A stretch of 51,184 nucleotides of DNA from the IMG/VR virus record IMGVR_UViG_2585427745_000020. One strand, given 5' to 3'. This document shows positions 1 through 51,184 of this stretch, one piece after another; within the stretch, counting starts at the first letter, position 1, and the number at the start of each line of letters is the position of its first letter. The notes under the pieces are model-generated. The model was not told the origin of the DNA and made no database searches. It saw only the letters and a list, made by a program, of their open reading frames with translations. Origin of the DNA: a virus (Duplodnaviria; Heunggongvirae; Uroviricota; Caudoviricetes). A program made the translations under genes and the position numbers.

Positions 1-8637: not shown

Positions 8638-10746
8638 TTACTCCCGATCCATTCCGCTTAGCGATGCCACAATCCCAACCCTCGCTAAGCGCTGAAACTC
8701 TTCGTTTCCGACGGTATCACGTATCGCTTTTACAGCAGCTTTATTTGCCATAAATCTGCGTTCAGCCGCCGCTAATGCACCATCACTTGCCCCAACCTTA
8801 ACTGCCTTTGTTGCCTCTTGAACAGCCTTTTCAATAGCGTAACGACCACTGCGAGATGCAGCTAACTTTTCTATCGTCCCTTTAGCTATAGATCCAGAAA
8901 TAGCCCCCACAACACCGCCAACAATCCCTCCACCAGTGGTACCAACAATAGCCCCTGATGTTGAATTGCCTATTGCATTGAGAACTGTCATGACAGCTTT
9001 TGGCAGTCCTTGCTCAAGAGAGTTAATTGCCGGTATAGAGCGCCCCGTATGCTCTACATATCGCAGTGGTCTGGTTGCTGCTCTGGCAAGGTCGCTGTAT
9101 GCCCTAGCAATCTTACCCATTTCTGGCGAGTGCTTGCTAATGGCAGTAATATTCTGCGGCGTAAGGATCGACGCTATATGGAATACGCCAGCAGACTCTG
9201 ATTTACCGCCACGCACCCCTTGCGATACCGCATCTTGTAATATTGATGCAATTGCTGGAGATCGCTCAGACTCTGGCAGTGCGCCAATAATCTGATGAAA
9301 CTTTCCTGTCCCACTTTTTGATGAATTTTGCAAGGCTTTAATACCATCAGTGACTAACTGATCAGTTGCAAGGTTTCTAAACGCAGCTTCAGCCTGTTCT
9401 TGTGCTGTAAATCTTGCTTTTGACAGATCATTAGCTTTTTGCCAGTCATCAAGAAAACCGCCATTTTGAGCCATTATGCGCATATCTTCCGTTGCTGCAT
9501 CACGAAGCTCCGCCATGCGCCTTGCCGTATTTGCCTCACCAGACCTTATATACTTCTGCTCAGCGTCAGCAAGTTTACTTCGCCATGCCTTCATGGCATC
9601 AAACGTGATTCCTTTTTTACCAGTTTTAGCATAAGCAGATGCAAATTGTTTCATCTCAGGAGTTAGCGGCATACCAGCCAAAATATCACCCTGAATTGTA
9701 GCGTTCAGGTTTGACATTCTGGCCTTTGCGTCAGGCATCGTGGAGCGGACGCTATCCCATGCTGCCTTTTCTGAGTTCTTCATTTTATCAATACTTGCTA
9801 AAACTCTTTGTTTTATGGCTGCACTTTTTTCTGATGCAGAGCCAGCCTCAGCACCAAGTTCATCAAGTGCTGAGTGGAATTTCGACTGTATTTCACTAAA
9901 AGCCCTAGTATGTGCATCCTGAACAATTCCTGGTTCGGATGCCAATATCCCTTCGGCTTGTGCAATTCCACGACTTCCAGATCGCATTCCTGGTGTTAAT
10001 GCGTTTATATCAATTCCAGCAGACTCAGCCGCTTTTGCTACATCTTCGGACACATTAGCGGCCTGACTGGCAATTGACTGACGCCCAGCACCTGACTTTG
10101 CCATCCTGGAAACATCATTAGCAGAATTCAGTGCTGCACCACCAAGAGCCTGTGAAACCCTTGGCGCAATAACGCGCCCGACACCTGAAAGAACGCCTTG
10201 AGCACCAATATTGATACCACCGTTAATGGCAGCATTTTGTGCAAAATCACCCTCCTGATTTGCAGCATCAGCAAGAGAACCGGCAATCATGTTTCCTGCG
10301 GAACCGATGTCTCCTGCGAGCTTTGCTGGCGCTCCAGCAGCTTTTGCCGCTGTGCCAATTGGCAGGAGATACCCACCAATTGTTTCACCGGCTTGCGCGT
10401 AAGGGTCTGTCGGTCGATCGACTGGACGATAGACATCATCCAAAACCTTGGGGCCACCAAGCCCCTGGCTGATTGCATTAATCAGACTTGCGCCACCCTG
10501 CAATACGTCAAATGGTATGTTTACCAGACCACGGCCAGCCTGTTCTGCAATTTGCCCTGCGCTTTGACCACCAGTGAGCCAGTCAGTAGCTTTTCCCACC
10601 AGAGATTGTTCTTCTGGCTGCGATTGGTTTTGAGTGGATTGATCACCAGAAGACAGCATCTGAGCAATGCGACGTGCTCCCTCAGTATCGCCGGCAGCAT
10701 CAGCATTCCTTAACGCCGTCATCAACTGTTCACGACTATAGGCCAT
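8638..10746 (-). CDS. Internal/ejection protein (P22 gp16-position)
   Basis: 702 aa Gly/Ala-rich protein at the end of the virion operon, in P22 gene order. Confidence 0.7.
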
Positions 10747-12020
10747 TACTGCCCTCCGAGATATTTATTAATCAGGTCATCATCAGAAAGCTGCTGTTGA
10801 GACGGTTGTATGTCCTTCCCGTATTTCTGTTGCATACGTTTCTGAGCCATCTCAGTGGTTTTTATGATTGTTTTGATAGCTGCTCTGGCTGATTTTTCAG
10901 ACTGATTTGGGGACAAACTACCAATAGCATCCATTACCTTTTGCCCCTCGGCATTACTTAAAGCCCCCATCCCTTTCATCTGCTGAATGCCAGATAAGAA
11001 TCCCTGAGATTTCAGTGTGTCAACCAGAGTTTCTGTATCAGCAGCCTCTGTTCCTGGAATGAATCTACTCGATAGTGGATTTAGGTTTGTTCCGAAATAT
11101 CCCGTGAATCCTGGGCTATTAAGAACTTTTGTAGCCGTCTCTATCGTTCTGGAGAGATTATCCATTCCAGAGTTGTACGTATCGGCCTTATCTCGCTTTG
11201 CCTGCTCCATAGCTTGCTGATTCTGCAATCTCTTGTCCTGCAATTCAGCAAGTTTTAAGGCATTAGTTTCATTTGCGATGAGTCTGTCGTATTTCTTGTC
11301 CTCTAATTCCATTCGACGAAGATTGACATTTTGTTGCGCAATATTGTTGCTTGCCCACCCTCTGGCATTTGTCATGTCATTATTACGGATTGTTTCGTTA
11401 ATTCTTTGCTGCTCCTGCTGGCGACCAACCATCTTGTCCTGTAAATCCCAATACTTTTCATGGCCTAATGCAAACTGACCATATTGTCCGATAAGTTGTG
11501 ATGTTGCTTGTGGGTCTTTTTGATACATGCTGAGGAGTTGTTGTGGGTCTACCCCCTGATTAGACAATCTGGTTGCATTGTTTCCAATCCACTTGCTAAA
11601 TGCATCACCACCCATCATGGAGGCAATTTGACCGCCTGCCGCTAGATTGCCAATTTCATCACGCTGGTCTTCGTCTGCCCACTTCATACCAGACTGAATC
11701 TTCTCTAATTGACCAGGATATTTGGTCATCAGATCTCGCACCTGCTGTCGATCACCTGACTGGATGGCTGCCGCATATTCTTTTTGGAATGCAACATCCG
11801 CTTCCTGTTGCTTTGCGGCTTGATATGTTTGAGCGACACTACCAAGCCCCTGCAACGCCTGAAGGCCGATGTTATTGCGACCTGAGCGCTCCATTTCGTT
11901 GTTCTGGCGAATATAGGCCAACGCCTCACTTACATCACTTGCCTTTGGCGCATTTGAGTTTTGCCCACCGATACCAGCAAGAAAGCCGCCTGAGTTGATT
12001 CCTTGTTGCCAAGTAGCCAT
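10746..12020 (-). CDS. Internal/ejection protein (P22 gp20-position)
   Basis: 424 aa; coupled ATGA overlap with neighbours; position and composition. Confidence 0.7.
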
Positions 12021-12029
12021 ATTCCCACC

Positions 12030-12704
12030 TTAAAACAATGATCCAAGACCACCGATAACACCGCCAGCAAGGGCACCAATACCAGTCCCAATAACAGGAA
12101 CTGCACTACCAATCATTGCACCTGATGCGGCCCCACCAAGGGCACCTGTAGCAAAACTCTGTAGGCCTGAAGGCTTATTCGCATTTGCTGCCGCTGCTGC
12201 CGCCTGCTGTTGGTACAATTGGCTGACGTTGTTAGCGTAGTTCTGCCCAGCGTTTGCCTGACCTGTAAGAGCACCAAGGCCAATGTTTGCCAGATTGTTG
12301 TAGTTGTTCATCTGACCTGACAGCCAGTTTTGACCGAGTGTAGGTGCGATTGCTGCTAACTGGTTTCCTGTTGCTGTAGAGCCTAATCCACCCGTTGCCT
12401 CTGCTGCTGCCAGACTCTGGTAACGCGCCTGACCTGCAAGGTCTTTGTACTGCTGGGAGTTGTAATACTGGTTAAGCGCCTGACCTTGCCCCTGAAGAGA
12501 GGAAAGATTTTGCAACTGTGATACGTACTGCTGAGCGAGTGGCGTGAACGGTGCAAGGTTTTGCATGTTCGTCTGCCACATTTCACGCTGCAATTCGATG
12601 CCCTTTTCAGTTGCGCGTGCCTGTGCCTTTGAACCGCCATCACTGCCACCTTTGCAGTAAACAGCTTTGCTGAGGTGCTTATTGGCAATCTGGAAAATTA
12701 ACAT
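12030..12704 (-). CDS. Internal/ejection protein (P22 gp7-position)
   Basis: 224 aa; Gly/Gln-rich C-terminus; position between the gp14- and gp20-like genes. Confidence 0.65.
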   Translation of the reverse strand: MLIFQIANKHLSKAVYCKGGSDGGSKAQARATEKGIELQREMWQTNMQNLAPFTPLAQQYVSQLQNLSSLQGQGQALNQYYNSQQYKDLAGQARYQSLAAAEATGGLGSTATGNQLAAIAPTLGQNWLSGQMNNYNNLANIGLGALTGQANAGQNYANNVSQLYQQQAAAAAANANKPSGLQSFATGALGGAASGAMIGSAVPVIGTGIGALAGGVIGGLGSLF

Positions 12705-13161
12705 TCGTTAGCTCCTCGTATTTTGAGCGCGGTAACTGATAAATCGTGATGCCCACAGGCTTTCCATTGCTGGTATAAGCATCATCAAGGTGACCAACAC
12801 GGGTAGCGCCAAGCAAACGGATAATTGCCCGTCCGTATTTCGTTGTGTCAGGAACCATGGTGATGCTGTTAAGGAATGGTGAGTTTTCGAGAAGCCATTT
12901 GCAGAATAATCGATGCCCTTGCAGTGCATATTCACCACGGAATCCGTGGTCGTACACCGCATGACATTCAACAACGCTATGCCAGAAGTTACGCACTTCA
13001 TGAACGCCAGCCAGCACTAATCCTTCGTAGATGCCGAGATATACCGCATCAGGCTTGATGTAGTATTTATCTCCACTGTCTACGATATTTCCCGTGTTTG
13101 CCGGGTTGTTGAGGAATTCTGCAAGCTTCACCGGATTATCGATGAGCTTTATTTCCATCAC
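12679..13161 (-). CDS. Virion-associated protein (P22 gene 14 position)
   Basis: 160 aa; between tail needle and ejection genes. Confidence 0.5.
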
Positions 13162-14111
13162 TGCTCCGCAATGATTTTGATGGTTGTGGCAGTAAACGCC
13201 GCCCCATTTGACTGAATGGTTAACGTACTGCCATTTGTGGCAAGAAAGCCGTCTTTATCCACGCTGAAGAACGTAGCTAACAGGATGTTATCGGTTGTTG
13301 TCGCCGAGTTGCGACTGCTTACCAGTGTGTCAGGAACAGATCCGGAAAAGGTTAGCTGCATTGACCTGTTTGAGGTTCCGCTTGGCCACGTCCCGACAAT
13401 CGACAGCTTGAAGAACAGGGTTTTGTTCTCGTTGAACACAACCATCTTGTTGTTAACGGTGTCGAAGAATGGTGCCAACGTGCCTGATGACGGCGTGAGC
13501 GTTTTCAGCAGGCTAACAAGGTTGGTAGGCGCTGTCGGAATTGTTACAGATACTCCTGAGTAAACAACCTCTGATTTCTTGCGCGTGGTGGCATACTCAA
13601 GCGCAGATATTCTTGTTGAGTGATCACCAACTGTGCTTTGTAGCGTCGAAATACTTCCCTCTGCCGCTGTGAGCCTGGTATCAAGTGCGTCGATATCGGT
13701 TGTATTCTGAGTTATTCGCGCATCATGGTTTGCTAACTCAGATTCATTGGCAGCAATTCGCGTCTCGTGATCAGCCAGCTCTGTTTCGGCAGCCGTAATC
13801 CGTGTTTCATGATCTGCAAGAGTGCTTTCCGCTGCTGCGATTCTATGCTCATGATTGACGAGAGTTGCTTCAGCAGCAGCAATTCTGGATTCATGGTCTG
13901 CAAGGGTGACATCCTGCTCATCATTCTTCACCTGTGCATCATAAGCCCCCTTCCCTGCTTCGTTGGCCTTGTTAGCCACATTACCAACATCAGTACCCTG
14001 TGCAATAACGTACAGCAGATATGACTGCGAGAAGATATTGCGTGGAAGGACTGATGTGTCGAGTCGTGTAGCCTGAATGATTACCGGCTCATTGAGATTC
14101 GAATCAGCCAT
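13158..14111 (-). CDS. Tail needle (P22 gp26-like) with C-terminal knob
   Basis: 317 aa; N-terminus [43 protein letters not shown] matches gp26; ADHETRI heptad repeats; extra C-terminal domain as in Sf6. Confidence 0.85.
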
Positions 14112-15529
14112 TACTCAATCCTTATCTGGCAGCCTGACAGAGTGACAGGTGACTTCGTGATAACGCGCAATTTGAAGCCGACATTTTTCCTGATGCGCCC
14201 GACTCGCTTCCACAAAACACGTTTGTCGTAAACGAAAGGTTCATTCTGCTCAATCATCTGCTCACGACCATAATTTATGCCGTCAGTGGTTGCAGAGAGG
14301 AACAGGCGGTCGGCGTACTGCGCAACTCCAGTTGACGATTCAACTTCAAGGTCGAAAACTCTGGCGTTATCCGCTTTGAACAACGGAGTAAACAGCAGGT
14401 GTTCCTGCTGCTTGTCGTACTGGCTGCTGATATCGAACTGCAATTTCCCGGTCACGGATTCCAGCTTATCGCCGCACGTTATCTGATTTCCTTCGTAAAT
14501 GAAGTCAATAGCGCGGTACGCATCGTCATATAAGCCTGTTTTCAGCACACACCATTGTGGGCCATTGGCGCTTGAAGATGCGTCGTACACCAGAACATGG
14601 CGCGGCAGGTGAATAATCAGCAACTCATGAGCATCAAACCGCAACGATTCCATCACGCCATCAGCCAGTTCATCAGCAGTGTAGGAGCGGAGGATTTTCT
14701 CAATGCTCGCGCTGGCGATTGGTGATACCTGACCGGAGCCGATGATGTATACAGACGGCGCACCTGTTGCCGGATTGCTGATGAACGCATAAGAATCAGC
14801 GAATGGTGTTTTGCAGTAAGTCCCGGCAATACCTTTCTGCACCATCAGCGATGGCTGTGCGACATACAAAGCGGCACCAACGGTGGTTTCCCCCGTCAGG
14901 GAGAAATATTCAATCGTCGATGAGCCAAAGCAGACGATGAAGTCTCGCCATGTTCCGATGCCGATGATGCCGTCAGGCTGTGATTCTGCCCGATATTGTG
15001 CGCTGTATCGGTCAGGATGCGATTCGTCTCCAAGGTCAGTGATAAACCATGAATCGGTGCCGTCTTTTGACCACGCATAACGGCCACGTAAGCGCGTAAT
15101 GTCGCGGACTGAGCCTAACTCGTACTGTGTGAATCCGCTGTCTGTAGGCCAGTTTGAGACGGTTTTAACCGTGCCATCATAGCGATACTCGACCAGTTGA
15201 CCATTAACGCCTACCGCCTGTGATGTCCGACCATGCGCCATTGATACGCGACCACTTCCGGCAACATCACCGACTTCACTTTCTCCTTTGTAGAGCTTGC
15301 CACCACAGACACGATAAACAGCATTCTGCGCCATGTTGTACTCGACTCCGCGCGATACACCGTTCACATCAGAACGTTTGGTAATGCCCGGGAATGAGCG
15401 AAGATATCCGCTGCTGTTCAGGATTTCTTTGGGTGTAGCCAACATATTCACTGGCAGATAGTCGATATAGTCGGCGTTTCGAAAGTCTTTGCCGACACCT
15501 TTCATAAGCGGAAGTTGCTGAATCGGCAT
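14111..15529 (-). CDS. Tail accessory factor gp10
   Basis: 472 aa; [49 protein letters not shown]... near-identical to P22 gp10. Confidence 0.9.
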
Positions 15530-15538
15530 TTATTCACC

Positions 15539-16000
15539 TCACGTACTCGGATCATCTTTCTCGATGTAAAACCGATTCCACGTAAACGCGCTTTTGTTAC
15601 CACTACCGCGAGGCATGTCATTTCGCCGCTCAAGTGGTGGTATTTTGGTTAAAGCGATACAGATTGTTTGATATGCACTGTCAGCAGCGGTAAGGAGAGC
15701 GTCTGACGGCTGAATGACGTTATCCATGCACACTTGCACAGCGAGTTTCAAAGCGACGCCATCATTTGCCCATGCAGGGATACCTGAGTCATCGTCTGGT
15801 AACGGCATGATGCCGTTTTCTGTATCAGCAAACTGATACCCAAGCTCGATACCTTTAGCCTGCCATGCTGCCATCATGTCTTCGAGGTCATTAATGGCAT
15901 CTTCAATCGCCTGAGGGTCAGCATCTGTCAACGTGGCATTGGAATACAGCCCGGCTTTTCGTAAAGCCTTTAGAACGAGATCACCCTTCGTTTTCGCCAT
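15539..16000 (-). CDS. Tail accessory factor gp4
   Basis: 153 aa; MAKTKGDLVLKALRKAG...TLTDADPQAIEDAINDLEDMMAAW resembles P22 gp4. Confidence 0.8.
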   Translation of the reverse strand: MAKTKGDLVLKALRKAGLYSNATLTDADPQAIEDAINDLEDMMAAWQAKGIELGYQFADTENGIMPLPDDDSGIPAWANDGVALKLAVQVCMDNVIQPSDALLTAADSAYQTICIALTKIPPLERRNDMPRGSGNKSAFTWNRFYIEKDDPST

Positions 16001-16169
16001 CTTCTTCCGCCTTAGCCACTTTTTGCTTCGCTGCGGTTTCTTCAGGAGTTTTTACCCAGCCTTTTTTCAGGTGAGATTTAACTTCTTCGTCATCAACAAT
16101 GATGTAATCGACAGCAAACTGACCACAGGTGATCATGTTGCCAGGCTTATAGAGCATTGTTCGTGCCAT
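15981..16169 (-). CDS. Small hypothetical protein between coat and gp4
   Basis: 62 aa from ATG 16169 (MARTMLYKPG...) with GGAGA RBS; the longer track ORF overlaps the coat terminator. Confidence 0.4.
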   Translation of the reverse strand: MARTMLYKPGNMITCGQFAVDYIIVDDEEVKSHLKKGWVKTPEETAAKQKVAKAEEDGENEG

Positions 16170-16180
16170 TGTCTTCTCCC

Positions 16181-16203
16181 AATAAAAATGGGGCCGAAGC
16201 CCC
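16181..16203 (-). terminator. Hairpin terminator/attenuator after the coat gene
   Basis: GGGGC-CGAA-GCCCC stem-loop (16190-16203) followed on the minus strand by AUUUUUAUU. Confidence 0.55.
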
Positions 16204-16210
16204 ACCAAAA

Positions 16211-17464
16211 TTACTGCCCGGCAATAACGATGCCCGTATATTCAGGAACAAGTACAGAGCAACCGTACAGAGTGGTGAAACGAGCAGTGGTTACGCCTTT
16301 GATGTGGTCGAAGGCGTAAGACATGATCAGCGTAGCGCCCTGCTCGGTGGTTGCTGTCATTACCTGTGGACCCTGACCAGTCGGGAACGCCAGCTTGCCG
16401 TACATCAGTTCAACAGAACCATCAGCCCAGAACAGGTTAGCCGGTGCGGCATTTTTGTTGAGAATGGTAATTGCTGCACCATTTGCCGCGTTAGCATCAA
16501 CGTTTGCATATGGACGGCTGGCGACATCTGCGTTGTCAGGCGGCAGAATTTTCGGGGAGATAGTTACTGTCGTTCCGCTTACTGCCAGAACGCGGAATAC
16601 CTGCGGCTGCCCGGTGGTGTCTTTGGTGATCTGGTGTACAGAATTCACGCCAGCAATGGTGAACGCATCGCCAACCTGCAACCCAGATGCAGATACCGTA
16701 ATAGTCCCCTGTCGGTTATCCACTGGCATATCGTTGACATCTTTCGCTTCAACCTTGTGCGCAGGTTCTGCCGCCAGCGTCAGGGAAGTTGCTGTACCCT
16801 TCGGAACACGACCAGAAATATCGGTCTTGTAGCTATCGAAGGACGCAACCGGAGGGATCTGCGCTTTTTCGTATGCTGTCAGGGTTGCACCCTGAGCATA
16901 GGCACGGTGACCAAGCTCGCCAGCAAGGTCTTTGTAGTTGAAGGGGTTCCAGAAAGAGCGACGGTTGATACCCTGAGGTACACCAATCGCCGTCATGGTG
17001 GCATCAATACCTGCCGCACAGTTCCACAAATCACGGCCCTGTGAACCTGTGGTTGAGTCAGCCATCGTGATCACGTTAGTAGCACGCTGCGTCACCATGG
17101 AAATCAGGTCAGAGTCAATCTGTGCAGCAAGGCGCATACCTGCGGCGCGACCAGCTTCAGTTTTATGTTCCGGGTCACGCATTTCACGCGCATCCAGAGT
17201 GTACAGAATGTTTTTCGGCTCCTTGAACACAGAAGGAACAAGGCGCTGAACCAGTGCTGTTGGCGTTTTGCTGCTGAGGTCGAGGCCTTCCTCAATGTTC
17301 ATGTGGTAATGCTGCGGACGATACAGAACATCACCTGCTCGCTGCATTGCTGTATCACCGGGACGGAATTTTTTAGCGTTACGGGAAACTACGCAGGCGG
17401 CCTCAAAGCCTTCAACGTAGTTTTCGAACATGATTTCAAGGTCTTTTGCTAATTGGTTAGCCAT
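16211..17464 (-). CDS. Major coat protein (P22/Sf6 gp5-like)
   Basis: 417 aa; follows the scaffold gene in the canonical order; size and position. Confidence 0.85.
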   Translation of the reverse strand: MANQLAKDLEIMFENYVEGFEAACVVSRNAKKFRPGDTAMQRAGDVLYRPQHYHMNIEEGLDLSSKTPTALVQRLVPSVFKEPKNILYTLDAREMRDPEHKTEAGRAAGMRLAAQIDSDLISMVTQRATNVITMADSTTGSQGRDLWNCAAGIDATMTAIGVPQGINRRSFWNPFNYKDLAGELGHRAYAQGATLTAYEKAQIPPVASFDSYKTDISGRVPKGTATSLTLAAEPAHKVEAKDVNDMPVDNRQGTITVSASGLQVGDAFTIAGVNSVHQITKDTTGQPQVFRVLAVSGTTVTISPKILPPDNADVASRPYANVDANAANGAAITILNKNAAPANLFWADGSVELMYGKLAFPTGQGPQVMTATTEQGATLIMSYAFDHIKGVTTARFTTLYGCSVLVPEYTGIVIAGQ

Positions 17465-17482
17465 GCTTAATGCTCCGATAGG

Positions 17483-18376
17483 TTATTTTTTTGCCTTTTT
17501 AGCGGCGAAATACGGCGTCCAGTCACCAGTTTCCAGCGCCTTGGCTTTCAGTTTGTCGAGGTTATTGATTACTGCGCCGTTGCTCCCCTTAACTGTCGGG
17601 GTTGTGGCTGCCGTGGTTTTTGCTTTTGGCATGATTCTGGCCTTCGATTCGATACGTTCCAGCAGACGACCAATTGCTACGGGGTTGGTAGCTTCTGCCA
17701 GTTGCTTGCGCAGTTCAGCGTTGCGGCCGAGCGCCAGAACAACGATTTCCGGCTTCTCTGACTCAAGAAGGATCATGTCCTGAATATGAACAGGAACATC
17801 TTCGCGTACAGCCTGCTCTGCATCCTGGTAGCCAGCCACTTTCAGTGCTTTTACTCTCTGCATGTAATTGGCTGCTTTCTGCTGAAGCGTTGCGGTACGC
17901 GCCTCTTCCTCTCGTTTCCGCTCTCGTACTTGCTCCTGGTATTTGCCGTTTTCCTCTGCCCACTTAGCCATACGTTGCTGATAGATTTCTTCATCGAAAC
18001 CGATGTCCTCATCATCCAGTTTTGGCATTCGCGGTGGTTGAGTGATTACCGGCTGCTGCTCGACGGGTTTCTGAGACTGACGCATCAGCTCTTTCAGCTC
18101 GCGGTCTTTCTCTTTAATCGTCTTGCGCAGGTGTTTTACCAGTCCATGCTCTGCGCCATCTTCGCTGGTTGGCGAATCCAGCTTTTCGTCACCAAAGTAG
18201 AATTCCTGTTCTGATTCGTCGTCATCAGTTTCAGTAGCTTCCTCTGCATCATTGCCGGAGGACTCACTGCCATCTTCTGTTTCGACTTCTTCAGCCAGTT
18301 CGACATCATCAGGAATCTGCTCTGACGCGTCGGTTTCGATTTCAACTTCTGGTGTGTTTTCTGCCATCTGGTCCAT
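17483..18376 (-). CDS. Scaffolding protein
   Basis: 297 aa; acidic N-terminus, helical charged body; between portal and coat. Confidence 0.75.
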   Translation of the reverse strand: MDQMAENTPEVEIETDASEQIPDDVELAEEVETEDGSESSGNDAEEATETDDDESEQEFYFGDEKLDSPTSEDGAEHGLVKHLRKTIKEKDRELKELMRQSQKPVEQQPVITQPPRMPKLDDEDIGFDEEIYQQRMAKWAEENGKYQEQVRERKREEEARTATLQQKAANYMQRVKALKVAGYQDAEQAVREDVPVHIQDMILLESEKPEIVVLALGRNAELRKQLAEATNPVAIGRLLERIESKARIMPKAKTTAATTPTVKGSNGAVINNLDKLKAKALETGDWTPYFAAKKAKK

Positions 18377-18466
18377 TTGTTACCCCTGTTTACTCGATGT
18401 TCAGCCCATCGGAAGGCAATAGGGTGCCAGGCCTCATAAAGACAGCCATTGCACGTTATGGGTTAA

Positions 18467-20665
18467 TTACTGCTGTGGTTGTTGCTGAGTTGATTTTTGC
18501 AGGATGCTGCTGATGTCCATGCGCTGCGCATGGCCCTGTGCCTGACTTTTCAGGACAAGCTCTGCATCAGCACGGGCATTGTCTCCTTGCTGTTGCTGGA
18601 ACTGTCCGAGCAGTTTCAGAGCCTCGCGGATATCAGATTTCTGCTGGCTATCGGCAGATGCGAGGATTTTCACAACATTTGCCGCTGCAACCTGAGCATC
18701 AGTCTGTGCCTGGAATGCTTTAACCTGAATGGCTGCCTGTTCGTTCTGCGCTTTCTGCAATTCAGCCTGACCAGCAAGAAGTTGACCTTGCGCAGCAACC
18801 ATAGCCGGATCTGGCTGACCGGCCTGTTGTTGTTTCGCCTGTTCAACCATTTGCTGTTCTTCAGACGTTCTCGGCTTGATAACGCCAGACAGAAGCAACT
18901 GATTGCGGTTGTATTCTTTAAGGTCGTCCATCCCTTCGCCGTCCATATTGTCGAGAATCATCGACGATACAAGGTCGTGCTTCGGCGTTCCTGGTGGGAT
19001 AAGTGCCAGCATGGAAAGTAACGACTTAACCGTTGCATCACGGCGAGTAGCGAACGACTGACCGACATCGACAGTCACTTCATAGTTTCCCTGCGAAAGG
19101 TCGTTAAGCGCGATAACCTGCCCTGTCTGACGGTCAACCACTTCACCAGTCATCAGCGCCACGTCATCGCTGCCGTCCTCATTAACGATACGCATCGGCG
19201 TATCACTGCCATAGACCTCACGCGCCATAGAAAGCCACACAACGCCAGCGCGACGCATGGATTTAGCCATGTTGTCCATGTAGATATAGGACTGCGTATC
19301 CATCCGGTTAAAGATGCTATCAACGGTATCGGTAGCGACGTTGCTCGGCATGTTCTCAAGCTGCGACGCACCTGTAATTTGCTGAATAGCCGTTCCGGTG
19401 TACTGCAATAGCCCGGCAAGAGCTGGAGGCATTTGTGTCGGAGGTGTCCAGCCAGCAACCTGAGCCTCTGAAATGACCGTTCCGTTTTTGTCCTTCTTGC
19501 TGGTCATGGGAAGAACTGCAGGTCTTTTCTTATTCCTCTCTGCCCAGTGATTCATTAATGGACCGGGAATGAAATCAACATCCACGATAGGAATGCCATC
19601 ACCGCCAGCCTGAGTAGCGTTATCTGCAATCATGGAAACCATCAGGTTCTCAAGACGCTGTGCATCCATCGCTTTTGCAGCGTGGCCTTCGATTCGTTCC
19701 TGATTATCAACAAATGAGCGACGCCCATATACCGGGATGAGAGGAATATGCTCACCCGGAATACGCTTCGGTTCTTCCAGCCATTCAGCGCCAGACAGAA
19801 GACCGCAATAAACGCGGCGCTTCTTCACCGTTCGCTCGCCAATCAGTTCGAATGCACCATCGGTCAGCTCGTCGACAATATCTTTGATTTGCTCTTCATC
19901 ATAGATTGCCGTTTCTCCGCTGACAGGATTGCGCCACGCCGTGAGCTTCACCTTCTCTATGCGAACTTCGTAGTAGCGTCCAACATAGATGGCATCAGGT
20001 GTTGACCAGTCATATTGAGTGCCAGTGTCATCACGAGAAAGGCTTGCCGCGATGGAATCGGGGTATTCAGCCTCGAACGCTTTAGGCGTCATGGAGAACA
20101 TTTCCATAGCCCACATAGCATCAGAGCGGTCATATTGCTTGCTGTCCTGATCGAAGAAGACGCATGTCGCTGGGTCGTAAACAGGAAGAAGACTGATGCG
20201 TCGCTGCTCGTTACTCGGATCCATTTCATCTTCGTAATCAGCACACATGCGGAAACAACCGAATCCGCCCGTTACAGCATCATCAAATGCGTTATCACAC
20301 GCTTCGCCACCGGATGTTTCCTGATAATCAGCGCGGAATTTGCCGTTCATCTTTTCGGCTAACGCTTCCGATGCCTTGTCATCCTTCGGCCTGAATTTAA
20401 CGCTGATGCGATTCTGTCGATACTCGCCAATGATGCGATCACATTCACGGGCAATCTTATTCAGTTCAAAGCGCGGGTAATGCTCAAACCTGCCTTCATC
20501 AAATGAGTAACCAGCGTTTGTGCTGCCTTCCCACTGTGCGCCGGACACCCGGACGAAACGTTGAGCCTCAATAATCTGCTTACGCATATCCTGCGTTGCT
20601 GACCAGGCATTATCAAAGTTGCACAGCACCTTGCGATGCCAGTCAGTCATCTTTTTTTCTGCCAT
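18467..20665 (-). CDS. Portal protein (P22 gp1-like)
   Basis: 732 aa; shared blocks with P22 portal (GEHIPLIPVYG, C-terminal Q-rich helical barrel region). Confidence 0.9.
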   Translation of the reverse strand: MAEKKMTDWHRKVLCNFDNAWSATQDMRKQIIEAQRFVRVSGAQWEGSTNAGYSFDEGRFEHYPRFELNKIARECDRIIGEYRQNRISVKFRPKDDKASEALAEKMNGKFRADYQETSGGEACDNAFDDAVTGGFGCFRMCADYEDEMDPSNEQRRISLLPVYDPATCVFFDQDSKQYDRSDAMWAMEMFSMTPKAFEAEYPDSIAASLSRDDTGTQYDWSTPDAIYVGRYYEVRIEKVKLTAWRNPVSGETAIYDEEQIKDIVDELTDGAFELIGERTVKKRRVYCGLLSGAEWLEEPKRIPGEHIPLIPVYGRRSFVDNQERIEGHAAKAMDAQRLENLMVSMIADNATQAGGDGIPIVDVDFIPGPLMNHWAERNKKRPAVLPMTSKKDKNGTVISEAQVAGWTPPTQMPPALAGLLQYTGTAIQQITGASQLENMPSNVATDTVDSIFNRMDTQSYIYMDNMAKSMRRAGVVWLSMAREVYGSDTPMRIVNEDGSDDVALMTGEVVDRQTGQVIALNDLSQGNYEVTVDVGQSFATRRDATVKSLLSMLALIPPGTPKHDLVSSMILDNMDGEGMDDLKEYNRNQLLLSGVIKPRTSEEQQMVEQAKQQQAGQPDPAMVAAQGQLLAGQAELQKAQNEQAAIQVKAFQAQTDAQVAAANVVKILASADSQQKSDIREALKLLGQFQQQQGDNARADAELVLKSQAQGHAQRMDISSILQKSTQQQPQQ

Positions 20666-20666
20666 A

Positions 20667-22082
20667 TCAACCTACACCACAAGGAATTGAGTAACTGGAA
20701 TAGTCGGGTTGCGCAGCCGACTCCGGGCAATGCATACACATCATCAGCGCATCAGCCAGGTTAGGAGATGGAATACCGAGCTTCTGCTTCATTTCGACCT
20801 TAGTCATAAGCTCCAGCTTCCCGTTGTTATTGAATTTGCGCTGAATCTGCGTCAGTTCTGCAAACAGCTTCTCCAGCATCTTCTCGCCTATCGCTTCTTT
20901 GTCGAAGCTCAGCATGTCGTCGGGGTCTGCATACTCACCGTGGACAACCGCCCGATATGTCAGATACAACCTGTCAGCCAGCGCGTAATAGAATTGCGCT
21001 CGCTTATTGCGGAACACATCGCCAATAGTGCGAACGTTGTCGCCCTGCACGACTTCATCAGCCCATGCTCCAGCCTGATATGGTGCATCTTCATCAAATG
21101 GCGATTCGCTGCCCTTGAACATCGTGGCGGTGATTTTCTTACCGGAGAACGCTTCCGTTGTCTGTCTGCGTAGCCCTGCACCGACACCATCACCATCCCA
21201 CAAGTAGTGGTCAGCACCGTCTTCAATCGCCAGCGAAGTAGCCCAGTCAGCCCCCTCGTTGATGTCCATCAGCAGACCTTCGGCAATGCGCTTAACTACC
21301 GAACCGTGACGCGATGCATAACCTTTAGCATCCGGCCCTGTATCTGACGGGTCATGTGCAGAAACAACAGCGCCTTTCGCTTTCCATCCTAGTTTCTTGT
21401 GCACATCGGTTGCGGCTTCAAGCCATTCACGTTTGATGATTGCCATATCACTTGCGCTTACCGGCTCACCAAGCCAGATGTGACGATACAGTGTCGGATT
21501 TCTGCGTTTGCACTCTTCCATCTCCAGACGGAGAACTTCAGGAAAGTGCGGGTTGTCGGTGTAGTTCACCGTCAGCAGACAAATATCATCAGGAGGATTT
21601 ACGACGAATCGCTGATAGGTATCGTCGAGGATGTTCTTCGGGTTAAAGCTCACCCATATTTCAGAGAACGGCTTACGGATGGTTGGTATCAGGATATCCC
21701 ATGATTCCTTCGTTACCGCCTCCGCTTCTTCCACCCAGCAGATATCAATACCTTCGAGCGATTTAATCTTCGTCGGGTTGTTTTTGATGCCGTAGAACAT
21801 GAATTCAGCATTCGTTCCGAGATGACGAATCATTGAACGCTGAATTTCAAACTCAGCCGAATACCCTTCACGCTCGATGGTATCTTCAAGCAACCGGATT
21901 ACCGAATCGCTGATACTGTTTTGCAGTTCACGAGCGCAGAGAATACGCACAGGCTGCCGACGCGCCGCTTCAACAAGCAGCCTCGCAATTGCCCATGACT
22001 TACCGCTACCTCGACCGCCTTTGGCAACTTTGTAGCGATGCGCCTCAATGAACGGTTCAAAGATAGGATTAATCGAGGTCAT
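20667..22082 (-). CDS. Terminase large subunit (Sf6 gp2-like)
   Basis: 471 aa; Walker A KGGRGSGKSWA; N-terminus MTSINPIFEPFIEAHRYKVAKGG matches Sf6 TerL. Confidence 0.9.
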   Translation of the reverse strand: MTSINPIFEPFIEAHRYKVAKGGRGSGKSWAIARLLVEAARRQPVRILCARELQNSISDSVIRLLEDTIEREGYSAEFEIQRSMIRHLGTNAEFMFYGIKNNPTKIKSLEGIDICWVEEAEAVTKESWDILIPTIRKPFSEIWVSFNPKNILDDTYQRFVVNPPDDICLLTVNYTDNPHFPEVLRLEMEECKRRNPTLYRHIWLGEPVSASDMAIIKREWLEAATDVHKKLGWKAKGAVVSAHDPSDTGPDAKGYASRHGSVVKRIAEGLLMDINEGADWATSLAIEDGADHYLWDGDGVGAGLRRQTTEAFSGKKITATMFKGSESPFDEDAPYQAGAWADEVVQGDNVRTIGDVFRNKRAQFYYALADRLYLTYRAVVHGEYADPDDMLSFDKEAIGEKMLEKLFAELTQIQRKFNNNGKLELMTKVEMKQKLGIPSPNLADALMMCMHCPESAAQPDYSSYSIPCGVG

Positions 22083-22519
22083 TTTCCGAATAGAGTGCTC
22101 ATCGGTGATGTTTCAATCTGAATTGCGCCGCCGTCTTTGCCTGTTAGCTCGTGATCAACCTTGTCGCGCCATTTATCCTTCTGTCGGTTCTTAAGCCAGA
22201 AGATGGCGGCGGTTGTATCAGGCGGGTAATACTTCTCAAGCGGAGTTTCGACAATTCTGTTTTCAATAACACGAATATCGATGTCTGGAGCCACGAAGCC
22301 CATAGCGCGTTGATAAAGACGATCACTAACTTCTGCATCAGCGACGGCCTTACCCTTTTTTATGGACTCTAAAAACTCCGGATATTCCAATTTCCAATTG
22401 TTGATTGTTGCCTCGCTAACTTCAAAGAAGTCCGCGAGTTCGGCGTCTGTATAGCCCAGCAAGCACAGTTTGCGTGCCTGTTCGGCATACGCCTCTTGAT
22501 ACTTCGTTGGGCGCGCCAT
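22079..22519 (-). CDS. Terminase small subunit (Sf6 gp1-like)
   Basis: 146 aa; C-terminus ...ELTGKDGGAIQIETSPMSTLFGK matches the Sf6 small terminase. Confidence 0.85.
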   Translation of the reverse strand: MARPTKYQEAYAEQARKLCLLGYTDAELADFFEVSEATINNWKLEYPEFLESIKKGKAVADAEVSDRLYQRAMGFVAPDIDIRVIENRIVETPLEKYYPPDTTAAIFWLKNRQKDKWRDKVDHELTGKDGGAIQIETSPMSTLFGK

Positions 22520-22521
22520 GT

Positions 22522-22764
22522 TTATGCTCCGGTAGTGAACAGGTCTAACGCTTCCTTCGATTTACGCACCGCTTCGATTGTGCGGGTCGTGATATCTGAA
22601 TTAGCGCCGCCTGACTGGAAGTGAATTTTGAATAGCTCAAGCTTCAGCTCGTCAGTGCCAATGAACTGAAATGCTTCCTCTGCGGCTGCGTTCTGGTTCA
22701 TGACCAGTTTGTAAATCTCTAACTGGAATTTCTGTTCTTCAGTCATGGGAATAATCTCTGCCAT
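22522..22764 (-). CDS. Hypothetical protein upstream of the terminase genes
   Basis: 80 aa; start sits 2 nt from the terS stop; same strand as the late operon. Confidence 0.5.
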   Translation of the reverse strand: MAEIIPMTEEQKFQLEIYKLVMNQNAAAEEAFQFIGTDELKLELFKIHFQSGGANSDITTRTIEAVRKSKEALDLFTTGA

Positions 22765-23091
22765 TGTTGGCTCCGTTTATCCGTTAAAAGGGATATCAGT
22801 TAAGTTATCCCGTGTAGGGTATAAGCCATTGTCGAGACCACTCATTGAATGGTCTCTGCAATAACCGATGTCTTTCCATCAGTCCGCCACCACAAAGAAT
22901 CTTTTTTGCCATAAGGCAGGAGGTTCATCTTTCAGTGGCTGCCAGTGTTATTTCCCCACTTACTGGCTTGGGTTGTTTCGCTGTACTGCCGTAACTGGTT
23001 TCCCAGAATAAATTCCGGTTTCATTATCAAGCCCACCCGTAGATGGGCTTTGTAATGACTACAGTAACGGACTGCACAATGCGCCTGTATT

Positions 23092-23334
23092 TCAAGGATG
23101 ACGTCCAAATACGTTAATCTTCTCGCGAACGCTCTCACTACACATTCGCTCTACAATTCGCCAAACAGCCTTTTCAGGTAAAAATTTTGGCGCTAGTGCT
23201 GAAATAGCACGCCACAGACCTCGACTAAGCGAGCACGCTGTGCTACCGAAACTAAAGATGGCGAACGAAATAGACGTGATAAACGCCCAGCAACCAGAGA
23301 GAAAAGTTGAGATGCGGTGATAAAGCTTAGTCAT
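23092..23334 (-). CDS. Hypothetical small membrane protein
   Basis: 80 aa with hydrophobic N-terminal half; between lysis and packaging genes; weak. Confidence 0.3.
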   Translation of the reverse strand: MTKLYHRISTFLSGCWAFITSISFAIFSFGSTACSLSRGLWRAISALAPKFLPEKAVWRIVERMCSESVREKINVFGRHP

Positions 23335-23423
23335 GTATTGCTCCTGTTTTTTTTGGTTTTCATCGCCCGATCATTTCAGGCATTGCGTCCTGATGTATTC
23401 CTGCAGGTAGTTAACCTGCGCGG

Positions 23424-23807
23424 TTATCCTGTCGATTCCACTTCGGAGACGGTAATAATTGAGTTCAGCATCTGCTGTAAGTCTTGGGCTTTCTCCATCG
23501 CCCATGTGCTGGCTCCGGTCGTTGACTTTGCACAGGTGGCGGCGACTTGCAGGCGCTTACGACCAGCAGAAACATCAGCACGGAGACTTTCGATAGTCGC
23601 GTTAGCATCAGCAAGCTCCTTTGTGTATCTGGCGTCAAGTTCTGCTACATCACGTTGACGCTTCTGCATATCAGCGATGATGGATATGGCTTTATCGCGC
23701 TGCTCTTTGTAGGTCATGGCGTTATCACGGTAATGATTAACAGCCCATGACAGGCAGACGATGATGCAGATAACCAGAGCGGAGATAATCGCGGTGACTC
23801 TGCTCAT
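23424..23807 (-). CDS. Rz: Rz i-spanin
   Basis: 127 aa; first about 30 residues identical to lambda Rz ([30 protein letters not shown]), then diverges. Confidence 0.85.
23465..23608 (-). CDS. Rz1: Rz1-like o-spanin lipoprotein embedded in Rz (+1 frame)
   Basis: 47 aa [27 protein letters not shown]...; lipobox VSAC and Pro-rich mature part; nested in Rz. Confidence 0.5.
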
Positions 23808-24280
23808 ACCTCAATCTCTCTGACCGTTCCGCCTGCTTCTTTGAATTTTGCAATCAGGCTGTCAGCCTTATGCTCGAACTGACCATAACCAGCCCCCGGA
23901 AGTGAAGCCCAGATATTGCTGCAACGGTCGATAGCCTGACGGATATCACCGCGATCAATCATCGGTAAAGCGCCACGCTCTTTAATCTGTTGCAGTGCCA
24001 CAGCGTCCTGGCTTTTCGGAGAGAAGTCTTTCAGGCCAAGCTGCTTACGATAGGCATCCCACCAACGGGAAAGAAGCTGGTAACGGCCTGCAGCTGTTGA
24101 TTTGAGTTTGGGGTTTAGCGTGACAAGTTTGCGAGGGTGATCTGAGTAATCAGTGAATAGCTCTCCGCCTACAATGACGTCATAACCATGATTTCTGGTT
24201 TTCTGCCGTCCGTTATCAGTTCCCTCTGACCACGCCAGCATATCGAGGAACGCCTTACGTTGATTATTGATTTCCACCAT
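23804..24280 (-). CDS. R: Endolysin (lambda R-type transglycosylase)
   Basis: 158 aa; [49 protein letters not shown]... matches lambda R. Confidence 0.9.
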
Positions 24281-24587
24281 CTTCTACTCCGGCTTTTTTA
24301 GCAGCGAAGCGTTTGATAAGCGAACCAATCGAGTCAGTACCGATGTAGCCGATGAACACGCTCGTTATATAAGCGAGATTGCTACTTAGTCCGGCGAAGT
24401 CGAGAAGGTCACGAATGAACCAGGCGATAATGGCGCACATCGTTGCGTCGATTACTGTTTTTGTAAACGCACCGCCATTATATCTGCCGCGAAGGTACGC
24501 CATTGCAAACGCAAGGATTGCCCCGATGCCTTGTTCCTTTGCCGCGAGAATGGCGGCTAACAGGTCATGTTTTTCTGGCATCTTCAT
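24264..24587 (-). CDS. S: Holin (lambda S, dual start)
   Basis: 107 aa; [41 protein letters not shown]... matches lambda S107/S105. Confidence 0.9.
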
Positions 24588-25035
24588 GTCTTACCCCCAA
24601 TAAGGGGATTTGCTCTATTTAATTAGGAATAAGGTCGATTACTGATAGAACAAATCCAGGCTACTGTGTTTAGTAATCAGATTTGTTCGTGACCGATATG
24701 CACGGGCAAAACGGCAGGATGTTGTTAGCGCAACCTCTTGCCACCCGCTTTCACGAAGGTCATGTGTAGAAGGCCGCAGCGTAACTATCACTGATGAATT
24801 CAGGATAGCCAGTGGCTACGGCTCAGTTTGGGTTGTGGCGGCCGGAATCGAACCGGCTTCCATCGGTGCGCTGCCGATTGCAGTACGCGCGGCGGTCAGC
24901 TACATGACTAGTATTTTCACTGTCGCCTATCTGCTAGCTCGCCATTGAGCTTCACCACAACGATAAGAGCACTGCGCGGCACCTTTCACCAATTCCGCGA
25001 GGTCTGCGGGTTCAATGCTCTTACCTGTTGCACAG

Positions 25036-25098
25036 ATATAAAAAATCCCGAAACCGTTATGCAGGCTCTAACTATTACCTGCGAACTGTTTCGGGATT
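25036..25098 (-). terminator. tR'-like terminator of the late leader
   Basis: Arms AATCCCGAAAC (25044-25054) and GTTTCGGGATT (25088-25098) form a long stem-loop followed on the minus strand by UUUUUUAU; matches the lambda late leader. Confidence 0.6.
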
Positions 25099-25231
25099 GC
25101 ATTTTGCAGACCTCTCAGCCTGCGATGGTTGGAGTTCCAGACGATACGTCGAAGTGACCAACTAGGCGGAATCGGTAGTAAGCGCCGCCTCTTTTTATCT
25201 CACTACCACAACGAGCGAATTAACCCATCAT
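25099..25231 (-). ncRNA. 6S-like short late leader transcript from pR' to tR' (qut region)
   Basis: Region between the pR' start and the tR' hairpin (terminator annotated separately at 25036-25098); sequence follows the lambda late leader. Confidence 0.4.
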
Positions 25232-25267
25232 TGGGTCAAATTTACCCAACTTTATTCAAAAAGTCAA
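25231..25267 (-). promoter_or_regulatory. Late promoter pR' (Q-dependent antitermination target)
   Basis: Minus-strand -35 TTGACT (25262-25267), 17-nt spacer, -10 TAAATT (25239-25244), directly downstream of Q. Confidence 0.75.
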
Positions 25268-25309
25268 TATCATGCCGTTAATATGTTGCCATCCGTGGCA
25301 ATCATGCTG

Positions 25310-25933
25310 CTAACGTGTGACCGCATTCAAAATGTTGTCTGCGATTGACTCTTCTTTGTGGCATTGCACCACCAGAGCGTCATACAGCGGCTTAACAGTG
25401 CGTGACCAGGTGGGTTGGGTAAGGTTTGGGATTAGCATCGTTACAGCGCGATATGCGGCGCTTGCTGGCATCCTGGAATAGCCGACGCCTTTGCATCTTC
25501 CGCACTCTTTCTCGACAACTCTCCCCCACTGCTCTGTTTTGGCAATATCAACGGCCCGGCCAGTACCGTGGCAATCTCTGCATCTTGCGCCCGGTGTCGC
25601 GGCACTACGGCAATAATCCGCATAAGCGAATGTTGCGAGCACTTGCAGCACCTTTGCCTTAGTATTTCCTTCGAGCTTTGCCACACCACGGTATTTCCCC
25701 GATACCTTGTGTGCAAATTGCATCAGATAGTTGATAGCCTTTTGTTTGTCGTTCTGGCTGAGTTCATGCTTACCACAGAATGCAGCCATTCCGAATCCGG
25801 CTTGTGATTGCGCCATCCCCATAGCAGCCATCACATCAGTACCGGAAAGAGAGTCAGAAGCCGTAGCCCGTGGTGAGTCGCTCATCATCGGGCTTTTTGG
25901 CGAATGAAATTTAGCTACGCTTTCGAGTCTCAT
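25310..25933 (-). CDS. Q: Late antiterminator Q
   Basis: 207 aa; [60 protein letters not shown]... essentially lambda Q. Confidence 0.95.
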
Positions 25934-26595
25934 GCGCCTTCTCCCTGTACCTGAATCAATGTGAGGTTTCCGCAGAACACTGCTCCGGTATCGATATACA
26001 CTTGGTTGGCAAATTTAAGTGGTTTCACTGCTGGCGTATGACCAAAGATGAACGTGTCCGCGCCTTTGATTTCTTTCACGATCCCGTCTTGTGAGTTGCT
26101 GATTCGTTCGCGGTTCCAGATTACCTGCTGATGATCAACTGGCTTTCCAAACTCGTATTCGTCACAAGGATAATCGGCGTGGCAGATGACATATTTTTTA
26201 TCTTTGCTCACCAGTTCGATGATTAACGGAAGTTCATCTGCTTTATGGGCAAGAGCTTTAGCCAGAATTTCTTTGTCGTAATCGAGATTAAAGAACCAGC
26301 CACCGCCATTAAGCATCCAGTGATTGACGTTTCCGCGCTCTGATAAGCCATCAATCATCATTTGCTCATGGTTTCCACGTACAGCTCGGAACCAGGGGAA
26401 TGTGATTAATTCCAGGCATTCGACGTTCTCTGTACCGCGATCGACCAAATCGCCAACCGAGATAAGCAGGTCTTTTTTGGTGTCGAATCCTATCGTCTCC
26501 AGTTTTTTCATCAGGTTCGTGTAGCATCCGTGCAGATCGCCAACTACCCAAATATTTCGGTATTTGCTGCCATCAATTTTTTCGTAATAGCGCAT
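25930..26595 (-). CDS. ninI: Ser/Thr protein phosphatase (lambda NinI / ORF221)
   Basis: 221 aa from [25 protein letters not shown]...; metallophosphatase motifs GDLHG and GNHE. Confidence 0.9.
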
Positions 26596-26779
26596 CTCTT
26601 TCACTCCATCCGCGATGAACCATGAGAACGTCGTTGACGATGGCGTGCATTTTCCCGTCTTTATCATCAACGTATTTTCTAACCGTACCGCGACTACATT
26701 TCAGTCTGCGTGCCACTTCTGTCTGGTTTCCGTATACTTCAACGAGCATGTCTGGAATGGTTTTTACTGAGAACGTCAT
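26573..26779 (-). CDS. ninH: NinH
   Basis: 68 aa [68 protein letters not shown] matches lambda NinH. Confidence 0.8.
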
Positions 26780-27171
26780 GCGGCCTCCAGTAGCTCTGTA
26801 ATCATTGGCAAACTCCCGCATGTTTCAGTCACAACCAACACAAGCATTCCACCTTTAATCGCCTGATAGCGCTTGATGCGCATATCGTCTATCTGACCGT
26901 CATCCAGCCAGAAGCCCGCACTGGTGAGTGCGTCAAAAACGGCTTTGGGCAGATTGTCCAAATCTCGTTTGCGGTTATCGGGAGGTGCTGCGTGGATGGT
27001 TATTCTGATGCGAGGTGTGATTTTGATGTCCAGCTGTTGTTGCTGGATTAATTCGATTACTTCTTTTCGGTATCTCTTCCCCCAGTCGCTGATGTAGTGG
27101 ATCCCTCTTGAGTGTCGCCAATATCGGTTGTTTGAAGGAGGCCACGGCAATTTTATTCGGTAGGTTTTCAT
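26776..27171 (-). CDS. rusA: RusA-family Holliday-junction resolvase
   Basis: 131 aa; LPWPPSNNRYWRH...RDLDNLPKAVFDALTSAGFWLDDGQ resembles RusA. Confidence 0.8.
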   Translation of the reverse strand: MKTYRIKLPWPPSNNRYWRHSRGIHYISDWGKRYRKEVIELIQQQQLDIKITPRIRITIHAAPPDNRKRDLDNLPKAVFDALTSAGFWLDDGQIDDMRIKRYQAIKGGMLVLVVTETCGSLPMITELLEAA

Positions 27172-27458
27172 GACTTAATCTTCCCCTCCCTCAGCAGTAT
27201 CGCCTGCGTTCTGATCACGCCTTCGAGGTGGTAAAGTCTGGCGTCTTTGTTGTCGAGATTATGGGTGCGGCGGTCGATTTCATCGTGACACGCACTACAA
27301 GCCCATGCACCGATCAGGTCGTCAGGCTTCATTCCCGTTCCGCAAATTCCAGCCATCCGGTAATGTGCCAGAACTGTAGTTTCAGGGTTGCCATTGCATA
27401 CGCCGTAAATACGTACCTGACATTCTCTTCCGCGCGCTTCTTTGCGTAGGTTAGCCAT
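27168..27458 (-). CDS. Cys/His-rich nin-region protein (YbcO/DUF1364-like)
   Basis: 96 aa with several Cys/His residues; position equivalent to ybcO next to rusA in DLP12-type prophages. Confidence 0.5.
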   Translation of the reverse strand: MANLRKEARGRECQVRIYGVCNGNPETTVLAHYRMAGICGTGMKPDDLIGAWACSACHDEIDRRTHNLDNKDARLYHLEGVIRTQAILLREGKIKS

Positions 27459-28180
27459 TAAGCAGCCTCCCCTGTTACTTTCAGCATTCCGTTATCGAGC
27501 AGCTTTCTGGTCAGCCACTGTTGGCCACGCCCGGTGATTTTTGTGGTGAACGATATCTGTATTCCGTGATTTGTGTTGACCGCTGTTTCTTTCACTGTGA
27601 AATAGCCGCGATCCATATATTCCTGCATTGGCACATTGCGCCGGGAACCTGAAGCAATAAGGATTTTGTGATCGCGCATCCACGCAAACAGTTTGTTTGG
27701 ACCAATTCCAACAACCTTTGCAAAGTTTCCAATCAAAATTCCGCTGGCCTCGCCAACGCGATCGGCAAACTCAACTTTAGGTGCGGCAATTGCGAGCTGG
27801 TTTTCCAGTTGCATTTTCTGCTCAGCAAGATCAGCAGCAAGGCGCAACGCTTCTGGTAGCGTTTTGGGGATATTAACCGCAGCTTCTTCAAGCTCTCGCC
27901 AACGGTCAACAAGACGAGCGGTGAATTCCGGCGACAACTGAGCGACGACAATAATGCTGTCTCGCTTACCTTGTTCGCCCTCAAAAACGTAAGCCTCTAC
28001 GCCACGAAGTAATCCTAAGTTATTGATTTTTTCGAAAACCACCATTGGGGGATTTCGGATCACACCTCGAGCCGCCAGTCGTTCAATAGATTGTTTCACC
28101 TTGTCATGACGACTTCCCACCAACTCAGCGATTTCAATGCTTGTCATTTTGATGGCATTGCCATTTATTAACTCATTCAT
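27458..28180 (-). CDS. Rha-family regulator / antirepressor with KilAC-like C-terminal domain
   Basis: 240 aa; N-terminal Rha-type motif (MTSIEIAELVGSRHDKV) and C-terminal antirepressor-like domain; inserted in the nin region. Confidence 0.65.
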   Translation of the reverse strand: MNELINGNAIKMTSIEIAELVGSRHDKVKQSIERLAARGVIRNPPMVVFEKINNLGLLRGVEAYVFEGEQGKRDSIIVVAQLSPEFTARLVDRWRELEEAAVNIPKTLPEALRLAADLAEQKMQLENQLAIAAPKVEFADRVGEASGILIGNFAKVVGIGPNKLFAWMRDHKILIASGSRRNVPMQEYMDRGYFTVKETAVNTNHGIQISFTTKITGRGQQWLTRKLLDNGMLKVTGEAA

Positions 28181-28349
28181 CGTCTTCTTCCTCGTACATT
28201 GAGCTATTCGGATCGCTCATCAGTTCTGCGCAGCAGTGCTCACACACGTGAACTTCCAGCACATGCAGCTTCTGGCCGCAGTTAGCGCACGTTAAAGCCC
28301 GCTCGACGCTTTCTTTCTGGTATTGAAGGGATTGGGATGGGCTAAGCAT
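28173..28349 (-). CDS. ninF: NinF
   Basis: 58 aa [50 protein letters not shown]... matches lambda NinF; start taken at the internal Met. Confidence 0.8.
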   Translation of the reverse strand: MLSPSQSLQYQKESVERALTCANCGQKLHVLEVHVCEHCCAELMSDPNSSMYEEEDDE

Positions 28350-28749
28350 GGCTTTCACCATTAAAAAGTCGCTTGTAAGCATCAATGTCTCGTTTTGCTT
28401 CACCAAGCTTTCGTCTTAATTCCATGTTTTCTGATTCAAGCTTTTCCATGTCTTGTTGGTATCGATCGCGGTGTTCTTTCCATGCTTTTTGATACGCCTT
28501 CATGTATGTCATGTTGGCCTTTCTCTTTGCCTGACGAACTGCGTGGTGGTTTTTCACAAACCAGTCAGGGTCGTTAAATGCTGCTCTGGCGCATGTATAC
28601 CAATAATTTGTTGCCTCCCTGTTTAGCCAATAAATACTGATAAATGGCAACCGGATAGACACCATTTTTCGTTGTGACTCTTTCTCGCCAAACATGTGGC
28701 CTTTTTTGATGCTAAGTCCAAATCCAGGTTGAATTAAAAGCATTGTCAT
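28342..28749 (-). CDS. Hypothetical nin-region protein
   Basis: 135-aa ORF (shorter start possible); charged coiled-coil C-terminus; between ninE and ninF. Confidence 0.45.
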
Positions 28750-28922
28750 TTCCTCGCACGTTCTCTAAGCCACCGGATATCCCACAGGTGAGCCGTGTAG
28801 TTGAAGGTTTTTACGTCAGATTCTTTTGGGATTGGCTTGCGTTTATTTCTGGAGTGTTTCGTTGGAAGGTATTTGCAGTTTTCACAGATGATGTCGGTGA
28901 TACTTCGTCGCTGTCGTCTCAT
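28746..28922 (-). CDS. ninE: NinE
   Basis: 58 aa [58 protein letters not shown]; not in the ORF track (below 60 aa); matches lambda NinE. Confidence 0.75.
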
Positions 28923-29329
28923 TCGTACCTCCTGTCGGTAAATCTGACACCCTGACCAATAGCCCAGGCTGTCGTGTACTCAATCAGACTTGCCATGCGC
29001 TTCACGCTCATCTGCGCGCTGCTTTCGCGAATGTTGACGTATTCGCCTTCAAGCCCGGGCAAAACATCAGCTTCCTGCTTTGTAGCCACTGCATGACCGC
29101 TGATCAACAAAACCTTCCATTGTTCCGGTTTTAACCATTTATCGCGCCACTGAACTTGCCTAGCGATATCTGCGACCATCGCGTGAAATTTTGCGTTCTG
29201 GTCAAGGTTGCGCTTGTAGTCAGTAATGCGGATGGTGACTGGCTTGTCTTTATCGAGTGGTGTTGCGAGGATGGCATTTATTGCAGCTTGCTGTTGTTGC
29301 TTAGTTCGGAGGAAGATTGTTTGCTTCAT
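28919..29329 (-). CDS. ninB: NinB (recombination mediator, Orf-family)
   Basis: 136 aa from [21 protein letters not shown]...; NinB-like motifs ([18 protein letters not shown]). Confidence 0.8.
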
Positions 29330-29331
29330 CG

Positions 29332-29598
29332 TTACTCCTTCACTTTGACTCCAGCAGCGCGAATCCGTCCTTCGCATTCACTAATTGCGTCGTTATAACC
29401 AAATATGACCCCATCCTCGAAATCGGTAGAAAATGCCTCACGCTCTCTTTTTCCAGGACACTCAATCTCGATAGCTGCTCGCGATGCCTGCCACGCTTGC
29501 CAATACATCTCAACCATATTGGCGTATATTTTATTTTTAGGATCACATCCGGTGTAATTTTCAAACCATTCTTCAAACTGCTTTCTTGATTCGTCCAT
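29332..29598 (-). CDS. Hypothetical protein between helicase and ninB
   Basis: 88 aa; coupled to ninB; no recognised motif. Confidence 0.5.
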   Translation of the reverse strand: MDESRKQFEEWFENYTGCDPKNKIYANMVEMYWQAWQASRAAIEIECPGKREREAFSTDFEDGVIFGYNDAISECEGRIRAAGVKVKE

Positions 29599-29615
29599 CG
29601 ATACTTACCCTCAGT

Positions 29616-29822
29616 TCAACTCACAAAACGCCACGCCATTTTTGCTACGACAACAGGCATAACACCGATAATCACCCAGACAAATGCAGCGCCAAACAAC
29701 GTATACCATGGGTCTTTACCGTCATTCACAAGACGAATGTAGCCATGCAGAACAATAAAAAACGTCAGAAGAATCCATCCAACGCCAACGAATTTGAGTG
29801 CGACGAGCATAAACTCAGCCAC
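29616..29822 (-). CDS. Small hydrophobic membrane protein
   Basis: 68 aa with two predicted transmembrane helices. Confidence 0.45.
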   Translation of the reverse strand: MAEFMLVALKFVGVGWILLTFFIVLHGYIRLVNDGKDPWYTLFGAAFVWVIIGVMPVVVAKMAWRFVS

Positions 29823-29897
29823 GATTTACTCTCCCCCAAATAAAAAGGCCTGCGATTACCAGCAGGCCTGTTATTAGCTCAGTGATGTAGATGGTCA

Positions 29898-31349
29898 TCA
29901 GAATCCTCCTTTCTTCTTGGACTGCGGTTCCTCGCGTTCACGGCGGCGCATTTCAGCAGACTGTTGGTCTGTGTCATAAATAGCGCCATTTGCCTGAATG
30001 CAATACACCGTGCCGGTATTGCCATGACGATTGAGACGAAGGATTAGTTCGGTTTCACCAGGTGGAACACTGTCATCAAAAGCACCTTCACGATGGATCC
30101 CCACCCAATAATCGCAATCCTGTTCAATCTGCCCTGTATCTCGTGAGTCACTTGGTAGTGGGCGTTTATTGGTTCGGCTTTCCAGTGCGCGGTTAAGCTG
30201 CGTCAGAAGCACAACAACGCAATCAAGCTCTTTGGCAAGGTTCTTCAGTCCTTTGGTGATCATGCCGTAAGCAAGGTCGTTGCGATCGGCCTTCTCAGCG
30301 GTCATTAGTGTCAGGTAATCGACCAGAATCATGCCAACACATCCTTTTTCTCGCTTGATTCGACGGCTTTCGCTGACGATTTGAGCCAGAGATAATCCCG
30401 GCGTGTCGTCGATGTAAAGCATGTCGATTTCACTCAAGCGATTGGCTGTTTCGATCGCCCTGTTGAAGTCACCATCGTAATCACCCTGATAGCCGTCATC
30501 AGCGTCATTTGTCGCCGGAAGGTAAAAAATATTCGGGTTAACACCTGACTTCTGTCCTACCAGTTTTTCCAGTATCTGGTCACCGGGCATTTCAAGGCTG
30601 AACATCAGAGCGGGCTTTTTCTCATGCACTGCGCAATTGATTGCCATCTGGCTGTATAGCGTCGTTTTCCCCATCTTAGGGCGAGCGCCAATGACAAACA
30701 GAGAGCCTTTCACCAGACCTTTCGGTGACAGCATCCTGTCCAGCGATGGGATCCCTGTGCTCATTCCTCGTTGTTCGCCTGACGGGTCAAATCGCTTCTC
30801 AAGGTCGCTAACCCAGTCTTCCATGACCTCACCAAATGAACGAAGGCCGCGACGCGATCCGGTTTTTGCATGGTCTGTCAGTTGCGTGAAAATCGACTGA
30901 ATAGCTTCGTACTTCTGTGTTGCAGTCATTCCGTTGCGGGAATAGAGCAATTCCGTCGCTTCAGTCATGCGGTTGATGGCGTAGCGTTCCATTGCGGTTT
31001 CACGAACCTGCATTGCATAGGCAACGATGTTTGCTGCGCTTGGCGTGTTCTTTGCGATCTCAGCGATATAAGCAAAACCGCCAACAGACACCGTTAACGA
31101 TTTACGCTCCAGTTCATCGAAAAGCGTCAGGCCATCTACTGGCTTTTGCTCCCGGTGCATTCTGGTTATTTCTTCGAAAAGGATTTTGTGTGGTCGGCTG
31201 TAAAATGAATCGGGCTTCAGCATCGCCAGAACTTTCTGGACGCGCTCACTGCTGTCATCATCCAGAAGCAATCCACCAATCACCGCCTGCTCTGCCTCGA
31301 TGCTATGGGGCGGCGCATAAAAATTATCGGTCATCATGTTCACCCTCAC
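29898..31349 (-). CDS. Replicative DNA helicase (DnaB family, P22 gene 12-like)
   Basis: 483 aa; DnaB N-terminal motif (PHSIEAEQAVIGGLLLD), Walker A GARPKMGKT. Confidence 0.9.
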   Translation of the reverse strand: MRVNMMTDNFYAPPHSIEAEQAVIGGLLLDDDSSERVQKVLAMLKPDSFYSRPHKILFEEITRMHREQKPVDGLTLFDELERKSLTVSVGGFAYIAEIAKNTPSAANIVAYAMQVRETAMERYAINRMTEATELLYSRNGMTATQKYEAIQSIFTQLTDHAKTGSRRGLRSFGEVMEDWVSDLEKRFDPSGEQRGMSTGIPSLDRMLSPKGLVKGSLFVIGARPKMGKTTLYSQMAINCAVHEKKPALMFSLEMPGDQILEKLVGQKSGVNPNIFYLPATNDADDGYQGDYDGDFNRAIETANRLSEIDMLYIDDTPGLSLAQIVSESRRIKREKGCVGMILVDYLTLMTAEKADRNDLAYGMITKGLKNLAKELDCVVVLLTQLNRALESRTNKRPLPSDSRDTGQIEQDCDYWVGIHREGAFDDSVPPGETELILRLNRHGNTGTVYCIQANGAIYDTDQQSAEMRRREREEPQSKKKGGF

Positions 31350-32223
31350 GAACTTTCAGGTAGGTATTGTCGTTAAGCAGGAAATCAAATCCCTTTTTGT
31401 GCCAGACGGTTCCGCGTTGATGGTTTGGGCGTTCTTCGAACATCCATCGGCAATTTTCGCCTACGTAGCTCAAATAATTTCTCCAGTCCTGCATCGTGAA
31501 CCCATGCCCGTCAAGCTGGCGGGTTATCACTCCGGCTTTGCGCCAGAACGTTCGGATCTGGTTTTTACGCTTGTCATTCAGTGCGCGGATTCTTGGCGCT
31601 TCAGGAAGGATTTCGTGGTAAGCATCGACAACATCCTGACAGCTAACGGAAGGTTTTTTCTTGTCAGACTTTTTGTCTGCTGTGGCACTCTCTAATACGT
31701 CAGTATTAGAGATAATATTATTATATTCTTTATCTGTGGTAATTTGCTGGTAATCTGCTGGTACAGTATTGCTTGCAGGCATTGGTATTGCTGGCTTTGA
31801 GGTGGTAATTTGCTGGTAATCTGCTGGTACAAAATTTGACTGATAATCGTCATATTTCTCTACCGAGAAAACTGAGAATTTACCGTGTGAAACCCAGTCA
31901 ATCATGCCGAGTTTTTTGAACTTTCTAAGCAGGTACTGAACGCGATCTGGTTTGAGTCCTGTTTCAAACGCCAGAGAGTTTCTACCGCCAAGTAGCTTCC
32001 CTCTGCCTACCAGAATTTCTCCTGCGTCAGTCATTACATACTCAGGCGTATGCTTTGCTTTGAGGATTAAGTGAACCCACAGATGCGCAGCTTCTGCGTC
32101 CTTGTAAAACGGCACATCCATAATTTTACGGTGCAGCAAGGCATACCCCTTACCGCTGCTTTGATGCGGTTGTTGTAGCCTTCTGGCCTCTCTGGCTTCG
32201 GCTAGATTAGATATGTTACTCAT
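31324..32223 (-). CDS. Replication initiator (lambda O-type, origin inside the gene)
   Basis: 299 aa; position downstream of cII and upstream of the helicase; contains the peptide repeat [10 protein letters not shown] encoded by the iterons. Confidence 0.75.
31738..31831. repeat. Origin iterons (two 28-bp direct repeats GGTAATTTGCTGGTAATCTGCTGGTACA)
   Basis: Repeats at 31738-31765 and 31804-31831, each with TGCTGGTA sub-repeats, inside the initiator gene and next to an AT-rich stretch (31700-31735). Confidence 0.6.
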
Positions 32224-32396
32224 GACCTTTCTCCTTCTGCATCAGCTTCACTTTTTCCAACTCAGCCCGGAATCGACCAGGCTGCTTGAAGCTGGACAGG
32301 AAGCGATCACGTAGTATGTGTTTGTGAATTTTGTCCTGGTAAGGACTGAGTTGTTTTGTCATAATTACTCCTGTGGATTGATCCAGTCTTTCTACA

Positions 32397-32675
32397 TCAG
32401 GCCTCGAAGAATTCGCCGTTCTTCGGGGCTTTTTCTTTTGTCAGCATTCTGGCTACTTTCTTAGCCAGTTCCGCCAACTCCTCGTCTTCAACACCCCATT
32501 CAAGAACAGCCAGAAGCATTCCCATTTTTGGGATGAAGCTGTCTTTCCATCGCGAAATTTGCGATTCATTAATTCCTAACGCGTCAGCAACCTTTCGCTG
32601 GCCACGTACAGCAATTCGATTCAGGATGTTGCTTGTAATTGCATTCGCTTTCTTGCGAGTACTTGTAAGTTGCAT
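32397..32675 (-). CDS. cII: CII transcriptional activator
   Basis: 92 aa from [44 protein letters not shown]...LLAVLEWGV, resembling lambda CII. Confidence 0.85.
32402..32440 (+). terminator. oop-like antisense terminator overlapping the 3' end of cII
   Basis: 10-bp stem CCTCGAAGAA / TTCTTCGGGG with 7-nt loop, followed by CTTTTTCTTTT on the plus strand, opposite to cII. Confidence 0.55.
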
Positions 32676-32754
32676 ATGTAAGTATTTCCTTAGATAACAA
32701 TTGATTGAATGTATGCAAATAAATGCATACACCATAGGTGTGGTTTAATTTGAT

Positions 32755-32785
32755 GCCCTTTTTCAGGGCTGGGATGTGTAAGAGC
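32755..32785 (-). promoter_or_regulatory. nutR (boxA + boxB)
   Basis: Minus-strand CGCTCTTACACAT...GCCCTGAAAAAGGGC; boxB hairpin at 32755-32769; matches lambda nutR. Confidence 0.8.
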
Positions 32786-32794
32786 TGGAATGTC

Positions 32795-33010
32795 TTAAGC
32801 GGCTTTGTGTTCCGGCGGGAACACGTCATCAAGACTGACTTTTGCGCCTAACTTGTTTAGGCACTCAACAAGAGCACGGCATGTTTTAAGGTCTGGGAAG
32901 CGACGACCAGATTCCCAATGTCCGATAGCTCCCTGTGTGCATCCAACTGCCTTAGCAAGTGTTGTTTGAGAGATATTCAGTGACTCTCGATATTTTCGTA
33001 GGTTGCTCAT
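32795..33010 (-). CDS. cro: Cro-type HTH repressor
   Basis: 71 aa from MSNLRKYRESLNISQTTLAKAVGCTQGAIGHWESG...; XRE-type helix-turn-helix; divergent from cI. Confidence 0.75.
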   Translation of the reverse strand: MSNLRKYRESLNISQTTLAKAVGCTQGAIGHWESGRRFPDLKTCRALVECLNKLGAKVSLDDVFPPEHKAA

Positions 33011-33121
33011 ATGCCCTCCATAGTAACCATGAAACAATAATACGATATGTACTTTTAGAATGCAAACAAAAAATACATCTTGTGCATGGATGGTTTTAGT
33101 ACAGAGCGTAATAATAAGGGT
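33011..33121. promoter_or_regulatory. Immunity region (OR operators with divergent PR and PRM)
   Basis: 111-bp AT-rich spacer between divergent cro and cI; individual operators not resolved by eye. Confidence 0.5.
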
Positions 33122-33781
33122 ATGAAAATGAAATGGTATGAACTGGCTAGATCCAGAATGAAAGAGCTCGGCATAACTCAAGAGAAGTTAGCTGAAGAGC
33201 TTGGTATGACGCAGGGTGGAATTGGTCACTGGTTGCGCGGATCTCGTCATCCATCTCTTGACGAGATTGGTGTGGTGTTTAAATACCTTGGTATTGATAA
33301 CGTCTCATTCAACCACGACGGTACATTTTCACCTGTTGGCGAATACTCATCTGCCCCCGTTAAAAAACAATATGAGTACCCTGTTTTTTCTCATGTTCAG
33401 GCCGGGATGTTCTCGCCTGAGCTTAGAACCTTTACCAAAGGTGATGCGGAGAGATGGGTCAGCACAACCAAAAAAGCCAGTGATTGTGCGTTCTGGCTTG
33501 AAGTTGAAGGTAATTCCATGACCGCGCCAACAGGATCCAAGCCAAGCTTTCCTGACGGGATGTTAATTCTCGTTGACCCTGAGCAGGCTGTTGAGCCAGG
33601 TGATTTCTGCATAGCCAGACTTGGTGGTGACGAGTTTACCTTCAAGAAACTGATCAGGGATAGCGGTCAGGTGTTCCTACAGCCACTAAACCCGCAATAT
33701 CCAATGATCCCATGCAATGATAGCTGTTCCGTTGTAGGGAAAGTTATCGCCAGCCAGTGGCCTGAAGAGACATTTAGTTAA
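33122..33781 (+). CDS. cI: CI prophage repressor (HTH N-terminus, S24 autopeptidase C-terminus)
   Basis: 219 aa from MKMKWYELA...; C-terminal half near-identical to lambda CI ([21 protein letters not shown]...), N-terminal DNA-binding domain different. Confidence 0.85.
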
Positions 33782-33811
33782 CAGCCTCACCACTCTAAAG
33801 CACACAACAAT

Positions 33812-33840
33812 AACCCGACCTTAGTGTCGGGTTTTCTTTT
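33812..33840 (+). terminator. Terminator after cI
   Basis: Hairpin AACCCGAC-CTTAGTG-TCGGGTT followed by TTCTTTT. Confidence 0.55.
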
Positions 33841-33906
33841 TCCAAAATATAAACCTATTAAATACAAAGCGTTATAAAAAACCAATTATATTTAGAACAT
33901 TTTGTA

Positions 33907-33935
33907 TTGACTCGATAAAGTACAAATCGTACTAT
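33907..33935 (+). promoter_or_regulatory. PL-like early-left promoter
   Basis: -35 TTGACT (33907-33912), 17-nt spacer, -10 TACTAT (33930-33935), upstream of nutL and N. Confidence 0.6.
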
Positions 33936-33975
33936 TTAGCCATCAGCAGGACGCACTAACCACCATTGAAGGTGA

Positions 33976-34006
33976 GGCTCTTAAAAATTAAGCCCTGAAG
34001 AAGGGC
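33976..34006 (+). promoter_or_regulatory. nutL (boxA GCTCTTAAAAATTA + boxB GCCCTGAAGAAGGGC)
   Basis: Near-exact match to lambda nutL; boxB hairpin at 33992-34006. Confidence 0.85.
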
Positions 34007-34116
34007 AGCATTCAAAGCAGAAAGCTTTGAGTAGCGCGAAATGCAGCTGCAAGACAGCAACCGTGGAGATAAGCATCACGGCGCGTTACTCAAAGCTAAC
34101 TGACAGGAGAATCCAG

Positions 34117-34443
34117 ATGGATGCACAAACACGCCGCCGCGAACGTCGCGCAGAGAAACAGGCTCAATGGAAAGCAGCAAACCCCCTGTTGGTTGGGGTA
34201 AGCGCAAAACCAGTTAACCGCCCTATTCTCTCGCTGAATCGCAAACCGAAATCACGAGTAGAAAGCGCACTGAATCCGATAGACCTTACGGTGCTGGCTG
34301 AATACCACGAACAGATTGAAAGCAACCTGCAACGTATTGAGCGCAAGAATCAGCGCACATGGTACAGCAAGCCACGCAGTGAAATGGGTGTGACTTGTGT
34401 TGGTCGCCAGAAAATGAAATTAGGCAGCAAACCACTTATTTAA
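34117..34443 (+). CDS. N: Antiterminator N
   Basis: 108 aa from MDAQTRRRERRAEKQAQWKAANPLLVGVSAKPVNRPIL... matching lambda N; RBS AGGAGA at 34105-34110. Confidence 0.9.
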   Translation: MDAQTRRRERRAEKQAQWKAANPLLVGVSAKPVNRPILSLNRKPKSRVESALNPIDLTVLAEYHEQIESNLQRIERKNQRTWYSKPRSEMGVTCVGRQKMKLGSKPLI

Positions 34444-34451
34444 GGTGATAT

Positions 34452-34703
34452 ATGGAGTTTCATGAAAGTGCGATTTATGATTTTCGCGCTAACGCAAATT
34501 CAGTAAAACCACAGCCAATTGCAGTTCTTTTTAAAACAATGGGTGCGTGGGCTGTTTTATGCTTCGCCGCTGATGACACTGACGCAAGAATGGCAATAGG
34601 CCAAGAGATGGAGATGGACCCGACAAACGATGAATTCATAATTTATGGCGCTCCATCTAATTACTTACTTGATACCTGCAACATTTACAACAAGGCTGCC
34701 TGA
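34452..34703 (+). CDS. Hypothetical protein after N (ral position)
   Basis: 83 aa; begins 9 nt after the N stop; no recognised motif. Confidence 0.5.
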   Translation: MEFHESAIYDFRANANSVKPQPIAVLFKTMGAWAVLCFAADDTDARMAIGQEMEMDPTNDEFIIYGAPSNYLLDTCNIYNKAA

Positions 34704-34839
34704 TGGTGGCCTTCATTTTTGGCATAAACAACAGAATAAATACTGCACTGTGTATTCATTCCAACGAGTGAATACACGGAGCAATGTCGCTCGTAACTAA
34801 ACAGGAGCCGACTTGTTCTGATTATTGGAAATCTTCTTT

Positions 34840-34866
34840 GCCCTCCAGTGTGAGGGCATTTTTTTG
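34840..34866 (+). terminator. Rho-independent terminator (tL1-like)
   Basis: Hairpin GCCCTC-CAGTGT-GAGGGC (34840-34857) followed by ATTTTTTT. Confidence 0.6.
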
Positions 34867-34877
34867 ATGGAGGATAT

Positions 34878-35846
34878 ATGAGTGAAGTAACAGATTTAGT
34901 TGTTATTGAAAAAGCAAATGCAATGACTGTATTTCAGTCTGCAGACCAGATTGAAGAAATCCTTCAAAAGGTTGAACGTGAAGTTATGTCCTTTGTGCCT
35001 GATATCACAACGGCAAAGGGCAGAAAGGAGATCGCTTCTCTGGCGTATAAAGTTGCGCAGACGAAAACATATCTCGACGGTCTTGGCAAAGACCTTGTTG
35101 CTGAACTGAAGGAAATTCCAAAGCTAATTGATGCCAACCGCAAGACAGTGCGCGATCGCCTTGATGAACTGAAAGCCAAGGCGCGCCAGCCTCTTACTGA
35201 TTATGAGGAGGAGCAGGCACGGATTAAAGCCGAAGAAGAAGCTAAGGCAGCAGCTGAAGCTCTCGCAAAGCAAATTGAGTCTGACCATGAAATAGCGATT
35301 TTGATGGATCGCGAATTTGACCGCCAAAGAGAAGAGGCAAGACTCAAAGCGGAGCAGGAAAAGCGAGAGCATGAAGAACGCTTAAAAAGAGAAGCTGAAG
35401 AGAAAGCCAGAGCAGAAGCCGAAGCAAAGGCAAAAGCCGAAATTGAAGCAGCAGCAAGGCGAGAAGCAGAAGCTAAGGCCGCAGCGGAACGTGCAGAGCG
35501 TGAACGCATTGAAGCCGAGCAACGAGCACAGCGCGAAGCAAAAGAGGCAGCAGAACGAGCTGAAAGAGAAAAGCAGGCGGCAATTGAAGCAGAACGCCGA
35601 AAAGCACAGGAGGAGGCTGAACGAATCCGGCGCGAGGCTGAAGCAAAAGAGCAAGCCAGAATAGCAGAAGAAAAAAGAATCAAGGAAGAAGAAGAGCGTA
35701 GAGCAAAGGATAAAGCTCACCGGAAAGAAGTAAATAACAAAATACTTGCTGACCTTATCAAGGTTGGTGCATCAGAAGATGTTGCTAAAAATATCATAAC
35801 AGCCATCGTAAAAGGCGAAGTATTCGCAACAAAAATAACCTACTAA
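34878..35846 (+). CDS. Charged coiled-coil protein with extreme Ala/Glu/Lys/Arg low-complexity core
   Basis: 322 aa; strong RBS GGAGGA (34869-34874); globular N-terminus (about 110 aa), about 170 aa of AEAKAKAEIEAAARREAEAKAAAERAERE-type repeats, short C-terminal domain. Confidence 0.6.
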   Translation: MSEVTDLVVIEKANAMTVFQSADQIEEILQKVEREVMSFVPDITTAKGRKEIASLAYKVAQTKTYLDGLGKDLVAELKEIPKLIDANRKTVRDRLDELKAKARQPLTDYEEEQARIKAEEEAKAAAEALAKQIESDHEIAILMDREFDRQREEARLKAEQEKREHEERLKREAEEKARAEAEAKAKAEIEAAARREAEAKAAAERAERERIEAEQRAQREAKEAAERAEREKQAAIEAERRKAQEEAERIRREAEAKEQARIAEEKRIKEEEERRAKDKAHRKEVNNKILADLIKVGASEDVAKNIITAIVKGEVFATKITY

Positions 35847-35870
35847 TAAAACCAACATAAGGAACCACCC

Positions 35871-36002
35871 ATGATTTACGCAATCGCGGGAGGCGCTCGC
35901 ATGGGTGCCTTCCAATTAAATGAATCTTTACTTGAACGAATCACCCGTAAATTACGTGACGGATGGAAAAGAGTTGAGGTCTTATTATGCGCAATGAAAT
36001 AG
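35871..36002 (+). CDS. cIII: CIII-like protease inhibitor
   Basis: 43 aa MIYAIAGGARMGAFQLNESLLERITRKLRDGWKRVEVLLCAMK; ESLLERITRKLRDGWKR matches lambda CIII; not in the ORF track. Confidence 0.75.
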   Translation: MIYAIAGGARMGAFQLNESLLERITRKLRDGWKRVEVLLCAMK

Positions 36003-36139
36003 CCATCAATCACCAGATGCTTCGTGCTGCACAGAACAAAGCAGTAATAGCCAGATTTATTGGTGATTCAAAAATGTGGCTTGAAGCAAATAAAGCGATG
36101 AAATCAGCTATCAATCTTCCGTGGTATCGCAGGAAATGA
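35987..36139 (+). CDS. kil: Kil-like host-killing protein
   Basis: 50 aa MRNEIAINHQMLRAAQNKAVIARFIGDSKMWLEANKAMKSAINLPWYRRK; IARFIGDSKMW resembles lambda Kil; overlaps cIII as in lambda. Confidence 0.55.
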   Translation: MRNEIAINHQMLRAAQNKAVIARFIGDSKMWLEANKAMKSAINLPWYRRK

Positions 36140-36294
36140 GTTTTACAGATAACTGGTCAGACGAAGAATTCATTCGTCAGATGAAAGATTTAATCGGTAA
36201 CGAAGGAGATATTCATGTCACTTGCAACCACAGTGAAGGAGAGCAAGTTACAGAGACGCATGTACACGCAGAAAGCTCTCTGGTATCGCCATAA
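36136..36294 (+). CDS. Hypothetical small protein upstream of erf
   Basis: 52 aa MSFTDNWSDEEFIRQMKDLIGNEGDIHVTCNHSEGEQ...; ATGA overlap with kil; speculative. Confidence 0.35.
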   Translation: MSFTDNWSDEEFIRQMKDLIGNEGDIHVTCNHSEGEQVTETHVHAESSLVSP

Positions 36295-36395
36295 TGGCGA
36301 CCGCGAAGGAATGCGGGTATGCCTTAATTTGTCCCGAGTAGAAGTATTAAATCAGCGTTATTTCCTTGGGCCATGTCCATTCTGAGAACAATCAT

Positions 36396-37001
36396 ATGAG
36401 CAAAGAATTTTACGCAAGACTGGCAGCTATTCAGGAGAATCTGAACGCGCCAAAGAATCAGTACAACTCATTCGGTAAATATAAATACAGAAGCTGCGAA
36501 GACATTCTTGAAGGCGTTAAGCCGTTACTGAATGGCCTGTTTTTATCAATCAGCGATGAAGTTGTGTTGATTGGTGATCGGTATTACGTGAAAGCCACGG
36601 CAACTATTACCGATGGCGAAAACAGTCATACGGCAACCGCCCTTGCACGAGAGGAAGAAAGCAAGAAAGGAATGGATTCTGCACAAGTTACGGGAGCCAC
36701 AAGCTCTTATGCACGCAAGTATTGCCTTAATGGTTTGTTCGGCATTGATGATGCGAAAGATGCAGATACCGACGAGCATAAACATCAGCAGAACGCAGCA
36801 GCAAAGCAATCAAAACCATCACCTACACCTGAACAGGTTCTAAAAGCATTCACTGACGCAGCATTGCAGAAAAACACCGTGGAAGAGCTTAAACAGGCGT
36901 TCGCCAAAGCGTGGAAGATGCTCGAAGGCACACCGGAGCAGCACAAAGCGCAGGACGTTTACAACATCAGACGAGACGAATTAGAAGGAGCGGCTGCTTA
37001 A
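36396..37001 (+). CDS. erf: Erf single-strand annealing recombinase
   Basis: 201 aa from MSKEFYARLAAIQENLNAPKNQYNSFGKYKYRSCEDILEGVKPLLNGLFLSI..., near-identical to the P22 Erf N-terminal domain. Confidence 0.9.
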   Translation: MSKEFYARLAAIQENLNAPKNQYNSFGKYKYRSCEDILEGVKPLLNGLFLSISDEVVLIGDRYYVKATATITDGENSHTATALAREEESKKGMDSAQVTGATSSYARKYCLNGLFGIDDAKDADTDEHKHQQNAAAKQSKPSPTPEQVLKAFTDAALQKNTVEELKQAFAKAWKMLEGTPEQHKAQDVYNIRRDELEGAAA

Positions 37002-37384
37002 TGGCACATTCGATTACTGTAAGACTAAACAAGCCCGCAAGAGAGTTTCAGGCCGGGGAAAATATCGGATTCAACATCCGTGCTGGCGTTCAGTATTACG
37101 ATCGCCAGACAAAAAAGAAAGAATGGACAAACTACAGCGCCGTTGTATTTGCCAAGCCGGGAGCGCAAGCGGATTACTACCGTAGTGTTCTTGTTGAAGG
37201 TGGCATTGTAGAAATTACCGGAGAAAACATCAGGGTTGATGTTTATCAGGGGCAAAATGGTCAATCAATCACTCTTGAATTACTGAATGCAAAGATTGGA
37301 TTTGCAACTTCAGGAAACAGCCAACAGCAACAAAGTAACAATCATCAAAATCATCCTGAATACGACGATTCAATTCCCTTCTAA
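37001..37384 (+). CDS. ssb: Phage single-stranded DNA-binding protein
   Basis: 127 aa; TAATG overlap with erf; Q-rich linker and acidic C-terminal tail ending DDSIPF as in SSB. Confidence 0.75.
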   Translation: MAHSITVRLNKPAREFQAGENIGFNIRAGVQYYDRQTKKKEWTNYSAVVFAKPGAQADYYRSVLVEGGIVEITGENIRVDVYQGQNGQSITLELLNAKIGFATSGNSQQQQSNNHQNHPEYDDSIPF

Positions 37385-37407
37385 ATTAGCAAAATAAGGA
37401 TTCCATT

Positions 37408-37701
37408 ATGCCAGCGCCTCTGTATGGTGCGGATGACCCGCGCCGCTGTTCCGGCAATTCCGTATCGGAGGTGCTGGATAAATTCAGGAAAAACTACGAC
37501 CGGGTAATGTCGCTACCACAGGAAACGAAAGAGGAAAAGGAATTTCGCAATTGTATATGGCTTGCAGAGAAAGAAGAACGAGAGCGAATTTACCAGACAT
37601 CAATCCGACCATTCCGCAAAGCCACATATACCCACTTCCCTGAAATTGACCCGCGCCTGCGTAATTACCGCTCACGCTATGGCGCTATCAGTAATGACTG
37701 A
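37408..37701 (+). CDS. Hypothetical early-left protein
   Basis: 97 aa; RBS AAGGA upstream; no recognised motif. Confidence 0.5.
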
Positions 37702-37711
37702 GGAATTTACC

Positions 37712-37876
37712 ATGAGAGGACTTGCATACAATCCCGGCATTCTTCCGGCAGAAATGATTATTCGCCAACGCGTAAAGCCAATGCCATCGAGAGAGGAATT
37801 ACTTAAGAGAAATTCTTTTCCATCAGTGAATCAAAACAAATATCTGAATGCGATGTTGCGGAGTGGGAAGAAATGA
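37712..37876 (+). CDS. Hypothetical small protein
   Basis: 54 aa from ATG 37712 with RBS GAGGAA; the upstream part of the track ORF overlaps the previous gene. Confidence 0.35.
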
Positions 37877-38379
37877 AACAAATGTCACTAATTGAGATGG
37901 ATGGATTTCTGAAAGGTAAATACATCCCACGAGATTTAAAGGTTAACGAAACAAACGCTGAATATCTTGTCCGTAAGTTCGGTGAACTTGAATCAAAACT
38001 AGAAACGGCGTTGCGGGAGTGTCGTTCTGCTGGAATCACGATTGATAACCTTGAGGCCAAGTGCGCGGCGCTGGCGGCGGAGAATGCGGGGCTGAAACAT
38101 GCAATGGCTGTAACTCTTGAGCATGTGTCGGTCACGGATGCAGGGCAGGCCGGAGTTGCTGCAATGATTATCAACGATGCTCTGCACCACAGCGAAACCC
38201 CAGCCACCGATGCTTTCCTGGCTGAAGTCCGGGCTAAGGCGTTTGATGACCTTTGCGCGGCGTTCGTTAAGCACGCGTCGGTGTCCGGGCTGGACGATGG
38301 CGACTGCGTTACGGTGAAAGAAGCGACGGACGCCCTGCTGCATTGTGCGGAGCAGCTTCGCAAAGGAGGCAACCAGTGA
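37873..38379 (+). CDS. Hypothetical early-left protein
   Basis: 168 aa; ATGA overlap with the upstream ORF. Confidence 0.5.
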
Positions 38380-39020
38380 GCAAGATTGATTATCAAAAGC
38401 TTCGTGAAATCGCTGAAAAAACAAAAATTGCTGGTGAAGCACCTGTAATGCCTTTCGATCAGCGAATTAATGCGCTTAACGATTTTATGAAGCACTTTTC
38501 GCCAGCTACCGTGCTGGCACTGCTGGATGAGCTGGAAAGAAACCAGCAATACATCAAACGCCGCGACCAGGAGAACGAGGATATTGCGCTAACGGTAGGG
38601 AGGCTTCGCGTTGAGCTGGAAGGCAAAGACAGCAAAATAGCCAATCTTACCGCCGAACGCGATGCTCTTCGTGAAGGTGAGATGGGCGACGCTAGGCATA
38701 GCAACACACGGGCCGCAGCTGATATCTACTTCCAACTGGTCGAGGAGTGCGAAATTCCTGCTGGCGGATCTCTGGTCGAGTACGTTGACGATATGCGCGA
38801 GAAGCTGGAAGCCGCAGAGAAGCGCATTGCAGAGTTAGAAAGTGGTTCTCAGGCACAAAAGTTAGTTGAAGCAATCATTGTTGCGATAGAAAACGAACAG
38901 GAAAGGCTTTTTGATGAAGATTACCTAATGGATTCGAAAGAATGCATTGACGTAATTCGTGAAGAAGTAAAGCGATGGAATGATTCCCGTGCCGCTGGCA
39001 TTCGCATCAAAGGAGAGTGA
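38376..39020 (+). CDS. Ea22/Ead-like early protein
   Basis: 214 aa from GTG 38376 with RBS AAGGAGG (38363-38369); N-terminus [15 protein letters not shown] resembles ead/Ea22-family proteins. Confidence 0.5.
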   Translation: MSKIDYQKLREIAEKTKIAGEAPVMPFDQRINALNDFMKHFSPATVLALLDELERNQQYIKRRDQENEDIALTVGRLRVELEGKDSKIANLTAERDALREGEMGDARHSNTRAAADIYFQLVEECEIPAGGSLVEYVDDMREKLEAAEKRIAELESGSQAQKLVEAIIVAIENEQERLFDEDYLMDSKECIDVIREEVKRWNDSRAAGIRIKGE

Positions 39021-39021
39021 T

Positions 39022-39939
39022 ATGACCACTATTACCAAAGAGCGACTGCTGACAATCAAGCAGTGGCGCGAAACATACGGACCTGATAGCAACGTTGTAC
39101 TGCCAGCAGAAGAAGCGGAAGAACTGGCACGAATTGCTCTGGCATCGCTGGAAGCAAAACCAATAGGTGCATTCCACATTGCAGAACAGCAAGTTGACGG
39201 CACAAGTGACTACCTCAAGGATGGAGAATGGCCTATTGATAATGGAATTATTGAGGTCTACGCCGCTCCCCCCGTTCCAGTAGTACCGGAAGAAAAACCA
39301 ATGCCTAATCCTCTTAGCATGTACGCGGTTGATGCTGTTGCCGCTATTGCAGAGGTGAGAGGCTGGAACGCCTGCCGCGCCGCCATGCTTCAGTCCGGAA
39401 ACTTTCGGGAAAACAAGAATTCGTCAACCAATAATTTTCGGGAAATCGCGGAAACGTCAACCAACTATCCGGTAATTCCTAGTGAGGTGTTGTCCGCAAT
39501 CCAGAAGGTTGCCAAGATTCGTGCCGATTTCGATGATTTTGACGGTGACAGGCGAGGTATCGGTGATTGTCTGGATGAGGCTGAGCAAGAGCTTATCGTT
39601 ACCATTAACAAATATGCCAGTCAGTTGGCAGCAGAACCTATAGCGCCTAATGACGTTCGAGAGCAGACAGCCATTCCGCAAGTTCCGGTAACTCCGGATG
39701 GTTGGATAAGCTGTAGTGAGCGAATGCCAGAAATGGGAGAGCGACAATGCTATGTGTTAGCAGCTGACTTTAAAAACAACTACCCACCAAACATCCCCTA
39801 CACTCAGGTCGGCGTATATGGCGACTGGTTTAATGATGGCAATCCAACTTGGGATGACGGTGATGGCGAAGACCTGTATCTCAAAGAGGTAACCCACTGG
39901 ATGCCTCTACCAGAACCGCCTCGATTAAAGGAGCTATAA
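39022..39939 (+). CDS. Hypothetical protein with DUF551-like C-terminal domain
   Basis: 305 aa from ATG 39022 with RBS AAGGAGAG; C-terminal W/D-rich domain ending ...VTHWMPLPEPP. Confidence 0.5.
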   Translation: MTTITKERLLTIKQWRETYGPDSNVVLPAEEAEELARIALASLEAKPIGAFHIAEQQVDGTSDYLKDGEWPIDNGIIEVYAAPPVPVVPEEKPMPNPLSMYAVDAVAAIAEVRGWNACRAAMLQSGNFRENKNSSTNNFREIAETSTNYPVIPSEVLSAIQKVAKIRADFDDFDGDRRGIGDCLDEAEQELIVTINKYASQLAAEPIAPNDVREQTAIPQVPVTPDGWISCSERMPEMGERQCYVLAADFKNNYPPNIPYTQVGVYGDWFNDGNPTWDDGDGEDLYLKEVTHWMPLPEPPRLKEL

Positions 39940-40053
39940 TAGTGAACTATTATATCTATTTGTATTAAAAGAGTTTTTATAAAATAAATCTTCCAAAGCA
40001 TGTAAAAACACTGTTAATCTTAACGTGTGTGAAACGTGAAGAGAGGTGTTGAA

Positions 40054-40335
40054 ATGAGCATTCATGATTTGTGTGAAGATCAAGAGCAATGGGCTATGCA
40101 GACCCTTATGGGATCAGGAGTTCTTGCAAGGTGCAGAATCCATAACGATGTAATTTTAGACAGCGGAAATGATGCTTCTTCTGCTTATAAATTAGGAACT
40201 TACCTATATCAAAAAGATAATAGCTGCAACTTATTCAATACTCTTACTGAAGCCCGCGACGCAATAAAGGATGCATATGAATCGTATTGTGGGATTGATG
40301 ATTGCCCACAATGCTCAAAATACATTGACGATTAA
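40054..40335 (+). CDS. Hypothetical Cys-containing small protein
   Basis: 93 aa from ATG 40054 (track ORF starts at GTG 40036); C-terminal CPQC motif. Confidence 0.45.
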   Translation: MSIHDLCEDQEQWAMQTLMGSGVLARCRIHNDVILDSGNDASSAYKLGTYLYQKDNSCNLFNTLTEARDAIKDAYESYCGIDDCPQCSKYIDD

Positions 40336-40423
40336 TAATATGAACAAGTAACTATCCTCGCATTCGCGGGGATTTCTTTTATCTGAACTCGCTACGGCGA
40401 GTTTTGTTTTATGGAGATGATAA

Positions 40424-40591
40424 ATGCACTTCCGAGTCACAGGTGAATGGAATGGAGAACCATTCAACAGAGTTATCGAAGCAGAGAACATCAACGACTG
40501 CTATGACCACTGGATGATATGGGCGCAGATAGCACATGCAGACGTAACCAATATTCGAATTGAAGAACTGAAAGAACACCAAGCCGCCTGA
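40424..40591 (+). CDS. Hypothetical small protein upstream of torI
   Basis: 55 aa MHFRVTGEWNGEPFNRVIEAENINDCYDHWMIWAQIAHADVTNIRIEELKEHQAA; not in the track; followed by a terminator. Confidence 0.4.
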   Translation: MHFRVTGEWNGEPFNRVIEAENINDCYDHWMIWAQIAHADVTNIRIEELKEHQAA

Positions 40592-40606
40592 TGGCGGTTT
40601 TTTATT
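40584..40606 (+). terminator. Rho-independent terminator
   Basis: Stem CCGCC / GGCGG with loop TGAT, followed by TTTTTTATT. Confidence 0.55.
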
Positions 40607-40613
40607 GCCTGAT

Positions 40614-40629
40614 TTGCAGGTTCGATTCC
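40614..40629. repeat. tRNA T-arm-like fragment (TTGCAGGTTCGATTCC), 16/16 identical to argW positions 1054-1069
   Basis: Exact 16-nt match to the argW variable-loop/T-arm segment that precedes the att core; the match stops where the att core would start. Confidence 0.5.
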
Positions 40630-40648
40630 CTATTCGGAGATAGCACTC

Positions 40649-40849
40649 ATGCAACACGAACTACAACCTGATTCACTGGTTGATTTGAAATTCATCATGG
40701 CTGATACTGGCTTTGGTAAAACCTTCATCTATGACCGGATTAAGTCCGGCGACCTGCCAAAAGCCAAAGTTATCCACGGACGCGCAAGATGGTTATATCG
40801 TGACCATTGTGAATTCAAAAATAAGCTCTTAAGCCGCGCCAATGGGTAA
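40649..40849 (+). CDS. torI: Excisionase / recombination directionality factor TorI
   Basis: 66 aa MQHELQPDSLVDLKFIMADTGFGKTFIYDRIKSGDLPKAKVIHGRARWLYRDHCEFKNKLLSRANG, recognised as KplE1 TorI; RBS GGAGA at 40636-40640. Confidence 0.85.
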   Translation: MQHELQPDSLVDLKFIMADTGFGKTFIYDRIKSGDLPKAKVIHGRARWLYRDHCEFKNKLLSRANG

Positions 40850-40922
40850 AATAGCGGGTAAAATATTTTTCACATCTAAAAAACACCATTCCAATCAATC
40901 CCCTGCCGCTTCAAGTAGATGT

Positions 40923-40938
40923 CTGCAGGGGACACTTT
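40923..40938. repeat. attR core of the argW prophage (CTGCAGGGGACACTTT; 13/16 identical to attL)
   Basis: Direct repeat of the argW 3' end downstream of torI; also serves as the left junction of the tandem satellite. Confidence 0.6.
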
Positions 40939-41121
40939 AAAGACCTTTCTCTACATTTCACTTCATTACATAACCACTTAAAAAAACAGTAAGTTATCAC
41001 CGAATCGGCCTGATTTTCATTTCAGTTAATTTCATGACATTACAACCTCGTGATGGTATAAGTGATGGTATTCCCCAGTTCGATATGCAGATACCATCAA
41101 TTTACCAAAATGAGTACAGAT

Positions 41122-42396
41122 ATGGCCATTAATGTGCTTTCCCCCAAACAGATAGAAAACGCCAAGCCGAAGACCAATGATTACAAACTTACCGATGGAG
41201 GGAGTTTGTATCTACTGGTACGAAAGACTGGTGGAAAATACTGGCGTATGAATTATCGTTTTGATGGAAAACAAGTGACATTAGCATTAGGGGTCTACCC
41301 AGATGTCTCACTTGCAACAGCGCGGAAACGGCGTGATGAAGCCAGGCAACTACTAGCCGATGGTCGTGATCCTCGCGAAGCAAAGAAACCCAAAAAGGAA
41401 GACCCAATTTCCCCCACGTTCGAGAGTGTTGCCAGAGAGTGGCATAGTGGAACGATGGGGCATCCTGAGTGGAAAGAGATCACCCGTAAAAAAATTCTCC
41501 GAGAAATGGAAAACCACCTCTTTCCTGCCATCGGTTCAAAGCCTATCGATACGCTCAAAACCCGTGACTTGATGCCGATGCTGGTTGAGATGACTGAGAA
41601 AGGAATTGGTGCCACAACGAGCCGTGTAAAAACCACTATGACGAGCATCTTCCGTTATGCCGTGCAACGTGGAATTGTCGATTACAACCCTGCCCACGAT
41701 CTAAAAGGTGCAATTACGGCCCCCAAAGTACGACATCGCCCCGCACTACCTCTCGAACGTTTACCTGAACTGTTAGCGAAAACGAGAAGTTACACGGGAA
41801 GACCATTGACTCGCCTAGCAGTTCTCTTTTCCCTGCACACTTTTGTGCGATCCAGCGAACTACGACATGCCAGATGGGAGGAGATCGACATTGAAAATGG
41901 GCTATGGACGATACCAGGACAACGTGAAGAGATCGCAGGGGTTAAATTCTCAGATCGGGGTGCAAAGATGGGGGCTGCTCATTATGTCCCGCTATCTAGT
42001 CAGGCTATCGGGGTACTGGAGGATATAAGGAAAATCAGTGGTGAATATCTGCTGGTTTTTCCCGGTGACAGCAACCCATATAAACCGATGAGCGAAAACA
42101 CAGTTAATAAAGCACTGCGAACGATGGGTTACGACACTCAAACTGATGTTTGCTTGCATGGGTTCAGGGCGATGGCCTGCTCTGCACTGACCGAATCAGG
42201 ACTCTGGTCACGCGATGCAGTTGAACGGCAGATGAGTCACCAAGAAAGAAACGAAGTGCGGGCAGCATATGTGCATCTTGCGCAGCACATGCAGGAACGC
42301 CGCAGAATGATGCAATGGTGGTCTAATTATCTGGAACTAAATAAGGACGAATTCCATGCTCCTTATGACTTATCAGGTATTAACATTATCAATTAA
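41122..42396 (+). CDS. Tyrosine integrase of the satellite (P4-type annotation family)
   Basis: ORF 41062-42396; by alignment with IntS the likely start is MAINVLSPKQIENAKPK (41122; 41110 also possible); about 424 aa. Confidence 0.85.
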   Translation: MAINVLSPKQIENAKPKTNDYKLTDGGSLYLLVRKTGGKYWRMNYRFDGKQVTLALGVYPDVSLATARKRRDEARQLLADGRDPREAKKPKKEDPISPTFESVAREWHSGTMGHPEWKEITRKKILREMENHLFPAIGSKPIDTLKTRDLMPMLVEMTEKGIGATTSRVKTTMTSIFRYAVQRGIVDYNPAHDLKGAITAPKVRHRPALPLERLPELLAKTRSYTGRPLTRLAVLFSLHTFVRSSELRHARWEEIDIENGLWTIPGQREEIAGVKFSDRGAKMGAAHYVPLSSQAIGVLEDIRKISGEYLLVFPGDSNPYKPMSENTVNKALRTMGYDTQTDVCLHGFRAMACSALTESGLWSRDAVERQMSHQERNEVRAAYVHLAQHMQERRRMMQWWSNYLELNKDEFHAPYDLSGINIIN

Positions 42397-42426
42397 ATAC
42401 TCTTATAATTTAAAACAGAGGTCATA

Positions 42427-43308
42427 ATGCAGCATTCAACAGAGAATGAAACTATATTCTTAGGAAATCTATGGATTGACAAAAAAATACCACCATTAGA
42501 ATATTGTTCATTTGAACGCGCTTCAAGACTATTAGAATGCGAGATTGATGATTTATTACATCTATACGAAATAGGCGCTTTTAATATCGCATTCAAGGCG
42601 GATGGACTTGCAGTTAGATTTAATGTTAATTTCCTCAATAAAAATCAGAAAATGGAAATTGACTTAATTCATCCCGTATTAACTAATCAATCACTAGAGA
42701 TGGAATTTTCAACAATATGGTATGACCTTAAAGATGATTCCTTTGAACATTTTGAAAATGGGCTTCAAATTATAGGATTTGCCTGTGGTATTTGGTACGC
42801 CGATGATATGATAAGTAACATAAAAAATGGATTAGCTATAGATCCAGATTATGAATTCAGGCTTAAACCGGTAAAAATACGAGATAATGTTTTGATGGCA
42901 ACGGCCTCATATGAAGGAAATAAGGTCATTGAGATTCCATTTGAAGATCTTCTTATCATGCGAAGAGATTTAGAGTTAATATGGAAATCAGTAAAAACTG
43001 GAATTCCTATGCCAAGTTTACTTACGAAAAGAATTTCATCTGAACCTAAAATCCCCAAGCGATTAAATAACACTGCTGAGCATCATGCAAAAAATAGGGA
43101 GGGGTTATTAAATGCAGCCATATATATATTAGCAAAATACCCAAGCGAATGTCGTGGTGAAAGAAAAGAGATAAGTCCTGAAAAGTGGACTAACGCCATA
43201 ATTAAACATTTAGGAGAGCTACCTCCAATATTTATCACTAATGAACAAGAAATCTTAAGAAAATTACGATTAGCGGTTAATCATGCGGGATTAAAACAAA
43301 AGGGGTAG
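42427..43308 (+). CDS. Hypothetical AT-rich cargo protein between integrase and AlpA-like gene
   Basis: 293 aa; RBS AGAGG; markedly lower GC than the flanking integrase and primase genes; no recognised motif. Confidence 0.55.
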   Translation: MQHSTENETIFLGNLWIDKKIPPLEYCSFERASRLLECEIDDLLHLYEIGAFNIAFKADGLAVRFNVNFLNKNQKMEIDLIHPVLTNQSLEMEFSTIWYDLKDDSFEHFENGLQIIGFACGIWYADDMISNIKNGLAIDPDYEFRLKPVKIRDNVLMATASYEGNKVIEIPFEDLLIMRRDLELIWKSVKTGIPMPSLLTKRISSEPKIPKRLNNTAEHHAKNREGLLNAAIYILAKYPSECRGERKEISPEKWTNAIIKHLGELPPIFITNEQEILRKLRLAVNHAGLKQKG

Positions 43309-43410
43309 ACTGAAACAATCTACAGGTAGAGTTGATTACACTACCTTCACAGCATTTTGATATCCCCATAGTATCTGCCGTGTTCATTACATAATACGGC
43401 AGGTAATTTC

Positions 43411-43626
43411 ATGACATTAAAAACTTATCCTATCACTGGACATGCCCGCCCACGAGCTACTGCTGACTTTTTGCAAATAAGTACGGTTACTCTCTGGCGC
43501 TGGGAAAAGAACAATCCTGAATTTCCCAAATCTATACGCATTTCAAAACGGGTATCTGTTTACGATGCACAAGAAATTAGGCAGTGGGTTAAAGCTCAAT
43601 CAGCAGGATTGGAGGAAGTAGTGTAA
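43411..43626 (+). CDS. AlpA/Vis-family DNA-binding protein (excisionase-like regulator)
   Basis: 71 aa; MerR-like winged-helix pattern (ADFLQISTVTLWRWEKNNPEFPKSIRISKRVSVYDAQEIRQWV). Confidence 0.7.
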   Translation: MTLKTYPITGHARPRATADFLQISTVTLWRWEKNNPEFPKSIRISKRVSVYDAQEIRQWVKAQSAGLEEVV

Positions 43627-43675
43627 TGACAATATTAACAAAGCTGGGGAGAAAAAAGCCTCCCCAACGTATTAA

Positions 43676-43870
43676 TCAATTCTTTGGTTCTAAACCTCGG
43701 CTTTGTAACTCTTTGCGTAGAATGCGCTTGATCCAAGCCGCTAGCGATTCATCGCCATCCTGCTGTTGTGCTTGTTCCATCAGTTCACGCAGTTCAGGGT
43801 CAAGTCGGAACTGGAATGGCGGATTCCCACGTCTTTCATTTTTGTGTGTTGACACGTCAATTACACCCAT
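43676..43870 (-). CDS. Ribbon-helix-helix (Arc/MetJ-type) regulator of the satellite
   Basis: 64 aa; PPFQFRLDPELRELMEQ beta-strand/helix motif; divergently transcribed from the downstream operon. Confidence 0.6.
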   Translation of the reverse strand: MGVIDVSTHKNERRGNPPFQFRLDPELRELMEQAQQQDGDESLAAWIKRILRKELQSRGLEPKN

Positions 43871-43884
43871 TGTAATGTATTTAT

Positions 43885-43903
43885 GTGTAATGACACATTA
43901 CAC
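43885..43903. promoter_or_regulatory. Palindromic operator candidate (GTGTAATG-ACA-CATTACAC)
   Basis: Perfect 8-bp inverted repeat with 3-bp spacer in the divergent promoter region, 15 bp upstream of the RHH start. Confidence 0.45.
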
Positions 43904-43986
43904 ACAGAAAAACAAAATAGCAACGCCCCGGAGTGTTTGCAGCAGCACCGAGGCGTCTGACCAGCACGTTATATGAGGTAACGAAG

Positions 43987-44163
43987 ATGGCTAAACAGAA
44001 GTGTACCTGGTTATTTGCGGCGATCAACCGCAGTCAACGCAATGCCCGTCCTGTGATGTTAAGGATCACCGCAGATAACGAACGATCAGCGCGGCGCAGA
44101 CTTGCCCCGGACTATGTACTGAGCTTTGCCGGGCGCATTCCCTGCGGAGGTGAACATGCGTAA
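43987..44163 (+). CDS. Hypothetical small basic protein
   Basis: 58 aa from ATG 43987 (MAKQKCTWLFAAINRSQRNARPVMLRITADNERSARRR...); track ORF begins at 43933. Confidence 0.35.
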   Translation: MAKQKCTWLFAAINRSQRNARPVMLRITADNERSARRRLAPDYVLSFAGRIPCGGEHA

Positions 44164-44515
44164 TTATCCGCACCCCGGCGAACGCTGGCAGCATGAACGT
44201 GGCTGGACGGTCACGATTATCCGATTAATAGAAGCCTCGCCCTCTGTGGCGCTGGTTAATCCTGAATTCAGCTGTGAAGTGCTGATACGTCATGACAGCG
44301 ACAACCAGCTTTCTTCCTGCCCTCTGGCATGGTTTGAACAGCGGTATACGCGCCTGTTTGATGTACCGCTCTTTAAGCCTGCACCAGCTCCTGCAGGCAG
44401 TAGTGGTTCCGGCCCGCTGACACTGCATCCGTCTGTGCTATTTATCCGCTGGCGGGAGCGTACCATACGGCGTTCTGCTGAGCCTGACGACGGTCACTAT
44501 TCAAAGTTTCTCTGA
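44156..44515 (+). CDS. Hypothetical protein
   Basis: 119 aa from ATG 44156 with RBS GGAGG (44146-44150). Confidence 0.5.
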   Translation: MRNYPHPGERWQHERGWTVTIIRLIEASPSVALVNPEFSCEVLIRHDSDNQLSSCPLAWFEQRYTRLFDVPLFKPAPAPAGSSGSGPLTLHPSVLFIRWRERTIRRSAEPDDGHYSKFL

Positions 44516-44546
44516 CAAAATACCGCTGAAAACGGAGTAATTCACG

Positions 44547-44831
44547 ATGAATATTTCAAACGGGCTCAACGGTGCTCAGGGCCACACTTTGCCTGAAAAA
44601 CACAATACCGGTGCTTTTGCCTATGGGTTGTCAGAGGACAGTTTCGGAAAGCTGACCCGCGCAAGAAATGCCTGCGACATGCTCCAGCTTCTCTTTTCTG
44701 AATACCCGTCTCAGGCCGGAGCACTGGACGCAGGCTGTGCGCCTGGTGTCGCCGCGCTGATGGAGTACCTGCTGGCAGATTTGACGGATATTGCACACAG
44801 CTGCGCACTGATTGAAGGAGGTGCCAGATGA
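44547..44831 (+). CDS. Hypothetical protein
   Basis: 94 aa; ATGA overlap with the next gene. Confidence 0.5.
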   Translation: MNISNGLNGAQGHTLPEKHNTGAFAYGLSEDSFGKLTRARNACDMLQLLFSEYPSQAGALDAGCAPGVAALMEYLLADLTDIAHSCALIEGGAR

Positions 44832-45211
44832 ACCAGCCGCAGGTTTCCATTTTCCCGGTAGAAATGACCACCGCGCTTTACCGGCGGGCTATTGCTTCAG
44901 CATGGCGGCAGAAAATGCTGAACGAAACTGGCAGTGATCAGTATGGTCCGCACAGCCTGACAGTGGAGCGTATTGAAATGGCCATTGCGCTGCATATCGA
45001 GTGCGTACTGATTAACGAGTACGGCGAAGTGCAGGGCGCCGCTGCCGCGCTGGCACTGCTGACTGACATGCTGGAGCCGTCACTGCTGACCGCGCCGCCG
45101 GTACTGACCGCGCGCGGCTGTGAAGTGATGGCGGAGATGTACCGCACGCTTCCGGCGGCCTTTGATGACTTCTGCAGTACCGGTGTGACGTTGTATGAGG
45201 GGGAAGTATGA
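44828..45211 (+). CDS. Hypothetical protein upstream of the primase
   Basis: 127 aa; coupled to the primase gene (ATGA overlap). Confidence 0.5.
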   Translation: MNQPQVSIFPVEMTTALYRRAIASAWRQKMLNETGSDQYGPHSLTVERIEMAIALHIECVLINEYGEVQGAAAALALLTDMLEPSLLTAPPVLTARGCEVMAEMYRTLPAAFDDFCSTGVTLYEGEV

Positions 45212-47880
45212 CAATACAGACGGTTACGCAGGTTTCAGCCGCCGCACGGGGGAAATGGCCCGTTATTCTGCAGATGCTGCGTATTGATGTACCTGAAAAC
45301 GGCAGGCACGGTCCCTGCCCGAAATGTGGGGGCAAGGATCGTTTTCGCCTTGATGACCTTGACGGGCGCGGGACGTGGATCTGCAGCCAGTGTGGCAATG
45401 GTGACGGTCTGGATCTGGTTAAGCTCGTAACCGGTTACAGCGTCAGAAAGGCTGCGCAGGAGGTGGCGCAGGTGCTTAATGTGCCGGATATGCAGGAACT
45501 GCCTGTTAAGCCTGCCAGACAAAAAGCCCCTAAACGCGACATGGGTCTTACCGTGGCGGCGCTGATGAAAGAGAGCCACACGGGAGAAAGCGCCTATCTG
45601 ACAGGAAAAGGGTTCGCCGGATACCCGGCCTCTCTGACCGGAAGCGTACAGCATATCAGCGGTAAGGATTTTCCTGCCGGTTCCCTGCTGTTACCACTCA
45701 CGACCAACACCGGAGCCGTGACCGGTGCACAGCTTATCGCCCCGACGGGTGAAAAAAGCATACTGCCCGGCAGCACGATGAAAGGCGCGTTTGTGTCGCT
45801 CAGCCCGTTACCGTCTGAACCACCGATACAGGTGGTGATTACCGAAGGTTACGCTACGGCGCTGACGGTAAGCCAGCTCACTGCCGGATGCGTAGTGGCT
45901 GCCATATCTGCGGGCAACCTGCCCAATGTGGCGCAGTCGCTGCGGGCACGCTGGCCTGAGGTAAAAATTATCATCGCCGGTGATAACGATTTTCAGGACG
46001 GGGGTGAGAATCCCGGCAGAGCCTTTGCTGAACGGGCGGCAAAAGCTGTTGGCGGCTGGATGACGCTGCCACCAGGAGAGATTAAGGCTGACTGGAATGA
46101 CTTTCATCGGGAGCACGGTATTACCCGTGCCCGTGAAGCCTTTCGCAACGGTCTGGTACTGTGCGGGGAAAGCCGCACGCAACTGCCGCACGGGTTCCGT
46201 CTTACCCAGGAATATCTCTGGTATGAAAAGCAGGTACAGCGCAACGGTGAGACGGAGATCCAGAACGTCAAAATATGCAGCCCGCTGCGCGTGACGGCAA
46301 TCACCTGCGATGCCGATGGCGGTAACTTCGGACGACTGCTGGAATGGGAAGATACGTGGGGTGAGTGTCGCCGCTGGGCGATGCCGATGGAAATGCTGAG
46401 CGGCAGTGGTGAGGAACTGCGCCGGGTACTGCTGGTTAACGGGCTGTCTTATATCAGCACCACCGGTGAGGCACGCGCACGCCTGATGGAATATATCTCA
46501 CTGTGTAAACCGGAACGCCGCGTGACCTGCGTCAGTCGTACTGGCTGGCATGGTCAGGTTTACGTCCTGCAGGATGAGGTCAGCGGTGAAGGTGCAGAGG
46601 GTGTCATTCTCCAGACCACTTCCGTGCAGGGGCGTGATTTCCGCGTGTCGGGCACAACAGAGGAATGGCGGGAGCATGTATCCCGCTACTGTACCGGCAA
46701 CTCCCGCGTGGCATTTGCTGTCAGCCTGGCCTTTGCTGCACCACTGTTACGGCTGGTTGGTATGGACGGCGGCGGCTACCACCTCAAAGGGGAATCGACA
46801 GACGGTAAGACCACCACCATGAAAGCAGCAACCTCCGTCTGCGGCGGGCCTGACTACTGGCAGACATGGCGGGCCACCGGCAACGCGCTGGAGGGATGCG
46901 CCAGCCGCCGCAACGATGCCGCCATGATGCTTGATGAGATCCGGGAAGTTGACGGACGCGAGGCAGGCAATATCGCCTACATGCTGGCAAACGGTCAGGG
47001 CAAGGGCCGTGCCGGTACGGACGGTGAGCTGCGTACCCGTAAGCAGTGGCGCCTGTTGTTCTTTTCAACTGGCGAGTTGTCTCTGACCGAACATGCGGCA
47101 AAGGCCGGTGAGCGTACTTTTGCCGGGATGGAAGTCAGGATGATCCAGATCCCCAGTGATTCCGGGAAGTTTGGCGTTTTTGAGGAGCTGCACGGCTTCG
47201 ACAGCGGCAAGGCTCTGGCAGAGCATCTTGAATGGGCCACGTCCTGCTACTACGGTTCGCCGTTCCGGGAGTGGCTGAAAGCACTGACCGCTGATCTTAA
47301 CGGACTAACGGCACAGGCAAAATCGCTGATGAAGGAATATGCTGCCGCCCTGACTCCGAAAGATGCAGGCAATCAGGTGGGCCGGGCTGTGAACCGCTTT
47401 GCACTGGTGGCGATGGCAGGTGAACTGGCAACCCGTCTGGGTATCACCGGCTGGCCTGAGGGTGAAGCACTGCGGGCAACCCGCGTCTGCCTGAACGCAT
47501 GGCTGAAAGATCGCGGGCACACCGCCAATCAGGAAGATATCGCCGCACTGGAGCAGGTTCGCAGTTTCTTTACCGCGAATCAGTACAGCCGCTTTGCAGA
47601 CTGGTATGACGAGCGCAACCGCCCCGGCAATATGGTGGGCTGGCGAAGGGTGGAGAAAGGCAGTACCGCGCAGGGCACGGAAGCTGTCACTACGTTCTAT
47701 GTCATGCCGTCCGGCTGGAAAGAAATCTGCAGGGGATTTGACCCGCGCAAGGTGGCGCGTCTGTGCGCAGATCGTGGATACCTGCTGCCCTCCACTGATG
47801 GCAAACTCCAGACAACCATTCGCCCGCCAGAGATGAATCCCCGCAGGCTCTATGTCTTCAACAGCGAGGTGCCGGGTTAA
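45208..47880 (+). CDS. Primase-helicase (P4 alpha-like: zinc ribbon, TOPRIM, D5-type NTPase)
   Basis: 890 aa; N-terminal CPKCGG...CSQCG zinc-binding motif; Walker A-like GESTDGKTT; typical satellite replicase architecture. Confidence 0.9.
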   Translation: MTIQTVTQVSAAARGKWPVILQMLRIDVPENGRHGPCPKCGGKDRFRLDDLDGRGTWICSQCGNGDGLDLVKLVTGYSVRKAAQEVAQVLNVPDMQELPVKPARQKAPKRDMGLTVAALMKESHTGESAYLTGKGFAGYPASLTGSVQHISGKDFPAGSLLLPLTTNTGAVTGAQLIAPTGEKSILPGSTMKGAFVSLSPLPSEPPIQVVITEGYATALTVSQLTAGCVVAAISAGNLPNVAQSLRARWPEVKIIIAGDNDFQDGGENPGRAFAERAAKAVGGWMTLPPGEIKADWNDFHREHGITRAREAFRNGLVLCGESRTQLPHGFRLTQEYLWYEKQVQRNGETEIQNVKICSPLRVTAITCDADGGNFGRLLEWEDTWGECRRWAMPMEMLSGSGEELRRVLLVNGLSYISTTGEARARLMEYISLCKPERRVTCVSRTGWHGQVYVLQDEVSGEGAEGVILQTTSVQGRDFRVSGTTEEWREHVSRYCTGNSRVAFAVSLAFAAPLLRLVGMDGGGYHLKGESTDGKTTTMKAATSVCGGPDYWQTWRATGNALEGCASRRNDAAMMLDEIREVDGREAGNIAYMLANGQGKGRAGTDGELRTRKQWRLLFFSTGELSLTEHAAKAGERTFAGMEVRMIQIPSDSGKFGVFEELHGFDSGKALAEHLEWATSCYYGSPFREWLKALTADLNGLTAQAKSLMKEYAAALTPKDAGNQVGRAVNRFALVAMAGELATRLGITGWPEGEALRATRVCLNAWLKDRGHTANQEDIAALEQVRSFFTANQYSRFADWYDERNRPGNMVGWRRVEKGSTAQGTEAVTTFYVMPSGWKEICRGFDPRKVARLCADRGYLLPSTDGKLQTTIRPPEMNPRRLYVFNSEVPG

Positions 47881-47914
47881 GGCTTTGCGTGAGTCTTATT
47901 TATTAAGGGTAACA

Positions 47915-48103
47915 GGTGAAACAGGTGGAACAACCGTATTTTACAAGGGCTGAACCTGTTTCACCTTCTGAAATAGTGAGGTGGAACAGATGTAACGCCA
48001 GCCAATCCGCTGTTCCACCTTGTTACCCGCGATGTTCCACCGGTGCAGTGTATATAAATACTTTATAAAACAAAGCAGTAACACATGTTTCACCTGTTCC
48101 ACC
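47915..48103. repeat. Iteron cluster (eight TGTTYCACC/GGTGRAACA octamers): ori/crr-like primase binding region
   Basis: Octamers at 47915, 47924, 47957, 47980, 48011, 48033, 48086, 48095 in both orientations, with an AT-rich block (48050-48075); resembles P4 ori/crr type I iterons. Confidence 0.65.
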
Positions 48104-48191
48104 GCATCAGGGACATAAAGCAGACTGAAACAGAGGGCATTTTTATCTGGCTGGCTTTCATAGCCACGTCTGAATAACCGCAAGCGCCCGT

Positions 48192-48209
48192 TGTGCCAGC
48201 CACCACACA
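48192..48209 (+). promoter_or_regulatory. Ogr/Delta-type late promoter dyad (TGT-N12-ACA)
   Basis: TGTGCCAGCCACCACACA about 73 nt upstream of the sid-like start codon. Confidence 0.5.
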
Positions 48210-48281
48210 CTGATCACCGATAGTGTGCTTGTGTCAGCCACGACACAATTGACGTAACGAACCAACCCGACAGGAGAAGTC

Positions 48282-49025
48282 ATGAACAACACCGCAGTGA
48301 ATAACAACCTTTCCACTTTTCCGGCTGTAACGCAGCGGGCACTGGAAACCATGAACACAGCCAGAAACGCATGGCTTGAAGCACGTCGTCAGCAGAAAGC
48401 GGCAGCGGATAATATTGCGACAATCCGCCAGCGTCGCGCTGAAATGGAAGCCACGACGAACACACTGAATGAGGAGTGGCGCACGCTGTTTCGTGAAAGT
48501 CAGGGCGTGGTCTCAAAGGAAATGAAAAAACTGCGCACGGAAATTGCGCTGGGACGAGAAACGCTTGAGGATTTTGATGAGCTGCTGGCGGCTCAGGAAA
48601 GCGAAAATGCACTTTTGCCGCAGAAAGCTGCAGAATTAGCCGGAAAGTATATCCACGCGCATAATATTCTTGTGGATATTCGTGCAAAACAAATCTGGGA
48701 AGATTTTATGCAGTCGCATGGAAAAGCGCTTATTCAGACGCTGAGCCTGCTTAAATCCACAATGGGCCGGGAAGCCAGTGCCGTTGTGGGTGTGGTGAAT
48801 TCAGTTAATGACCCGGACACAGTGCTGAAAGACTTTATTCATAAACATATCACCAGACCGGCTCTGGCTAACGATGCGATGCCTGAACAGGACCCGGTGT
48901 TTAAACTGGCGGGAATTGCCCCGGATTATGCGGCGCGTCTGGATTTCAGTAATCAACTCTCTCCGGCAGCTATGCATAAAATTAAGGTTCGTCAGGAACT
49001 TGCTGAGAAGGAGAAAGCAGTATGA
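48282..49025 (+). CDS. sid: Sid-like external scaffold / capsid size determination protein
   Basis: 247 aa; RBS AGGAGA; Psu/Sid-family motif (EDFMQSHGKAL); directly upstream of psu. Confidence 0.55.
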   Translation: MNNTAVNNNLSTFPAVTQRALETMNTARNAWLEARRQQKAAADNIATIRQRRAEMEATTNTLNEEWRTLFRESQGVVSKEMKKLRTEIALGRETLEDFDELLAAQESENALLPQKAAELAGKYIHAHNILVDIRAKQIWEDFMQSHGKALIQTLSLLKSTMGREASAVVGVVNSVNDPDTVLKDFIHKHITRPALANDAMPEQDPVFKLAGIAPDYAARLDFSNQLSPAAMHKIKVRQELAEKEKAV

Positions 49026-49573
49026 CGGCCCGAGGCACGCCTGACCAGGCACTTACCAGTTTTCGGAATGCCCGTATTCTGTGGGCCGGACATAGTGAGA
49101 GCCGAAAAGCCGTTGAACAACAGATAGCATCTCTCCTTGCTGCCACAGAAAAACCAGCAGATTATGCCCGACAGCTCGAATTACTGCGGGAACGTCTGGA
49201 TGTGCTGAAATGGCAAATTAACTGTGCTGCGCGCGAATGCATTTACTCGCAGCATTTACTGATGGAGGCCTGCACAGAAGCAGCTCTCAGCAATTTTATG
49301 CAGGCGAATGGGGCAGCCCTGACATCTGCACTGGCTCCGTTCCTGAAGGGACGCGGAGGGGTTGACGTTGCGTCCCGTATATTACGCAGTGCTCTGGTTC
49401 GCCAGCTGGCAATAACACCGCCTGAAATTGCCGGGGATTATCGTGAGATCCTGGATGAATCCGGTTTGATACCTGACCCCGGGATGATTCGTGATTGCCA
49501 GGACTCTTACACCCCGGCACAACATCTGCATTTTCAGCAACGCCTGAATGACATTAACGATATACAGGAGTGA
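49022..49573 (+). CDS. psu: Psu-like polarity suppression / capsid decoration protein
   Basis: 183 aa; KWQINCAA, SNFMQANGAALTSALAP and YTPAQHLHF resemble remembered P4 Psu blocks. Confidence 0.7.
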   Translation: MTARGTPDQALTSFRNARILWAGHSESRKAVEQQIASLLAATEKPADYARQLELLRERLDVLKWQINCAARECIYSQHLLMEACTEAALSNFMQANGAALTSALAPFLKGRGGVDVASRILRSALVRQLAITPPEIAGDYREILDESGLIPDPGMIRDCQDSYTPAQHLHFQQRLNDINDIQE

Positions 49574-49851
49574 TTTTAATGGCACTTAAATGTCCGGAAT
49601 GCGGTACAGTTGCACACGCCAGAACAGCAGCCTATGAAGCTCCGTCAGTTAAACGCTCGTGGTATCAGTGCCAGAATCTGGAATGTTCCTGCACATTTAC
49701 GGCACTGGAGAGTGTGGATAAGATAATCATGAAACCCCGGCGCAATGAACAGGAACCAGACAAATCACAACCCCCGGTAAAACAACAGCAAACGCTCAAT
49801 CGCTATGGCTCCGCGTCAAAACTGTCAAGCCGTCAGCAGATTCCTGTCTGA
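49570..49851 (+). CDS. Ogr/Delta-family zinc-finger late transcription activator
   Basis: 93 aa; CPECG...22 aa...CQNLEC zinc finger as in P2 Ogr and P4 Delta. Confidence 0.85.
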   Translation: MILMALKCPECGTVAHARTAAYEAPSVKRSWYQCQNLECSCTFTALESVDKIIMKPRRNEQEPDKSQPPVKQQQTLNRYGSASKLSSRQQIPV

Positions 49852-49871
49852 TTAGAAAAAACGCCCACGTA

Positions 49872-49897
49872 ATCCCGGTCGAGTACCGGGATTTTTA
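49872..49897 (+). terminator. Rho-independent terminator after the late operon
   Basis: 8-bp stem ATCCCGGT / ACCGGGAT with loop CGAGT, followed by TTTTAACG. Confidence 0.7.
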
Positions 49898-50335
49898 ACG
49901 CCTTTTCCCTGGCTGGCCTGAGAGCGCATGAGTGCATGTCTATAGCGCATGAAAACGCATGAACCTTATGCACCATTTTTGACGAGAAAGCCCTTGTGTG
50001 GTGGCTTCTGAGACGATTTATGAGGTGCATGAAAACCAGTCTGTTAAGCGAAGCGGGCAGGCGTGCGGGGCTGTTCGCATCAACATAAAAATAACGGGCT
50101 GATATAGTTATAAAATCAAATGAACTCTTTTAGTACGACATGGGTATGTGCGCCAGTAGCAACGTCAGCCCCCAAGCTTTCTATTGTTCTTTTCTGTTGT
50201 ACCATCAATACGTACCGATTAGCTCCTAAGCATCAATATCAGTTTGAACGTATTGCTTTGAACTAATTTTTAGATGATTTTTTTCATTAAAAAATTATAA
50301 TGTTGTAGATAAAAAGAGAATCTTATAGAGGCGTT

Positions 50336-51184
50336 ATGTCAAATAAAGTTGATGTTTTTTTGAGCCGAGTTAGCCATGTATCACAGTTTGTATTGGTGGC
50401 ATTTGCTATTTTTGGATATTTTTATACAGTAAGACCAATTTACCAAAAGGAACTTTTATCAGAAGAAATTGCAAAAAAAGAAGTTGAATTAAATAAATTA
50501 AAAACAGCAATGGAAAACTCCCAAAAATTTATAGAGAATAATAAAATCTTACGAAAAGAATTGGAGGGAAGCATTGCCAAACTTGATTTACAATACAAAG
50601 AATCAGAAGAAAAATTAAATTCAATAAATTCTGAACTAAGAAAAACTTTAAATGAACTAAATAAACAAAAGACCATTTCCAAAAGAGCGGTCAATGCAAA
50701 CAACAAGAATCTTGAATCTGTTTTCTGGGAGAATTTTTCGGGGCTAGTTGGAGTAGTTTATATTTCTAAGAGCACAGATTTTGTGAACAATACACTGGGT
50801 GACGCCAAAACAGCCTATAATACTCCTAGTAATTTATATATATCTCCTTATGATGCAATTAATGAAGCATTAAAAAATGGCAATCATAACTTTATCTCAA
50901 GTTCAGAAAATGTCCCTGAAAATATCCGCAACAAAATTCTAGCAAAGATCCGTCGCGCTATTGAAAAAAATAAGATTTCATTAACAAAAAAACCTATCGG
51001 TTTTGATGAAAAAATTAATAGTCTGATAAAAACTATAGAGTCAACTAAGTTACGCAAAAATGAAAACGAAATAATGAAAAATAACACTGCAGAAAGAGAA
51101 CTATCATCTTATATTTTCCTGATAAATGGTCAATCAAGAATCCGCGCCATGGATTTCTTAAAAGACATTCAACATTTAGACTAA
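50336..51184 (+). CDS. Hypothetical AT-rich cargo protein (N-terminal transmembrane helix, long coiled-coil)
   Basis: 282 aa; very AT-rich; perfect TATAAT at 50296-50301 and RBS AGAGG upstream; stop codon is the last three bases of the window. Confidence 0.55.
   Translation: MSNKVDVFLSRVSHVSQFVLVAFAIFGYFYTVRPIYQKELLSEEIAKKEVELNKLKTAMENSQKFIENNKILRKELEGSIAKLDLQYKESEEKLNSINSELRKTLNELNKQKTISKRAVNANNKNLESVFWENFSGLVGVVYISKSTDFVNNTLGDAKTAYNTPSNLYISPYDAINEALKNGNHNFISSSENVPENIRNKILAKIRRAIEKNKISLTKKPIGFDEKINSLIKTIESTKLRKNENEIMKNNTAERELSSYIFLINGQSRIRAMDFLKDIQHLD

Follow-up and report, generated by a model that had tools for sequence, protein, structure and literature searches.

A one-base deletion in the overlapping spanin genes Rz and Rz1 of a mosaic lambda-type lysis cassette in an Escherichia coli prophage

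Organisation of the lysis cassette and its prophage

The stretch of DNA analysed here, referred to as the window, is a tailed-phage sequence of 51,184 nucleotides (IMG/VR record IMGVR_UViG_2585427745_000020; Caudoviricetes) that is 100% identical to JOSM01000224.1 (assembly GCA_000713695.1). It contains a lysis cassette on the minus strand, in the order Q, S, R and then Rz/Rz1 (Table 1), which belongs to a P22-like (Sf6-like) prophage located beside tRNA-Arg(CCT) in E. coli 2-222-05_S3_C1. The initial annotation of this region described S, R and Q as essentially those of lambda, and the protein identities given in Table 1 bear this out. The homologues of S in the HK140, Sf6 and HK75 records carry a holin annotation, and both the holin and the endolysin of the window look intact.

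The gene that follows R was initially annotated as a 127-residue Rz with an embedded, Rz1-like lipoprotein. Both open reading frames (ORFs) are present as described. The ATG of the 127-aa ORF overlaps the R stop at 23804-23807 (the ORF starts four bases before the end of R), and its product has an N-terminal transmembrane anchor and a periplasmic part encoded directly after the endolysin gene, as expected of an i-spanin (Rz). Its residues 1-30 were said to be identical to those of lambda Rz, as indeed they are; 37 of the first 39 residues match (the exceptions are I31M and A35E), and the protein is divergent beyond this point and ends at 127 residues, vs. 153 in lambda Rz. The smaller ORF is embedded in the +1 frame of the larger one and encodes a lipoprotein signal peptide with a lipobox cysteine (LLVVSA/C), as expected of an o-spanin (Rz1); 14 mature residues follow, and then another 13 that are out of frame. 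That its 47-aa product is unlike lambda Rz1, as had been stated, holds as well.

Table 1. Coordinates of the lysis genes, the junction, the deletion and other features of the window
Feature	Position	Strand	Remarks
Q	25310-25933	-	97.4% nt, 206/207 aa identical to lambda Q
Holin/antiholin gene S, lambda type, 107 aa	24264-24587	-	99.1% nt, 106/107 aa identical to lambda S
Endolysin gene R, lambda type, 158 aa	23804-24280	-	95.0% nt, 156/158 aa identical to lambda R
i-spanin gene Rz (HK97/Sf6 type), full extent	23371-23807	-	Pseudogene as it stands; 437 nt vs. 438
Rz 5' 100 nt (start codon, N-terminal transmembrane segment, periplasmic start)	23708-23807	-	99/100 nt identical to lambda
Mosaic junction, lambda-like to HK97/Sf6-type distal Rz/Rz1 module	23691-23707	.	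Change point and alignment; 21-nt length difference at 23691
Rz1, full extent	23424-23608	-	Restored product 61 aa
1-nt deletion site (G on the coding strand), AGCAGCATGG to AGCACATGG	23506-23507	.	Rz codon 101, Rz1 codon 35
127-aa ATG ORF (initially annotated as Rz)	23424-23807	-	Rz residues 1-100, junction residue, last 26 residues of Rz1
47-aa ORF (initially annotated as Rz1), truncated Rz1	23465-23608	-	+1 frame of Rz; ATG 23608, stop 23465
Orphan 44-aa ORF, Rz residues 102-145 (MGDGESPRL...TQCLK)	23371-23505	-	PF03245 profile 85-125, E = 5.6e-10
ORF matching phrog_18235 (unknown function)	7165-7764	+
YafO-like toxin	7749-8168	+	PF13957, E = 1e-11
Ant-like antirepressor	5406-6296
Tailspike, 901 aa	2600-5305	-	P22 head-binding domain and C-terminal Peptidase_S74 intramolecular-chaperone domain

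Several features around the spanin genes were recorded in their own right. Within R, a patch at 24038-24127 has 88-93% identity (60-nt windows) to lambda, HK140, Sf6 and HK75, against 97-100% in the rest of the gene; the prophage of E. coli 23CRST047 has no difference from the window in this part, and 2013C-4991 has 10 between 24143 and 24047. The patch resembles a small mosaic segment or gene-conversion tract inside the gene. The spacer between Q and S (24588-25309) has 82% identity to lambda, with indels, and ARAGORN found no tRNA in it; in the prophage of 23CRST047, which is otherwise very similar, and in phage Sf6, unlike in the window, this spacer holds tRNA-Asn and tRNA-Thr. Immediately beyond Rz, at the site occupied by bor in lambda (there on the other strand), an 80-aa hydrophobic ORF (23092-23334, minus strand) matches phrog_34701 (unknown function, E = 1e-47) and HK140 gp68; Pfam gave no match for it, and the NCBI record does not call it.

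Elsewhere in the prophage, three plus-strand ORFs (7165-8613) lie on the opposite strand between the ejection-protein genes and the tailspike, in what is a moron region. Two of them are listed in Table 1 and the remaining one (8191-8613) gave no match; the group may form toxin-antitoxin or defence cargo. The tailspike also has a weak match to the end of an endosialidase catalytic domain. At the prophage edge, the tRNA-Arg(CCT) gene (1009-1083, plus strand) adjoins the element, and a 397-aa ORF (1209-2402, plus strand) gives a 96% alignment with intS, the integrase gene in the prophage of 23CRST047. In the latter prophage, a close relative, gp4 and gp10 are separated by a gene for an HNH endonuclease and a fragment of a 'packaged DNA stabilization protein' (locus L006, 29173-29898); in the window the gp4-like (15539-16000) and gp10-like (14111-15529) ORFs are adjacent, with neither of these between them. 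By a check of length only, the late-operon ORFs correspond to terminase (146 and 471 aa), portal (732 aa), scaffold (297 aa) and coat (417 aa), and by the same check more ORFs of morphogenesis size follow the coat ORF.

The mosaic junction within Rz

The initial annotation proposed that a sharp mosaic junction with lambda lies inside Rz, a proposal that uniform divergence across the lysis cassette would have contradicted. The minus strand of the window, from Q to past Rz, was aligned to lambda (NC_001416), and a single-change-point likelihood scan was run from S to the Rz stop. Divergence is not uniform, and the break is abrupt: the best single breakpoint is at window 23704 (support interval 23707-23691; twice the difference in log-likelihood is approximately 348), with a mismatch to lambda of 3.1% before the breakpoint and 46.6% after it. 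Past its first 100 nt, Rz has 53.7% nucleotide identity to lambda, and this distal part also contains length differences of 21 nt and 6 nt. The proposed junction is therefore found inside Rz, at codons 31-39. This position is upstream of the Rz1 start (23608), so that all of Rz1 and practically the entire periplasmic part of Rz belong to the exchanged distal module.

The lambda genes (Rz, NC_001416 45966-46427; Rz1, 46186-46368) share with those of the window their embedded architecture, their place after near-identical S and R genes and their Pfam families, and Rz residues 1-30, with the transmembrane anchor among them, are identical. The two differ from codons 31-39 on, where nucleotide identity is approximately 54%; in addition, intact Rz of the HK97 type is 8 residues shorter than lambda Rz, and Rz1 of the HK97 type belongs to a different o-spanin family from lambda Rz1 and has no second cysteine. 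In the classification of Kongari et al. (2018; PMC6139136), Rz of HK97, HK140, HK75, Sf6 and P22 is placed in the lambda i-spanin family (83 members), while the matching Rz1 forms a separate 'HK97' o-spanin family (32 members), as opposed to the 'Lambda' family (28 members).

The recombinant arrangement is by no means particular to this prophage. The whole region of 1.3 kb matches many sequenced phages at 97-98.5%, among them HK140, N7, IME10, HK446, HK75, HK97, mEpX1, mEpX2 and Sf6; there, R is followed by a gene for a 145-aa Rz in which a 61-aa Rz1 is embedded. HK140, Sf6, HK75 and HK97 have the same allele as the window, with approximately 97-98% nucleotide identity across S-R-Rz, Rz1 embedded in the +1 frame and the same junction with lambda; where they differ from it is that both of their genes are intact, whereas the window lacks one G at 23507/23506 and has neither gene intact. 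The junction is common to dozens of sequenced phages, and an 80-nt segment of the HK97-type allele occurs in 1,797 of 5,426 complete E. coli genomes.

It has also been annotated before. The Sf6 RefSeq record carries, inside Rz, a feature labelled 'bsq7; boundary sequence' (locus L002, 2363-2410), which maps to window 23738-23691 with no indels between Sf6 and the window and encloses the change point at 23707-23691, the meaning of bsq7 being taken here from the feature label of the Sf6 record. The boundary-sequence model of lambdoid mosaicism has been attributed, in PMC3233612, to Clark et al. (2001), and an abrupt change of identity at a position shared with other phages is what is found in the window. 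The Sf6 boundary sequence lies in the same place as the window junction, with no difference at the junction itself. The junction is, in short, old, common and already annotated, and is no new event in the phage of the window.

Where such exchanges occur was examined in 87 IMG/VR loci that have the HK97-type distal allele and enough upstream sequence, by scoring the start of their homology to the window cassette. Of the 87 loci, 45 have the whole cassette in common, with homology that starts upstream of S; in 4 it starts where S meets R, in 29 at the R/Rz boundary (23806-23814) and in the other 9 inside the 5' part of Rz (23678-23787). Its end is far less variable, falling at 23370-23377 in 82 of the 87 loci, 23370 being one base beyond the Rz stop. 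Exchange points thus cluster at gene boundaries and at the conserved Rz 5' end, and over window 23370-24650 the S-R-Rz cassette exchanges as blocks. Among the 110 IMG/VR loci with the whole region, an open Rz frame of 145 codons is kept in 108, and Rz1 with an ATG start is found in 109, with 61 residues in 102 loci and 58 in 7.

The first step in the history of the locus is thus very probably an old and widespread module exchange, in which the segment from S through R to the 5' end of Rz is of the lambda type and the sequence from Rz codons 31-39 on is of the HK97/HK140/Sf6/HK75 type. The junction falls in a patch of approximately 100 nt at the 5' end of Rz that is common to both allele types. 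This patch may serve as a site of homologous exchange, as in the boundary-sequence model, and exchange within it would keep together the interacting periplasmic parts of both spanin subunits.

The one-base deletion and the frames of Rz and Rz1

The junction accounts for where the window diverges from lambda, and a different event concerns how its spanin genes end. In an alignment with HK140, Sf6 and HK75, to which the window is otherwise approximately 97-98% identical, there is a single gap column (AGCAGCA to AGCACA): the site reads CCAGCAGCATGG in HK140 and Sf6, CCAGCGGCATGG in HK75 and CCAGCACATGG in the window. The missing G is also present in E. coli 23CRST047 and 2013C-4991, the closest complete genomes, both of which annotate an intact 145-aa 'lysis protein' (WP_106912627.1), and the gap is the only difference between the window and 23CRST047 over window 24719-23095 (approximately 1.6 kb, comprising S, R and Rz/Rz1).

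Since Rz1 lies in the +1 frame inside Rz, one lost base shifts both genes. In Rz, codon 101 changes from AGC to ACA and reading then follows the Rz1 frame to the Rz1 stop (23424-23426), which yields a chimera from which the last 45 residues of Rz, and with them its second conserved cysteine, are missing. Rz1, in turn, is correct to Ala34; its authentic sequence ends there, two residues ahead of the Trp aligned with W38 of lambda Rz1, and 13 extra residues in the third frame lead to its stop at 23465 (47 aa in total). The missing end of Rz is still found in the DNA as an orphan ORF that aligns with the distal coiled-coil region and the C-terminal cysteine of lambda Rz (Table 1). As a consequence of the shift, the C-terminus of Rz would be left untranslated, or would be made as a 44-aa peptide without a signal sequence. 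The odd C-terminal halves of both ORFs arise because the single-base deletion swaps the overlapping reading frames.

Adding a G after 23507 gives a 145-aa Rz that is approximately 97-98% identical to the Rz of HK140, Sf6 and HK75 (3-4 differences) and a 61-aa Rz1 with a single difference each from the Rz1 of HK75 (terminal G vs. R) and that of Sf6 (S18N). The Pfam profiles follow the same pattern. The restored Rz matches PF03245 over its full length (positions 11-125, 125 bits) and the restored Rz1 matches PF06085 over its full length (72.5 bits). As it stands, the 127-aa ORF has PF03245 profile positions 11-82 at residues 32-104 and PF06085 profile positions 18-41 at residues 101-124 (both families are also the precomputed ones for this product), and the 47-aa ORF has only PF06085 profile positions 1-17, at 16.9 bits vs. 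a cut-off of 27.9 bits. The periplasmic domain of the i-spanin is therefore no longer held in one frame, with only positions 11-82 of the 126 of PF03245 in frame, and the o-spanin has no complete mature segment (approximately 41 residues) above the Pfam cut-off, with positions 18-41 fused to Rz.

Judged from these translations and profiles, the Rz of the window is an i-spanin by descent and a pseudogene as it stands. The two ORFs of the initial annotation, although located exactly where they had been placed, are not intact genes and are products of the 1-nt deletion. Nor does recombination account for the shortfall of 26 residues (127 vs. 153 aa) or for the odd Rz1: 8 of the residues reflect the normal length of the HK97-type allele, and the other 18 are due to the frameshift.

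Frequency of the deletion, other readings and predicted loss of function

The deletion is rare, and the allele in which it occurs is common. The exact 127-aa protein occurs on only 2 public contigs, as KDX90317.1 (E. coli 2-222-05_S3_C1) and KEN89309.1 (2-222-05_S3_C3), whose strain names suggest that they are sibling colonies of one sample. These contigs differ in size (320,373 and 322,768 bp), which indicates two separate assemblies. The restored Rz, on the other hand, is found exactly on 346 public contigs, and the restored Rz1 on 219. In IMG/VR, the deleted 34-mer is present in 1 contig, the window itself (UViG_2606217117_000018), vs. at least 120 contigs with the intact 35-mer. No copy of the deleted version was found in JGI metagenome contigs or among species-representative genomes (one per species), and among the 1,803 complete E. 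coli records with the allele (1,797 genomes) it was in no case the exact best match, the best being 98.8%, i.e., one gap.

As the call was made from draft assemblies, a single-base indel of this kind could in principle have arisen as an error of sequencing or assembly, the true prophage having intact Rz and Rz1. The identity of the restored sequence to a very common allele would fit such an error, and so would a sequencing platform and pipeline shared by both assemblies, which is conceivable. Against it, an identical 127-aa product was obtained from two separately assembled isolates, and the site (CAGCAGCATG) is not a homopolymer, the usual context of indel errors; an artefact is accordingly considered unlikely. 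On these sequence comparisons, it is concluded that the deletion is a real, very recent and clonally restricted mutation.

If the base is truly missing, it may still be asked whether the genes are broken. A short, divergent Rz with an unusual Rz1 could represent a pair of intact genes derived from recombination, that is, a new and shorter spanin allele, and the real lambda junction at Rz codons 31-39 and the open 127-aa ORF with its authentic Rz N-terminus agree with this. However, the same recombinant in HK140, Sf6, HK75 and 23CRST047 encodes 145 aa and a 61-aa Rz1, the window is one missing base away from that 145-aa allele, the C-terminus of the 127-aa product is Rz1 sequence while the true Rz C-terminus lies in another frame, and the product is known from two assemblies only. 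Translation of the three minus-strand frames and alignment with relatives ruled out the 127-aa ORF as a genuine short allele, and this reading is regarded as extremely improbable. Even less probable, to the point of being negligible, is a compensation of the frameshift during expression, through transcriptional slippage or programmed -1 ribosomal frameshifting, that would still yield full-length Rz. A -1 shift is indeed what rejoining the two parts of Rz would need, but the two genes could not both be rescued by one such shift, nowhere else is the arrangement conserved (all relatives carry the unshifted sequence), and from the deletion to where the 127-aa ORF stops, the sequence continuing as AGC ACA TGG GCG ATG GAG AAA GCC ..., reading by eye revealed no slippery heptamer of the X XXY YYZ form and no homopolymer run.

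Two further possibilities concern the chimera as a protein. A unimolecular spanin (the T1 gp11 type) combines an N-terminal lipoprotein signal with a transmembrane domain at the C-terminus in one chain (PMC5295617, PMC6139136). This was rejected for the chimera, which has an N-terminal transmembrane segment, no N-terminal lipobox and a soluble Rz1 tail at its C-terminus. The chimera, in which the Rz membrane anchor and first coiled-coil region are joined to the C-terminal tail of Rz1, might also be a dominant-negative decoy for HK97-type Rz from co-resident or superinfecting lambdoid phages, whose C-terminal domain it would bind; if this were true, outer-membrane disruption would be blocked, the host would benefit, and the frameshift would be a selected domestication step instead of neutral decay, but such a role is speculative and very unlikely.

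The second step in the history of the locus is then very probably a recent, private loss of one G between 23507 and 23506 that breaks both spanin genes. The consequences of such a loss can be anticipated from the genetics of the lambda spanins. Lambda Rz nonsense mutations at 34 periplasmic positions are lysis-defective, even when the stops are at codons 151 and 152, and nonsense alleles of lambda Rz1 up to W46 are defective, truncations being tolerated only from position 55 onward (PMC5295617). The standard lambda null alleles are RzQ100am and Rz1W38am (Cahill et al. 2017, PMC5295617), and the truncations of the window (Rz after residue 100, Rz1 after residue 34) fall at nearly the same points. 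There are differences as well: RzQ100am and Rz1W38am are laboratory alleles of lambda, whereas in the window one natural deletion produces both truncations, with out-of-frame tails and in a spanin pair of the HK97 type. By alignment with lambda, the C-terminal cysteine and the second coiled-coil region are among what Rz loses after residue 100. Because Rz is lost after residue 100 and Rz1 after residue 34, both spanin subunits of the window are predicted to be null, a prediction that carries lambda allele data over to HK97-type spanins, whose Rz1 differs from that of lambda and belongs to a separate o-spanin family, its helical content being predicted to reach as much as 47% (PMC6139136).

In lambda, the knockout of either spanin gene results in an absolute lysis defect, with fragile spherical cells whose outer membrane is intact (PMC6139136). 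After induction of the prophage of the window, the holin and the endolysin would be expected, by analogy with lambda genetics, to act as usual and outer-membrane disruption to fail; the cells would end as fragile spheres, and the release of phage would depend on shear or on other damage to the outer membrane.

Taken together, a known module exchange and a private one-base deletion very probably explain the locus, with both spanin subunits predicted to be null. The locus exemplifies the ordinary decay of prophages, here in a gene pair already known, and its significance is largely confined to annotation, where it illustrates that one indel in an embedded gene pair knocks out both genes and that the resulting ORFs resemble a shorter, divergent allele that can mislead gene callers and sequence-only readers (the NCBI name for the 127-aa product is 'bacteriophage lysis family protein'). 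What the counts across IMG/VR loci add is that the conserved 5' end of Rz and the gene boundaries of S-R-Rz are recurrent exchange points; the locus further shows that the distal module exchanged includes Rz1 along with the whole periplasmic part of Rz.

Follow-up and report, generated by a model that had tools for sequence, protein, structure and literature searches.

The 83-aa open reading frame (ORF) that directly follows the antiterminator gene N in the stretch of DNA analysed here (51,184 nt, IMG/VR record IMGVR_UViG_2585427745_000020, hereafter the window) is, judged by its substitution pattern, a real protein gene under purifying selection. It belongs to an already catalogued family (phrog_2471, ECs1180) and is not a discovery. 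The gene occupies the ral slot of a lambdoid PL operon, and our comparisons indicate that this slot is a hypervariable cassette hotspot. We tentatively favour a reading in which the product is a host-directed binding protein used for counter-defence or host takeover, Ral-like in role, outside the Ral family and probably not acting on EcoKI.

The window carries a lambdoid prophage with its early-left operon on the + strand, and the features around the gene are as follows:

33080–33781 (as listed), cI-like repressor gene, upstream of PL
33907–33935, + strand, PL-like sigma-70 promoter TTGACT-17-TACTAT, from a promoter scan
33977–34006, + strand, nutL-like site read from the sequence, boxA-like GCTCTTAAA and boxB hairpin GCCCTGAAGAAGGGC (33992–34006)
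34117–34443, + strand, antiterminator gene N, lambda type, 108 aa (Pfam N36, E = 1.5e-26; phrog_271, E = 8.7e-27)
34423–34456, + strand, 5′ boundary or linker of the cassette, GGCAGCAAACCACTTATTTAAGGTGATATATGGA, made up of the N 3′ end, the N stop, the Shine-Dalgarno sequence (SD), the ATG and two bases of codon 2
34452–34703, + strand, the 83-aa gene (phrog_2471 family), ATG start
34692–34721, + strand, hairpin AAGGCTGCC-TGAT-GGTGGCCTT (stem 34692–34713) and then CATTTTTGG with a T-run, overlapping the ORF stop
34704–34877, + strand, non-coding spacer of ~175 nt, conserved and strongly structured
34839–34858 plus T7, ending at ~34865, + strand, second and stronger terminator, from a terminator scan
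34878–35846, + strand, 322-aa coiled-coil “TolA-like” gene, the first gene after the terminators

The placement of the PL-like site relative to the cI-like gene and N agrees with the PL annotations of mEp234 and HK544, and the boxB hairpin was also found by a terminator/hairpin scan. Positions 33977–34006 are called nutL-like for their resemblance to the lambda nutL sequence. A previous reading of the sequence alone had described an 83-aa gene at 34452–34703, starting 9 nt after the N stop, and this holds: the ORF is on the + strand with an ATG start, the N stop codon TAA lies at 34441–34443 and the ATG begins at the ninth base after it (34452), with 8 nt in between. The SD of the ORF, AAGGTGAT (34442–34449), is strong and overlaps the N stop codon. 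At the other end, the last codons of the ORF, AAG GCT GCC TGA, supply the left arm of a 9-bp hairpin, which is probably the first intrinsic terminator of the operon and a leaky one; the mEp234 record annotates the corresponding hairpin as a rho-independent terminator.

The sequence-only reading also placed the gene upstream of a tL1-like terminator and among the first delayed-early products. Hairpin terminators do lie 3′ of the ORF, though they are “tL1-like” only as the first terminators after N. They are the same ones that follow ral in lambda, where we take them to be the tL2 region and not tL1. The delayed-early label has to be given up: no terminator-like site was found between PL and the ORF stop, hence the ORF is expected to be co-transcribed with N before antitermination is needed and, by position, would be an immediate-early, N-independent product. 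As the promoter scan detected no promoter-like site between PL and the ORF ATG, and the terminator hairpin is present and conserved, the gene is better described as a promoterless cassette within the PL operon than as a “moron”.

Two neighbouring calls deserve mention. One is a 51-aa frame (34645–34800, + strand) that overlaps the gene at its 3′ end and continues across the terminator. VT2-Sakai lists it as orf19 and some other records carry it as a hypothetical protein; it is most likely a spurious call. The product of the TolA-like gene (34878–35846) is highly charged, carries no Pfam domain, falls in phrog_1376, is Sf6 gp33-like and is named “TolA” in some phages. This gene is followed by Erf- and SSB-like ORFs in the window, and by cIII and kil in the near-identical early regions of related phages.

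The 83-aa protein matched the phrog_2471 (“unknown function”) HMM along its entire length (E = 1.2e-60, residues 1–83 on profile positions 1–83 of 83). The same family includes VT2-Sakai orf20, ECs1180 of Sp5 (O157:H7 Sakai), mEp234 gp34, the HK106 and Gally proteins and UDP0060 of Silas et al. Protein identity to the VT2-Sakai, mEp234 and HK106 counterparts is 98–99%, with Tyr9 in the window allele and Cys9 in the mEp234 and Sakai alleles. Among phages, 55 records carry the gene at 95–99.6% DNA identity, with Gally, mEp234, HK106, JEP4, VT2-Sakai and Stx1/Stx2 phages among them. Of 5426 complete E. coli genomes, 403 (~7%) contain it, O157:H7 Sakai carrying it in both its Stx2 and Stx1 prophages, and all the records listed annotate it as “hypothetical protein”. 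Its relatives are catalogued hypotheticals. A match to a conserved protein with a defined function would have overturned the earlier description of the gene as uncharacterised; homology and structure searches instead bore that description out, with phrog_2471 as the only match and no fold match.

Beyond phrog_2471, searches with the protein against Pfam, NCBIfam and PADLOC returned nothing (Pfam and PADLOC at E ≤ 1), the absence of any PADLOC family leading us to reject a known anti-phage defence protein, and the family profile had no match among PDB sequences. A profile search of 1.84 billion representative proteins gave seven matches, five of them members or fragments of this family. The remaining two (P0021, 3126 aa, E = 1e-35; P0022, 1357 aa, E = 1e-13) are tandem-repeat proteins and were judged spurious, their scores being summed over 44 and 12 weak repeats respectively (e.g. 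VDVLCFG vs WAVLCFA), which is an artefact and not homology. Only two near-identical loci were present in GTDB representative genomes, and no relatives were found outside Enterobacteriaceae prophages. Literature searches by accession, PHROG id and keywords retrieved nothing beyond Silas et al. and Mondal et al., both discussed below.

The case for a real protein gene comes from more distant relatives. A search of 5.8 billion proteins recovered 19 clusters, with identity falling to ~70% and with named sources all in the Enterobacteriaceae (E. coli, Enterobacter, Citrobacter and Klebsiella). We compared the DNA of six divergent loci using Nei-Gojobori distances. Against the Citrobacter and Klebsiella alleles dS was >1.8 or undefined (saturated) and dN was 0.17–0.20, and against the Enterobacter allele dS was 0.55 and dN 0.107, giving an overall dN/dS of 0.04–0.20 for homologues that are 70–84% identical. 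The length is held at 82–84 aa in four genera, residues 19–68 are almost invariant and the SD is conserved. Low dN/dS with saturated synonymous sites, together with full-length homologues in four genera, puts the ORF far beyond chance. One alternative is that the frame is non-functional or a hitch-hiking remnant, retained by lying between conserved recombination boundaries. In its favour, no phenotype was reported in the single large screen and no domain was detected; however, the dN/dS values, the conserved length, the invariant core and the conserved SD make it highly improbable, and the selection analysis effectively refutes it.

To place the gene in its slot, we aligned the window with HK544, HK633, mEp234, VT2-Sakai and lambda. 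The 83-aa ORF exactly replaces orf28 and ral, with a shared SD-ATGGA linker on the 5′ side and a shared hairpin and 175-nt spacer on the 3′ side. The upstream stretch common to all six, ...CCAC(T)TATTT(A/G)AGGTGATATATGGA, holds the SD, the ATG and two bases of codon 2; GGCAGCAAA, just before the linker, is common to all but lambda, which shares from ...CCACTATTTAAGGTGATATATGGA onward. A sieB segment separates N from the linker in lambda, whereas in the window and HK544 the linker adjoins N. The linker is identical or nearly so before the 83-aa ORF (window, mEp234, VT2-Sakai and HK633) and before orf28 (HK544); it starts orf28 (MEEEFEEF..., overlapping ral) in lambda and HK544 and starts MEFHES... 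in the window. On the 3′ side identity resumes at ACAACAAGGCTGCCTGATGGTGGCCTT, hence Ral and the product of the 83-aa gene finish alike, with N-K-A-A and a stop codon within this hairpin, and these four residues, encoded by the shared junction and hairpin, are the only ones the protein has in common with Ral.

The linker is not confined to these two arrangements, as it also precedes transmembrane (TM) protein and DUF7167 cassettes in IMG/VR contigs. A scan of IMG/VR with a 14-mer of the linker yielded 30 unselected contigs in which the linker and the conserved spacer are both present. A few types of cassette fill the slot, two of them at once in some contigs:

orf28 with ral or a ral variant, 25 contigs (3 with extra genes)
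orf28 alone, 1 contig
83-aa ORF, 2 contigs, one of which has a 2-TM protein gene after it
MEEQANKIL... membrane proteins, 5 contigs
DUF7167 with other genes, 1 contig

Neither of the two contigs with the 83-aa ORF has ral in the same slot. Divergent homologues keep the same layout, with ...CCACTTATTTAGAGGTGAGGAAATG upstream and a 3′ hairpin, formed from the last codons, that is maintained by compensatory changes, which suggests that the exchanged unit is “SD - gene - leaky terminator” between short repeats allowing in-register exchange. The shared linker and terminator boundaries thus point to in-register swaps of whole genes in lambdoid early operons. Boundary sequences in lambdoid mosaicism are reportedly a phenomenon already described by Juhala and colleagues in 2000 and Clark and colleagues in 2001.

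A boundary motif, (TTTT)GGCAGCAA(A/G)CCAC...(A)GAGGTGA(T)ATATG, recurs between successive early-left cassettes of different phages. Sites were located in the window (34423–34456), in HK633 (locus L003, ~1440–1490), in locus L010 just after 4249 and in the IMG/VR loci L030, L049 and L079, often directly 3′ of a hairpin T-run, and a degenerate copy, TTTTTGGCATAAACAACAG, lies at 34715–34733 of the window. The motif probably supplies the homology for in-register cassette exchange. In HK633 (NC_019719), the annotated 129-aa “VT2-Sap20-like” gp43 (1176–1565) corresponds to the 83-aa gene after loss of 1 nt in GCTGCCTGA, which removes the stop codon, so that the frame reads through across the hairpin into the next linker. 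There it is followed by a 121-aa 2-TM cassette of the orf47 family of Silas et al., starting with the same AGGTGATATATGGAA.

The gene comes early in the PL operon, immediately downstream of an N-type gene, in the window, mEp234, HK633, VT2-Sakai/Sp5 and most of the Citrobacter, Klebsiella and Enterobacter loci. This constancy raises the possibility that the protein assists or regulates N or transcription from PL, for instance by stabilising N against Lon or by modulating termination at the hairpin at its own stop. Neighbourhood with an N-type gene in nearly every homologue (spacers of ~8–60 nt), the overlap of the SD with the N stop and the conservation of the 3′ hairpin through compensatory changes would all suit such a role. 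The identity of the neighbours does not: alleles at least 98% identical sit behind lambda-type N (window and HK633), HK97-type N (mEp234) and Sakai-type N, and divergent alleles sit behind P22-type N_peptide genes. These near-identical alleles also precede either the TolA-like gene or ea10 and travel with different downstream, immunity and recombination modules; the VT2-Sakai, Sp5, mEp234, HK106 and Gally homologues, for example, are the same protein with an N type and a downstream gene that differ from those of the window. The same allele beside unrelated N proteins and modules argues against a phage-specific partner such as N and points to a target common to Enterobacteriaceae hosts. The hairpin is found at the end of ral as well, which makes it a feature of the slot and not of the 83-aa protein, and lambda and many of its relatives function without the gene, hence we consider a role in N or PL regulation quite improbable.

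One exception to the N neighbourhood was observed at locus L006, where the genes called upstream encode a TerB-like protein and DUF3927, with no recognisable N. Locus L007, which has the same allele (Citrobacter-type, GCA_033188555.1, 3723–4595), carries N_peptide (PF25694) upstream and Phage_N_antitermin (PF26859) downstream.

The closest known system is orf28-ral of lambda (Ral, PF11058), which shares with the window the slot downstream of N and ahead of ea10/cIII, the 175-nt spacer, a linker through which the first product (orf28 in lambda) begins Met-Glu, and the terminal N-K-A-A. The two differ in content, a 28-aa peptide and the 66-aa, basic, Cys-rich Ral in lambda against a single acidic 83-aa protein (pI 4.2) in the window. 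The previous statement that the protein is unrelated to Ral stands: BLASTP against HK544 Ral gave no alignment at E ≤ 100, and the protein had no Pfam match at E ≤ 1. The slot also receives other cassettes. “Ral” is the label given to several high-scoring accessory regions by Silas et al. (bioRxiv 10.1101/2023.04.06.535777; follow-up in Nat Commun 2025, PMC12373910), and orf184 and orf47 of the “Ral” region are, like the 83-aa gene, alternative or additional cassettes of the hotspot with a linker-encoded ME start. Both are unrelated to the 83-aa protein in sequence. The orf184 product also ends KAA and is reported by Silas et al. to trigger the gop-beta-cII abortive system, an effect not reported for the 83-aa family member (orf60). 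The orf47 product is a 2-TM membrane protein, as opposed to a soluble one, and orf47-type genes directly follow the 83-aa ORF in HK633 and L084.

That genes in this position are often anti-restriction or host-modulating factors was part of the sequence-only reading, and the position is indeed used in this way (orf28 and ral in lambda, HK544, Sf6, Sf101 and CUS-3). Anti-restriction as the specific function fared less well. The 83-aa protein could be a functional analogue of Ral/Lar that alleviates type I or other restriction-modification, possibly of a family that Ral does not cover; it replaces orf28 and ral exactly in position, would be expressed at the earliest possible time, like known anti-restriction genes, and did not occur beside ral in either of the two unselected cases. 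Against this, it lacks sequence similarity to Ral and is acidic where Ral is basic and Cys-rich, and, as indirect negative evidence, the available notes of the pooled MG1655 screen with unmodified lambda name only ardA, ral and ocr as matches (Silas et al.). The Ral control of that EcoKI screen was HK544 Ral, the same protein aligned here, and it scored. We therefore think an anti-restriction role unlikely. T7 Ocr and ArdA resemble the 83-aa protein as small acidic proteins made at the very start of infection; unlike it, they were scored in the Silas screens, whose available notes do not mention the 83-aa protein as a match. There is no homology to either, and the predicted fold is alpha/beta and not an elongated helical mimic. 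The net charge is modest and varies within the family (−7.4 for the window allele, −1.4 to −4.4 for homologues), which makes Ocr/ArdA-like mimicry unlikely, and with no family match we rejected an Ocr/ArdA-like DNA mimic.

Structure prediction gave limited further information. Two AlphaFold2 runs, on alignments of 10 and 12 sequences, were of low confidence (pLDDT 58 and 57), the family being too narrow for a deeper alignment. Both models agree on an alpha-beta-beta-alpha-beta-alpha order (H5–15, E23–29, E32–38, H42–50, E63–65, H70–81), and Foldseek with the first of these low-confidence models against PDB and BFVD found nothing below E = 0.05. The hydrophobic stretch at residues 22–40 contains K28 and is predicted as a beta-hairpin; homologues have D/E at 31–32, in the turn, which argues against a membrane helix. 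TMHMM predicts 0 TM segments (Silas et al., Supplementary File 3), and with the stretch interrupted we rejected a SieB-like or orf47-like superinfection-exclusion membrane protein. A HicB-like antitoxin was considered from the beta-hairpin-plus-helix pattern, but there was no Pfam match to a HicB/UPF0150 domain and BLASTP against mEp234 HicB returned nothing; Foldseek of the model against PDB gave no antitoxin either, though with a model of such low confidence a fold-level relation to HicB could have been missed.

The mobility of the allele, its place in the ral hotspot, expression expected at the earliest possible time and a small, soluble predicted fold lacking an enzymatic signature together suggest the host-directed role that we favour. 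The gene would be a self-contained accessory cassette in the ral slot, transcribed from PL with N in the first minutes of infection or induction and with translation starting at its own strong SD, perhaps in coupling with termination of N translation. Its product, predicted to be a small soluble alpha/beta protein with no catalytic signature, would act stoichiometrically by binding a factor of the host, or of a resident element, that is conserved across Enterobacteriaceae. The outcome would be counter-defence or host takeover, analogous to Ral in role and not in mechanism or ancestry, with EcoKI-type type I restriction probably not the target.

Several observations weigh against this host-directed reading. 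The mEp234 allele (AFM76313.1), which differs from the window protein only at Y9C, was among the 200 synthesised accessory genes of Silas et al. (UDP0060/orf60 in Supplementary File 3, where it carries no comment), a screen covering ~20 E. coli hosts and 8 phages. In the accessible part of that report orf60 is not among the genes said to sensitise hosts or trigger cell death, nor is any gene-specific phenotype given for it. Counter-defence genes tend to evolve fast, and such strong purifying selection and so nearly invariant a core would be unusual for one; both features would suit a conserved housekeeping target, or a role inside the phage, just as well. Confidence in the structure models is low and they gave no fold match, and a failed deletion in Sp5 (PMC5155283) is not what would be expected of a dispensable accessory gene in a repressed operon.

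This last result comes from Mondal et al. (2016, Sci Rep 6:39036, PMC5155283), who set out to delete, in frame, every Sp5 gene of unknown function, working in an MG1655 lysogen. Only ORF21 (ECs1180, the 83-aa gene) and ORF23 (ECs1184) could not be deleted, 43 other mutants having been made, and the authors proposed that loss is lethal and that both genes maintain lysogeny. Together with the purifying selection on the protein, this raises the reading that the prophage itself needs the gene, as a lysogeny-maintenance or antidote-like factor whose loss kills the lysogen. However, the gene lies in the CI-repressed PL operon with no promoter-like site between PL and its start codon, many lambdoid phages, lambda included, lack it and have ral or other cassettes instead, and the accessible part of the Silas report describes neither toxicity nor rescue for orf60 in ~20 hosts.

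A technical cause is also plausible for the failed ECs1180 deletion. Mondal et al. cloned the flanks in a high-copy vector in a non-lysogen, and PMC5155283 does not state which construction step failed. ORF21 and ORF23 are the only unknown-function genes flanking N, and from the gene order PL should lie between ORF23 and N, thus arms cloned in a non-lysogen probably carried unrepressed PL-N(-cIII-kil), the toxicity of which could account for both failures. A need of the prophage for the gene is accordingly a minority reading that we consider unlikely, and it is improbable that ECs1180-family proteins are immediate-early or low-level lysogen factors on which the prophage depends, for example as an antidote to a lethal activity. 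Were such dependence real, the gene would be truly non-deletable in the Stx2 phage Sp5 and would offer a handle on Stx-prophage stability. The partner in these deletions, VT2-Sakai orf22 (L012 920–1441; Sp5 ORF23/ECs1184), encodes 173 aa and lies between cI and PL. Its counterpart is absent from the window, where cI and PL are only ~130 nt apart; as the 83-aa gene occurs without it, the two are not an obligatory pair.

The significance of these results is modest and they do not overturn current understanding. The gene is an ordinary catalogued hypothetical, yet it is one of the more frequent cassettes to take the place of ral at this well-defined counter-defence hotspot, hence it probably targets a host function that has so far had no known link to phage infection. 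The only genetic study reported that it could not be deleted from a Shiga-toxin prophage (PMC5155283).

The spacer that closes the cassette is itself a conserved element. Its ~175 nt are ~98–100% identical in lambda (between ral and ea10), VT2-Sakai, HK544, HK633 and mEp234, although the flanking genes differ, the gene after it being ea10 in lambda and Sakai and TolA-like in the other aligned phages. An Rfam search of the spacer gave only a RyhB-like match below threshold (E = 0.52), and a preprint on the Pas sRNA concerns other loci. The predicted RNA fold has a free energy of −64.6 kcal/mol (z = −5.4), with a perfect 14-bp hairpin at ~34749–34781 in addition to the strong terminator, and the spacer could be more than a terminator cluster, such as a processing site or an sRNA.

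Follow-up and report, generated by a model that had tools for sequence, protein, structure and literature searches.

A structurally conserved RNA hairpin directly abuts the 5′ end of a PreS sRNA copy in a phage early-left operon and is a candidate signal for its excision

The spacer between ral and ea10 of phage lambda is the site of an Hfq-bound sRNA, LPR1, which has been renamed PreS (Silverman et al., bioRxiv 10.1101/2024.10.31.621285). According to the accessible parts of that preprint, the 3′ end of PreS is the terminator tL2a, and northern blots reveal an RNA of approximately 88 nt together with a stronger processed form of approximately 68 nt. The RNA is absent in lysogens and is seen only on derepression of pL, and it activates dnaN and represses alaS via a seed in its middle. 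Hfq binding, lytic-cycle expression, and dnaN activation are reported there for lambda PreS only. According to Table S5 of the same source, the region of LPR1 used for cloning and transcription starts with GAGCAATGTCGCTCGTAACT and ends with ...GAGGGCGATTTTTTA, a length of exactly 88 nt, and the homology arm used for the full lpr1 deletion ends in ...GAGTGAATACACG. PreS is one of the earliest examples of a phage sRNA that has been demonstrated to reprogram an essential function of its host (DnaN).

In this study, we analyzed an inverted repeat in a 51,184-nt stretch of phage DNA (IMG/VR record IMGVR_UViG_2585427745_000020), which is referred to in full as the window. The + strand of the window in this region is the counterpart of the lambda leftward early operon, and the early region is closest to those of HK633, HK106, and HK022. 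The features around the repeat are as follows.

33122-33781: cI-type repressor gene (HTH_3 and Peptidase_S24).
33907-33935, + strand: pL-like promoter, TTGACT-17-TACTAT, the source of the hairpin-bearing transcript (promoter scan and sequence).
33992-34006, + strand: nutL boxB, GCCCTGAAGAAGGGC, which we take to be the lambda nutL boxB sequence (direct sequence reading; also picked up as a hairpin).
34117-34443, + strand: antiterminator N gene (Pfam PF11438, N36, E = 1.5e-26).
34452-34703, + strand: 83-aa ral-family ORF, the upstream neighbour of the cassette described below (ORF list; PGAP naming of homologues).
34692-34719, + strand: first terminator-like hairpin (34692-34713) with a T run, over the ral stop codon (terminator scan).
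34740-34787, + strand: predicted 22-rung precursor helix of 20 pairs and two 1x1 mismatches, enclosing the hairpin and PreS +1 to +9 (RNAfold).
34750-34777, + strand: hairpin core with 5′ arm 34750-34761, loop 34762-34765, and 3′ arm 34766-34777 (fold, conservation, and covariation).
34779-34866, + strand: PreS/LPR1 sRNA homologue, 88 nt, +1 = G34779 (lambda primers and deletion arms, alaS numbering, and alignment).
34814-34830, + strand: PreS seed core, nt 36-52, deleted in lambda lpr1-delta-seed (primers P970/P971 mapped via the alignment).
34839-34865, + strand: PreS intrinsic terminator with stem 34839-34858 and U run (seven T) 34859-34865 (terminator scan).
34878-35846, + strand: 322-aa charged ORF, outside the cassette (ORF list).

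The equivalent of the pL-like promoter in phage mEp234 is annotated as "similar to lambda PL," and the element at 34692-34719 is annotated as a rho-independent terminator in the same phage. This terminator-like hairpin is present in only some contexts of the cassette and is missing where homology breaks at 34745. Homologues of the 83-aa ORF are named "antirestriction Ral family protein" by PGAP, and neither this ORF nor the 322-aa ORF has a Pfam match. The gene downstream of the cassette differs among phages, and the sequences diverge right past the terminator. The first-pass annotation had placed the repeat in the early-left leader, upstream of a tL1-like terminator; in fact, the pL-like promoter, nutL boxB, N, and the ral-family ORF all lie upstream of the repeat, and the terminator is actually that of the sRNA LPR1/PreS, equated with tL2a by the lambda authors. 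It had also overlooked that the 88 nt from the repeat to the terminator are a known Hfq-dependent sRNA. Its proposal that the repeat controls the 322-aa gene in the lysogen finds no support, since the lambda sRNA is made only upon pL derepression, and a link to that gene is disfavored because the hairpin travels with the sRNA while the downstream gene varies between phages.

The lambda ral-ea10 spacer has the same sequence as the window. In an ungapped alignment, zero mismatches are found over 34742-34857, a span that takes in the hairpin, the +1 position, the seed, and the regions pairing with alaS and dnaN, and only the last bases of the terminator tail differ between the window and lambda LPR1. 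By primer mapping, the LPR1 cloning start, GAGCAATGTCG..., falls at window position 34779, the counterpart of lambda 34011, and the full-deletion primer arm, ending in ...GAATACACG, ends at 34778. The 88 nt defined by the primers agree with the northern band of approximately 88 nt, and the numbering of the alaS duplex, in which nt 42-56 are GAUUAUUGGAAAUCU, agrees with the primer-derived +1. As the evidence for this +1 consists of cloning primers, read coverage, and the size of the northern band rather than 5′ RACE, it may be 1 to 2 nt off. The window sRNA is homologous to the 88-nt lambda LPR1, starts with GAGCAATGTCGCTCG, and lies in the pL operon downstream of N and ral; its seed (34814-34830) is identical to that of lambda, and its Rho-independent terminator with a U tail is intact. 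By homology with lambda, it is predicted to be an Hfq-dependent sRNA that boosts dnaN. The repeat ends one base ahead of the sRNA and lies outside its mature form, as judged from the +1 at 34779, the deletion arm to 34778, and the 88-nt size. The repeat is an RNA hairpin directly against the 5′ end of the PreS copy of this phage. The sRNA locus itself is already known as LPR1/PreS; it is missing from Rfam and from the RefSeq annotation of these loci. A search with all 4227 families of Rfam 15 found no family at the locus, either over the whole window at the gathering threshold or over 34400-34950 at permissive E-values; the best score in the latter interval was that of RyhB (20.9 bits versus a threshold of 55), which was driven by the terminator, and the AgvB and AsxR models gave no match at the locus.

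The perfect 9-bp inverted repeat noted at 34750-34777 was borne out, with both arms and the spacing exactly as given: GTGTATTCA (34750-34758) is the exact reverse complement of TGAATACAC (34769-34777), with 10 nt between the two arms. The pairing exceeds these 9 bp. In the + strand RNA, the stem comprises 12 bp (34750-34761 with 34766-34777), including one U.G pair, and closes a 4-nt loop, CAAC, at 34762-34765; U34749.G34778 forms a 13th rung, and pairing extends past an A.A mismatch out to 34744-34783. The window contains 15 perfect 9-nt inverted repeats with gaps of 3 to 20 nt, versus 4.1 ± 2.4 in Markov-1 simulations, and a single such repeat, taken alone, is not significant. The hairpin has a folding energy of -15.7 kcal/mol (z = -7.3), which was matched by none of 200 shuffles, and by the comparative evidence across loci presented below, the predicted fold is not due to chance. 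Folding of the + strand is better than that of the - strand in all three stem classes compared (-15.7 versus -13.1 for class 1, -12.4 versus -9.4 for class 2, and -12.7 versus -11.0 for class 3) because of G.U rungs. This strand preference is what would be expected of an RNA element carried by the pL transcript and speaks against a DNA palindrome.

Several familiar elements were compared with the hairpin. A Rho-independent terminator was ruled out: the stem is A/U-rich and is followed by GGAGCAAUG rather than a U run, and the terminator scan of both strands has no entry here. A nut site, in which boxA precedes a boxB with a 5-bp stem and a purine-rich pentaloop, was also ruled out by the 12-bp stem and the CAAC loop, the nutL boxB being located at 33992-34006. 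Comparison by eye with LexA- and Fur-type boxes gave no match at the repeat.

The sRNA body was found at 3,183 places in 2,228 of 5,426 complete E. coli genomes, and the 40-nt hairpin was found at 2,886 places in the same genome set; approximately 40% of complete E. coli genomes hold at least one copy, and Stx phages are included among the carriers. When the upstream regions of 141 PreS-bearing loci (IMG/VR and GTDB genomes) were compared with the window, the point at which homology is lost was found to vary, with a major cluster at 34745, just 5′ of the hairpin (33 of the 141 loci), and five loci lose homology exactly at 34779. At least 14 unrelated upstream contexts precede the hairpin, and in several of them the stop codon of an unrelated ORF touches the hairpin (...GAATAA directly followed by GCAC...), without a terminator or promoter between. 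Because the upstream contexts vary and the sequences diverge downstream of the terminator, the unit of approximately 34745-34866, which consists of the hairpin, the sRNA, and the terminator, behaves as a promoter-less cassette. A promoter scan of 34643-34779 found no promoter-like site, and no sigma-70 promoter with -35 and -10 elements at the right distance from +1 and conserved with the sRNA was found, the upstream sequence being unconserved across contexts. A conserved promoter is ruled out by the existence of 14 or more unrelated contexts, in some of which a stop codon abuts the hairpin. Two stem classes, 1 and 2, were tested for occurrence apart from the sRNA, and in IMG/VR neither hairpin was ever found without the sRNA downstream. 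In the IMG/VR scans, the only lambda-type PreS 5′ ends not preceded by a class 1 or 2 hairpin are preceded by point mutants of class 1. Further stem classes were met only with divergent sRNA types. In a scan of genome contigs with an 18-mer of the seed, most of the matches were due to chance or, in unrelated taxa, probably to contamination with lambda.

The five loci in which homology breaks at +1 hold another hairpin in the same slot, UAUAGCAGAUU-UACG-AGUCUGCUAUG, which ends 1 nt before GAGCAAUG and is designated class 2. The class-2 hairpin is present in named phages, including mEp043, mEp213, and APC_JM3.2, and at 71 places in E. coli genomes. A match of 87% identity in Salmonella phage As3 led to more divergent relatives, in which a 19-nt 5′ segment, GAGCAAU(A/G)UCGCUCGUAAC, heads several divergent sRNA bodies; this 19-mer was also required by the pattern used to search for relatives. 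The commonest divergent body, here called type B, is an RNA of approximately 105 nt with its own terminator; it occurs in the P22-like Salmonella phages BTP1, ES18, ST64T, and ST160 and has no Rfam family. A hairpin of 11 to 13 rungs that ends 0 to 1 nt before +1 was found at 253 of 254 PreS-like loci, and the lone exception (L265), which lacks a hairpin, has an unrelated body and matches the 19-mer by chance. At least five unrelated stem classes share one frame, GCAC-[stem-loop]-(0-1 nt)-GAGC, and these classes reassort with at least four sRNA body types.

Support for pairing comes from changes both within and between the stem classes. Class 2 displays a clean compensatory flip from A-U to U-A (GCAGA/UCUGC to GCUGA/UCAGC), and class 1 has a fixed stem with variable loops (CAAC, CAGU, CAAU, CAGC, CGGU, CGUU, CGAU, and UUCU). 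For the covariation analysis, 23 distinct in-register "arms-only" constructs, each consisting of the frame and the 11 bottom rungs per side, were aligned; one sequence (L205), in which a 1-nt deletion shifts the register, was left out. The fraction of paired cells was 93.2%, compared with 66.4 ± 1.8% in shuffles, and the covariation score was 0.663, compared with 0.168 ± 0.023, with neither value reached by any of 500 shuffles; the 23 rows represent approximately five lineages, not 23 independent events, and the register was set from the hairpin of each sequence itself, which favors pairing. In control structures with the 3′ partners slid by 1 to 3 columns, 22 to 56% of the cells were paired, and 9 of the 14 pairs in the alignment change on both sides. 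The class-1 stem is nearly invariant, which could reflect recent horizontal spread; its few substitutions, approximately half of which preserve pairing, as by chance, are too few to be informative and were not used as covariation evidence. Taken together, these sequence comparisons show that the predicted hairpin structure is conserved despite replacement of its sequence. In the literature that was searched, there appears to be no account of the strict coupling of the hairpin to the sRNA, of the persistence of its structure while its sequence is replaced, or of a wider family of PreS-like cassettes with other seeds.

Since no promoter is predicted or conserved upstream of +1 and lambda PreS depends on pL, the 5′ end of PreS probably results from the cutting of a longer transcript, and the hairpin most likely marks where PreS is cut from the long early-left transcript. 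In the mechanism that we propose, the cassette would be transcribed by read-through from whichever gene lies upstream, and GCAC of the frame (34745-34748) would pair with GAGC (+1 to +4), which would extend the hairpin to a helix of approximately 22 rungs. The junction of 34778 and 34779, at the 3′ foot of the hairpin, would then be cut by an endonuclease. The cut would free the 88-nt sRNA, which would later be trimmed to approximately 68 nt, and the upstream mRNA would keep a 3′-terminal hairpin that may protect it against 3′ exonucleases. The favored nuclease would be RNase III, which would introduce a single nick beside the irregular A.A and U.G rungs. The parallel is with R1.1-type sites of phage T7, where nicking is confined to the 3′ side and the hairpin stays on the upstream mRNA. 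We infer the cleavage at this position, the requirement of the hairpin for it, and the identity of the nuclease. Overall, we assign a probability of roughly 0.55 to the reading that the repeat is the upper stem-loop of a conserved structure in the pL transcript and serves as a processing or boundary hairpin for excising PreS, with RNase III as the favored enzyme. The earlier suggestion of an RNA hairpin that affects processing stands as regards the hairpin, which forms on the pL-transcribed (+) strand, and a role in processing is the best supported of its proposed roles.

The precursor helix is predicted at -22.8 kcal/mol (z = -6.0). Moving outward from the loop, the 13-rung hairpin is followed by a C-G pair involving +1, the A.A mismatch, a block of three pairs, a second mismatch, and a final block of three pairs. 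The number of predicted rungs is thus 22 in the window, as it is in lambda, and rises to 29 in class 2. PreS +1, +3, and +4, and often more positions, are predicted to pair with upstream bases in 12 of 14 contexts. RNase III takes approximately 22 bp and makes staggered cuts about the helix centre, and an intramolecular helix of this length is predicted in both the window and lambda. This helix, with +1 inside it, makes RNase III a possible nuclease. When rungs are counted from the loop, the +1, which is primer-based and not resolved to the nucleotide, falls on the 3′ arm at rung 14 (rung 13 in class 2). From a centred RNase III dimer, the downstream fragment would be expected to start from rung 13, within 1 nt of the published +1. 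Against RNase III, the upper stem by itself offers 12 to 13 bp, a short length for this enzyme, and the lower helix contains irregularities. According to the rule of Altuvia et al., the two rungs between the RNase III cuts should be well paired and include at least one G-C; these rungs are U.G and G-C in class 1 and a C.U or U.C mismatch followed by U.G in classes 2 to 5. The accessible parts of the PreS preprint (bioRxiv 10.1101/2024.10.31.621285) and of a 2025 review contain nothing on a nuclease, a precursor, or the 5′ phosphorylation of PreS, and our literature search for nuclease processing between ral and ea10 found none.

The main rival to excision at the hairpin is that the hairpin is an insulator or stabilizer only, and that RNase E or G, or the conserved 5′ segment of the sRNA, sets the 5′ end. 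The hairpin would then shield the 3′ end of the upstream mRNA (ral and others), block 5′-to-3′ scanning by RNase E arriving from upstream RNA, and prevent mispairing between the variable upstream sequence and the seed. Insulation would be useful to a cassette that follows at least 14 unrelated genes, and the position of the hairpin right after a stop codon in some contexts resembles that of a 3′-UTR stabilizer. The first 19 nt of the sRNA, which are conserved across body types and were required by the search pattern, could hold a cleavage determinant, and the site of trimming from 88 to 68 nt (approximately 34799, UAACU↓AAAC) lies in an A/U-rich single-stranded stretch, which is typical of RNase E (motif RN↓WUU). 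On the other hand, the sequence at +1 (CACG↓GAGCA; UAUGU↓GAGCA in class 2) does not carry the A/U-rich, U(+2) signature of RNase E, and in 12 of the 14 contexts the predicted fold places +1 in a base pair rather than in a single-stranded stretch. The constant distance of 0 to 1 nt between the hairpin foot and +1 over five unrelated stems also exceeds what an insulator needs, and we regard insulation alone as rather unlikely.

The remaining explanations do not involve the RNA as a processing signal. The hairpin could belong to a promoter of PreS itself that overlaps or precedes it, as promoter or operator DNA or as the 5′ stem-loop of a longer primary transcript. Many sRNAs do possess their own promoter, and a weak -35-like TTGGCA (34719-34724) and A/T-rich hexamers can be seen by eye before the hairpin, but the scan of 34643-34779 is empty, 34715-34744 is replaced by coding sequence in many contexts (the 33 loci that break at 34745), and by inspection classes 2 to 5 have no -10-like hexamer at the right distance. 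In addition, lambda LPR1 is absent in lysogens and appears upon pL derepression, and the RNAs reported in the accessible text are approximately 88 and 68 nt, not approximately 120 nt, so that a dedicated promoter seems very improbable. An element acting at the DNA level, namely, a palindromic operator-like site for a phage or host protein or a cruciform-prone boundary that aids modular recombination, would account for the perfect 9-mer arms and for the clustering of phage homology breakpoints at both hairpin edges (33 loci at 34745 and 5 at 34779). These breakpoints are equally explained by selection for an intact RNA cassette, however, and five unrelated stems occupy the one slot without a conserved half-site, several rungs pair as G.U in the + strand RNA but are mismatched both in DNA and in RNA of the - strand, and no protein gene co-travels with a given hairpin allele. 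We give this explanation very little weight, and the protein-binding site proposed in the first-pass annotation is unlikely in the sense of a sequence-specific DNA site, since unrelated stem sequences swap at the same position. Hitch-hiking of a functionless hairpin with the sRNA would agree with a nearly invariant class 1 whose spread may be recent; independent unrelated hairpins at the same position and distance, the compensatory flip, and the fixed stems with variable loops are hard to explain without structural selection, which makes hitch-hiking highly unlikely as well.

Returning to excision from the pL transcript, the hairpin at the 5′ boundary of PreS, being coupled to the sRNA and conserved in structure, is a concrete candidate biogenesis signal that can be mutated. 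In phages of E. coli and Salmonella (BTP1, ES18, ST64T, As3, and others), several sRNA bodies that differ in their seed regions are flanked by the same frame, which suggests that PreS belongs to a larger, unannotated family with members that may act on different targets in the host. A broader version of the proposal, which we put forward tentatively and at somewhat less than even odds, is that the hairpin serves as a portable element through which a promoter-less sRNA cassette is recognized. The cassette would be composed of the fixed frame GCAC...GAGC, an interchangeable stem-loop of 11 to 13 bp, the conserved 19-nt segment, a variable seed or body, and a terminator. An RNase III-type cut at the foot would then serve a family of differently targeted Hfq sRNAs, and lambdoid and P22-like phages would use it to release PreS, as well as three or more relatives that are so far undescribed, from any read-through transcript of the early-left region. 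In that case, selection would also act on the diversity of the stem alleles, for example, because it would limit recombination or cross-pairing between co-resident prophages.

Several prophage sRNAs resemble this locus in part. The AgvB/AsxR and Pas sRNAs of EHEC and EPEC prophages are similarly Hfq-associated, occupy conserved lambdoid positions, and combine a conserved part with a variable targeting part, but they differ from PreS in location (the PR′ moron and the lysis or structural regions), in sequence, and in having their own promoters. As identities for the window element, AgvB/AsxR (Tree et al. 2014) were ruled out by their site at the PR′ moron, and the Pas sRNAs (Zhu et al. 2026) were ruled out by their sites near lysis and structural genes. 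In the EcOnc list of Hfq-CRAC peaks from strain Sakai, there is no entry at the PreS locus of Sp5 (1254537-1254720), which is uninformative given that sites lying within 100 bp of a gene were removed from that screen and that the lysogens were uninduced. EcOnc20 corresponds to the pL/nutL leader, which precedes N, and EcOnc15 is located in the interval from Q to stx1A. KilS of the Rac prophage (E. coli K-12 b4833) is an annotated sRNA at the analogous place of the leftward early operon, upstream of kilR, and has no sequence similarity to PreS. The 5′ motif of the family is absent anywhere in Rac, and K-12 RNase III cleavage maps are thus not applicable through this prophage.

With regard to biogenesis, DicF from the dicB operon of the Qin prophage is an sRNA that, as proposed here for PreS, is excised by endonucleases from a polycistronic prophage operon of early type without a promoter of its own. 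RNase E generates the 5′ end of DicF, and the 3′ end arises through RNase III or through termination; the sequences of DicF and PreS are unrelated, and the 3′ end of PreS is an intrinsic terminator. RNase III processing hairpins are known from phage early transcripts, including the lambda N-leader and sib sites. The structure in the window resembles the T7 R1.1-type sites in being an irregular hairpin of approximately 22 rungs in a long early transcript, and the proposed cut on the 3′ side beside non-Watson-Crick rungs, which leaves the hairpin on the upstream RNA, is shared with them, although here it is predicted from sequence alone. In contrast to these sites, the lower helix is short and irregular, and classes 2 to 5 miss the preference for paired rungs between the cuts. 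The closest system remains lambda LPR1/PreS (bioRxiv 10.1101/2024.10.31.621285), whose accessible description, in which the inverted repeat is not discussed, places the sRNA at the same locus downstream of ral in the pL operon with the same type of terminator. The repeat lies outside the sRNA as defined by its authors, and their full deletion starts 1 nt after it; the two phages differ in the last bases of the terminator tail and in the downstream gene, which is the 322-aa ORF in this phage and ea10 in lambda.

In the fold of the mature 88-nt PreS (34779-34866), nucleotides 1 to 6 (GAGCAA) are paired with nucleotides 35 to 40 (UUGUUC), which lie at the seed's 5' edge. In the predicted precursor, nucleotides 1 to 9 of PreS pair instead with the upstream flank. 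In these models, the 68-nt form, which lacks the first ~20 nt, would have a free seed, so that access to the seed may be controlled by processing. The regions that border the hairpin and the sRNA contain the following features.

34692-34719, additional terminator-like hairpin with a T run, which overlaps the ral stop codon, 5' of the PreS terminator; either of these two terminators may correspond to the classical lambda tL2a
34721-34743, A-rich spacer GGCATAAACAACAGAATAAATAC, which separates the 34692-34719 hairpin from the inverted repeat
34878-35846, 322-aa ORF, very rich in E/K/A/R

The spacer is preserved in many, not all, of the PreS contexts, and its AAC-AAC-AGA triplets are of the (A-R-N) type that is linked to binding at the distal face of Hfq. 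At the 5' edge of the cassette, the junction (A/G/T)GCGAATAA followed by GCAC ends unrelated upstream ORFs in the same way (e.g., in the related loci L099, L151, L093, and L211); therefore, this edge seems to provide the last Glu codon and the stop codon to whichever gene has recombined upstream. In the predicted precursors, GCGA of the junction is also base-paired to sRNA positions +9 to +12 (UCGC). On the other side of PreS, the 322-aa ORF replaces ea10 as the 3' gene; it has no Pfam match and is labeled "TolA" in some phage records.

The 5' segment GAGCAAU(A/G)UCGCUCGUAAC is common to several sRNA body types, including PreS, and the seed regions and terminators differ from type to type. Two of these types are represented by the following loci.

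L228:6117-6222, type B sRNA, ..CUCGUUCUGGUUAAUCGAAAAAUCA.., ~105 nt
L211:741-850, phage As3-type sRNA

Type B was found in the P22-like Salmonella phages BTP1, ES18, ST64T, and ST160, and further body types carry ..GGUUAUUGGAGAAUC.. or ..GGUUAGAUUGAGAAAUC... None of the PreS-like body types is present in Rfam. Since their seeds differ, the sequences imply that their targets would differ as well. Perfect lambda-type PreS copies were also observed in unrelated taxa (Pseudoxanthomonas, Bradyrhizobium, Kitasatospora, and Arthrobacter), on contigs that are short and have low coverage (loci L005, L016, L022, L037, L064, and L067, among others), and these matches look like contamination of the assemblies with lambda DNA.

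Other features are located elsewhere in the window.

1009-1083 (+), tRNA-Arg (anticodon CCT), near the window start
6298-6364 (+), sar RNA (Rfam RF00262, 63.6 bits)
8655-8692, 31689-31712, and 33241-33267, examples of other inverted repeats

The tRNA-Arg may mark the bacterial flank of a prophage or the neighborhood of its attachment site. In P22, sar is the antisense RNA of the immI/ant region, and its presence here marks the window as a mosaic of the lambda/P22 type. Perfect 9-nt inverted repeats with a gap of 3 to 20 nt number 15 in the window, versus ~4 expected.

Among other early-operon RNAs, KilS, the sRNA of the Rac prophage, occupies an analogous place 5' of kilR.

L337:9406-9503 (-), KilS

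In one class of contexts (L092: TCTCGCTGTAGGGGTACACGAGAACCACCGAGCC), the sequence 5' of the PreS hairpin is similar to that preceding KilS (GCTCTCGCTGTAGGGGTA...CCACCGAAGCC), a likeness that may reflect an RNA element common to HK022/Rac-type early operons. The Hfq-CRAC peak EcOnc20 (Tree et al. 2014) falls in the pL/nutL-to-N leader of the Stx2 prophage (L208, Sakai Sp5, 1255628-1255753, minus strand), and this position suggests that Hfq binds the leader in lysogens.

Follow-up and report, generated by a model that had tools for sequence, protein, structure and literature searches.

ORF322 of a P22-like Escherichia coli prophage, a member of the phage phi80 Agt family linked to annealing-recombinase modules

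ORF322 is carried by a P22-like E. coli prophage and lies in the window, by which is meant the whole stretch of 51,184 nucleotides that was analysed (Table 1). An earlier note on this DNA had described a 322-residue protein with its own ribosome binding site, behind a terminator and between N and cIII, and the signals found agree with that description. A GGAGG sequence precedes the ATG, and 5' of it stands a terminator-like hairpin (7-bp stem with 5 GC pairs, 6-nt loop) followed by a run of seven T residues; the Sf6 counterpart of this hairpin is annotated tL2A. Two observations speak for the start codon and the reading frame: M1 and L7 are conserved family-wide (in 98% and 92% of 48 diverse homologs), and every length difference among alleles of 98-100% identity is an in-frame indel. 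In a consensus scan the promoter-like sites numbered 3, where 3.9 were expected by chance, and none lay directly 5' of ORF322. The best reading of this setting is that ORF322 is a genuine, N-dependent delayed-early gene of the prophage pL operon.

DNA homology to Sf6, CUS-3, mEp213 and HF4s starts at query positions 309-311, or about 34708-34710 of the window. This is just past the stop codon of the 83-residue ORF that follows N, which lies outside the conserved block. Downstream, the gene order is ORF322-cIII-kil-two small ORFs-erf-ssb-abc2, and in the closest relatives, as in the window, the gap of about 550 nt between ORF322 and erf is taken up by cIII, kil and the two small ORFs. The Abc2 label is drawn from the annotation of syntenic genes, namely Sf6 gene 25 ("RecBC inhibitor; similar to P22 abc2") and an HF4s gene ("anti-RecBCD protein").

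Table 1. Features of the ORF322 region, in window coordinates
Feature	Position	Strand	Evidence or remark
Lambda-type antiterminator N	34117..34443	+	translation contains MDAQTRRRERRAEKQAQWKAAN; antitermination protein N in related phages' annotation
83-aa ORF, phrog_2471, function unassigned	34452..34703	+	phrog_2471 E=1.2e-60; between N and terminator
Intrinsic-terminator-like hairpin and T7 run, tL2A-like	34839..34865	+	hairpin 34839-34858, then TTTTTTT
Shine-Dalgarno GGAGG	34869..34873	+	4 nt 5' of ATG, read from sequence
Agt-family gene (ORF322), 322 aa	34878..35846	+	ATG start, ORF listing of the window; phrog_1376 E=7.8e-110, full length
Conserved N-terminal domain, residues 1-115	34878..35222	+	two short helices and start of long helix (predicted)
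Variable-length charged helix, ER/K single-alpha-helix-like spacer, residues 116-275	35223..35702	+	composition, i+4 pairs
Conserved C-terminal domain, residues 276-322	35703..35843	+	end of long helix, loop, short helix, ordered tail ending I-x-Y (predicted)
cIII	35871..36002	+	Pfam Lambda_CIII E=4e-15
kil	35987..36139	+	Pfam Lambda_Kil E=1.7e-20
Erf single-strand annealing protein, recombination-module core	36396..37001	+	Pfam ERF E=2.1e-44
Phage SSB	37001..37384	+	phrog_44 E=1.3e-28; ends ...DDSIPF
Abc2-like anti-RecBCD ORF, 97 aa	37408..37701	+	label from annotated syntenic genes

Judged by sequence, ORF322 is a full-length member of the Agt family (phrog_1376), which takes in Agt (or Mog) of phi80, gp33 of Sf6 and Orf53 of Pseudomonas phage D3. 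A tblastn alignment to phi80 agt has 40.7% identity over residues 1-155 (E=2e-15), in the reverse direction full-length phi80 Agt finds the window by tblastn with E=1.9e-38, and both end domains of ORF322 are kept in the phi80, JBD44 and Vibrio proteins. Agt of phi80/Lula is equal to ORF322 in length (322 residues), has the same three-part architecture and the same terminal I-x-Y, and is likewise assigned to phrog_1376; both genes lie in a pL early-left operon, 5' of recombination genes. In phi80, agt is directly followed by gamL-recT-exo, whereas the window has cIII, kil and two small ORFs and then erf, ssb and abc2. The phi80/Lula paper of Rotman et al. (J Bacteriol 194:6802), which is cited for Agt, reportedly named the phi80 homolog in 2012. 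Closer to the window, Sf6 gene 33 matches at 100% over the unmasked 60% of ORF322 and has the same neighbours. JBD44 gp65 has both end domains in common with ORF322 and is encoded directly 5' of Erf and an exonuclease, while the Pseudomonas proteins (D3 Orf53 and JBD44 gp65) have an additional insert behind the N-domain and a helix of another length. The family comprises 5,794 clusters at 50% identity (E<=1e-3) and occurs in 504 of 5,426 complete E. coli genomes (9%). The novelty implied in the earlier note is essentially lost with this homology to phi80 Agt, a recombination-region accessory with conserved synteny, which is the kind of relationship that the note itself had named as counting against its proposal.

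The middle of the protein is of low complexity, and the earlier note was right to describe some 170 residues of Ala/Glu/Lys/Arg flanked by small N- and C-terminal domains: residues 111-280 contain 29% E, 26% A, 16% R and 11% K (82% together), 21-residue windows with at least 80% AEKRQ cover residues 107-285, and both end domains are conserved across homologs. The spurious antisense ORFs that it mentioned are also present. Four antisense ORFs (57-160 aa) and one plus-strand ORF in an alternative frame (73 aa) overlap ORF322, and they are artefacts of low complexity. The repetitive DNA to which they had been ascribed needs a qualification: TRF reported just a degenerate 6-nt AGAAGC array (x14, 63% matches) and a 15-nt repeat (x2), and the DNA is of low complexity instead of being a true tandem repeat.

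Hydrophobic residues make up about 6% of the charged helix, which shows no heptad pattern; between residues 150 and 280, in any register, no more than 11% of the a/d positions are hydrophobic. Pairs of opposite charge at i and i+4 are strongly enriched (23 E->K/R and 29 K/R->E, against 12 +/- 2.5 in shuffled sequences), the salt-bridge signature of a single alpha-helix. "Coiled-coil", the term used in the earlier note, is probably the wrong label for ORF322 because the heptad hydrophobic pattern is absent. The segment looks instead like an ER/K single alpha-helix (SAH), and an Ala-rich dimer may be an alternative to a monomeric SAH. It shares an E/K/R/A-rich composition, few hydrophobic residues and the i->i+4 enrichment of opposite charges with ER/K SAH domains (e.g., those of myosin VI/X and caldesmon) and with TolA domain II. 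The SAH is a structural class, and the likeness implies no homologous family. Across 48 homologs the middle region ranges from 90 to 244 residues, near-identical alleles differ by in-frame indels within the charged helix, mosaics of N- and C-domains occur, and natural variants of 245-333 residues exist; helix length that varies so freely is expected of a spacer.

The two end domains can be aligned in all 48 diverse members, and their hallmark residues are conserved in 81-100%. The N-domain has invariant S54, K63 and P105 and a PLTxWE motif, and is 41-61% identical to the phi80, JBD44 and Vibrio homologs; conservation peaks at residues 42-115, a near-neutral stretch, with a helical periodicity of 3.6-3.7 (p~0.009). 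The C-domain is conserved in all four distant homologs as well as across the 48 members, with K279, H281, L293, G297, E300, A303, I310, V315, I320 and Y322 invariant in the homolog alignment. AF2 models of the N-domain (pLDDT 86; helices 12-20, 22-37 and 46-149) and of the C-domain (pLDDT 90) predict a long helix for residues 46-149 and again for 263-295, and for the part in between (150-262) ER/K composition is what points to helix. If continuous, this helix would be about 250 residues long, and the prediction for ORF322 as a whole is an extended rod that is helical almost throughout. The domain searches on the end segments that the earlier note had suggested returned no known family: a Pfam scan of the whole protein, both end domains and the 48 diverse homologs, together with a permissive scan, matched none, nor did ORF322 match NCBIfam, and a PDB sequence search with the N-domain profile and the C-domain found no relative. 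Neither end domain gave an informative fold match. An SMC-Rad50-SbcC-like protein was considered and rejected, as ORF322 lacks a heptad core, a Walker A motif (GxxxxGK[ST]) and any Pfam match. Comparison by hhalign with K-12 RecE, using both full-length and N-domain profiles, gave a probability of 0.1%, and the idea that Agt is a detached N-terminal (non-nuclease) region of RecE, a "RecE-2", was likewise set aside.

Synteny was compared at 48 non-redundant Agt loci from Gamma-, Beta- and Alphaproteobacteria, counting genes on the same strand within flanks of about 6 kb. An annealing recombinase (Erf, RecT or Bet-like) is present at 39 or more of these loci (Erf at 20 (+1), RecT at 17, Bet-like at 1); of the 48 loci, 23 have a YqaJ exonuclease, 12 a RecE-like PDDEXK nuclease and 13 an SSB gene. 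Some recombination gene occurs at 44 loci, and at 47 when Cas4-type, ExoV-like and HNH nucleases are added; at 32 the immediate same-strand neighbour of the Agt gene belongs to the module. The family is bound to annealing-recombinase modules as tightly as are exonuclease and SSB genes. Outside the enteric phages the Agt gene sits inside the recombination module, not beside N, and at most of these loci neither cIII nor kil lies between it and the recombinase; the linkage in the window and its closest relatives is looser than in most other lineages. An HMM built from the Abc2-like ORF of the window found homologs 3' of Agt at 41 of 67 close loci. In early operons that are compact, part of the synteny may stem from gene order and not from function. 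With this comparison, and with a phi80 homolog placed 5' of gamL-recT-exo, the earlier suggestion of a recombination-associated accessory gene before erf is supported.

A comparable position is known from Firmicutes phages, in which DUF1351 (PF07083) genes lie directly beside recT/redB/erf/sak4 (PMC8093625). DUF1351 (phrog_674) resembles the Agt family in its recombinase-adjacent position, in being mostly helical and K/E-rich and in its length of about 230-270 residues; one 24-residue motif aligns at the equivalent position, and an Agt-family member, P0241, bears the UniRef name "DUF1351". It differs in having neither the ER/K spacer nor the I-x-Y C-domain, and it forms a PHROG distinct from phrog_1376. 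Neither the window protein nor any of the 48 diverse members matched Pfam DUF1351 at gathering score, nor did seven further homologs, P0241 among them, in a permissive scan (E<=10); gp22 of IME-EFm5, the positive control, matched with E=4.6e-18, and the lactococcal phages bIL286 and bIL309 had no DUF1351. Comparison of the two families by hhalign gave a probability of 1.4-7.4% over 24 columns, with a DUF1351 profile that is shallow (Neff 1.6). The likeness is best treated as a positional analogy, short of demonstrated homology.

Several roles can be weighed against this background. In the phi80 record (NC_021190), agt (gp39) is glossed "anti-toxin for Gam; Mog (modifier of Gam)", and the entry for gamL reads "toxic without Mog"; the Agt activity referred to here, the countering of GamL toxicity, is exclusively that of this GenBank annotation by the phi80 authors. 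By extension ORF322, which lies directly 5' of cIII and kil and co-occurs with Abc2, might be a dedicated antidote for one of these toxic early proteins (Abc2, Kil or cIII), as phi80 Agt is for GamL. We consider this unlikely. The window contains no GamL homolog (best tblastn E=0.9), so that the only activity reported for phi80 Agt has no obvious substrate here. GamL accompanies Agt at just 2 of the 48 diverse loci and 4 of the 67 close loci, and of 73 GamL loci 30 have Agt and 43 do not, which rules out an obligate GamL-Agt pairing in both directions. Because GamL is rare at Agt loci and is often found without Agt, "Gam antitoxin" cannot be the general role of the family. Nor does a partner-specific target fit well with an N-domain that is conserved across modules whose proteins are otherwise unrelated, or Kil and cIII with their absence between Agt and recombinase at most non-enteric loci. 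Also improbable is an inhibitor of a host nuclease or protector of DNA ends, analogous to Gam or Mu Gam and directed at a target other than RecBCD (e.g., SbcCD). Its appeal is positional: in Firmicutes phages the slot beside erf/recT/sak4 alternately holds Mu-Gam-like, DUF2483, DUF1351 and gp157-like genes, from which an analogous function was inferred (PMC8093625), and the Agt family fills the equivalent slot in Proteobacteria. Yet the end domains are near-neutral, with net charges of -2 (N) and +3 (C), which speaks little for DNA binding. Fold comparison revealed no likeness to Gam, Ku or any inhibitor, and anti-RecBCD genes often co-occur with Agt (Abc2 and GamL, at the loci counted above), which means that Agt is not their replacement. 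The family also occurs in host lineages of both the RecBCD and the AddAB type, as these lineages are generally known.

In lambda and P22 the interval between N and cIII holds ral, sieB and gene 17, and the earlier note, pointing to these exclusion or anti-restriction genes, had left open a role in exclusion or host takeover. A superinfection-exclusion, anti-restriction or other defence or counter-defence moron is very unlikely, the N-cIII position being all that favours it, with ral just 5' of the Agt-family gene in Sf6 and HK544. PADLOC matched neither ORF322 in full length nor its N-domain nor the distant homologs scanned (its sole match, to a 61-residue C-terminal fragment at E=0.0067, is at chance level), ORF322 has no transmembrane segment, and promoter-like sites are no more frequent than chance. 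Expression from a repressed prophage is unlikely because the gene stands behind a terminator in an N-dependent operon, and the Agt genes of non-enteric phages are embedded in the recombination module away from N. Practically no credence is due to a TolA-like cell-envelope protein, the identity given in product names from NCBI and Pharokka. Hundreds of database entries bear the name "cell envelope biogenesis protein TolA", and the composition is like that of TolA domain II, but the likeness is confined to the low-complexity helix. There is no N-terminal anchor (the maximal Kyte-Doolittle value in a 19-residue window is 1.03, at residue 293), no TolA domain of Pfam or NCBIfam is matched, and the context is a phage early operon; with domains I and III absent, TolA identity is effectively refuted.

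The reading that we favour, with some reserve, is that ORF322 is a delayed-early, N-dependent gene whose product serves the phage single-strand-annealing recombination module as an accessory or adaptor. Its homology, its architecture and its synteny with Erf/RecT/Bet, exonuclease and SSB genes are observed, and from them we infer the role of adaptor or tether. An N-terminal helical head of about 115 residues would run into the long helix, with the charged SAH-like spacer in mid-helix and a C-terminal knob of about 45 residues at the far end. Architecture and conservation suggest a two-ended molecule, in which the N-terminal face and the C-terminal knob may each bind a partner, and a partner that would be common to modules with differing recombinases and nucleases. 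Because the partner would be common to such differing modules, the recombinase itself is less likely to fill this place than is a DNA intermediate or a conserved factor of the host. Contacts through both ends could tune or restrain the host-directed activities of the module, and neutralisation of GamL toxicity in phi80 could be a special case of the adaptor role. Because this prophage is without GamL, ORF322 must act with the Erf/SSB/Abc2 set or on a host target. A broader proposal is offered tentatively, as one that may well not hold: the Agt family would be a further part, widespread and so far unrecognised, of the single-strand-annealing recombination systems of proteobacterial phages, a single-helix tether of 13-37 nm that uses its conserved ends to connect the Erf/RecT/Bet-exonuclease-SSB machinery with either a DNA intermediate or a target that is conserved in the host, and the Gam-antitoxin activity in phi80 would be a lineage-specific side effect.

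ORF322 itself is ordinary, in that the whole of its unmasked sequence has had a match in GenBank since Sf6 was sequenced. What merits some attention is the state of knowledge of the family. It is large (about 5,800 clusters) and has no Pfam or NCBIfam model; the name "TolA / cell envelope biogenesis protein" carried by thousands of entries is a low-complexity artefact, and the sole functional label in circulation, "Gam antitoxin", fails as a family-wide role. No functional study was found in the literature on Agt/GamL or on the gene under the TolA name, and the family is absent from the main text of the Genome Research 2025 survey of lambdoid Rec modules. Recombineering rests on phage single-strand annealing protein systems, and an accessory factor of theirs that has escaped notice is a lead that can be tested at little cost; if the tether reading is true, Agt-family proteins could alter the performance of recombinases transplanted for recombineering.

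ORF322, the 322-codon gene studied here, is a real gene of the known but barely characterised Agt family. Its limits are exactly those that an earlier note had read from the DNA alone, and it lies in an early-left operon that runs from left to right on the + strand (see the table). The site in Sf6 homologous to the hairpin ahead of ORF322 is annotated as terminator tL2A. Another terminator-like hairpin (34692-34713) overlaps the stop codon of the 83-aa ORF, which is kept in mEp234 and HK633 and has other genes in its place in Sf6 and HF4s. One of the small ORFs between kil and erf, of 57 aa, matches phrog_2123, labeled "recombinase" in PHROGs, although a protein of this size is much too short for that activity; the pair corresponds to Sf6 genes 29/30 and HK97 gp42/42.1 and may be equivalent to the Arf-type accessory function of P22. 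Downstream of abc2, at 37873-39020, are two more helix-rich acidic ORFs (168 and 225 aa), in a region where related phages label genes "ead/Ea22-like family protein". The spurious antisense ORFs noticed earlier over ORF322 are present and are compositional artefacts; the DNA described as repetitive is of low complexity, without true tandem repeats.

Features around ORF322
Feature	Position	Strand	Remarks
cI-type repressor	upstream of ORF322
lambda-type N	34117-34443	+	upstream of ORF322
83-aa ORF	34452-34703	+	phrog_2471 (no assigned function); between N and terminator
terminator-like hairpin	34839-34858	+	7-bp GC-rich stem, then TTTTTTT
Shine-Dalgarno GGAGG	34869-34873	+	4 nt 5' of ORF322 ATG
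ORF322	34878..35846	+	322 aa, ATG start
cIII	downstream of ORF322	+	Pfam E=4e-15
kil	downstream of cIII	+	Pfam E=1.7e-20
two overlapping small ORFs	36121-36385		between kil and erf
erf	downstream of small ORFs	+	Pfam E=2.1e-44
SSB	downstream of erf	+	protein ends DDSIPF
Abc2-like ORF, 97 aa	downstream of SSB	+	label from annotated syntenic genes in Sf6, HF4s

Taken whole, the window is a P22-like E. coli prophage of mosaic make-up, with a virion half resembling CUS-3, Kapi1 and phiv205-1 and an early region resembling HK633 and HK022. From ~34708 through erf the DNA is 96-98% identical in Sf6, CUS-3, mEp213, mEp234, HK633, IME10, HF4s and many Stx1a phages. Because homology to Sf6, CUS-3, mEp213, HF4s and N7 starts abruptly at ~34708-34710, just past the 83-aa ORF stop (within 34704-34877), and Sf6 is annotated at the equivalent boundary with mosaic "boundary sequence bsq4", ORF322-cIII-kil-erf appears to be exchanged as a single unit, with differing cargo ahead of it (ral, a TM protein, orf83). 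Phage mEp234 (locus L002, PV340539) is an example of moron traffic around this block: a hicA-hicB-hicC toxin-antitoxin-chaperone cassette (485-1615) separates cI from N, and the region is broken by an IS element just after erf.

The ORF322 protein is 100% identical to that of Sf6 gene 33 over the unmasked 60% and is covered end to end by phrog_1376 (E=7.8e-110), a PHROG of unknown function; no Pfam family matches it. One phage record, that of HF4s, labels its own copy "similar to phage phi80 Agt; Gam antitoxin". The phi80 agt product and the N-terminal 155 residues of ORF322 share 41% identity (tblastn), and the reciprocal search of the window with phi80 Agt gave E=1.9e-38. In phi80 the order is agt, gamL, then recT and exo; in RefSeq, agt is annotated "anti-toxin for Gam; Mog (modifier of Gam)" and gamL "gam-like host nuclease inhibitor; toxic without Mog". 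The primary paper on phi80 Agt is that of Rotman et al. (2012), and the anti-GamL activity is reported here second-hand, from the RefSeq annotation. The ORF322 allele type occurs in ~9% of complete E. coli genomes (504/5,426), and the family comprises ~5,800 clusters at 50% identity, with neither a Pfam nor an NCBIfam model. Members also appear in assemblies labeled Actinomycetes, Coriobacteriia, Clostridia and Woesearchaeota MAGs, Rhizopus arrhizus and "Leptolyngbya phage" (loci L087, L109, L125, L134, L137; proteins P0205, P0345); the Actinomycetes-labeled one, on a 3.9-kb contig, has an N-domain 100% identical to that of E. coli. Mis-binning of, or contamination with, proteobacterial phage DNA is the likeliest explanation, in preference to true host range.

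An alignment of four proteins (phi80 Agt, Pseudomonas JBD44 gp65, a homolog from a Vibrio phage and that of the window) defines a conserved N-domain of ~115 residues (41-61% identity), a charged region of variable length, and a conserved C-domain of ~45 residues that ends in I-x-Y. The small terminal domains flanking a low-complexity middle, as the earlier note had them, recur in all 48 non-redundant homologs from Gamma-, Beta- and Alphaproteobacteria, with middles of 90-244 residues. Among E. coli alleles with 98-100% identity in the rest of the protein (245-333 aa in total), in-frame deletions of 13-77 residues or an 11-residue duplication all fall in the middle, and N/C-domain mosaics exist (P0115, P0117); the middle therefore behaves like a spacer. 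Its helix-coding DNA (35223-35702) is a hotspot both for in-frame indels (P0003-P0020, P0100, P0115, P0117) and for recombination, by which N- and C-domain types are shuffled (P0115, P0117).

Glu, Ala, Arg and Lys make up 82% of residues 111-280, and only ~6% of the middle is strongly hydrophobic. The "coiled-coil" of the earlier note is probably the wrong label: a/d hydrophobics are at most 11% in every heptad register, and i->i+4 opposite-charge pairs (23 and 29, against 12 +/- 2.5 in shuffled sequence) are about twofold enriched, a pattern characteristic of ER/K single alpha-helices and not of classical coiled coils. For residues 1-150, AlphaFold2 (alignment of 72 sequences, pLDDT 86) predicts short helices at 12-20 and 22-37 and then an unbroken helix at 46-149; in its model of residues 262-322 (pLDDT 90) the long helix continues to ~295 and gives way to a loop, then to a short helix at 300-311 and lastly to an extended, ordered tail. 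If continuous across 150-262, between the modeled segments, the helix would span ~250 residues, or ~37 nm at 1.5 A per residue. The predicted shape is a long, helical rod whose two ends are conserved and whose spacer tolerates changes in length. The peak of conservation, at residues 42-115, shows alpha-helical periodicity (p ~0.009) and a near-neutral net charge, which suits a protein-binding face better than a basic DNA-binding surface. Fold searches with the N- and C-terminal domains gave no informative match for either.

Across Proteobacteria, Agt-family genes sit within phage modules for single-strand-annealing recombination. An N-domain profile search of viral and genome collections yielded 160 loci, from which 48 full-length representatives were kept (<85% N-domain identity, flanks of 2.5 kb or more on both sides). 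Same-strand neighbors, clustered and named with Pfam and PHROGs, included YqaJ/lambda-Exo-type exonuclease, Erf, RecT (three clusters), SSB, RecE-like PDDEXK nuclease and RdgC. HMM searches of all flank ORFs found Erf in 20 of the 48 loci (plus one divergent Erf), RecT in 17, a Bet-like protein in one, YqaJ exonuclease in 23, RecE-like PDDEXK in 12, SSB in 13 and RdgC in four. An annealing recombinase is present in at least 39/48 and at least one of these genes in 44/48, which supports the recombination-associated role first suggested for ORF322; three further loci carry a Cas4-type, ExoV-like or HNH nuclease. A module gene directly abuts the Agt gene in 32/48, the exception being enteric lineages, the window included, where small genes (cIII, kil) are inserted. 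RdgC lies at the distal end of modules, ~2-3 kb downstream, in Aeromonas, Chitinilyticum and Bordetella-group prophages (L102, L114, L121, L145). The association persists whichever recombinase or nuclease family occupies the module and therefore points away from partner-specific contact with the recombinase. In Firmicutes phages, DUF1351 often directly adjoins recT, redB, erf or sak4, in a slot shared with Mu-Gam-like genes (PMC8093625). With IME-EFm5 gp22 as a genuine DUF1351 protein (E=4.6e-18), profile-profile comparison with the Agt family gave only 1-7% probability over one 24-residue motif, and the two are separate PHROGs of differing architectures; the likeness is of position, not demonstrated homology. 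The RecE N-terminal region shows no similarity (probability 0.1%).

By analogy with the phi80 annotation, the ORF322 protein could be a dedicated antidote for another early protein, which we regard as unlikely. A search of the window for GamL found no homolog (best E=0.9), and GamL occurs in only 2/48 diverse and 4/67 close Agt loci. Among 73 independently retrieved GamL loci with enough upstream sequence, Agt lies upstream in only 30, and unrelated small ORFs fill the slot in the others. "Gam antitoxin" does not generalise to the family and is lineage-specific at best. That the protein itself inhibits a nuclease or protects DNA ends is similarly doubtful: Abc2 accompanies Agt-family genes in 41/67 close loci, so Agt is not simply an alternative anti-RecBCD function.

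An exclusion or defense gene, the alternative left open earlier, is very improbable, as PADLOC gives no match, promoter-like sites are at chance level, and the gene sits behind a terminator within an N-dependent operon. Database names run from "hypothetical" and "coiled-coil domain-containing" to, most often, "cell envelope biogenesis protein TolA"; this last is wrong, and a TolA-like protein deserves practically no credence, since the protein lacks a membrane anchor (hydropathy peaks at 1.03) and matches no TolA domain. An SMC/Rad50-like identity was rejected on the lack of a Walker A motif and heptad core.

An accessory or adaptor role, taken as a whole, is the reading we consider probable; any specific partner is credited far less. 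Expression would be delayed-early and N-dependent, and the protein may work as an adaptor or tether that makes contact at both ends, with partners that recur across otherwise dissimilar modules and would be a conserved host factor or DNA intermediate. It could thereby tune or restrain host-directed activities of the recombination module, with suppression of GamL toxicity in phi80 as one manifestation. Since the barely characterised family was already known, the specific finding is of modest interest. A recent survey of lambdoid Rec modules does not discuss the family. Of some use are the corrections to the names "TolA" and "Gam antitoxin", the recognition of a large family lacking a Pfam or NCBIfam model, and its companionship with recombinases: the Agt family appears to be a regular companion of those used for recombineering.

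Follow-up and report, generated by a model that had tools for sequence, protein, structure and literature searches.

Introduction

Elements of the KplE1 (CPS-53)/HK620/Sf6/Kapi1 type integrate at argW by means of a torI-attP-intS module. KplE1 is bordered by a duplicated 16-nt sequence and the core of the module is CTGCAGGGGACACCAT(T) (PMC2951348), and in Kapi1 a 17-bp duplication was found at the sequenced host-prophage junctions, with torI inside the prophage (PMC8787464). Sites for TorI are defined as GTTCG, GATCG, or GTCCG, and TorI represses PintS through GTTCG sites; mutation of GTTCG abolishes the function of a TorI site at attL (PMC2951348). PtorI has been described as uncharacterized (PMC2951348), and no report of a characterized torI promoter was found in the literature searched.

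A 16-nt repeat that joins argW to the region just upstream of torI is already public in the record of CUS-3 (CP000711), where it is read as att cores. Positions 1-16 and 40192-40207 of that record, labeled "attL core" and "attR core," are the same two 16-mers described below, and the record stops short of torI. The accessible literature yielded no account of a T-arm block conserved ahead of an RDF gene.

Results and Discussion

Layout of the recombination module

The window, i.e., the whole 51,184-nt stretch of DNA analyzed here, has at its left end yfdC-like DNA and argW, followed by intS and then a ~40-kb P22-like (Lederbergvirus-type) prophage. The features that bear on the analysis are as follows.

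1009..1083, plus strand: argW, tRNA-Arg(CCT), the integration target on the attL side (ARAGORN)
1054..1069, plus strand: reference 16-mer in argW, covering the variable loop, the T-stem 5' strand, the T-loop, and the first CC of the 3' strand
1069..1084, plus strand: attL copy of the 16-nt core CTGCAGGGGACACCAT (core per PMC2951348, PMC8787464)
1091..1178, plus strand: five TorI sites of the P' arm (motif definition, PMC2951348), namely GTTCG 1091-95, GTCCG 1111-15, GTTCG 1154-58, GTTCG 1164-68, and GATCG 1174-78
1245..2402, plus strand: intS integrase (Arm-DNA-bind_3 + Phage_int_M + Phage_integrase)
40424..40591, plus strand: 55-aa small ORF, homolog of the lambda pre-xis ORF and the final pL-side operon gene ahead of torI
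40581..40605, plus strand: intrinsic terminator, hairpin plus T-run, common to lambda
40605..40617, plus strand: TTGCCTGATTTGC, TTGC-N5-TTGC, the cII-binding site of pI in the HK620 record
40614..40629, plus strand: 16/16 copy of the argW T-arm
40617..40630, plus strand: deeply conserved block CAGGTTCGATTCC(C)
40636..40639, plus strand: torI Shine-Dalgarno (SD) GGAG, ~6 nt 3' of the block, a spacing fixed in most lineages
40649..40849, plus strand: torI, RDF/excisionase, 66 aa
40844..40851 and 40856..40863, plus strand: two IntS arm-type sites GGGTAAAA at the torI stop codon
40900..40935, plus strand: attR crossover region with inverted repeat, palindromic half-sites, and core CTGCAGGGGACAC

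The argW segment 1054-1069 is the B core-type arm of attB/attL, directly left of the crossover, and the attR core CTGCAGGGGACAC lies at 40923-40935. The functional P arm begins with the GGGTAAAA pair at the torI stop codon; the pair is assigned as IntS sites of this arm by sequence identity to the attL P' TAAA motif of PMC2951348.

Two further symmetries were observed around the right-hand crossover. CCCCTGC (40900-06) and GCAGGGG (40925-31) form an inverted repeat whose first half lies in the P arm and whose second half lies in the core; the repeat is conserved in nearly all genera examined and is possibly a core-type or architectural element. The palindrome TGTC-TGCAGGG-GACA (40920-34) at attR/attP suggests a 7-bp overlap, TGCAGGG, flanked by half-sites of consensus G(A/G)TGT(C/A), to which the GATTCC of the bacterial B arm is the poorest match.

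A second copy of the argW T-arm precedes torI

The sequence TTGCAGGTTCGATTCC is present twice in the window, inside argW at 1054-1069 (+) and, in the identical orientation, at 40614-40629 (+), directly after the intrinsic terminator and 20-35 nt 5' of torI. No other copy was found in the window even at <=2 mismatches, which bears out the 16/16 match to argW that the sequence-only reading had reported. Two matches to TTGCAGGTTCGATTCC were obtained in 0/100 dinucleotide-preserving shuffles, ruling out a chance pair.

Relatives of the module retain different parts of the argW sequence around the same core of identity. The E. coli form keeps the TTGC left flank (16/16), a Serratia locus (L012) matches argW at 17/18 positions with a TT.C left flank and a CCTG right flank, and a Pantoea locus (L015) matches at 15/16 with a GC left flank and CCTG on the right. 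Because separate lineages keep different argW-matching flanks (TTGC, GC, CCTG), the block is of argW-type T-arm origin, and the concern that it might reflect no more than the general likeness of tRNA T-loops is answered by these flanks together with the shuffles. From the TTGC and CCTG flanks and from the role of argW as the target of the module, we infer that the source was probably argW itself. The retention of different flanks also means that the ancestral piece comprised at least argW 1054-1071, so that its right end falls inside the suggested 7-bp overlap TGCAGGG (flanks TGTC/GACA, 40920-40934).

The sequence-only reading had also stated that the match ends exactly where the att core begins. 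In E. coli the fragment does correspond to the part of argW that abuts the core, although it overlaps the published 16-nt core at C1069. The coincidence is specific to E. coli, the argW match being 2 nt longer in Serratia L012 and Pantoea L015. The full 16/16 extent is likewise an E. coli property, and the deeply conserved portion is CAGGTTCGATTCC (40617-40629). The gap between fragment and attR core is 293 nt and contains torI (40649-40849). A complete T-arm or cloverleaf was not found at the fragment, ARAGORN returning only argW in the window, and the 3' stem strand of the T-arm is missing from the E. coli upstream copy. At the level of sequence, these comparisons show that the argW T-arm is present a second time, as a partly overlapping copy, in the upstream block.

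The block marks the left edge of the module across enterobacterial genera

TorI homologs were collected from one genome per species (24 loci), from IMG/VR, and from sequenced phages, and were grouped into 34 sequence clusters at 97% identity over torI. Every relative module targets argW, with a core TGCAGGGGAC(A/G)CCA ~75 nt past the stop codon of the RDF gene. Across enterobacterial clades, (C)AGGTTCGATT(C/T)CC is placed 27-28 nt ahead of the RDF ATG; the block consensus, 13-14 bp in length, is CAGGTTCGATT(C/T)CC, of which the E. coli 16-mer is the local form.

A block with exact GTTCGATT is present in 27/34 clusters, one of the 34 has a degenerate version, and six have none. Carriers include E. 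coli, Enterobacter, Citrobacter-type, Serratia, Pantoea, and Edwardsiella elements and Erwinia and Salmonella phages; the block was found in 85/85 E. coli-type sequences, in KplE1, HK620, Sf6, and Kapi1, and in K-12. It was not found in Dryocola L014, Tatumella L016, Rouxiella L017, Klebsiella phage Chronis, or Erwinia phage EhrS_49, and modules without an intact block persist in 7/34 clusters and in the latter two phages. The prospect raised earlier that the fragment would be absent from related elements has therefore a mixed outcome, with some modules lacking it and 27/34 clusters carrying it.

Sequence 5' of the block is unrelated between clades, so that conservation of the torI-attP-intS module starts, on its left side, with the block. 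The block also stands ahead of divergent RDF genes, the RDF being only 51% identical in Salmonella phage g341c and 39% identical in Erwinia phage phiEt88, and Erwinia phage Midgardsormr38 carries it upstream of its RDF gene as well. The block is missing from closer relatives of phiEt88, which indicates that a short upstream segment is exchanged horizontally and that the apparent independence of lineages is inflated. Tandem duplications with both copies intact occur in L131/L132/L134/Midgardsormr38, in L153, and in L010, and the block takes the form CAGTTCG-N5-CAGTCCG in L120 and CAGTTCG-N5-CAGTCTG in L124.

Two side observations concern this boundary. Two more unrelated upstream contexts (one with a different terminator, one of K-12 type) meet the module at the same T-run in E. 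coli prophages other than this one. In g341c (L156, 1735-1998), gp19 is annotated from a GTG 19 codons 5' of the likely ATG and so spans the block; this N-terminal extension is probably an annotation artifact.

The block is conserved above its surroundings

Base frequencies were computed from 28 non-redundant block-bearing sequences. The majority-base frequency is 0.8-0.99 over CAGGTTCGATT.CC as against 0.4-0.65 in both flanks, and the corresponding values for torI codon positions 1/2/3 are 0.89/0.94/0.73, which places the block at about the level of second codon positions between variable flanks. GTTCGATT (40620-40627) is invariant in 17/17 diverse sequences, and the distance from block to SD is near-constant (~6 nt). 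For the 16-mer, the 85 E. coli-type sequences show 5 minor alleles over 16 sites, singletons or doubletons only, compared with 246 minor alleles over 67 torI third codon positions; E. coli prophages do carry rare SNPs inside the block. The pattern indicates purifying selection, with the caveat that the upstream segment moves horizontally (g341c, phiEt88).

A candidate protein-binding element

With moderate confidence, we propose that the block is a protein-binding cis element coupling torI expression to the recombination proteins. The block is non-coding, fixed ~6 nt before the torI SD, and near-invariant across enterobacterial genera, and it contains a TorI-type pentamer, GTTCG, at 40620-40624. 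As the left border of a KplE1/HK620/Sf6-type (argW-integrating) torI-attP-intS module, it may have been retained because the recombination proteins of the module bind DNA there, ahead of torI. Two candidate binders can be named: IntS, because the block has the sequence of the B half-site that IntS must recognize at argW, and TorI, because the block holds the recognition pentamer GTTCG. Through binding of either kind, torI expression would come to depend on how much IntS and TorI is present.

Several features speak in favor of TorI as the putative binder. The block lies directly before the protein's own gene, and the variants of L120 and L124 (CAGTTCG followed after N5 by CAGTCCG or CAGTCTG, respectively) and the second GTTCG/GTCCG found 12 nt downstream in several lineages point the same way; by analogy, so may the (C/G)TTCGAT(T/A) motif before int in P4 and P4-like satellites. 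At the position 12 nt downstream of the block pentamer, E. coli has ATTCG, L010 and L019 have GTTCG, and L018, L120, and L125 have GTCCG; other relatives have AACCG or GTACG, which do not match the TorI motif. The attL fragments on which five TorI sites, and only five, were reported include the identical T-arm (PMC2951348), and this argues against strong TorI binding at the block. The invariant ATT that follows GTTCG in the block is not common to the attL TorI sites, and phiEt88 keeps the block though its P' arm is without GTTCG sites.

For IntS, the case in favor is that the conserved span equals the B half-site and that the block persists where arm sites and RDF have diverged and the core target has stayed the same. 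The block is identical to the attB arm that abuts the overlap (argW 1054-1069, ending at the presumed cleavage point before TGCAGGG). That IntS must contact the B arm during recombination follows from the tyrosine-recombinase mechanism, and a similar contact is predicted for the block. Counting against IntS, the C site of E. coli itself is without TTCGAT. No inverted GACA-type partner half-site was found downstream of the fragment, and a lone core-type half-site would be expected to bind integrase weakly.

Excision has a narrow optimum of the IntS:TorI ratio. A more specific and rather unlikely version of the proposal is that the block acts as an "attB mimic," a sensor that would set torI expression by this ratio. 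IntS would bridge the GGGTAAAA arm sites to the block, looping out the 220-bp torI gene, and TorI would bind the block instead or as well.

The main rival to a cis element is a functionless boundary relic, that is, a neutral, hitch-hiking scrap of argW captured once, by illegitimate or by aberrant site-specific recombination, and kept at a joint of module exchange, which we consider possible though doubtful. Such a relic would account for a position that coincides, in every clade, with the left limit of module homology, for the loss of the block in several lineages without loss of the module, for the movement of the short upstream segment between divergent RDF genes (g341c, phiEt88), and for the SNPs inside the block within E. 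coli. It would also agree with the dispensability of the block in vitro: according to the literature, a 135-bp attR beginning at window 40826 (torI 3' end) suffices for in vitro excision, and the fragment lies outside it and is thus dispensable for in vitro recombination. It accords poorly, however, with 8-13 consecutive near-invariant positions beside a randomized 6-nt spacer and 5' flank and torI third positions at 0.73, with the fixed distance to the SD, with tandem duplications in which both copies are intact, and with the lack of common polymorphisms in E. coli. The suggestion of the sequence-only reading that the fragment stems from an older integration with another crossover point is possible as an origin, but a merely decaying relic would not have been kept so far above neutral sites.

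Promoter, RNA, and coding readings of the region

The first four bases of the 16-mer (TTGC) double as the second repeat of TTGC-N5-TTGC (40605-40617). One alternative is that the block is part of a cII-dependent, pI-type promoter reading across torI into intS when lysogeny is established. The HK620 record has a promoter at the equivalent of 40604-40642 with its cII site at 40605-40617, the Sf6 record annotates a putative cII-dependent pI here, the cII box of lambda pI, directly ahead of xis, can be aligned with it, and a start ~25 nt past the second TTGC would fall beyond the torI SD, like lambda pI. Nevertheless, the spacing is N5, whereas that of the prophage's own pRE-type box TTGCTTGTAATTGC (32629-32642) is N6; the first TTGC is TTAC in K-12-type copies; and the TTGC boxes are missing upstream in the Edwardsiella, Pantoea, and Serratia clades though the block is conserved there. 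The block would moreover be promoter spacer, which is normally not conserved, and a consensus scan found no sigma-70-like hexamers. We regard this reading as improbable, and because the spacing is N5 and not N6, we take TTGC-N5-TTGC to be what is left, in degenerate form, of the cII box of lambda pI. As a separate observation, TTGCTTGTAATTGC (plus strand) lies inside the cII-like gene and is the expected pRE-type cII/C1 box facing the repressor gene (33080-33781). No sigma-70 promoter was found at the fragment by the consensus scan.

An RNA element, in which a T-arm mimic in the torI 5' leader would be bound by tRNA-binding factors or would fold to control translation, is very improbable. Hairpins of the form GACAGG-TTCGATTC-CCTGTC are possible in Edwardsiella and P. 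stewartii, and Serratia retains CAGG...CCTG. For 17 sequences, however, RNAalifold predicted neither a consensus structure nor covarying pairs, E. coli and Citrobacter-type versions have no 3' stem strand, ARAGORN finds nothing at the fragment, and no Rfam match rises above noise, the best in the region scoring 24 bits against a gathering threshold of 55. That sub-threshold match is to the sRNA STnc130 (40572-40699, minus strand, E=0.2), antisense to the torI leader, and is probably noise from the terminator hairpin. An N-terminal coding extension of torI was also rejected, given an in-frame TGA at 40610-40612 with no later start codon and the frame shift between lineages (27 vs 28 nt spacing).

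The block is neither half of a split attP nor an att core

The sequence-only reading had noted that torI lies between the two halves of the tRNA 3' region and had offered insertion of torI into an ancestral attP as one explanation; torI would have split an attP bearing the whole argW 3' half into fragment and core. The order and orientation of the pieces are as in argW, and the E. coli fragment stops where the core begins. Comparison of attP regions among relatives does not bear this out. In most non-E. coli relatives, attP is TTCGATGTA/TGCAGGGGACACCAT, with a T-loop remnant of its own adjoining the crossover, and in fuller form (A)ATTCGATGTA stands directly before TGCAGGGGACACCAT; TTCGATGTA thus abuts TGCAGGG in these attP sites. 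The upstream copy in turn reaches CCTG in L012 and L015. Instead of abutting, the two tRNA-like pieces therefore share ~11-13 nt, and this overlap contradicts the idea that torI entered one tRNA-like ancestor of attP. Functional IntS arm sites, moreover, lie in the P arm between the pieces. We give a split attP very little credence. A candidate degenerate core after the fragment was also discarded: GGAGATAGCACTCAT compared with GGGGACACCATTTAT agrees at 10/15 positions past a 2-nt gap, the likeness is weaker in relatives, and the SD explains it.

That the two 16-mers are the true att cores, or an alternative crossover for another integrase, is the least probable reading of all, since the CP000711 labels and a direct repeat near both prophage ends are opposed by the KplE1 and Kapi1 evidence that sets the core at CTGCAGGGGACACCAT(T), by a right flank CTATTCG so unlike the argW overlap TGCAGGG that strand exchange at the upstream copy is not expected, and by an excisionase gene that would fall outside the phage. 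The CUS-3 core labels are apparently a boundary mis-annotation, the KplE1/Kapi1 crossover lying 293 bp further right. These comparisons show that the block is neither the missing half of attP nor an att core.

Possible origin of the block

Legitimate recombination between attP and attB joins B to P' and intS, so a B arm fused to the RDF gene cannot arise in this way. The argW block may instead have been captured by an aberrant event. The likeliest route would be a recombination, promoted by integrase, between attB or attL and a secondary site a short way 5' of torI; a later, imprecise excision would have trimmed the bacterial side of the capture. Such a secondary-site capture would explain both the orientation of the block and why it ends, on the right, at or within the overlap. 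Simple illegitimate recombination involving argW is an alternative route. No intermediate forms of the capture were found among the relatives surveyed.

A neighboring P4-like satellite

A P4-like satellite follows in tandem directly after the prophage attR (window 40936-51184), with int at 41107-42396, an AlpA-like gene at 43411-43626, primase at 45208-47880, and psu/delta-like genes at 48282-49851. At the prophage-satellite junction the core is just 13 nt (CTGCAGGGGACAC), followed by TTTAAAG in place of CAT. The same tandem arrangement is present in E. coli CUVET17-972, in which a second core copy to the right was not found and an IS1 lies near that end.

Just before the satellite int (41052-41098), (C/G)TTCGAT(T/A) occurs between direct and inverted Int arm-type repeats. 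The motif is also present in L016, L029, L030, L036, L113, and L130 and in P4 (L289, 3926-3965, minus strand). The idea that it signals targeting of argW was ruled out, as P4, a leuX integrant, has CTTCGATT at the same place; since P4 integrates at leuX, the satellite motif is a family feature and not a copy of the argW T-loop. It is possibly a Vis/Int operator or a promoter element.

Significance

The analysis corrects a likely mis-annotation, as the "att cores" of CUS-3 put the excisionase gene outside the phage record, and it removes the tempting reading of an attP split by torI. It also identifies a short element, conserved across genera, before the RDF gene of a well-studied module in which the promoter and control of torI have been described as uncharacterized. 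Binding of IntS or TorI to the block, if it occurs, would give the excision decision an added feedback step and would illustrate how a phage can retain a duplicate of its bacterial target site for regulatory use. Should neither protein bind, the block would be the scar of an aberrant integrase event, one that can be dated and can serve as a marker for module exchange. We expect the findings to interest mainly specialists in phage integration, as a modest extension of what is known of att-site relics and of RDF/Int operator sites.

Comparison with known systems

Beyond the modules themselves, viral contigs were scanned for a T-arm followed by an SD and start codon (GGTTCGAATCC...GGAG...ATG). 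Among the matches listed (at least 120), 103 were true tRNA genes, and no RDF-like gene accompanied the other 17 of those listed.

The window carries the module of KplE1 (CPS-53), HK620, Sf6, and Kapi1, with argW, the 16-nt core, five GTTCG-type TorI sites, the GGGTAAAA arm sites in attL, and a torI that is 100% identical. The accessible papers list attL, attR, intS, and torI for it, and the T-arm block is not among the mapped sites. CUS-3 (CP000711) has the same two 16-mers, placed alike with respect to int and the small pre-torI ORF, the difference being that they are there called attL and attR cores.

Window positions 40350-40611 (the 55-aa ORF plus two terminators) are ~96% identical to lambda 29098-29359, just before xis. 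The likeness to the lambda pI/cII box extends to TTGC repeats ahead of the RDF gene, after the same terminator, where lambda has ttttttCTTGCGTGTAATTGCGGAGACTTTGCGATG and the window has ttttttATTGCCTGATTTGCAGGTTCGATTCCCTATTCGGAGATAGCACTCATG. In contrast to lambda, the spacing is N5 and not N6, the window adds ~18 nt (AGGTTCGATTCCCTATTC) between the second TTGC and the SD, and in other genera the block is conserved without the TTGC boxes.

Lambda is also the model for aberrant, Int-promoted recombination at secondary sites and for capture of host DNA of the specialized-transduction type. Such an event would yield a host-derived half-att (B arm) with its inner end at or inside the overlap and an arbitrary outer end, which is what the block looks like; for the block, this origin is one that we purely infer. 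Finally, the operators of PintS (TorI, IntS) and of P4 Pint (Vis, Int) share with the block a short TTCG motif beside the start of a recombination gene. Unlike these operators, the block, a candidate binding site, precedes the RDF gene itself, is single (sometimes duplicated), and is identical to the T-arm of the target tRNA.

Follow-up and report, generated by a model that had tools for sequence, protein, structure and literature searches.

A P22-like prophage and a P4-like satellite arranged head-to-tail in argW, with a predicted hybrid attachment site between them

The prophage and its flanks

Near the left end of the window (the whole stretch of DNA analyzed here, 51,184 nt) lies an intact argW gene, followed by a prophage with its integrase gene at one end and its excisionase gene at the other:

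1009..1083, + strand: argW, tRNA-Arg(CCU), 75 nt, complete with encoded CCA (ARAGORN)
1069-1084, + strand: phage attL core CTGCAGGGGACACCAT, the last 15 nt of argW plus T (pattern search)
1085..1244, + strand: P′ arm of the phage, within attL (sequence identical to HK620 attP right of the core)
1245..2402, + strand: IntS-type tyrosine integrase of the prophage (Pfam Arm-DNA-bind_3, Phage_int_M, Phage_integrase)
2403..40613, no strand assigned: body of a ~40-kb P22-like (Lederbergvirus) prophage (DNA identity of structural genes)
40614..40629, + strand: T-stem/T-loop segment of argW (TTGCAGGTTCGATTCC), present here as a second exact copy, with a terminator (40581-40600) on its left and torI on its right
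40649..40849, + strand: torI, prophage excisionase (RDF), 66/66 aa identical to E. coli TorI (PDB 1Z4H)
40826..40922, + strand: P arm of the phage, within attR (no difference from HK620 attP or phage-only attR)
40923..40935, + strand: shared 13-bp core CTGCAGGGGACAC, the phage's displaced argW fragment and the left edge of satellite attL (pattern search, single-occupancy genomes, alignment)

The prophage integrase shares 98% identity with HK620 Int, and its gene begins 160 bp downstream of an attL core that matches the KplE1 core at 16/16 positions. In the KplE1 paradigm, the P′ arm overlaps the intS promoter region (PMC2951348). The structural genes share 94-95% DNA identity with those of CUS-3, vB_EcoP-720R6, Kapi1, and phiv205-1, and by its sequence the prophage belongs to the P22-like Sf6/HK620/KplE1 type.

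At the far end of the prophage, no gene intervenes between torI and attR, and the core follows torI at a distance of 73 bp. The torI product had no match in Pfam or NCBIfam at the thresholds used, and its identity therefore rests on PDB 1Z4H. The left limit of the P arm was set at the site of primer CTCTTAAGCCGCGCCAATGG (40826-40845), which bounds the 135-bp KplE1 attR that is active in vitro (PMC3509656). The TTGCAGGTTCGATTCC copy farther upstream is a conserved feature of the HK620/Sf6 module, beyond the limits of the minimal attR; it is annotated as a cII-activated promoter in HK620 and as an "attR core" in the CUS-3 record.

The satellite

Beyond the shared core, a second element runs to the end of the window on the same strand:

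40936..41121, + strand: satellite P′ arm, starting TTTAAAG (identical to satellite-only attL in PD4)
41051-41059 (+), 41063-41071 (+), and 41091-41099 (-): candidate arm-type repeats TGATGGTAT in the satellite P′ arm (repeat search)
41122..42396, + strand: satellite tyrosine integrase, P4 type with arm-binding domain (Pfam; RefSeq annotation of homologous loci)
42427..51184, + strand: satellite body (Pfam)
43411-43626, + strand: AlpA-like protein (Pfam)
44828-45211, + strand: DUF5375 protein (Pfam)
45208-47880, + strand: alpha primase (Pfam)
48282-49025, + strand: Sid-like protein (Pfam)
49022-49573, + strand: Psu (Pfam)
49570-49851, + strand: Delta (Pfam)
50336-51184, + strand: cargo ORF, ending on the last base of the window (ORF)

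The Pfam matches of integrase, AlpA, alpha, Psu, and Delta all exceed curated cut-offs; the Sid-like protein (247 aa, about Sid-sized) has a Psu-family match of 37.7 bits, to its C-terminal half only. Among the ORFs scanned, which took in a subset of the small ORFs, none matched epsilon. The integrase start at 41122 is the RefSeq start at homologous loci, and an in-frame ATG is also present at 41113. The repeat TGATGGTAT occurs in five copies in the window against 0.63 expected, three of them in the satellite P′ arm, and two further copies are found in the satellite P arm of PD4; as arm-type sites they keep to the att arms of the satellite.

Satellite attR lies ~1.34 kb beyond the window, as judged from the intact array of Z1322HEC0003, where the core is found 1338 nt past the equivalent of the window end. 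The satellite in that genome has its own attR and measures 11.6 kb between att cores. Annotations of intact homologous satellites contain no capsid, tail, or packaging genes, and the gene content of the element in the window identifies it as a P4-like satellite. The satellite itself has no encoded CCA; in the array, the CCA at argW comes from the phage P′ arm.

The junction between the two elements

The right end of the prophage consists of torI followed by CTGCAGGGGACACTTT at 40923-40938 (+), which directly abuts the satellite integrase arm. A pattern search of the window with this 16-mer returned one other match, CTGCAGGGGACACCAT at the argW 3′ end (1069-1084). An earlier note on this DNA had counted 13/16 matching positions in the core; against the 16-nt KplE1 core the match is 14/16, the first 13 contiguous, and against the last 15 nt of the tRNA itself it is 13/15. 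When three mismatches are tolerated, 0.41 matches are expected per shuffle. Both matches fall exactly on predicted att positions, and chance does not account for 13 nt of the tRNA end being repeated exactly, correctly placed and oriented.

Genomes with a single element at argW delimit the junction further. Phage-only genomes match the window up to 40935 and then enter the dsdC flank, and the match with satellite-only genomes starts exactly at 40923. These two breakpoints leave the 13 bp CTGCAGGGGACAC as the sole overlap, with zero intervening host DNA, as the earlier note had claimed. From left to right, the middle site reads phage P arm, then CTGCAGGGGACAC, which every argW att site contains, then satellite P′ arm; it would double as phage attR and satellite attL. 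A table of att sites drew on the empty site, attP of HK620, attR of phage-only genomes, attL and attR of satellite-only genomes, and five arrays; in it, everything left of the junction is identical to HK620 attP and phage-only attR, and everything from TTT rightward is identical to satellite-only attL. At argW, each element also occurs without the other, and its half-sites are then exactly those of this window. In two-piece matches, some arrays show 330-450 bp extra, which was considered as an insert at the junction and rejected, as it lies within an additional phage ORF upstream of torI. No terminator-like site was found across 40849-41122.

The earlier note regarded the junction as degenerate. 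In its strongest form, this reading makes the junction a decayed relic, its mismatches mutations and the two elements fused into one composite that travels, or has ceased to travel, as a unit; the core does match the KplE1 core at 14/16 and not 16/16 positions, and some arrays hold IS1-riddled satellite remnants (ETEC1739). We regard such decay as highly improbable here. The 13-bp block is intact, and the satellite's own P′ arm accounts for the mismatches: its first bases put TT in place of CA, as they do in satellite-only lysogens. The tRNA-derived segment of the satellite ends with …ACAC, immediately before TTT, and the TTT flank is the same in the 72 E. coli genomes that carry the satellite alone at argW. 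Both sides of the junction are identical to single-occupancy sites, so that no junction base needs a mutation. The two integrases, torI, alpA, and the two arms are likewise preserved intact in this DNA.

The locus is very probably laid out as argW, the prophage from IntS to TorI, hybrid att, the satellite beginning with its Int, satellite attR (beyond the window), and host DNA. The full-length target tRNA gene stands at the upstream end, and both members come with an integrase gene of their own that shows the complete Pfam integrase architecture. The satellite's end fragment of the tDNA falls beyond the window and is seen in the homologous arrays of Z1322HEC0003, CFSAN064035, CUVET17-972, and ETEC1739; with satellite attR outside the window, the array is judged from these relatives to be probably complete in its source genome. 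The tandem with a hybrid middle att proposed in the earlier note is borne out by the single-occupancy breakpoints and the two integrases. That note had also allowed for a satellite att elsewhere, unrelated to argW; of 5426 complete E. coli genomes, 72 carry the satellite directly at argW, which makes argW its own att. The window is best described as a P22-like prophage and a P4-like satellite, head-to-tail in argW and joined by a clean hybrid att, a junction of the ordinary, well-known tandem-array type that is neither decayed nor unusual.

Order of arrival

Across the survey set of 5426 complete E. coli genomes, the same phage-satellite junction is present in 10, not all of them independent (at least 3-4 by satellite type, host flank, and phage variant). 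IntS-type phages occupy argW in ~1900 genomes, or ~35% of E. coli. The reverse order, argW-satellite-phage, was sought with a chimeric query of satellite attR and phage attL and found in 0/5426 genomes; the query was built on the PD4-type satellite P arm only, and reverse arrays with other arm types could escape it. Three partial matches to this query were discarded as an Ag43/YeeU island followed by a phage remnant.

The earlier note read the junction as evidence that the satellite arrived first. The junction itself is mute on this point, because phage insertion into satellite attL and satellite insertion into phage attR yield identical products, with no base differing at any of the three att sites. 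Circumstantial evidence from outside the junction tilts toward satellite-first as the more probable order. The order argW-phage-satellite holds in 10 arrays against 0 reversed, and the satellite's far argW fragment is altered in 8/10 arrays, which would make it a poorer target for a later phage. IntS-type phages are also far commoner than this satellite, so a phage is the likelier second arrival.

It is possible, if somewhat doubtful, that a P22-like phage occupied argW first and that the satellite later entered phage attR (…gtagatgtCTGCAGGGGACACCATcctt), giving the same array. The products predicted by this route match the observed junction and satellite attR base for base; phage attR, in which 6 bp to the left of the G-run and all of the native right flank are retained, is close to native attB; and with ~35% of E. 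coli carrying an IntS-type phage at argW, many recipients are already phage-occupied. A second-arriving satellite could, however, equally use phage attL, which retains the full 21-nt identity with satellite attP, and this would give argW-satellite-phage, the order for which 0 genomes were found. Satellites, moreover, require a P2-type helper to move, and satellites are much rarer than these phages.

A one-nucleotide scar in displaced tRNA fragments

The alteration of the satellite's far argW fragment in relatives is mostly of one kind: one G is missing from the acceptor-stem G-run in 7/10, and there is one substitution in addition. The same loss is found beside phages in 118 of 1529 cases (~8%), much more rarely than beside satellites. 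We considered whether the 3-G attR could be a satellite-borne allele, with crossover in GGGACAC, and dropped the idea, as near-identical satellites sharing one P arm show 3G, 4G, and TGGG, and 118 phage attR sites have 3G.

A tentative alternative is that satellite integration deletes one G and spoils the far att, that later phages insert on the tRNA side, and that the 118 phage scars are the footprint of departed satellites. Should this be so, array order would record arrival order, the 10 present examples would greatly understate how often phage-satellite arrays at argW form and resolve, and satellite strand exchange would fall inside the shared core, left of the G-run. The 3-G form of attP was seen in 0/15 records of free phage genomes (~11 distinct phages), a sample too small to discriminate (P ~0.4 under the 8% frequency). 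None of the best-ranked of 939 empty argW-dsdC sites carried the 3-G scar; such sites may be rare or counter-selected.

Excision of prophage and satellite

The earlier note suggested that the junction may couple or hinder excision, an idea that is speculative. The two recombination systems in the window appear distinct. Phage Int and satellite Int are 30% identical, and the arm of each element is retained on that element's side of the junction. TorI and satellite AlpA could not be aligned and have no detectable similarity, which leaves excisionase cross-talk, also considered, without support. With its P22-like structural genes, the prophage is, as far as its sequence tells, not a P2-type helper, so adjacency reflects a shared attB and not helper-satellite pairing.

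If strand exchange takes place inside the shared 13 bp, each element may still excise by its own integrase and RDF, and loss of either would restore the other's normal single-occupancy site. Excision of the phage is predicted to give the circle gtagatgtCTGCAGGGGACACCATttatcag and to leave a chromosome reading argW…CTGCAGGGGACACTTTaaag. For the satellite, the predicted circle is …TTCGATTCCTGCA(G)GGGACACTTTaaag, and the chromosome after its loss would read …gtagatgtCTGCA(G)GGGACACCA followed by the host flank. Excision of the pair as one unit is not expected from either integrase, because each outer site lacks the partner's arm.

These predictions would fail for the satellite if its Int made the exchange in the T-loop (TTCGATT). 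That segment is missing from the junction (GTAGATG at the equivalent place), and the satellite would be immobile until the phage excised. For four of four P-arm types, the block of identity with argW starts at the first T-loop base and the sequence farther left is unrelated; the T-loop is a recognized crossover subsite; and only phage-second events could then build phage-satellite arrays, in keeping with the 10:0 order. We nonetheless think a locked satellite unlikely. The IntS 16-nt block excludes the T-loop, and the 118 phage attR sites with a satellite-type 1-nt scar are explained most simply if satellites exit by exchange within the shared core. Williams, in 2002, reportedly put P4-type integrases, IntS included, in an asymmetric 3′-end (T/acceptor junction) subsite class. 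Islander lumps the T-loop and junction subsites together as hard to distinguish.

A search of viral contigs for the excised satellite attP (P arm, core, and P′ arm) gave 0 matches. Metagenome contigs gave seven, six of which are ordinary attL at argW; the seventh (L025) was rejected as attP, being a resolvase-bearing island followed by the satellite, i.e., another tandem array.

Implications

The value of these observations is mainly one of housekeeping, and current understanding is not overturned: tandem arrays are routinely met at tRNA genes. For element callers and the drawing of boundaries at argW, the 50-kb block should be divided in two at 40923-40935, and the T-arm copy at 40614 should not be taken for an att core, as it is in the CUS-3 record. 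The array may also prove useful as a natural substrate. For example, it could be asked whether a hybrid att with native arm and core and a foreign outer flank supports IntS/TorI excision, where the satellite integrase exchanges strands, and whether the 1-nt damage of displaced tRNA fragments is made at integration.

Comparison with known systems

The prophage shares with the KplE1 (CPS-53)/HK620/Sf6 module the placement of int at attL and torI at attR, an identical TorI, and the same attR P arm. Excision in that module is by IntS and TorI together with IHF. The module's 16-nt core is duplicated, whereas here attL matches at 16/16 and attR at 14/16 positions; the satellite arm (TTTAAAG…) stands where attR would have its host side (B′, CATCCTT…), and the native right flank is absent. 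Because the attR shortfall stems from this replacement, the phage is still a member of the module. The prophage here is full length, whereas KplE1 is a 10-kb remnant.

The satellite shares with P4-like satellites (PMC8628076) the integrase, AlpA, the alpha primase (Zn-ribbon, Toprim, DUF927), Psu, Ogr/Delta, a Sid-sized Psu-like protein, a size of ~11.6 kb, and integration at a tRNA gene. Its genes run int-alpA-…-alpha-sid-psu-delta on a single strand and the cargo lies between delta and attR, whereas in P4 int and alpha flank att. Also unlike P4, no epsilon homologue was identified among the ORFs scanned, a DUF5375 protein precedes alpha, and Delta is short (93 aa). P4-like elements adjoining large prophages were noted by Moura de Sousa and Rocha in 2021 (PMC8628076); in the literature searched, we found no description of an HK620/Sf6-type prophage paired with a P4-like satellite at argW.

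The "damaged" displaced tDNA of satellite-type islands has been ascribed to a deletion 3 bp upstream of the discriminator (Williams 2003, as relayed in PMC4383910), and the one-G loss in relatives is compatible with that reported deletion. Here, ~8% of phage-adjacent fragments are damaged, against none beside prophages in Tommasini et al. 2023 (PMC10111431).

Finally, tandems in which every member contributes an integrase and a tDNA fragment form a standard category in Islander, which counts 125 of them. Islander/TIGER tandem arrays at a single tRNA gene have, as here, the intact tDNA at one end and two co-oriented elements, and from these the array at argW shows no essential difference.

Architecture of the argW array

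The window carries a single tRNA gene, argW, and the elements arranged downstream of it are defined by the following features.

1009-1083: argW, tRNA-Arg, anticodon CCU, with an encoded CCA
1069-1084: attL core, CTGCAGGGGACACCAT, the final 15 nt of argW plus the following T
1245-2402: prophage integrase, directly 3' of argW, 98% identical to the HK620 integrase
40614-40629: 16-nt exact copy of the argW T-stem/T-loop (TTGCAGGTTCGATTCC; compare 1054-1069), between a terminator at 40581-40600 and the torI start
40649-40849: torI, the final phage gene, its product identical in 66/66 residues to E. coli TorI (PDB 1Z4H)
40923-40938: second core, CTGCAGGGGACACTTT, on the same strand
41122-42396: satellite integrase, 424 aa, past the second core

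The prophage integrase shows the domain set of a P4-type tyrosine recombinase (arm-binding, central, catalytic) and is followed by ~38 kb of P22-like phage genes, with a structural region 94-95% identical to CUS-3, Kapi1, phiv205-1 and similar Lederbergvirus phages. CTGCAGGGGACACCAT is the published 16-nt core of the KplE1/CPS-53 prophage (PMC2951348), and its sole other match in 51 kb, with up to three mismatches allowed, is the site at 40923-40938. There, 14 of 16 positions agree with the KplE1 core—the first 13 contiguously—and two differ; an earlier note on this DNA had counted 13 of 16, a small slip.

Beyond its integrase, the satellite encodes an AlpA-family protein, a DUF5375 protein, Psu, a short Ogr/Delta zinc finger protein, an 890-aa primase with zinc ribbon, Toprim and DUF927 domains, and a 247-aa protein of about the size of Sid with a partial Psu-family match; no epsilon homologue was identified in it. 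By the definition of Moura de Sousa and Rocha (PMC8628076), this gene set marks a P4-like satellite; its gene order is unlike that of P4. The stop codon of a cargo ORF forms the window's final three bases. In Z1322HEC0003, an array strain with an intact satellite and the same cargo genes, the satellite attR core lies 1338 nt past the position that corresponds to the end of the window; by this comparison, the window appears to end before the satellite's right end. Between delta and attR, cargo ORFs vary by strain (window 50336-51184 and beyond; PD4, L001, 18414-19983; CUVET17-972, L009, 23552-24595; CFSAN064035, L017, 24552-25748): 849 bp plus 705 bp in the window, PD4 and Z1322HEC0003, 1044 bp in CUVET17-972 and 1197 bp in CFSAN064035. 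This variable slot sits elsewhere than the P4 hotspot.

A hybrid att site without host DNA

Comparison with 5426 complete E. coli genomes allowed each half of the junction to be assigned. In the many satellite-only genomes, similarity to the window begins exactly at 40923; PD4, for instance, is laid out yfdC - argW - satellite - dsdC, and its left junction, ...ggttcgattcCTGCAGGGGACACtttaaagacc..., agrees with the window at every base starting with the C of CTGCAGG. Phage-only genomes match the window through 40935, the last C of GACAC; from there they run CATccttgtg... into the dsdC flank, just as unoccupied genomes do after argW. The HK620 attP reads ...caagtagatgtCTGCAGGGGACACcatttatcag..., and a five-way alignment places the left side of the window junction with this attP and the phage-only attR, and its right side with the satellite-only attL. 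The two halves overlap by 13 bp, CTGCAGGGGACAC, leaving zero bases for host DNA and bearing out the earlier note's proposal that the elements abut directly.

Every base of the junction is explained in this alignment without mutation. The two mismatched bases (TT for CA) open the satellite's own right-hand arm, and the site, which the note called degenerate, is instead a hybrid att and intact. The note's structural interpretation otherwise holds: judged against phage-only and satellite-only genomes, the middle site is a textbook hybrid of phage P arm, common core and satellite P' arm. Nor does the satellite's true att lie elsewhere, unrelated to argW, for the satellite directly adjoins argW in 72 genomes. 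The attB of argW itself exists with two right flanks, dsdC (CCATccttg) or csc (CCAgataccc), and a csc sucrose-utilization cluster (cscB, cscK, cscA) replaces dsdC downstream of the satellite in several array strains (L009, L016, L017).

The arms of the hybrid site appear complete on both sides. The 135-bp attR active in KplE1 excision in vitro begins at the primer site CTCTTAAGCCGCGCCAATGG (PMC3509656). That site corresponds to window 40826-40845, and the phage P arm of attR is wholly present; relative to the KplE1 fragment, satellite DNA takes the place of just ~27 bp of host sequence on the core's right side. On the satellite side, TGATGGTAT occurs three times in the arm at 40936-41121, shortly before the integrase start, twice direct and once inverted, and two further copies lie in the other arm of the PD4 satellite, 60-80 bp from the core. 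The window holds five copies where 0.63 would be expected, and the PD4 locus six where 0.25 would be. The repeats make good candidate arm-type sites for the integrase, and their presence indicates an intact satellite attL arm.

Consequences for argW

The satellite's copy of the tRNA end halts at ...GGGGACAC, without a full CCA, and argW is therefore called at 72-73 nt in satellite-only lysogens, versus 75. Beside the satellite alone (PD4, 8941-9016, versus window 1009-1084), argW reads ...GGGGACACTTT with no encoded CCA, a state found in at least 72 E. coli genomes. In the array, argW lies beside the phage and reads ...GACACCAT. The CCAT comes from the phage arm, so the phage gives argW back the encoded CCA that is missing beside the satellite alone.

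Order of arrival

The earlier note took the junction as what is expected had the satellite occupied argW first. The expectation is correct but not diagnostic: when the observed half-sites are written out, phage integration into a satellite attL and satellite integration into a phage attR yield identical sequence at all three att sites, the satellite attR of array strains included, and the junction therefore keeps no record of order. Arrival of the phage first, which would leave these same sites, is nonetheless the rather doubtful course. Since all 21 nt of identity with the satellite attP persist in the phage attL, a second-arriving satellite should sometimes use it, giving the reverse order. 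All ten arrays are ordered argW-phage-satellite, and a search for the reverse junction, with satellite attR joined to phage attL in one query, found 0 genomes, using the PD4-type satellite arm only; that arm is also borne by Z1322HEC0003, whose satellite is the array-strain satellite that best matches the window's. Two further considerations lean toward the satellite having come first. The satellite's far argW fragment, usually altered, offers a reason for a later phage to choose the tRNA-proximal site, and IntS-type phages, which occupy argW in ~1900 genomes, move much more readily than a satellite that depends on a helper. We consider arrival of the satellite first the probable order. As the neighboring phage is P22-like, it is not of the satellite's helper type, and the adjacency reflects competition for one attB.

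Damage to the far argW fragment

The fragment at the satellite's far end was compared in ten satellites: one G is lost from GGGG in seven, the first G is replaced by T in one, and two are intact.

Positions of attR sites in comparison loci
L001 (PD4): satellite attR, 20601
L009 (CUVET17-972): satellite attR, 26056
L011: satellite attR, 322
L012: satellite attR, 5614
L016: satellite attR, 12748, reverse strand
L017 (CFSAN064035): satellite attR, 26279
L026-L029: satellite attR
L018: phage attR, 3001

A fixed satellite allele is ruled out as the source of the G loss, as satellites sharing one P arm show all three states (PD4 3G, NCTC11023 4G, MB64 T). Such tDNA damage has been reported with satellite-type islands rather than prophages (PMC10111431); here it is likewise found at argW satellites, but beside prophages too. 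The one-G loss occurs beside IntS-type phages in 118 genomes versus ~1411 without it (7.7% of ~1529), a much lower frequency than at satellites (Fisher p = 6e-8, ignoring phylogenetic non-independence). One tentative reading, which we would not favor, takes the 118 scarred phage sites for footprints left by satellites that have since gone. The 3-G form was found in 0 of ~11 distinct free phage attP sites, a sample too small to inform; the deletion is absent from the best-ranked of 939 empty argW-dsdC sites, and viral and metagenome contigs yielded no excised satellite attP.

Crossover and excision

Satellite and argW share an identity block from the first T-loop base to ...GACAC (TTCGATTCCTGCAGGGGACAC), further left of which all four P-arm types are unrelated to argW; IntS-type phages have just CTGCAGGGGACACCAT in common with it. 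Islander distinguishes crossover subsites in the anticodon loop, the T-loop and the T/acceptor stem junction, the last two being hard to separate (PMC4383910). Were both enzymes to exchange strands near CTGCAGG, at the T/acceptor junction, all three sites would hold an intact exchange segment and each element should leave independently, phage loss giving a satellite-only attL and satellite loss a normal phage attR. Exchange by the satellite in the T-loop, within the identity block, would lock it in place until the phage leaves, because the junction has GTAGATG where such exchange needs TTCGATT; we regard this as unlikely. Excision of phage and satellite as a single unit, by either enzyme, is also unlikely because the outer sites lack the partner arm. 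The two integrases are 30% identical, and TorI and the satellite AlpA have no detectable similarity. No terminator-like site was found between torI and the satellite integrase gene, so transcriptional read-through from one to the other is possible, though speculative.

A second argW copy beside torI

Taken together, the T-arm copy at 40614 and the core at 40923 spell the final 31 nt of argW, with a torI cassette of 293 bp in between. The copy is conserved in HK620 and Sf6 too, and the HK620 record annotates its location as a cII-activated integration promoter. The CUS-3 record (CP000711.1; L002 1714-1729, L015 1-16) names it 'attL core'/'attR core' and ends the prophage there, thereby omitting torI and the real core. 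Because that record's left end goes on ...tgcaggggacaccatttatcag and then into an IntS-type integrase, the sequence indicates that the true CUS-3 att is the 16-nt KplE1 core, ~294 bp further on.

Prevalence and relation to known arrangements

The torI-to-satellite-integrase junction is present in 10 of the 5426 genomes. Some arrays match in two pieces; the extra 330-450 bp are an added phage ORF upstream of torI, which rules out extra sequence at the junction itself. The arrays are not uniform: two integrase alleles and three different P arms occur among their satellites, the host flank is either dsdC or the csc sucrose genes, and the phage variant differs. The state of the satellite ranges from an intact 11.6 kb in Z1322HEC0003 to 3.9 kb in ETEC1739, a remnant that holds two copies of IS1. 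At least three to four of the arrays therefore look independent.

Other arrays also occupy argW. G749 (L008) and ST131 strains carry the same phage type and after it an island that encodes a 391-aa integrase and has sce7725/sce7726 genes, its arm similar to that of the satellite over ~40 nt; S1-NGR-02-A (L010) has an Ag43/YeeU island, then an intS phage remnant; and a metagenome contig (L025) has a resolvase-bearing island, then this satellite. More broadly, Islander lists 3919 islands and counts 125 tandems among them (PMC4383910), the literature regularly describes tandem prophages and integrative elements at tRNA loci of E. coli (PMC9997748), and a survey of P4-like elements describes them beside large prophages (PMC8628076). 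The array is a new example of this well-known arrangement, present in ten public genomes.

What the first reader, a model, noticed from the sequence alone, without database searches (positions are those of the whole stretch)
42427..43308. AT-rich 293-aa gene between the satellite integrase and the AlpA/Vis-like regulator
This ORF starts 31 bp after the integrase stop and has markedly lower GC than both neighbours, which points to separate acquisition. I recognise no motif in it. The integrase-proximal slot of integrase/AlpA-type islands is a frequent accessory-gene site, although a YfjH-like conserved gene in this position is possible.
Basis: inference. Interest (0 to 1): 0.5.

Follow-up and report, generated by a model that had tools for sequence, protein, structure and literature searches.

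The report
Orphan fast-evolving gene between integrase and AlpA
The AT-rich 293-codon gene is real and belongs to a widespread, uncharacterised protein family that nearly always sits between the integrase and the AlpA regulator of phage satellites; it was inherited with its neighbours rather than picked up recently, and its function is still unknown.

Summary
Observation confirmed: ORF 42427-43308 (+) starts 31 bp after the integrase stop, has a Shine-Dalgarno and a near-consensus promoter, and has GC 0.33 against 0.48 (int) and 0.42 (alpA).

It is a real gene under purifying selection (dN/dS 0.09-0.20). It matches nothing in Pfam, NCBIfam or PADLOC. Relatives match phrog_7144, function unknown. 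It is not homologous to YfjH.

A profile search finds 565 cluster representatives. In 14 of 15 island lineages examined (Enterobacterales and Aeromonas) the order is P4-type int, this gene, alpA.

The gene is AT-rich in all eight lineages measured, whatever the host GC. Low GC is therefore a trait of the family or slot, not evidence of recent acquisition. In E. coli it travels as one block with int and alpA.

The model shows an acidic N-terminal winged-helix of MerR/excisionase type, a hypervariable beta-rich centre, and a basic helical C-terminus that is shuffled between subfamilies. It is the most divergent gene of the satellite.

Other int/alpA islands carry unrelated genes here (DUF6387, a TPR protein, YfjH), so the slot is variable at a wider scale.

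Best guess (0.38): a non-enzymatic sensor/adaptor of the int-alpA switch. Main rival: a satellite anti-phage or interference protein.

The parts
40923..40935 (+). Copy of the 3' end of tRNA-Arg (CTGCAGGGGACAC). This is the att core at the junction between the upstream prophage and the satellite, so it marks the satellite's left boundary.
   Evidence: Alignment of window 40840-41130 with the tRNA-int region of L001 and with the window's own tRNA at 1009-1083 (tRNA).
41122..42396 (+). P4-type tyrosine integrase of the satellite. An alternative GTG start lies at 41062.
   Evidence: Pfam Arm-DNA-bind_3, Phage_int_M and Phage_integrase. RefSeq annotates the 424-aa form directly after tRNA-Arg in L001 and L002.
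42380..42409 (+). Sigma-70 promoter-like site (TTAACA-18-TATAAT) overlapping the end of int, placed to drive the 293-aa gene.
   Evidence: Consensus scan, 11 of 12 matches. The -10 TATAAT is identical in L034; the -35 differs by one base (TTAATA) and the spacer by several. The site is not obviously kept in L032 or L013. Prediction only.
42417..42421 (+). Shine-Dalgarno AGAGG, 5 nt before the ATG.
   Evidence: Sequence. AGAGG or AAGGAG is kept in the orthologues.
42427..43308 (+). The 293-aa gene ('X'), an orphan family with no curated name.
   Evidence: ORF. Purifying selection, dN/dS 0.09-0.20. 565 profile hits. AF2 model with pLDDT 81.
42484..42591 (+). N-terminal winged-helix domain (residues about 20-55) of MerR/excisionase type. 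It is acidic.
42592..43068 (+). Hypervariable beta-rich central domain (residues 56-214), with large insertions and deletions at residues about 69-111.
   Evidence: 13-16% identity to other subfamilies and dN/dS 0.23-0.30. Strands in the model; pLDDT below 50 at 82-108.
43069..43305 (+). Basic helical C-terminal module (residues 215-293; AEHHAKNRE...ECRGERKEISPEKW...PP...N).
   Evidence: 58-68% identity across subfamilies, dN/dS 0.04, pI 9.5. Its phylogeny disagrees with that of int.
43305..43346 (+). Two inverted repeats right after the stop codon (GTAGA-9-TCTAC and AGGTAG-11-CTACCT). They look like a terminator or operator and are kept in L013.
   Evidence: Equivalent hairpins followed by T-runs occur in L006, L016 and L020. 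The role is not shown.
43346..43374 (+). Promoter-like site for alpA (TTCACA-17-TAGTAT).
   Evidence: Consensus scan, 9 of 12 matches. High nucleotide identity to L004 resumes only at about 43373, so this stretch varies together with X.
43372..43405 (+). 13-bp stem-loop or palindrome ending 5 nt before the alpA ATG.
   Evidence: RNA fold -17.8 kcal/mol, z -5.0. Hairpins of different sequence sit in the same place in 9 of 10 loci.
43411..43626 (+). alpA (Vis-like excisionase/regulator).
   Evidence: Pfam Phage_AlpA, E 1.6e-7.

Best explanation
The ORF encodes a member of a large, uncharacterised protein family. That family is a resident part of the 'integration zone' (int, X, alpA) of one class of Gram-negative phage satellites. 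It is not recently captured cargo.

I think the protein most likely acts without enzymatic activity, as a sensor or adaptor of the satellite's int/alpA switch. In this model the fast-evolving central domain recognises a variable partner, most plausibly a helper-phage or competitor protein. The conserved ends couple that recognition to the excision and induction machinery: the acidic excisionase-like N-terminal fold by protein contacts, the basic C-terminal helical module by binding nucleic acid or a conserved host factor. The logic is that of the SaPI Stl sensor-repressor, without homology to it.

The low GC that the gene shares with other occupants of this slot may also give H-NS a platform for silencing just upstream of the alpA promoter.

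Shown: gene reality, family size, synteny, linkage to int, pattern of domain conservation, fold of the N-terminal domain, absence of known domains.

Inferred: any binding partner, any effect on alpA or int, and the H-NS role.
For: Synteny:
- int, X, alpA is the order in 14 of 15 island lineages, at different attachment sites and in two orders of bacteria.
- The spacing from X to alpA is a constant 90-113 nt in seven loci.

Linkage to int:
- Identities run together: Int 96/89/82% against X 86/72/65-67%.
- In L032, synonymous divergence (dS) is about 1-1.7 for int, X and alpA but about 0.3-0.5 for the replication genes. The three therefore form one recombination unit.

Selection: purifying overall, very strong on the C-terminal module (0.04) and relaxed on the centre (0.23-0.30).

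Domain content:
- No catalytic or effector domain was found in any of 121 relatives.
- Variants only recombine the same three kinds of module.
- The N-terminal fold is of the type used by excisionases, AlpA and TorI, and by protein-binding MerR-like proteins such as CbpM.

X and the presumed alpA promoter stretch vary together between the window and L004, while the alpA hairpin and alpA itself stay 86% identical. This resembles an immunity cassette.

Literature:
- No global repressor or helper sensor is known for Gram-negative PICIs, and alpA is switched on by the helper (PMC6092414).
- H-NS silences alpA by binding its promoter in the P4-type element CP4So (PMC5148205).
Against: - No direct evidence shows any regulatory activity.
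- The N-terminal helix that would read DNA is acidic (E-I-D-D-L-L-H), so classical operator binding by this domain is doubtful.
- No repeated operator motif was found: GGTASAG occurs once in the spacer.
- X is transcribed in the same direction as int and alpA, unlike stl.
- The experimentally studied EcCICFT073 responds to helpers, and no such gene is described for it (inferred from PMC6092414).
- This satellite already has an Arc-like repressor candidate at 43676-43870.
- IS1 interrupts the gene in 2 of 66 E. coli genomes, so it is dispensable for carriage.
- AT-richness and fast divergence are also typical of defence cargo.
Confidence: 0.38

Rival explanations
1. X is a single-gene anti-phage or helper-interference protein expressed from the integrated satellite. 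In this reading it is accessory cargo in an integrase-proximal hotspot. The hypervariable centre recognises phage components, and the rest blocks infection or competing elements.
For: - GC is as low as that of the cargo-like ORF in the canonical psu/delta-side hotspot (0.33 against 0.30).
- It is the most divergent gene of the island.
- It has its own strong promoter-like site and a terminator-like hairpin, so it is probably expressed in the quiescent state.
- Unrelated AT-rich genes occupy the same slot in other int/alpA islands.
- Modules are shuffled between subfamilies.
- 2 of 121 relatives give weak hits to the PADLOC candidate family PDC-S05 (E 4.6e-4 and 3.8e-3).
- Satellites are known reservoirs of defence genes (PMC9122126, PMC13586616).
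Against: - PADLOC gives no hit for the window protein or for nine other slot proteins.
- There is no nuclease, NTPase, TIR, SIR2, transmembrane or other effector domain.
- The gene lies on the opposite side of int from the described P4 hotspot (PMC9122126, PMC13586616).
- One homologous family keeps the slot over 14 lineages and diverges together with int, rather than being swapped between conserved flanks.
- tblastn finds no homologue in 50,697 phage records, either with the window protein or with the L004 homologue.
Confidence: 0.3
2. X is an accessory factor of site-specific recombination. It would be an excisionase-like protein that binds Int or att arms to bias integration against excision, or to exclude rivals using the same tRNA-Arg site.
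For: - The N-terminal fold matches excisionases, AlpA and TorI.
- The position directly after int is fixed, and the N-terminal domain diverges at about the same rate as Int (94/86/83% against 96/89/82%).
- Here the satellite sits in tandem with a prophage at the same argW site.
Against: - AlpA already supplies the excisionase function in related elements (PMC5148205, PMC6092414).
- A 160-residue hypervariable domain is not expected of an architectural factor.
- The C-terminal module is shared with islands whose Int is only 26-28% identical.
- Most P4-type integrases lack this gene: int-like matches occur in 4384 of 5426 genomes, while the three X types tested are found in 117.
Confidence: 0.12
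3. The main selected property is the DNA rather than the protein. An AT-rich block between int and alpA would act as a nucleation site for H-NS-type silencing of the alpA promoter, and the protein would have a minor or unrelated role.
For: - Slot occupants from three of four unrelated families are AT-rich relative to their flanks: X 0.32-0.36, DUF6387 0.34, yfjH 0.37. Aeromonas X is 0.43 against 0.55.
- GC3 stays at 0.23-0.30 in the seven enterobacterial loci measured, and synonymous sites are saturated in the more distant orthologue comparisons.
- H-NS binds and silences the alpA promoter in CP4So (PMC5148205).
Against: - The protein is clearly under purifying selection, with a very conserved C-terminal module (dN/dS 0.04), so it has a function of its own.
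- The TPR occupant in L028 is not AT-rich (0.46 against 0.49).
- H-NS does not control CP4-57 excision in E. coli, according to PMC5148205.
- This idea can add to the other explanations but cannot replace them.
Confidence: 0.1

Closest known systems
SaPI master repressor Stl (Gram-positive PICIs)
   Same: Both are encoded next to int, at the border of the regulatory region of a phage satellite. Both are very divergent between related islands. Both have a helix-turn-helix-type N-terminus, a variable middle that in Stl binds helper proteins, and a distinct C-terminal domain (PMC6695447 abstract).
   Different: There is no sequence or fold match beyond a generic HTH. X is co-directional with int and alpA rather than divergent from the lytic operon. 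The putative DNA-reading helix is acidic. No operator or helper partner is known. Gram-negative PICIs are reported to use the activator AlpA instead (PMC6092414).
AlpA / Vis / Xis / TorI excisionase-type winged-helix proteins (Pfam PF05930, PF12728)
   Different: X fails the Pfam models and hhalign probability is only 2.6%. X is four times longer. Acidic residues replace the usual S/T/R DNA contacts.
PHROG family phrog_7144 (function unknown)
   Same: 30 of 80 relatives match it, best E 4.7e-78. This is the only library family that recognises the group.
   Different: The window protein itself does not reach E 0.1 against it. The family carries no annotation.
Cargo of the P4-like psu-int defence hotspot (Rousset et al. 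2022; PMC9122126)
   Same: Both are AT-rich, fast-diverging genes of unknown function in a P4-related satellite, near int in the circular form.
   Different: The described hotspot lies between psu/delta and int, next to cos. In this satellite that is the far end (50336 onward), across the att site. X lies between int and alpA, is one homologous family, and matches no defence model.
YfjH of CP4-57 (E. coli K-12)
   Same: It occupies the int-alpA interval, is of similar length (318 aa) and is AT-rich (0.37).
   Different: It is on the opposite strand and has no detectable homology.
Domain-swapping phage regulatory proteins of the Bro-N/KilA-N network in PICIs (PMC10111431)
   Same: Both are non-enzymatic modular proteins of satellites whose N- and C-terminal modules recombine between elements.
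   Different: X has no Bro-N, KilA-N, ANT or ORF6N domain. It lies in the integration zone, not in the 'Bro zone' downstream of alpA.

Membership tests
YfjH (b2623) family | Detectable sequence homology to E. coli K-12 YfjH | tested here: not met
   BLASTP E 1.6. The relative P0010 against YfjH gives E 0.74. Family profile against YfjH by hhalign gives probability 0.4%.
YfjH (b2623) family | Antisense orientation between intA and alpA | tested here: not met
   yfjH is on the minus strand in K-12. X is co-directional with int and alpA in all loci.
AlpA/excisionase HTH_17 family (PF05930/PF12728) | Match to the Pfam models above their cut-off | tested here: not met
   There was no Pfam hit at E up to 0.1 for X. 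None of the 80 relatives matched at E up to 0.01.
AlpA/excisionase HTH_17 family (PF05930/PF12728) | Strand-helix-helix-wing fold | tested here: met
AlpA/excisionase HTH_17 family (PF05930/PF12728) | Polar or basic DNA-contacting second helix | tested here: not met
   The helix reads E-I-D-D-L-L-H, with D42 and L43 invariant. The domain pI is 4.2-6.7 in 13 of 15 aligned sequences and 7.8 in the other two.
Stl-type satellite master repressor | Encoded beside int and divergently transcribed from the induction operon | tested here: not met
   It is beside int but on the same strand as int and alpA, with a hairpin and a promoter-like site between X and alpA.
Stl-type satellite master repressor | Binds operators in the island and is released by a helper-phage protein | not testable with these tools
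   This needs EMSA or ChIP and interaction assays. No repeated operator motif was found in silico.
P4-like psu-int defence hotspot cargo | Located between psu/delta (cos side) and int | tested here: not met
   X lies downstream of int, towards alpA. The psu/delta side of this satellite is at 48282-49851, with an AT-rich ORF from 50336. The hotspot definition comes from PMC9122126 and PMC13586616.
P4-like psu-int defence hotspot cargo | Occupant changes between satellites while both flanks stay conserved | tested here: inconclusive
   Window against L004: X 28%, alpA 88%, primase 97.6%, but int also drops to 76%. Within the lineage X diverges gradually together with int. Across distant int/alpA islands the occupant is unrelated.
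P4-like psu-int defence hotspot cargo | Match to a known or candidate defence family | tested here: not met
   PADLOC gives 0 families for X and for 6 homologues. Only 2 of 121 relatives hit PDC-S05 weakly.
phrog_7144 | Significant match to the PHROG profile | tested here: inconclusive
   X itself has no match at E up to 0.1. 30 of 80 profile-defined relatives match, best E 4.7e-78.
P4-like satellite (the host element) | Core genes int, alpA, alpha-type primase, sid/psu, delta, epsilon, in the P4 order | tested here: inconclusive
   Present: int, alpA, a Zn-ribbon/Toprim/DUF927 primase, two Psu-like genes and ogr/delta. No Phage_ASH (epsilon) was seen among the ORFs tested between alpA and the primase. 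The order int-alpA-primase-psu-delta is not the canonical one (PMC8628076) and resembles Gram-negative PICIs (PMC10111431).

The most novel reading that the evidence does not exclude
X is the missing helper-sensing component of a class of Gram-negative satellites. Its hypervariable centre would bind a helper-phage protein. Through the excisionase-like N-terminus and the conserved basic C-terminus, that binding would gate alpA expression or Int/AlpA activity. This would be a functional analogue of Stl built on an unrelated fold, with AT-rich coding DNA doubling as an H-NS silencing platform.
Probability: 0.2. Interest if true: 0.75.

Novelty: new variant of a known kind. Interest (0 to 1): 0.45.

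Why it matters
How Gram-negative satellites sense their helper phage and switch on alpA is an open question. PMC6092414 states that no global repressor or inducer is known. This work defines a sizeable uncharacterised family with three notable properties. It has 565 cluster representatives. It holds a fixed position inside the integrase/AlpA module. Its conservation pattern is that of a specificity factor. That makes it a concrete, testable candidate either for the helper sensor or for a new single-gene interference function. The work also shows that low GC in this slot is a maintained trait rather than a mark of recent transfer, which matters when composition is used to call 'cargo' in mobile elements.

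Tried and rejected
- **Library searches.** Pfam, NCBIfam, PADLOC and PHROG scans of the protein gave nothing. A Pfam scan of 80 relatives gave only four scattered chance-level hits.
- **Solved structures by sequence.** A profile search against PDB sequences gave one chance hit, E 1.9.
- **Structure searches.**
  - Foldseek against viral structures gave nothing at E up to 0.001.
  - The afdb50 library was unavailable.
- **YfjH homology.** Rejected.
- **Other slot occupants.** Homology to DUF6387 and to the TPR protein was rejected, with hhalign probability below 1%.
- **Phage genomes.** tblastn of X and of the L004 homologue found no match.
- **A GGTA..TACC / GGTASAG operator motif.**
  - The palindrome is seen after the stop codon in four loci.
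  - The motif is not enriched in the satellite, with one copy in the spacer, so I make no operator claim.
- **Rfam on 40800-51184.** No known RNA, including P4-type immunity RNAs.
- **Literature.** A search by protein accession found no paper. Papers on PICIs and P4-like satellites do not describe this gene.
- **PADLOC PDC-S05 hits.** The weak hits in 2 of 121 relatives were not resolved to a member or a region.
- **Genome-contig scan.** The scan with the wide alignment failed for lack of conserved stretches. The narrow one returned only three loci.

Full report
**1. The observation**

The ORF is there exactly as described: 42427-43308 on the + strand, ATG start, 293 aa. The integrase stop ends at 42396, so the ATG is the 31st base after it.

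Signals around the start:
- AGAGG lies 5 nt upstream of the ATG.
- A near-consensus sigma-70 site, TTAACA-18-TATAAT, lies at 42380-42409.

Composition:
- GC is 0.334 and GC3 is 0.25. Integrase is 0.48, alpA 0.42 and the following 4 kb 0.57.
- Only 1% of all 882-nt windows in the 51-kb sequence are as AT-rich.

At this composition, an open frame of 293 codons has a chance probability of about 1.5e-11. The other five frames hold 7-38 stops.

**2. The setting**

The tRNA-Arg(CCU) gene lies at 1009-1083. It is followed by a prophage of about 40 kb. The prophage has its own IntS-like integrase (1209-2402), a tailspike-like ORF, and at its far end a protein 100% identical to annotated TorI (40649-40849).

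A second copy of the tRNA 3' end (CTGCAGGGGACAC, 40923-40935) marks the start of a satellite. From there, the sequence up to the integrase is nearly identical (one mismatch in the aligned stretch) to E. coli strains in which the same integrase sits directly beside tRNA-Arg with no prophage.

The satellite's genes, in order:

| Gene | Coordinates / note |
|---|---|
| P4-type int | 41122-42396 |
| the 293-aa gene ('X') | 42427-43308 |
| alpA | 43411-43626 |
| Arc-like gene | minus strand, 43676-43870 |
| icd-like gene | small |
| phrog_30862, phrog_14861, DUF5375 | |
| primase (Zn-ribbon/Toprim/DUF927) | 45208-47880 |
| two Psu-like genes | 48282-49573 |
| ogr/delta | 49570-49851 |
| another AT-rich ORF | from 50336 |

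This element has P4-like capsid-hijack genes, but the int-alpA-primase order is that of Gram-negative PICIs (PMC8628076, PMC10111431). The published P4 defence hotspot lies between psu and int (PMC9122126, PMC13586616). In this element that is the 50336 end, not the slot of X.

**3. What the protein is**

No library names it. Pfam, NCBIfam, PADLOC and PHROGs all gave nothing for X. RefSeq calls it 'hypothetical protein', and so does every named member of nine clusters.

A first search found 14 relatives. A profile of those, run against 1.84 billion representatives, found 565 proteins at E up to 0.001 and 175 at E up to 1e-10. Most are 270-350 aa and match over their full length. Thirty of 80 relatives match phrog_7144, function unknown. 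None of the 80 matches a Pfam family credibly.

With an 80-sequence alignment, AlphaFold gives mean pLDDT 81.4. The model has three parts:
- a strand-helix-helix-wing unit at residues about 26-68;
- a beta-rich centre with a disordered, insertion-prone tip at about 69-111;
- a helical C-terminus at 215-292.

Charge matters for interpretation. The winged-helix domain is acidic (pI 4.5), and its second helix reads E-I-D-D-L-L-H where excisionases carry S/T/R. The C-terminal module is basic (pI 9-9.6). I therefore do not claim that the N-terminus binds DNA. Protein-binding members of this fold exist, such as CbpM and TorI.

**4. How it evolves**

It is a functional gene. Against orthologues from Salmonella, Pantoea and metagenomes, dN/dS is 0.09-0.20. 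By domain it is 0.04 for the C-terminal module and 0.23-0.30 for the centre. For the N-terminus it is 0.07-0.25 in the two comparisons where synonymous sites are not saturated.

It is the most divergent gene of the satellite. Against L004, the primase is 97.6% identical, DUF5375 90%, AlpA 88%, Int 76% and X 28%.

Within the lineage it diverges in step with the integrase. Int at 96, 89 and 82% corresponds to X at 86, 72 and 65-67%. In L032, int, X and alpA share a high dS (about 1-1.7), while the replication genes have dS of about 0.3-0.5. The three genes therefore form one recombination unit.

The gene is also mosaic. Its C-terminal module is 61-62% identical to that of homologues in islands whose Int is only 26-28% identical. 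The homologue beside the closest integrase (L004) has a C-terminal module only 26% identical.

**5. Where it is found**

In complete E. coli genomes:
- The window allele occurs in 66 of 5426. In 63 of these it lies in one block with this int and alpA.
- Two other subfamilies occur in 10 and 41 genomes.
- P4-type integrase-like sequence is found in 4384 genomes, so most such integrases have no X.

I read the gene order around homologues in 15 island lineages. These were the window type (six loci) and L004, L006, L010, L014, L015, L016, L020, L021 and L023. The hosts are E. coli, Salmonella, Pantoea, Klebsiella, Yersinia, Pectobacterium, Intestinirhabdus, Xenorhabdus, Providencia and Aeromonas. 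All of these have int, X, alpA on one strand, at several attachment sites. One distant Aeromonas relative sits elsewhere.

**6. The GC argument**

Homologues have GC 0.32-0.36 (GC3 0.23-0.30) in seven enterobacterial loci, while their integrases range from 0.38 to 0.54. In Aeromonas the gene is 0.43 against 0.55 for int.

In the more distant orthologue comparisons synonymous sites are saturated, yet the gene stays AT-rich. Low GC is therefore maintained, not a leftover of recent import.

Unrelated occupants of the same slot elsewhere are mostly AT-rich too: DUF6387 at 0.34 and yfjH at 0.37. A TPR protein is not, at 0.46.

H-NS is known to silence alpA at its promoter in the P4-type element CP4So (PMC5148205). 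A silencing role for this AT-rich block is a reasonable but untested idea.

**7. Local regulatory anatomy**

After the stop codon come two short inverted repeats (43305-43346). They are conserved in L013, and in other loci the equivalents are hairpins followed by T-runs. Next comes a promoter-like site (43346-43374). Then a 13-bp stem-loop (43372-43405) ends 5 nt before the alpA ATG.

Hairpins of different sequence occupy the same position in 9 of 10 loci, with z-scores from -2.3 to -5.9. In most of these loci the Shine-Dalgarno lies in the 3' part of the loop or in the 3' arm.

High nucleotide identity between the window and L004 resumes at about 43373. X and the presumed alpA promoter therefore vary together, while the hairpin and alpA are kept. 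I found no repeated operator motif.

**8. Interpretation**

The inference of separate acquisition is not supported. YfjH is excluded.

My ranking of explanations:
- **Sensor/adaptor of the int-alpA switch (0.38).** This rests on fixed synteny, linkage to int, the absence of any effector domain in 121 relatives, and conserved ends around a hypervariable centre. It also fits the open question of how Gram-negative satellites sense helpers (PMC6092414).
- **Satellite anti-phage or interference protein (0.30).** This fits the composition, the divergence and the variable slot.
- **Recombination accessory factor (0.12).**
- **A mainly cis-acting AT-rich silencing block (0.10).**

Against my preferred reading:
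- The N-terminal helix is acidic.
- The gene is co-directional with int and alpA.
- An Arc-like repressor candidate is already present.
- IS1 knock-outs occur in 2 of 66 genomes.
- At least one studied PICI responds to helpers, and no such gene is described for it.

None of the four explanations is shown. The experiments listed under next steps would separate them.

**9. Verdict**

This is a genuine, uncharacterised and fairly widespread satellite gene family with an informative evolutionary pattern. No function is demonstrated. Interest is moderate.

Noticed in passing
window 43372-43405; the same place in L004, L006, L010, L013, L015, L016, L020, L021: A stem-loop or palindrome of 8-14 bp ends 3-11 nt before the alpA start codon in 9 of 10 loci. 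The sequences differ (CUGCCGUG, CCCGUAAC, CCCAUAAC, AUGCCUAGC, GUGUAUGAC), so the structure covaries. In most loci the Shine-Dalgarno lies in the 3' loop or arm. It could be a translational gate or an operator for alpA.
   Followed up: partly
window 40954-40979, 41023-41048 and 43400-43425; also TTCATTACATAA at about 40964 and 43384: The alpA start region (CAGGTAATTTCATGACATTAAAAACT) is repeated at 88% identity in the att arm upstream of int, with a weaker third copy there. These are possibly shared AlpA or Int-arm binding sites linking attL and the alpA promoter.
   Followed up: no
window 1009-40935: Two elements sit in tandem at tRNA-Arg(CCU). The first is a prophage of about 40 kb with an IntS-like integrase (1209-2402) and a tailspike-like ORF. 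Its TorI (40649-40849) is 100% identical to annotated TorI. It is followed by a second copy of the tRNA 3' end and then the satellite. EC1515 (L004) has the same prophage-satellite arrangement.
   Followed up: partly
window 50336-51184 (runs off the end): A second very AT-rich ORF (GC 0.30) lies just after ogr/delta, in the position of the published P4 psu-int defence hotspot. PADLOC gives only weak hits (JetC E 0.062, LeoB E 0.41) that may reflect coiled-coil sequence.
   Followed up: partly
window 43676-43870 (- strand): A 64-aa Arc-like protein (phrog_228; RefSeq 'YlcI/YnfO family') is convergent with alpA and divergent from the icd-like/replication operon. It is a candidate repressor of the satellite's replication genes.
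   Followed up: no
E. coli hits H7 (NZ_CP069707.1) and H16 (NZ_CP119006.1): IS1 is inserted inside the 293-aa gene in 2 of 66 complete genomes. Truncated alleles of 63, 136 and 257 aa occur in the 90% identity cluster.
   Followed up: no
L029 5317-6126 and L028 5318-6361 (E. coli); K-12 yfjH: Other P4-type int/alpA islands carry unrelated single genes of 269-347 aa in the same slot (DUF6387, a TPR protein, YfjH). Two of the three are AT-rich. None matches PADLOC.
   Followed up: partly
L010, L020, L021: int-X spacers of about 95 nt: Islands at the yicC site in Yersinia and Xenorhabdus, and one beside citrate-lyase and sensor-kinase genes in Providencia, share a conserved int-X spacer (TCTAGCxCGACGGxGCGAAAAGxGG...CCTTACC...TTTAAGG). 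It might be a structured RNA or a binding site.
   Followed up: no
L026 3808-4626 (Aeromonas veronii): A distant family member (P0112) lies away from any int or alpA, beside DUF2931 and bactofilin genes and, in L027, near a VgrG-like gene. Remote relatives are therefore not restricted to satellites.
   Followed up: no
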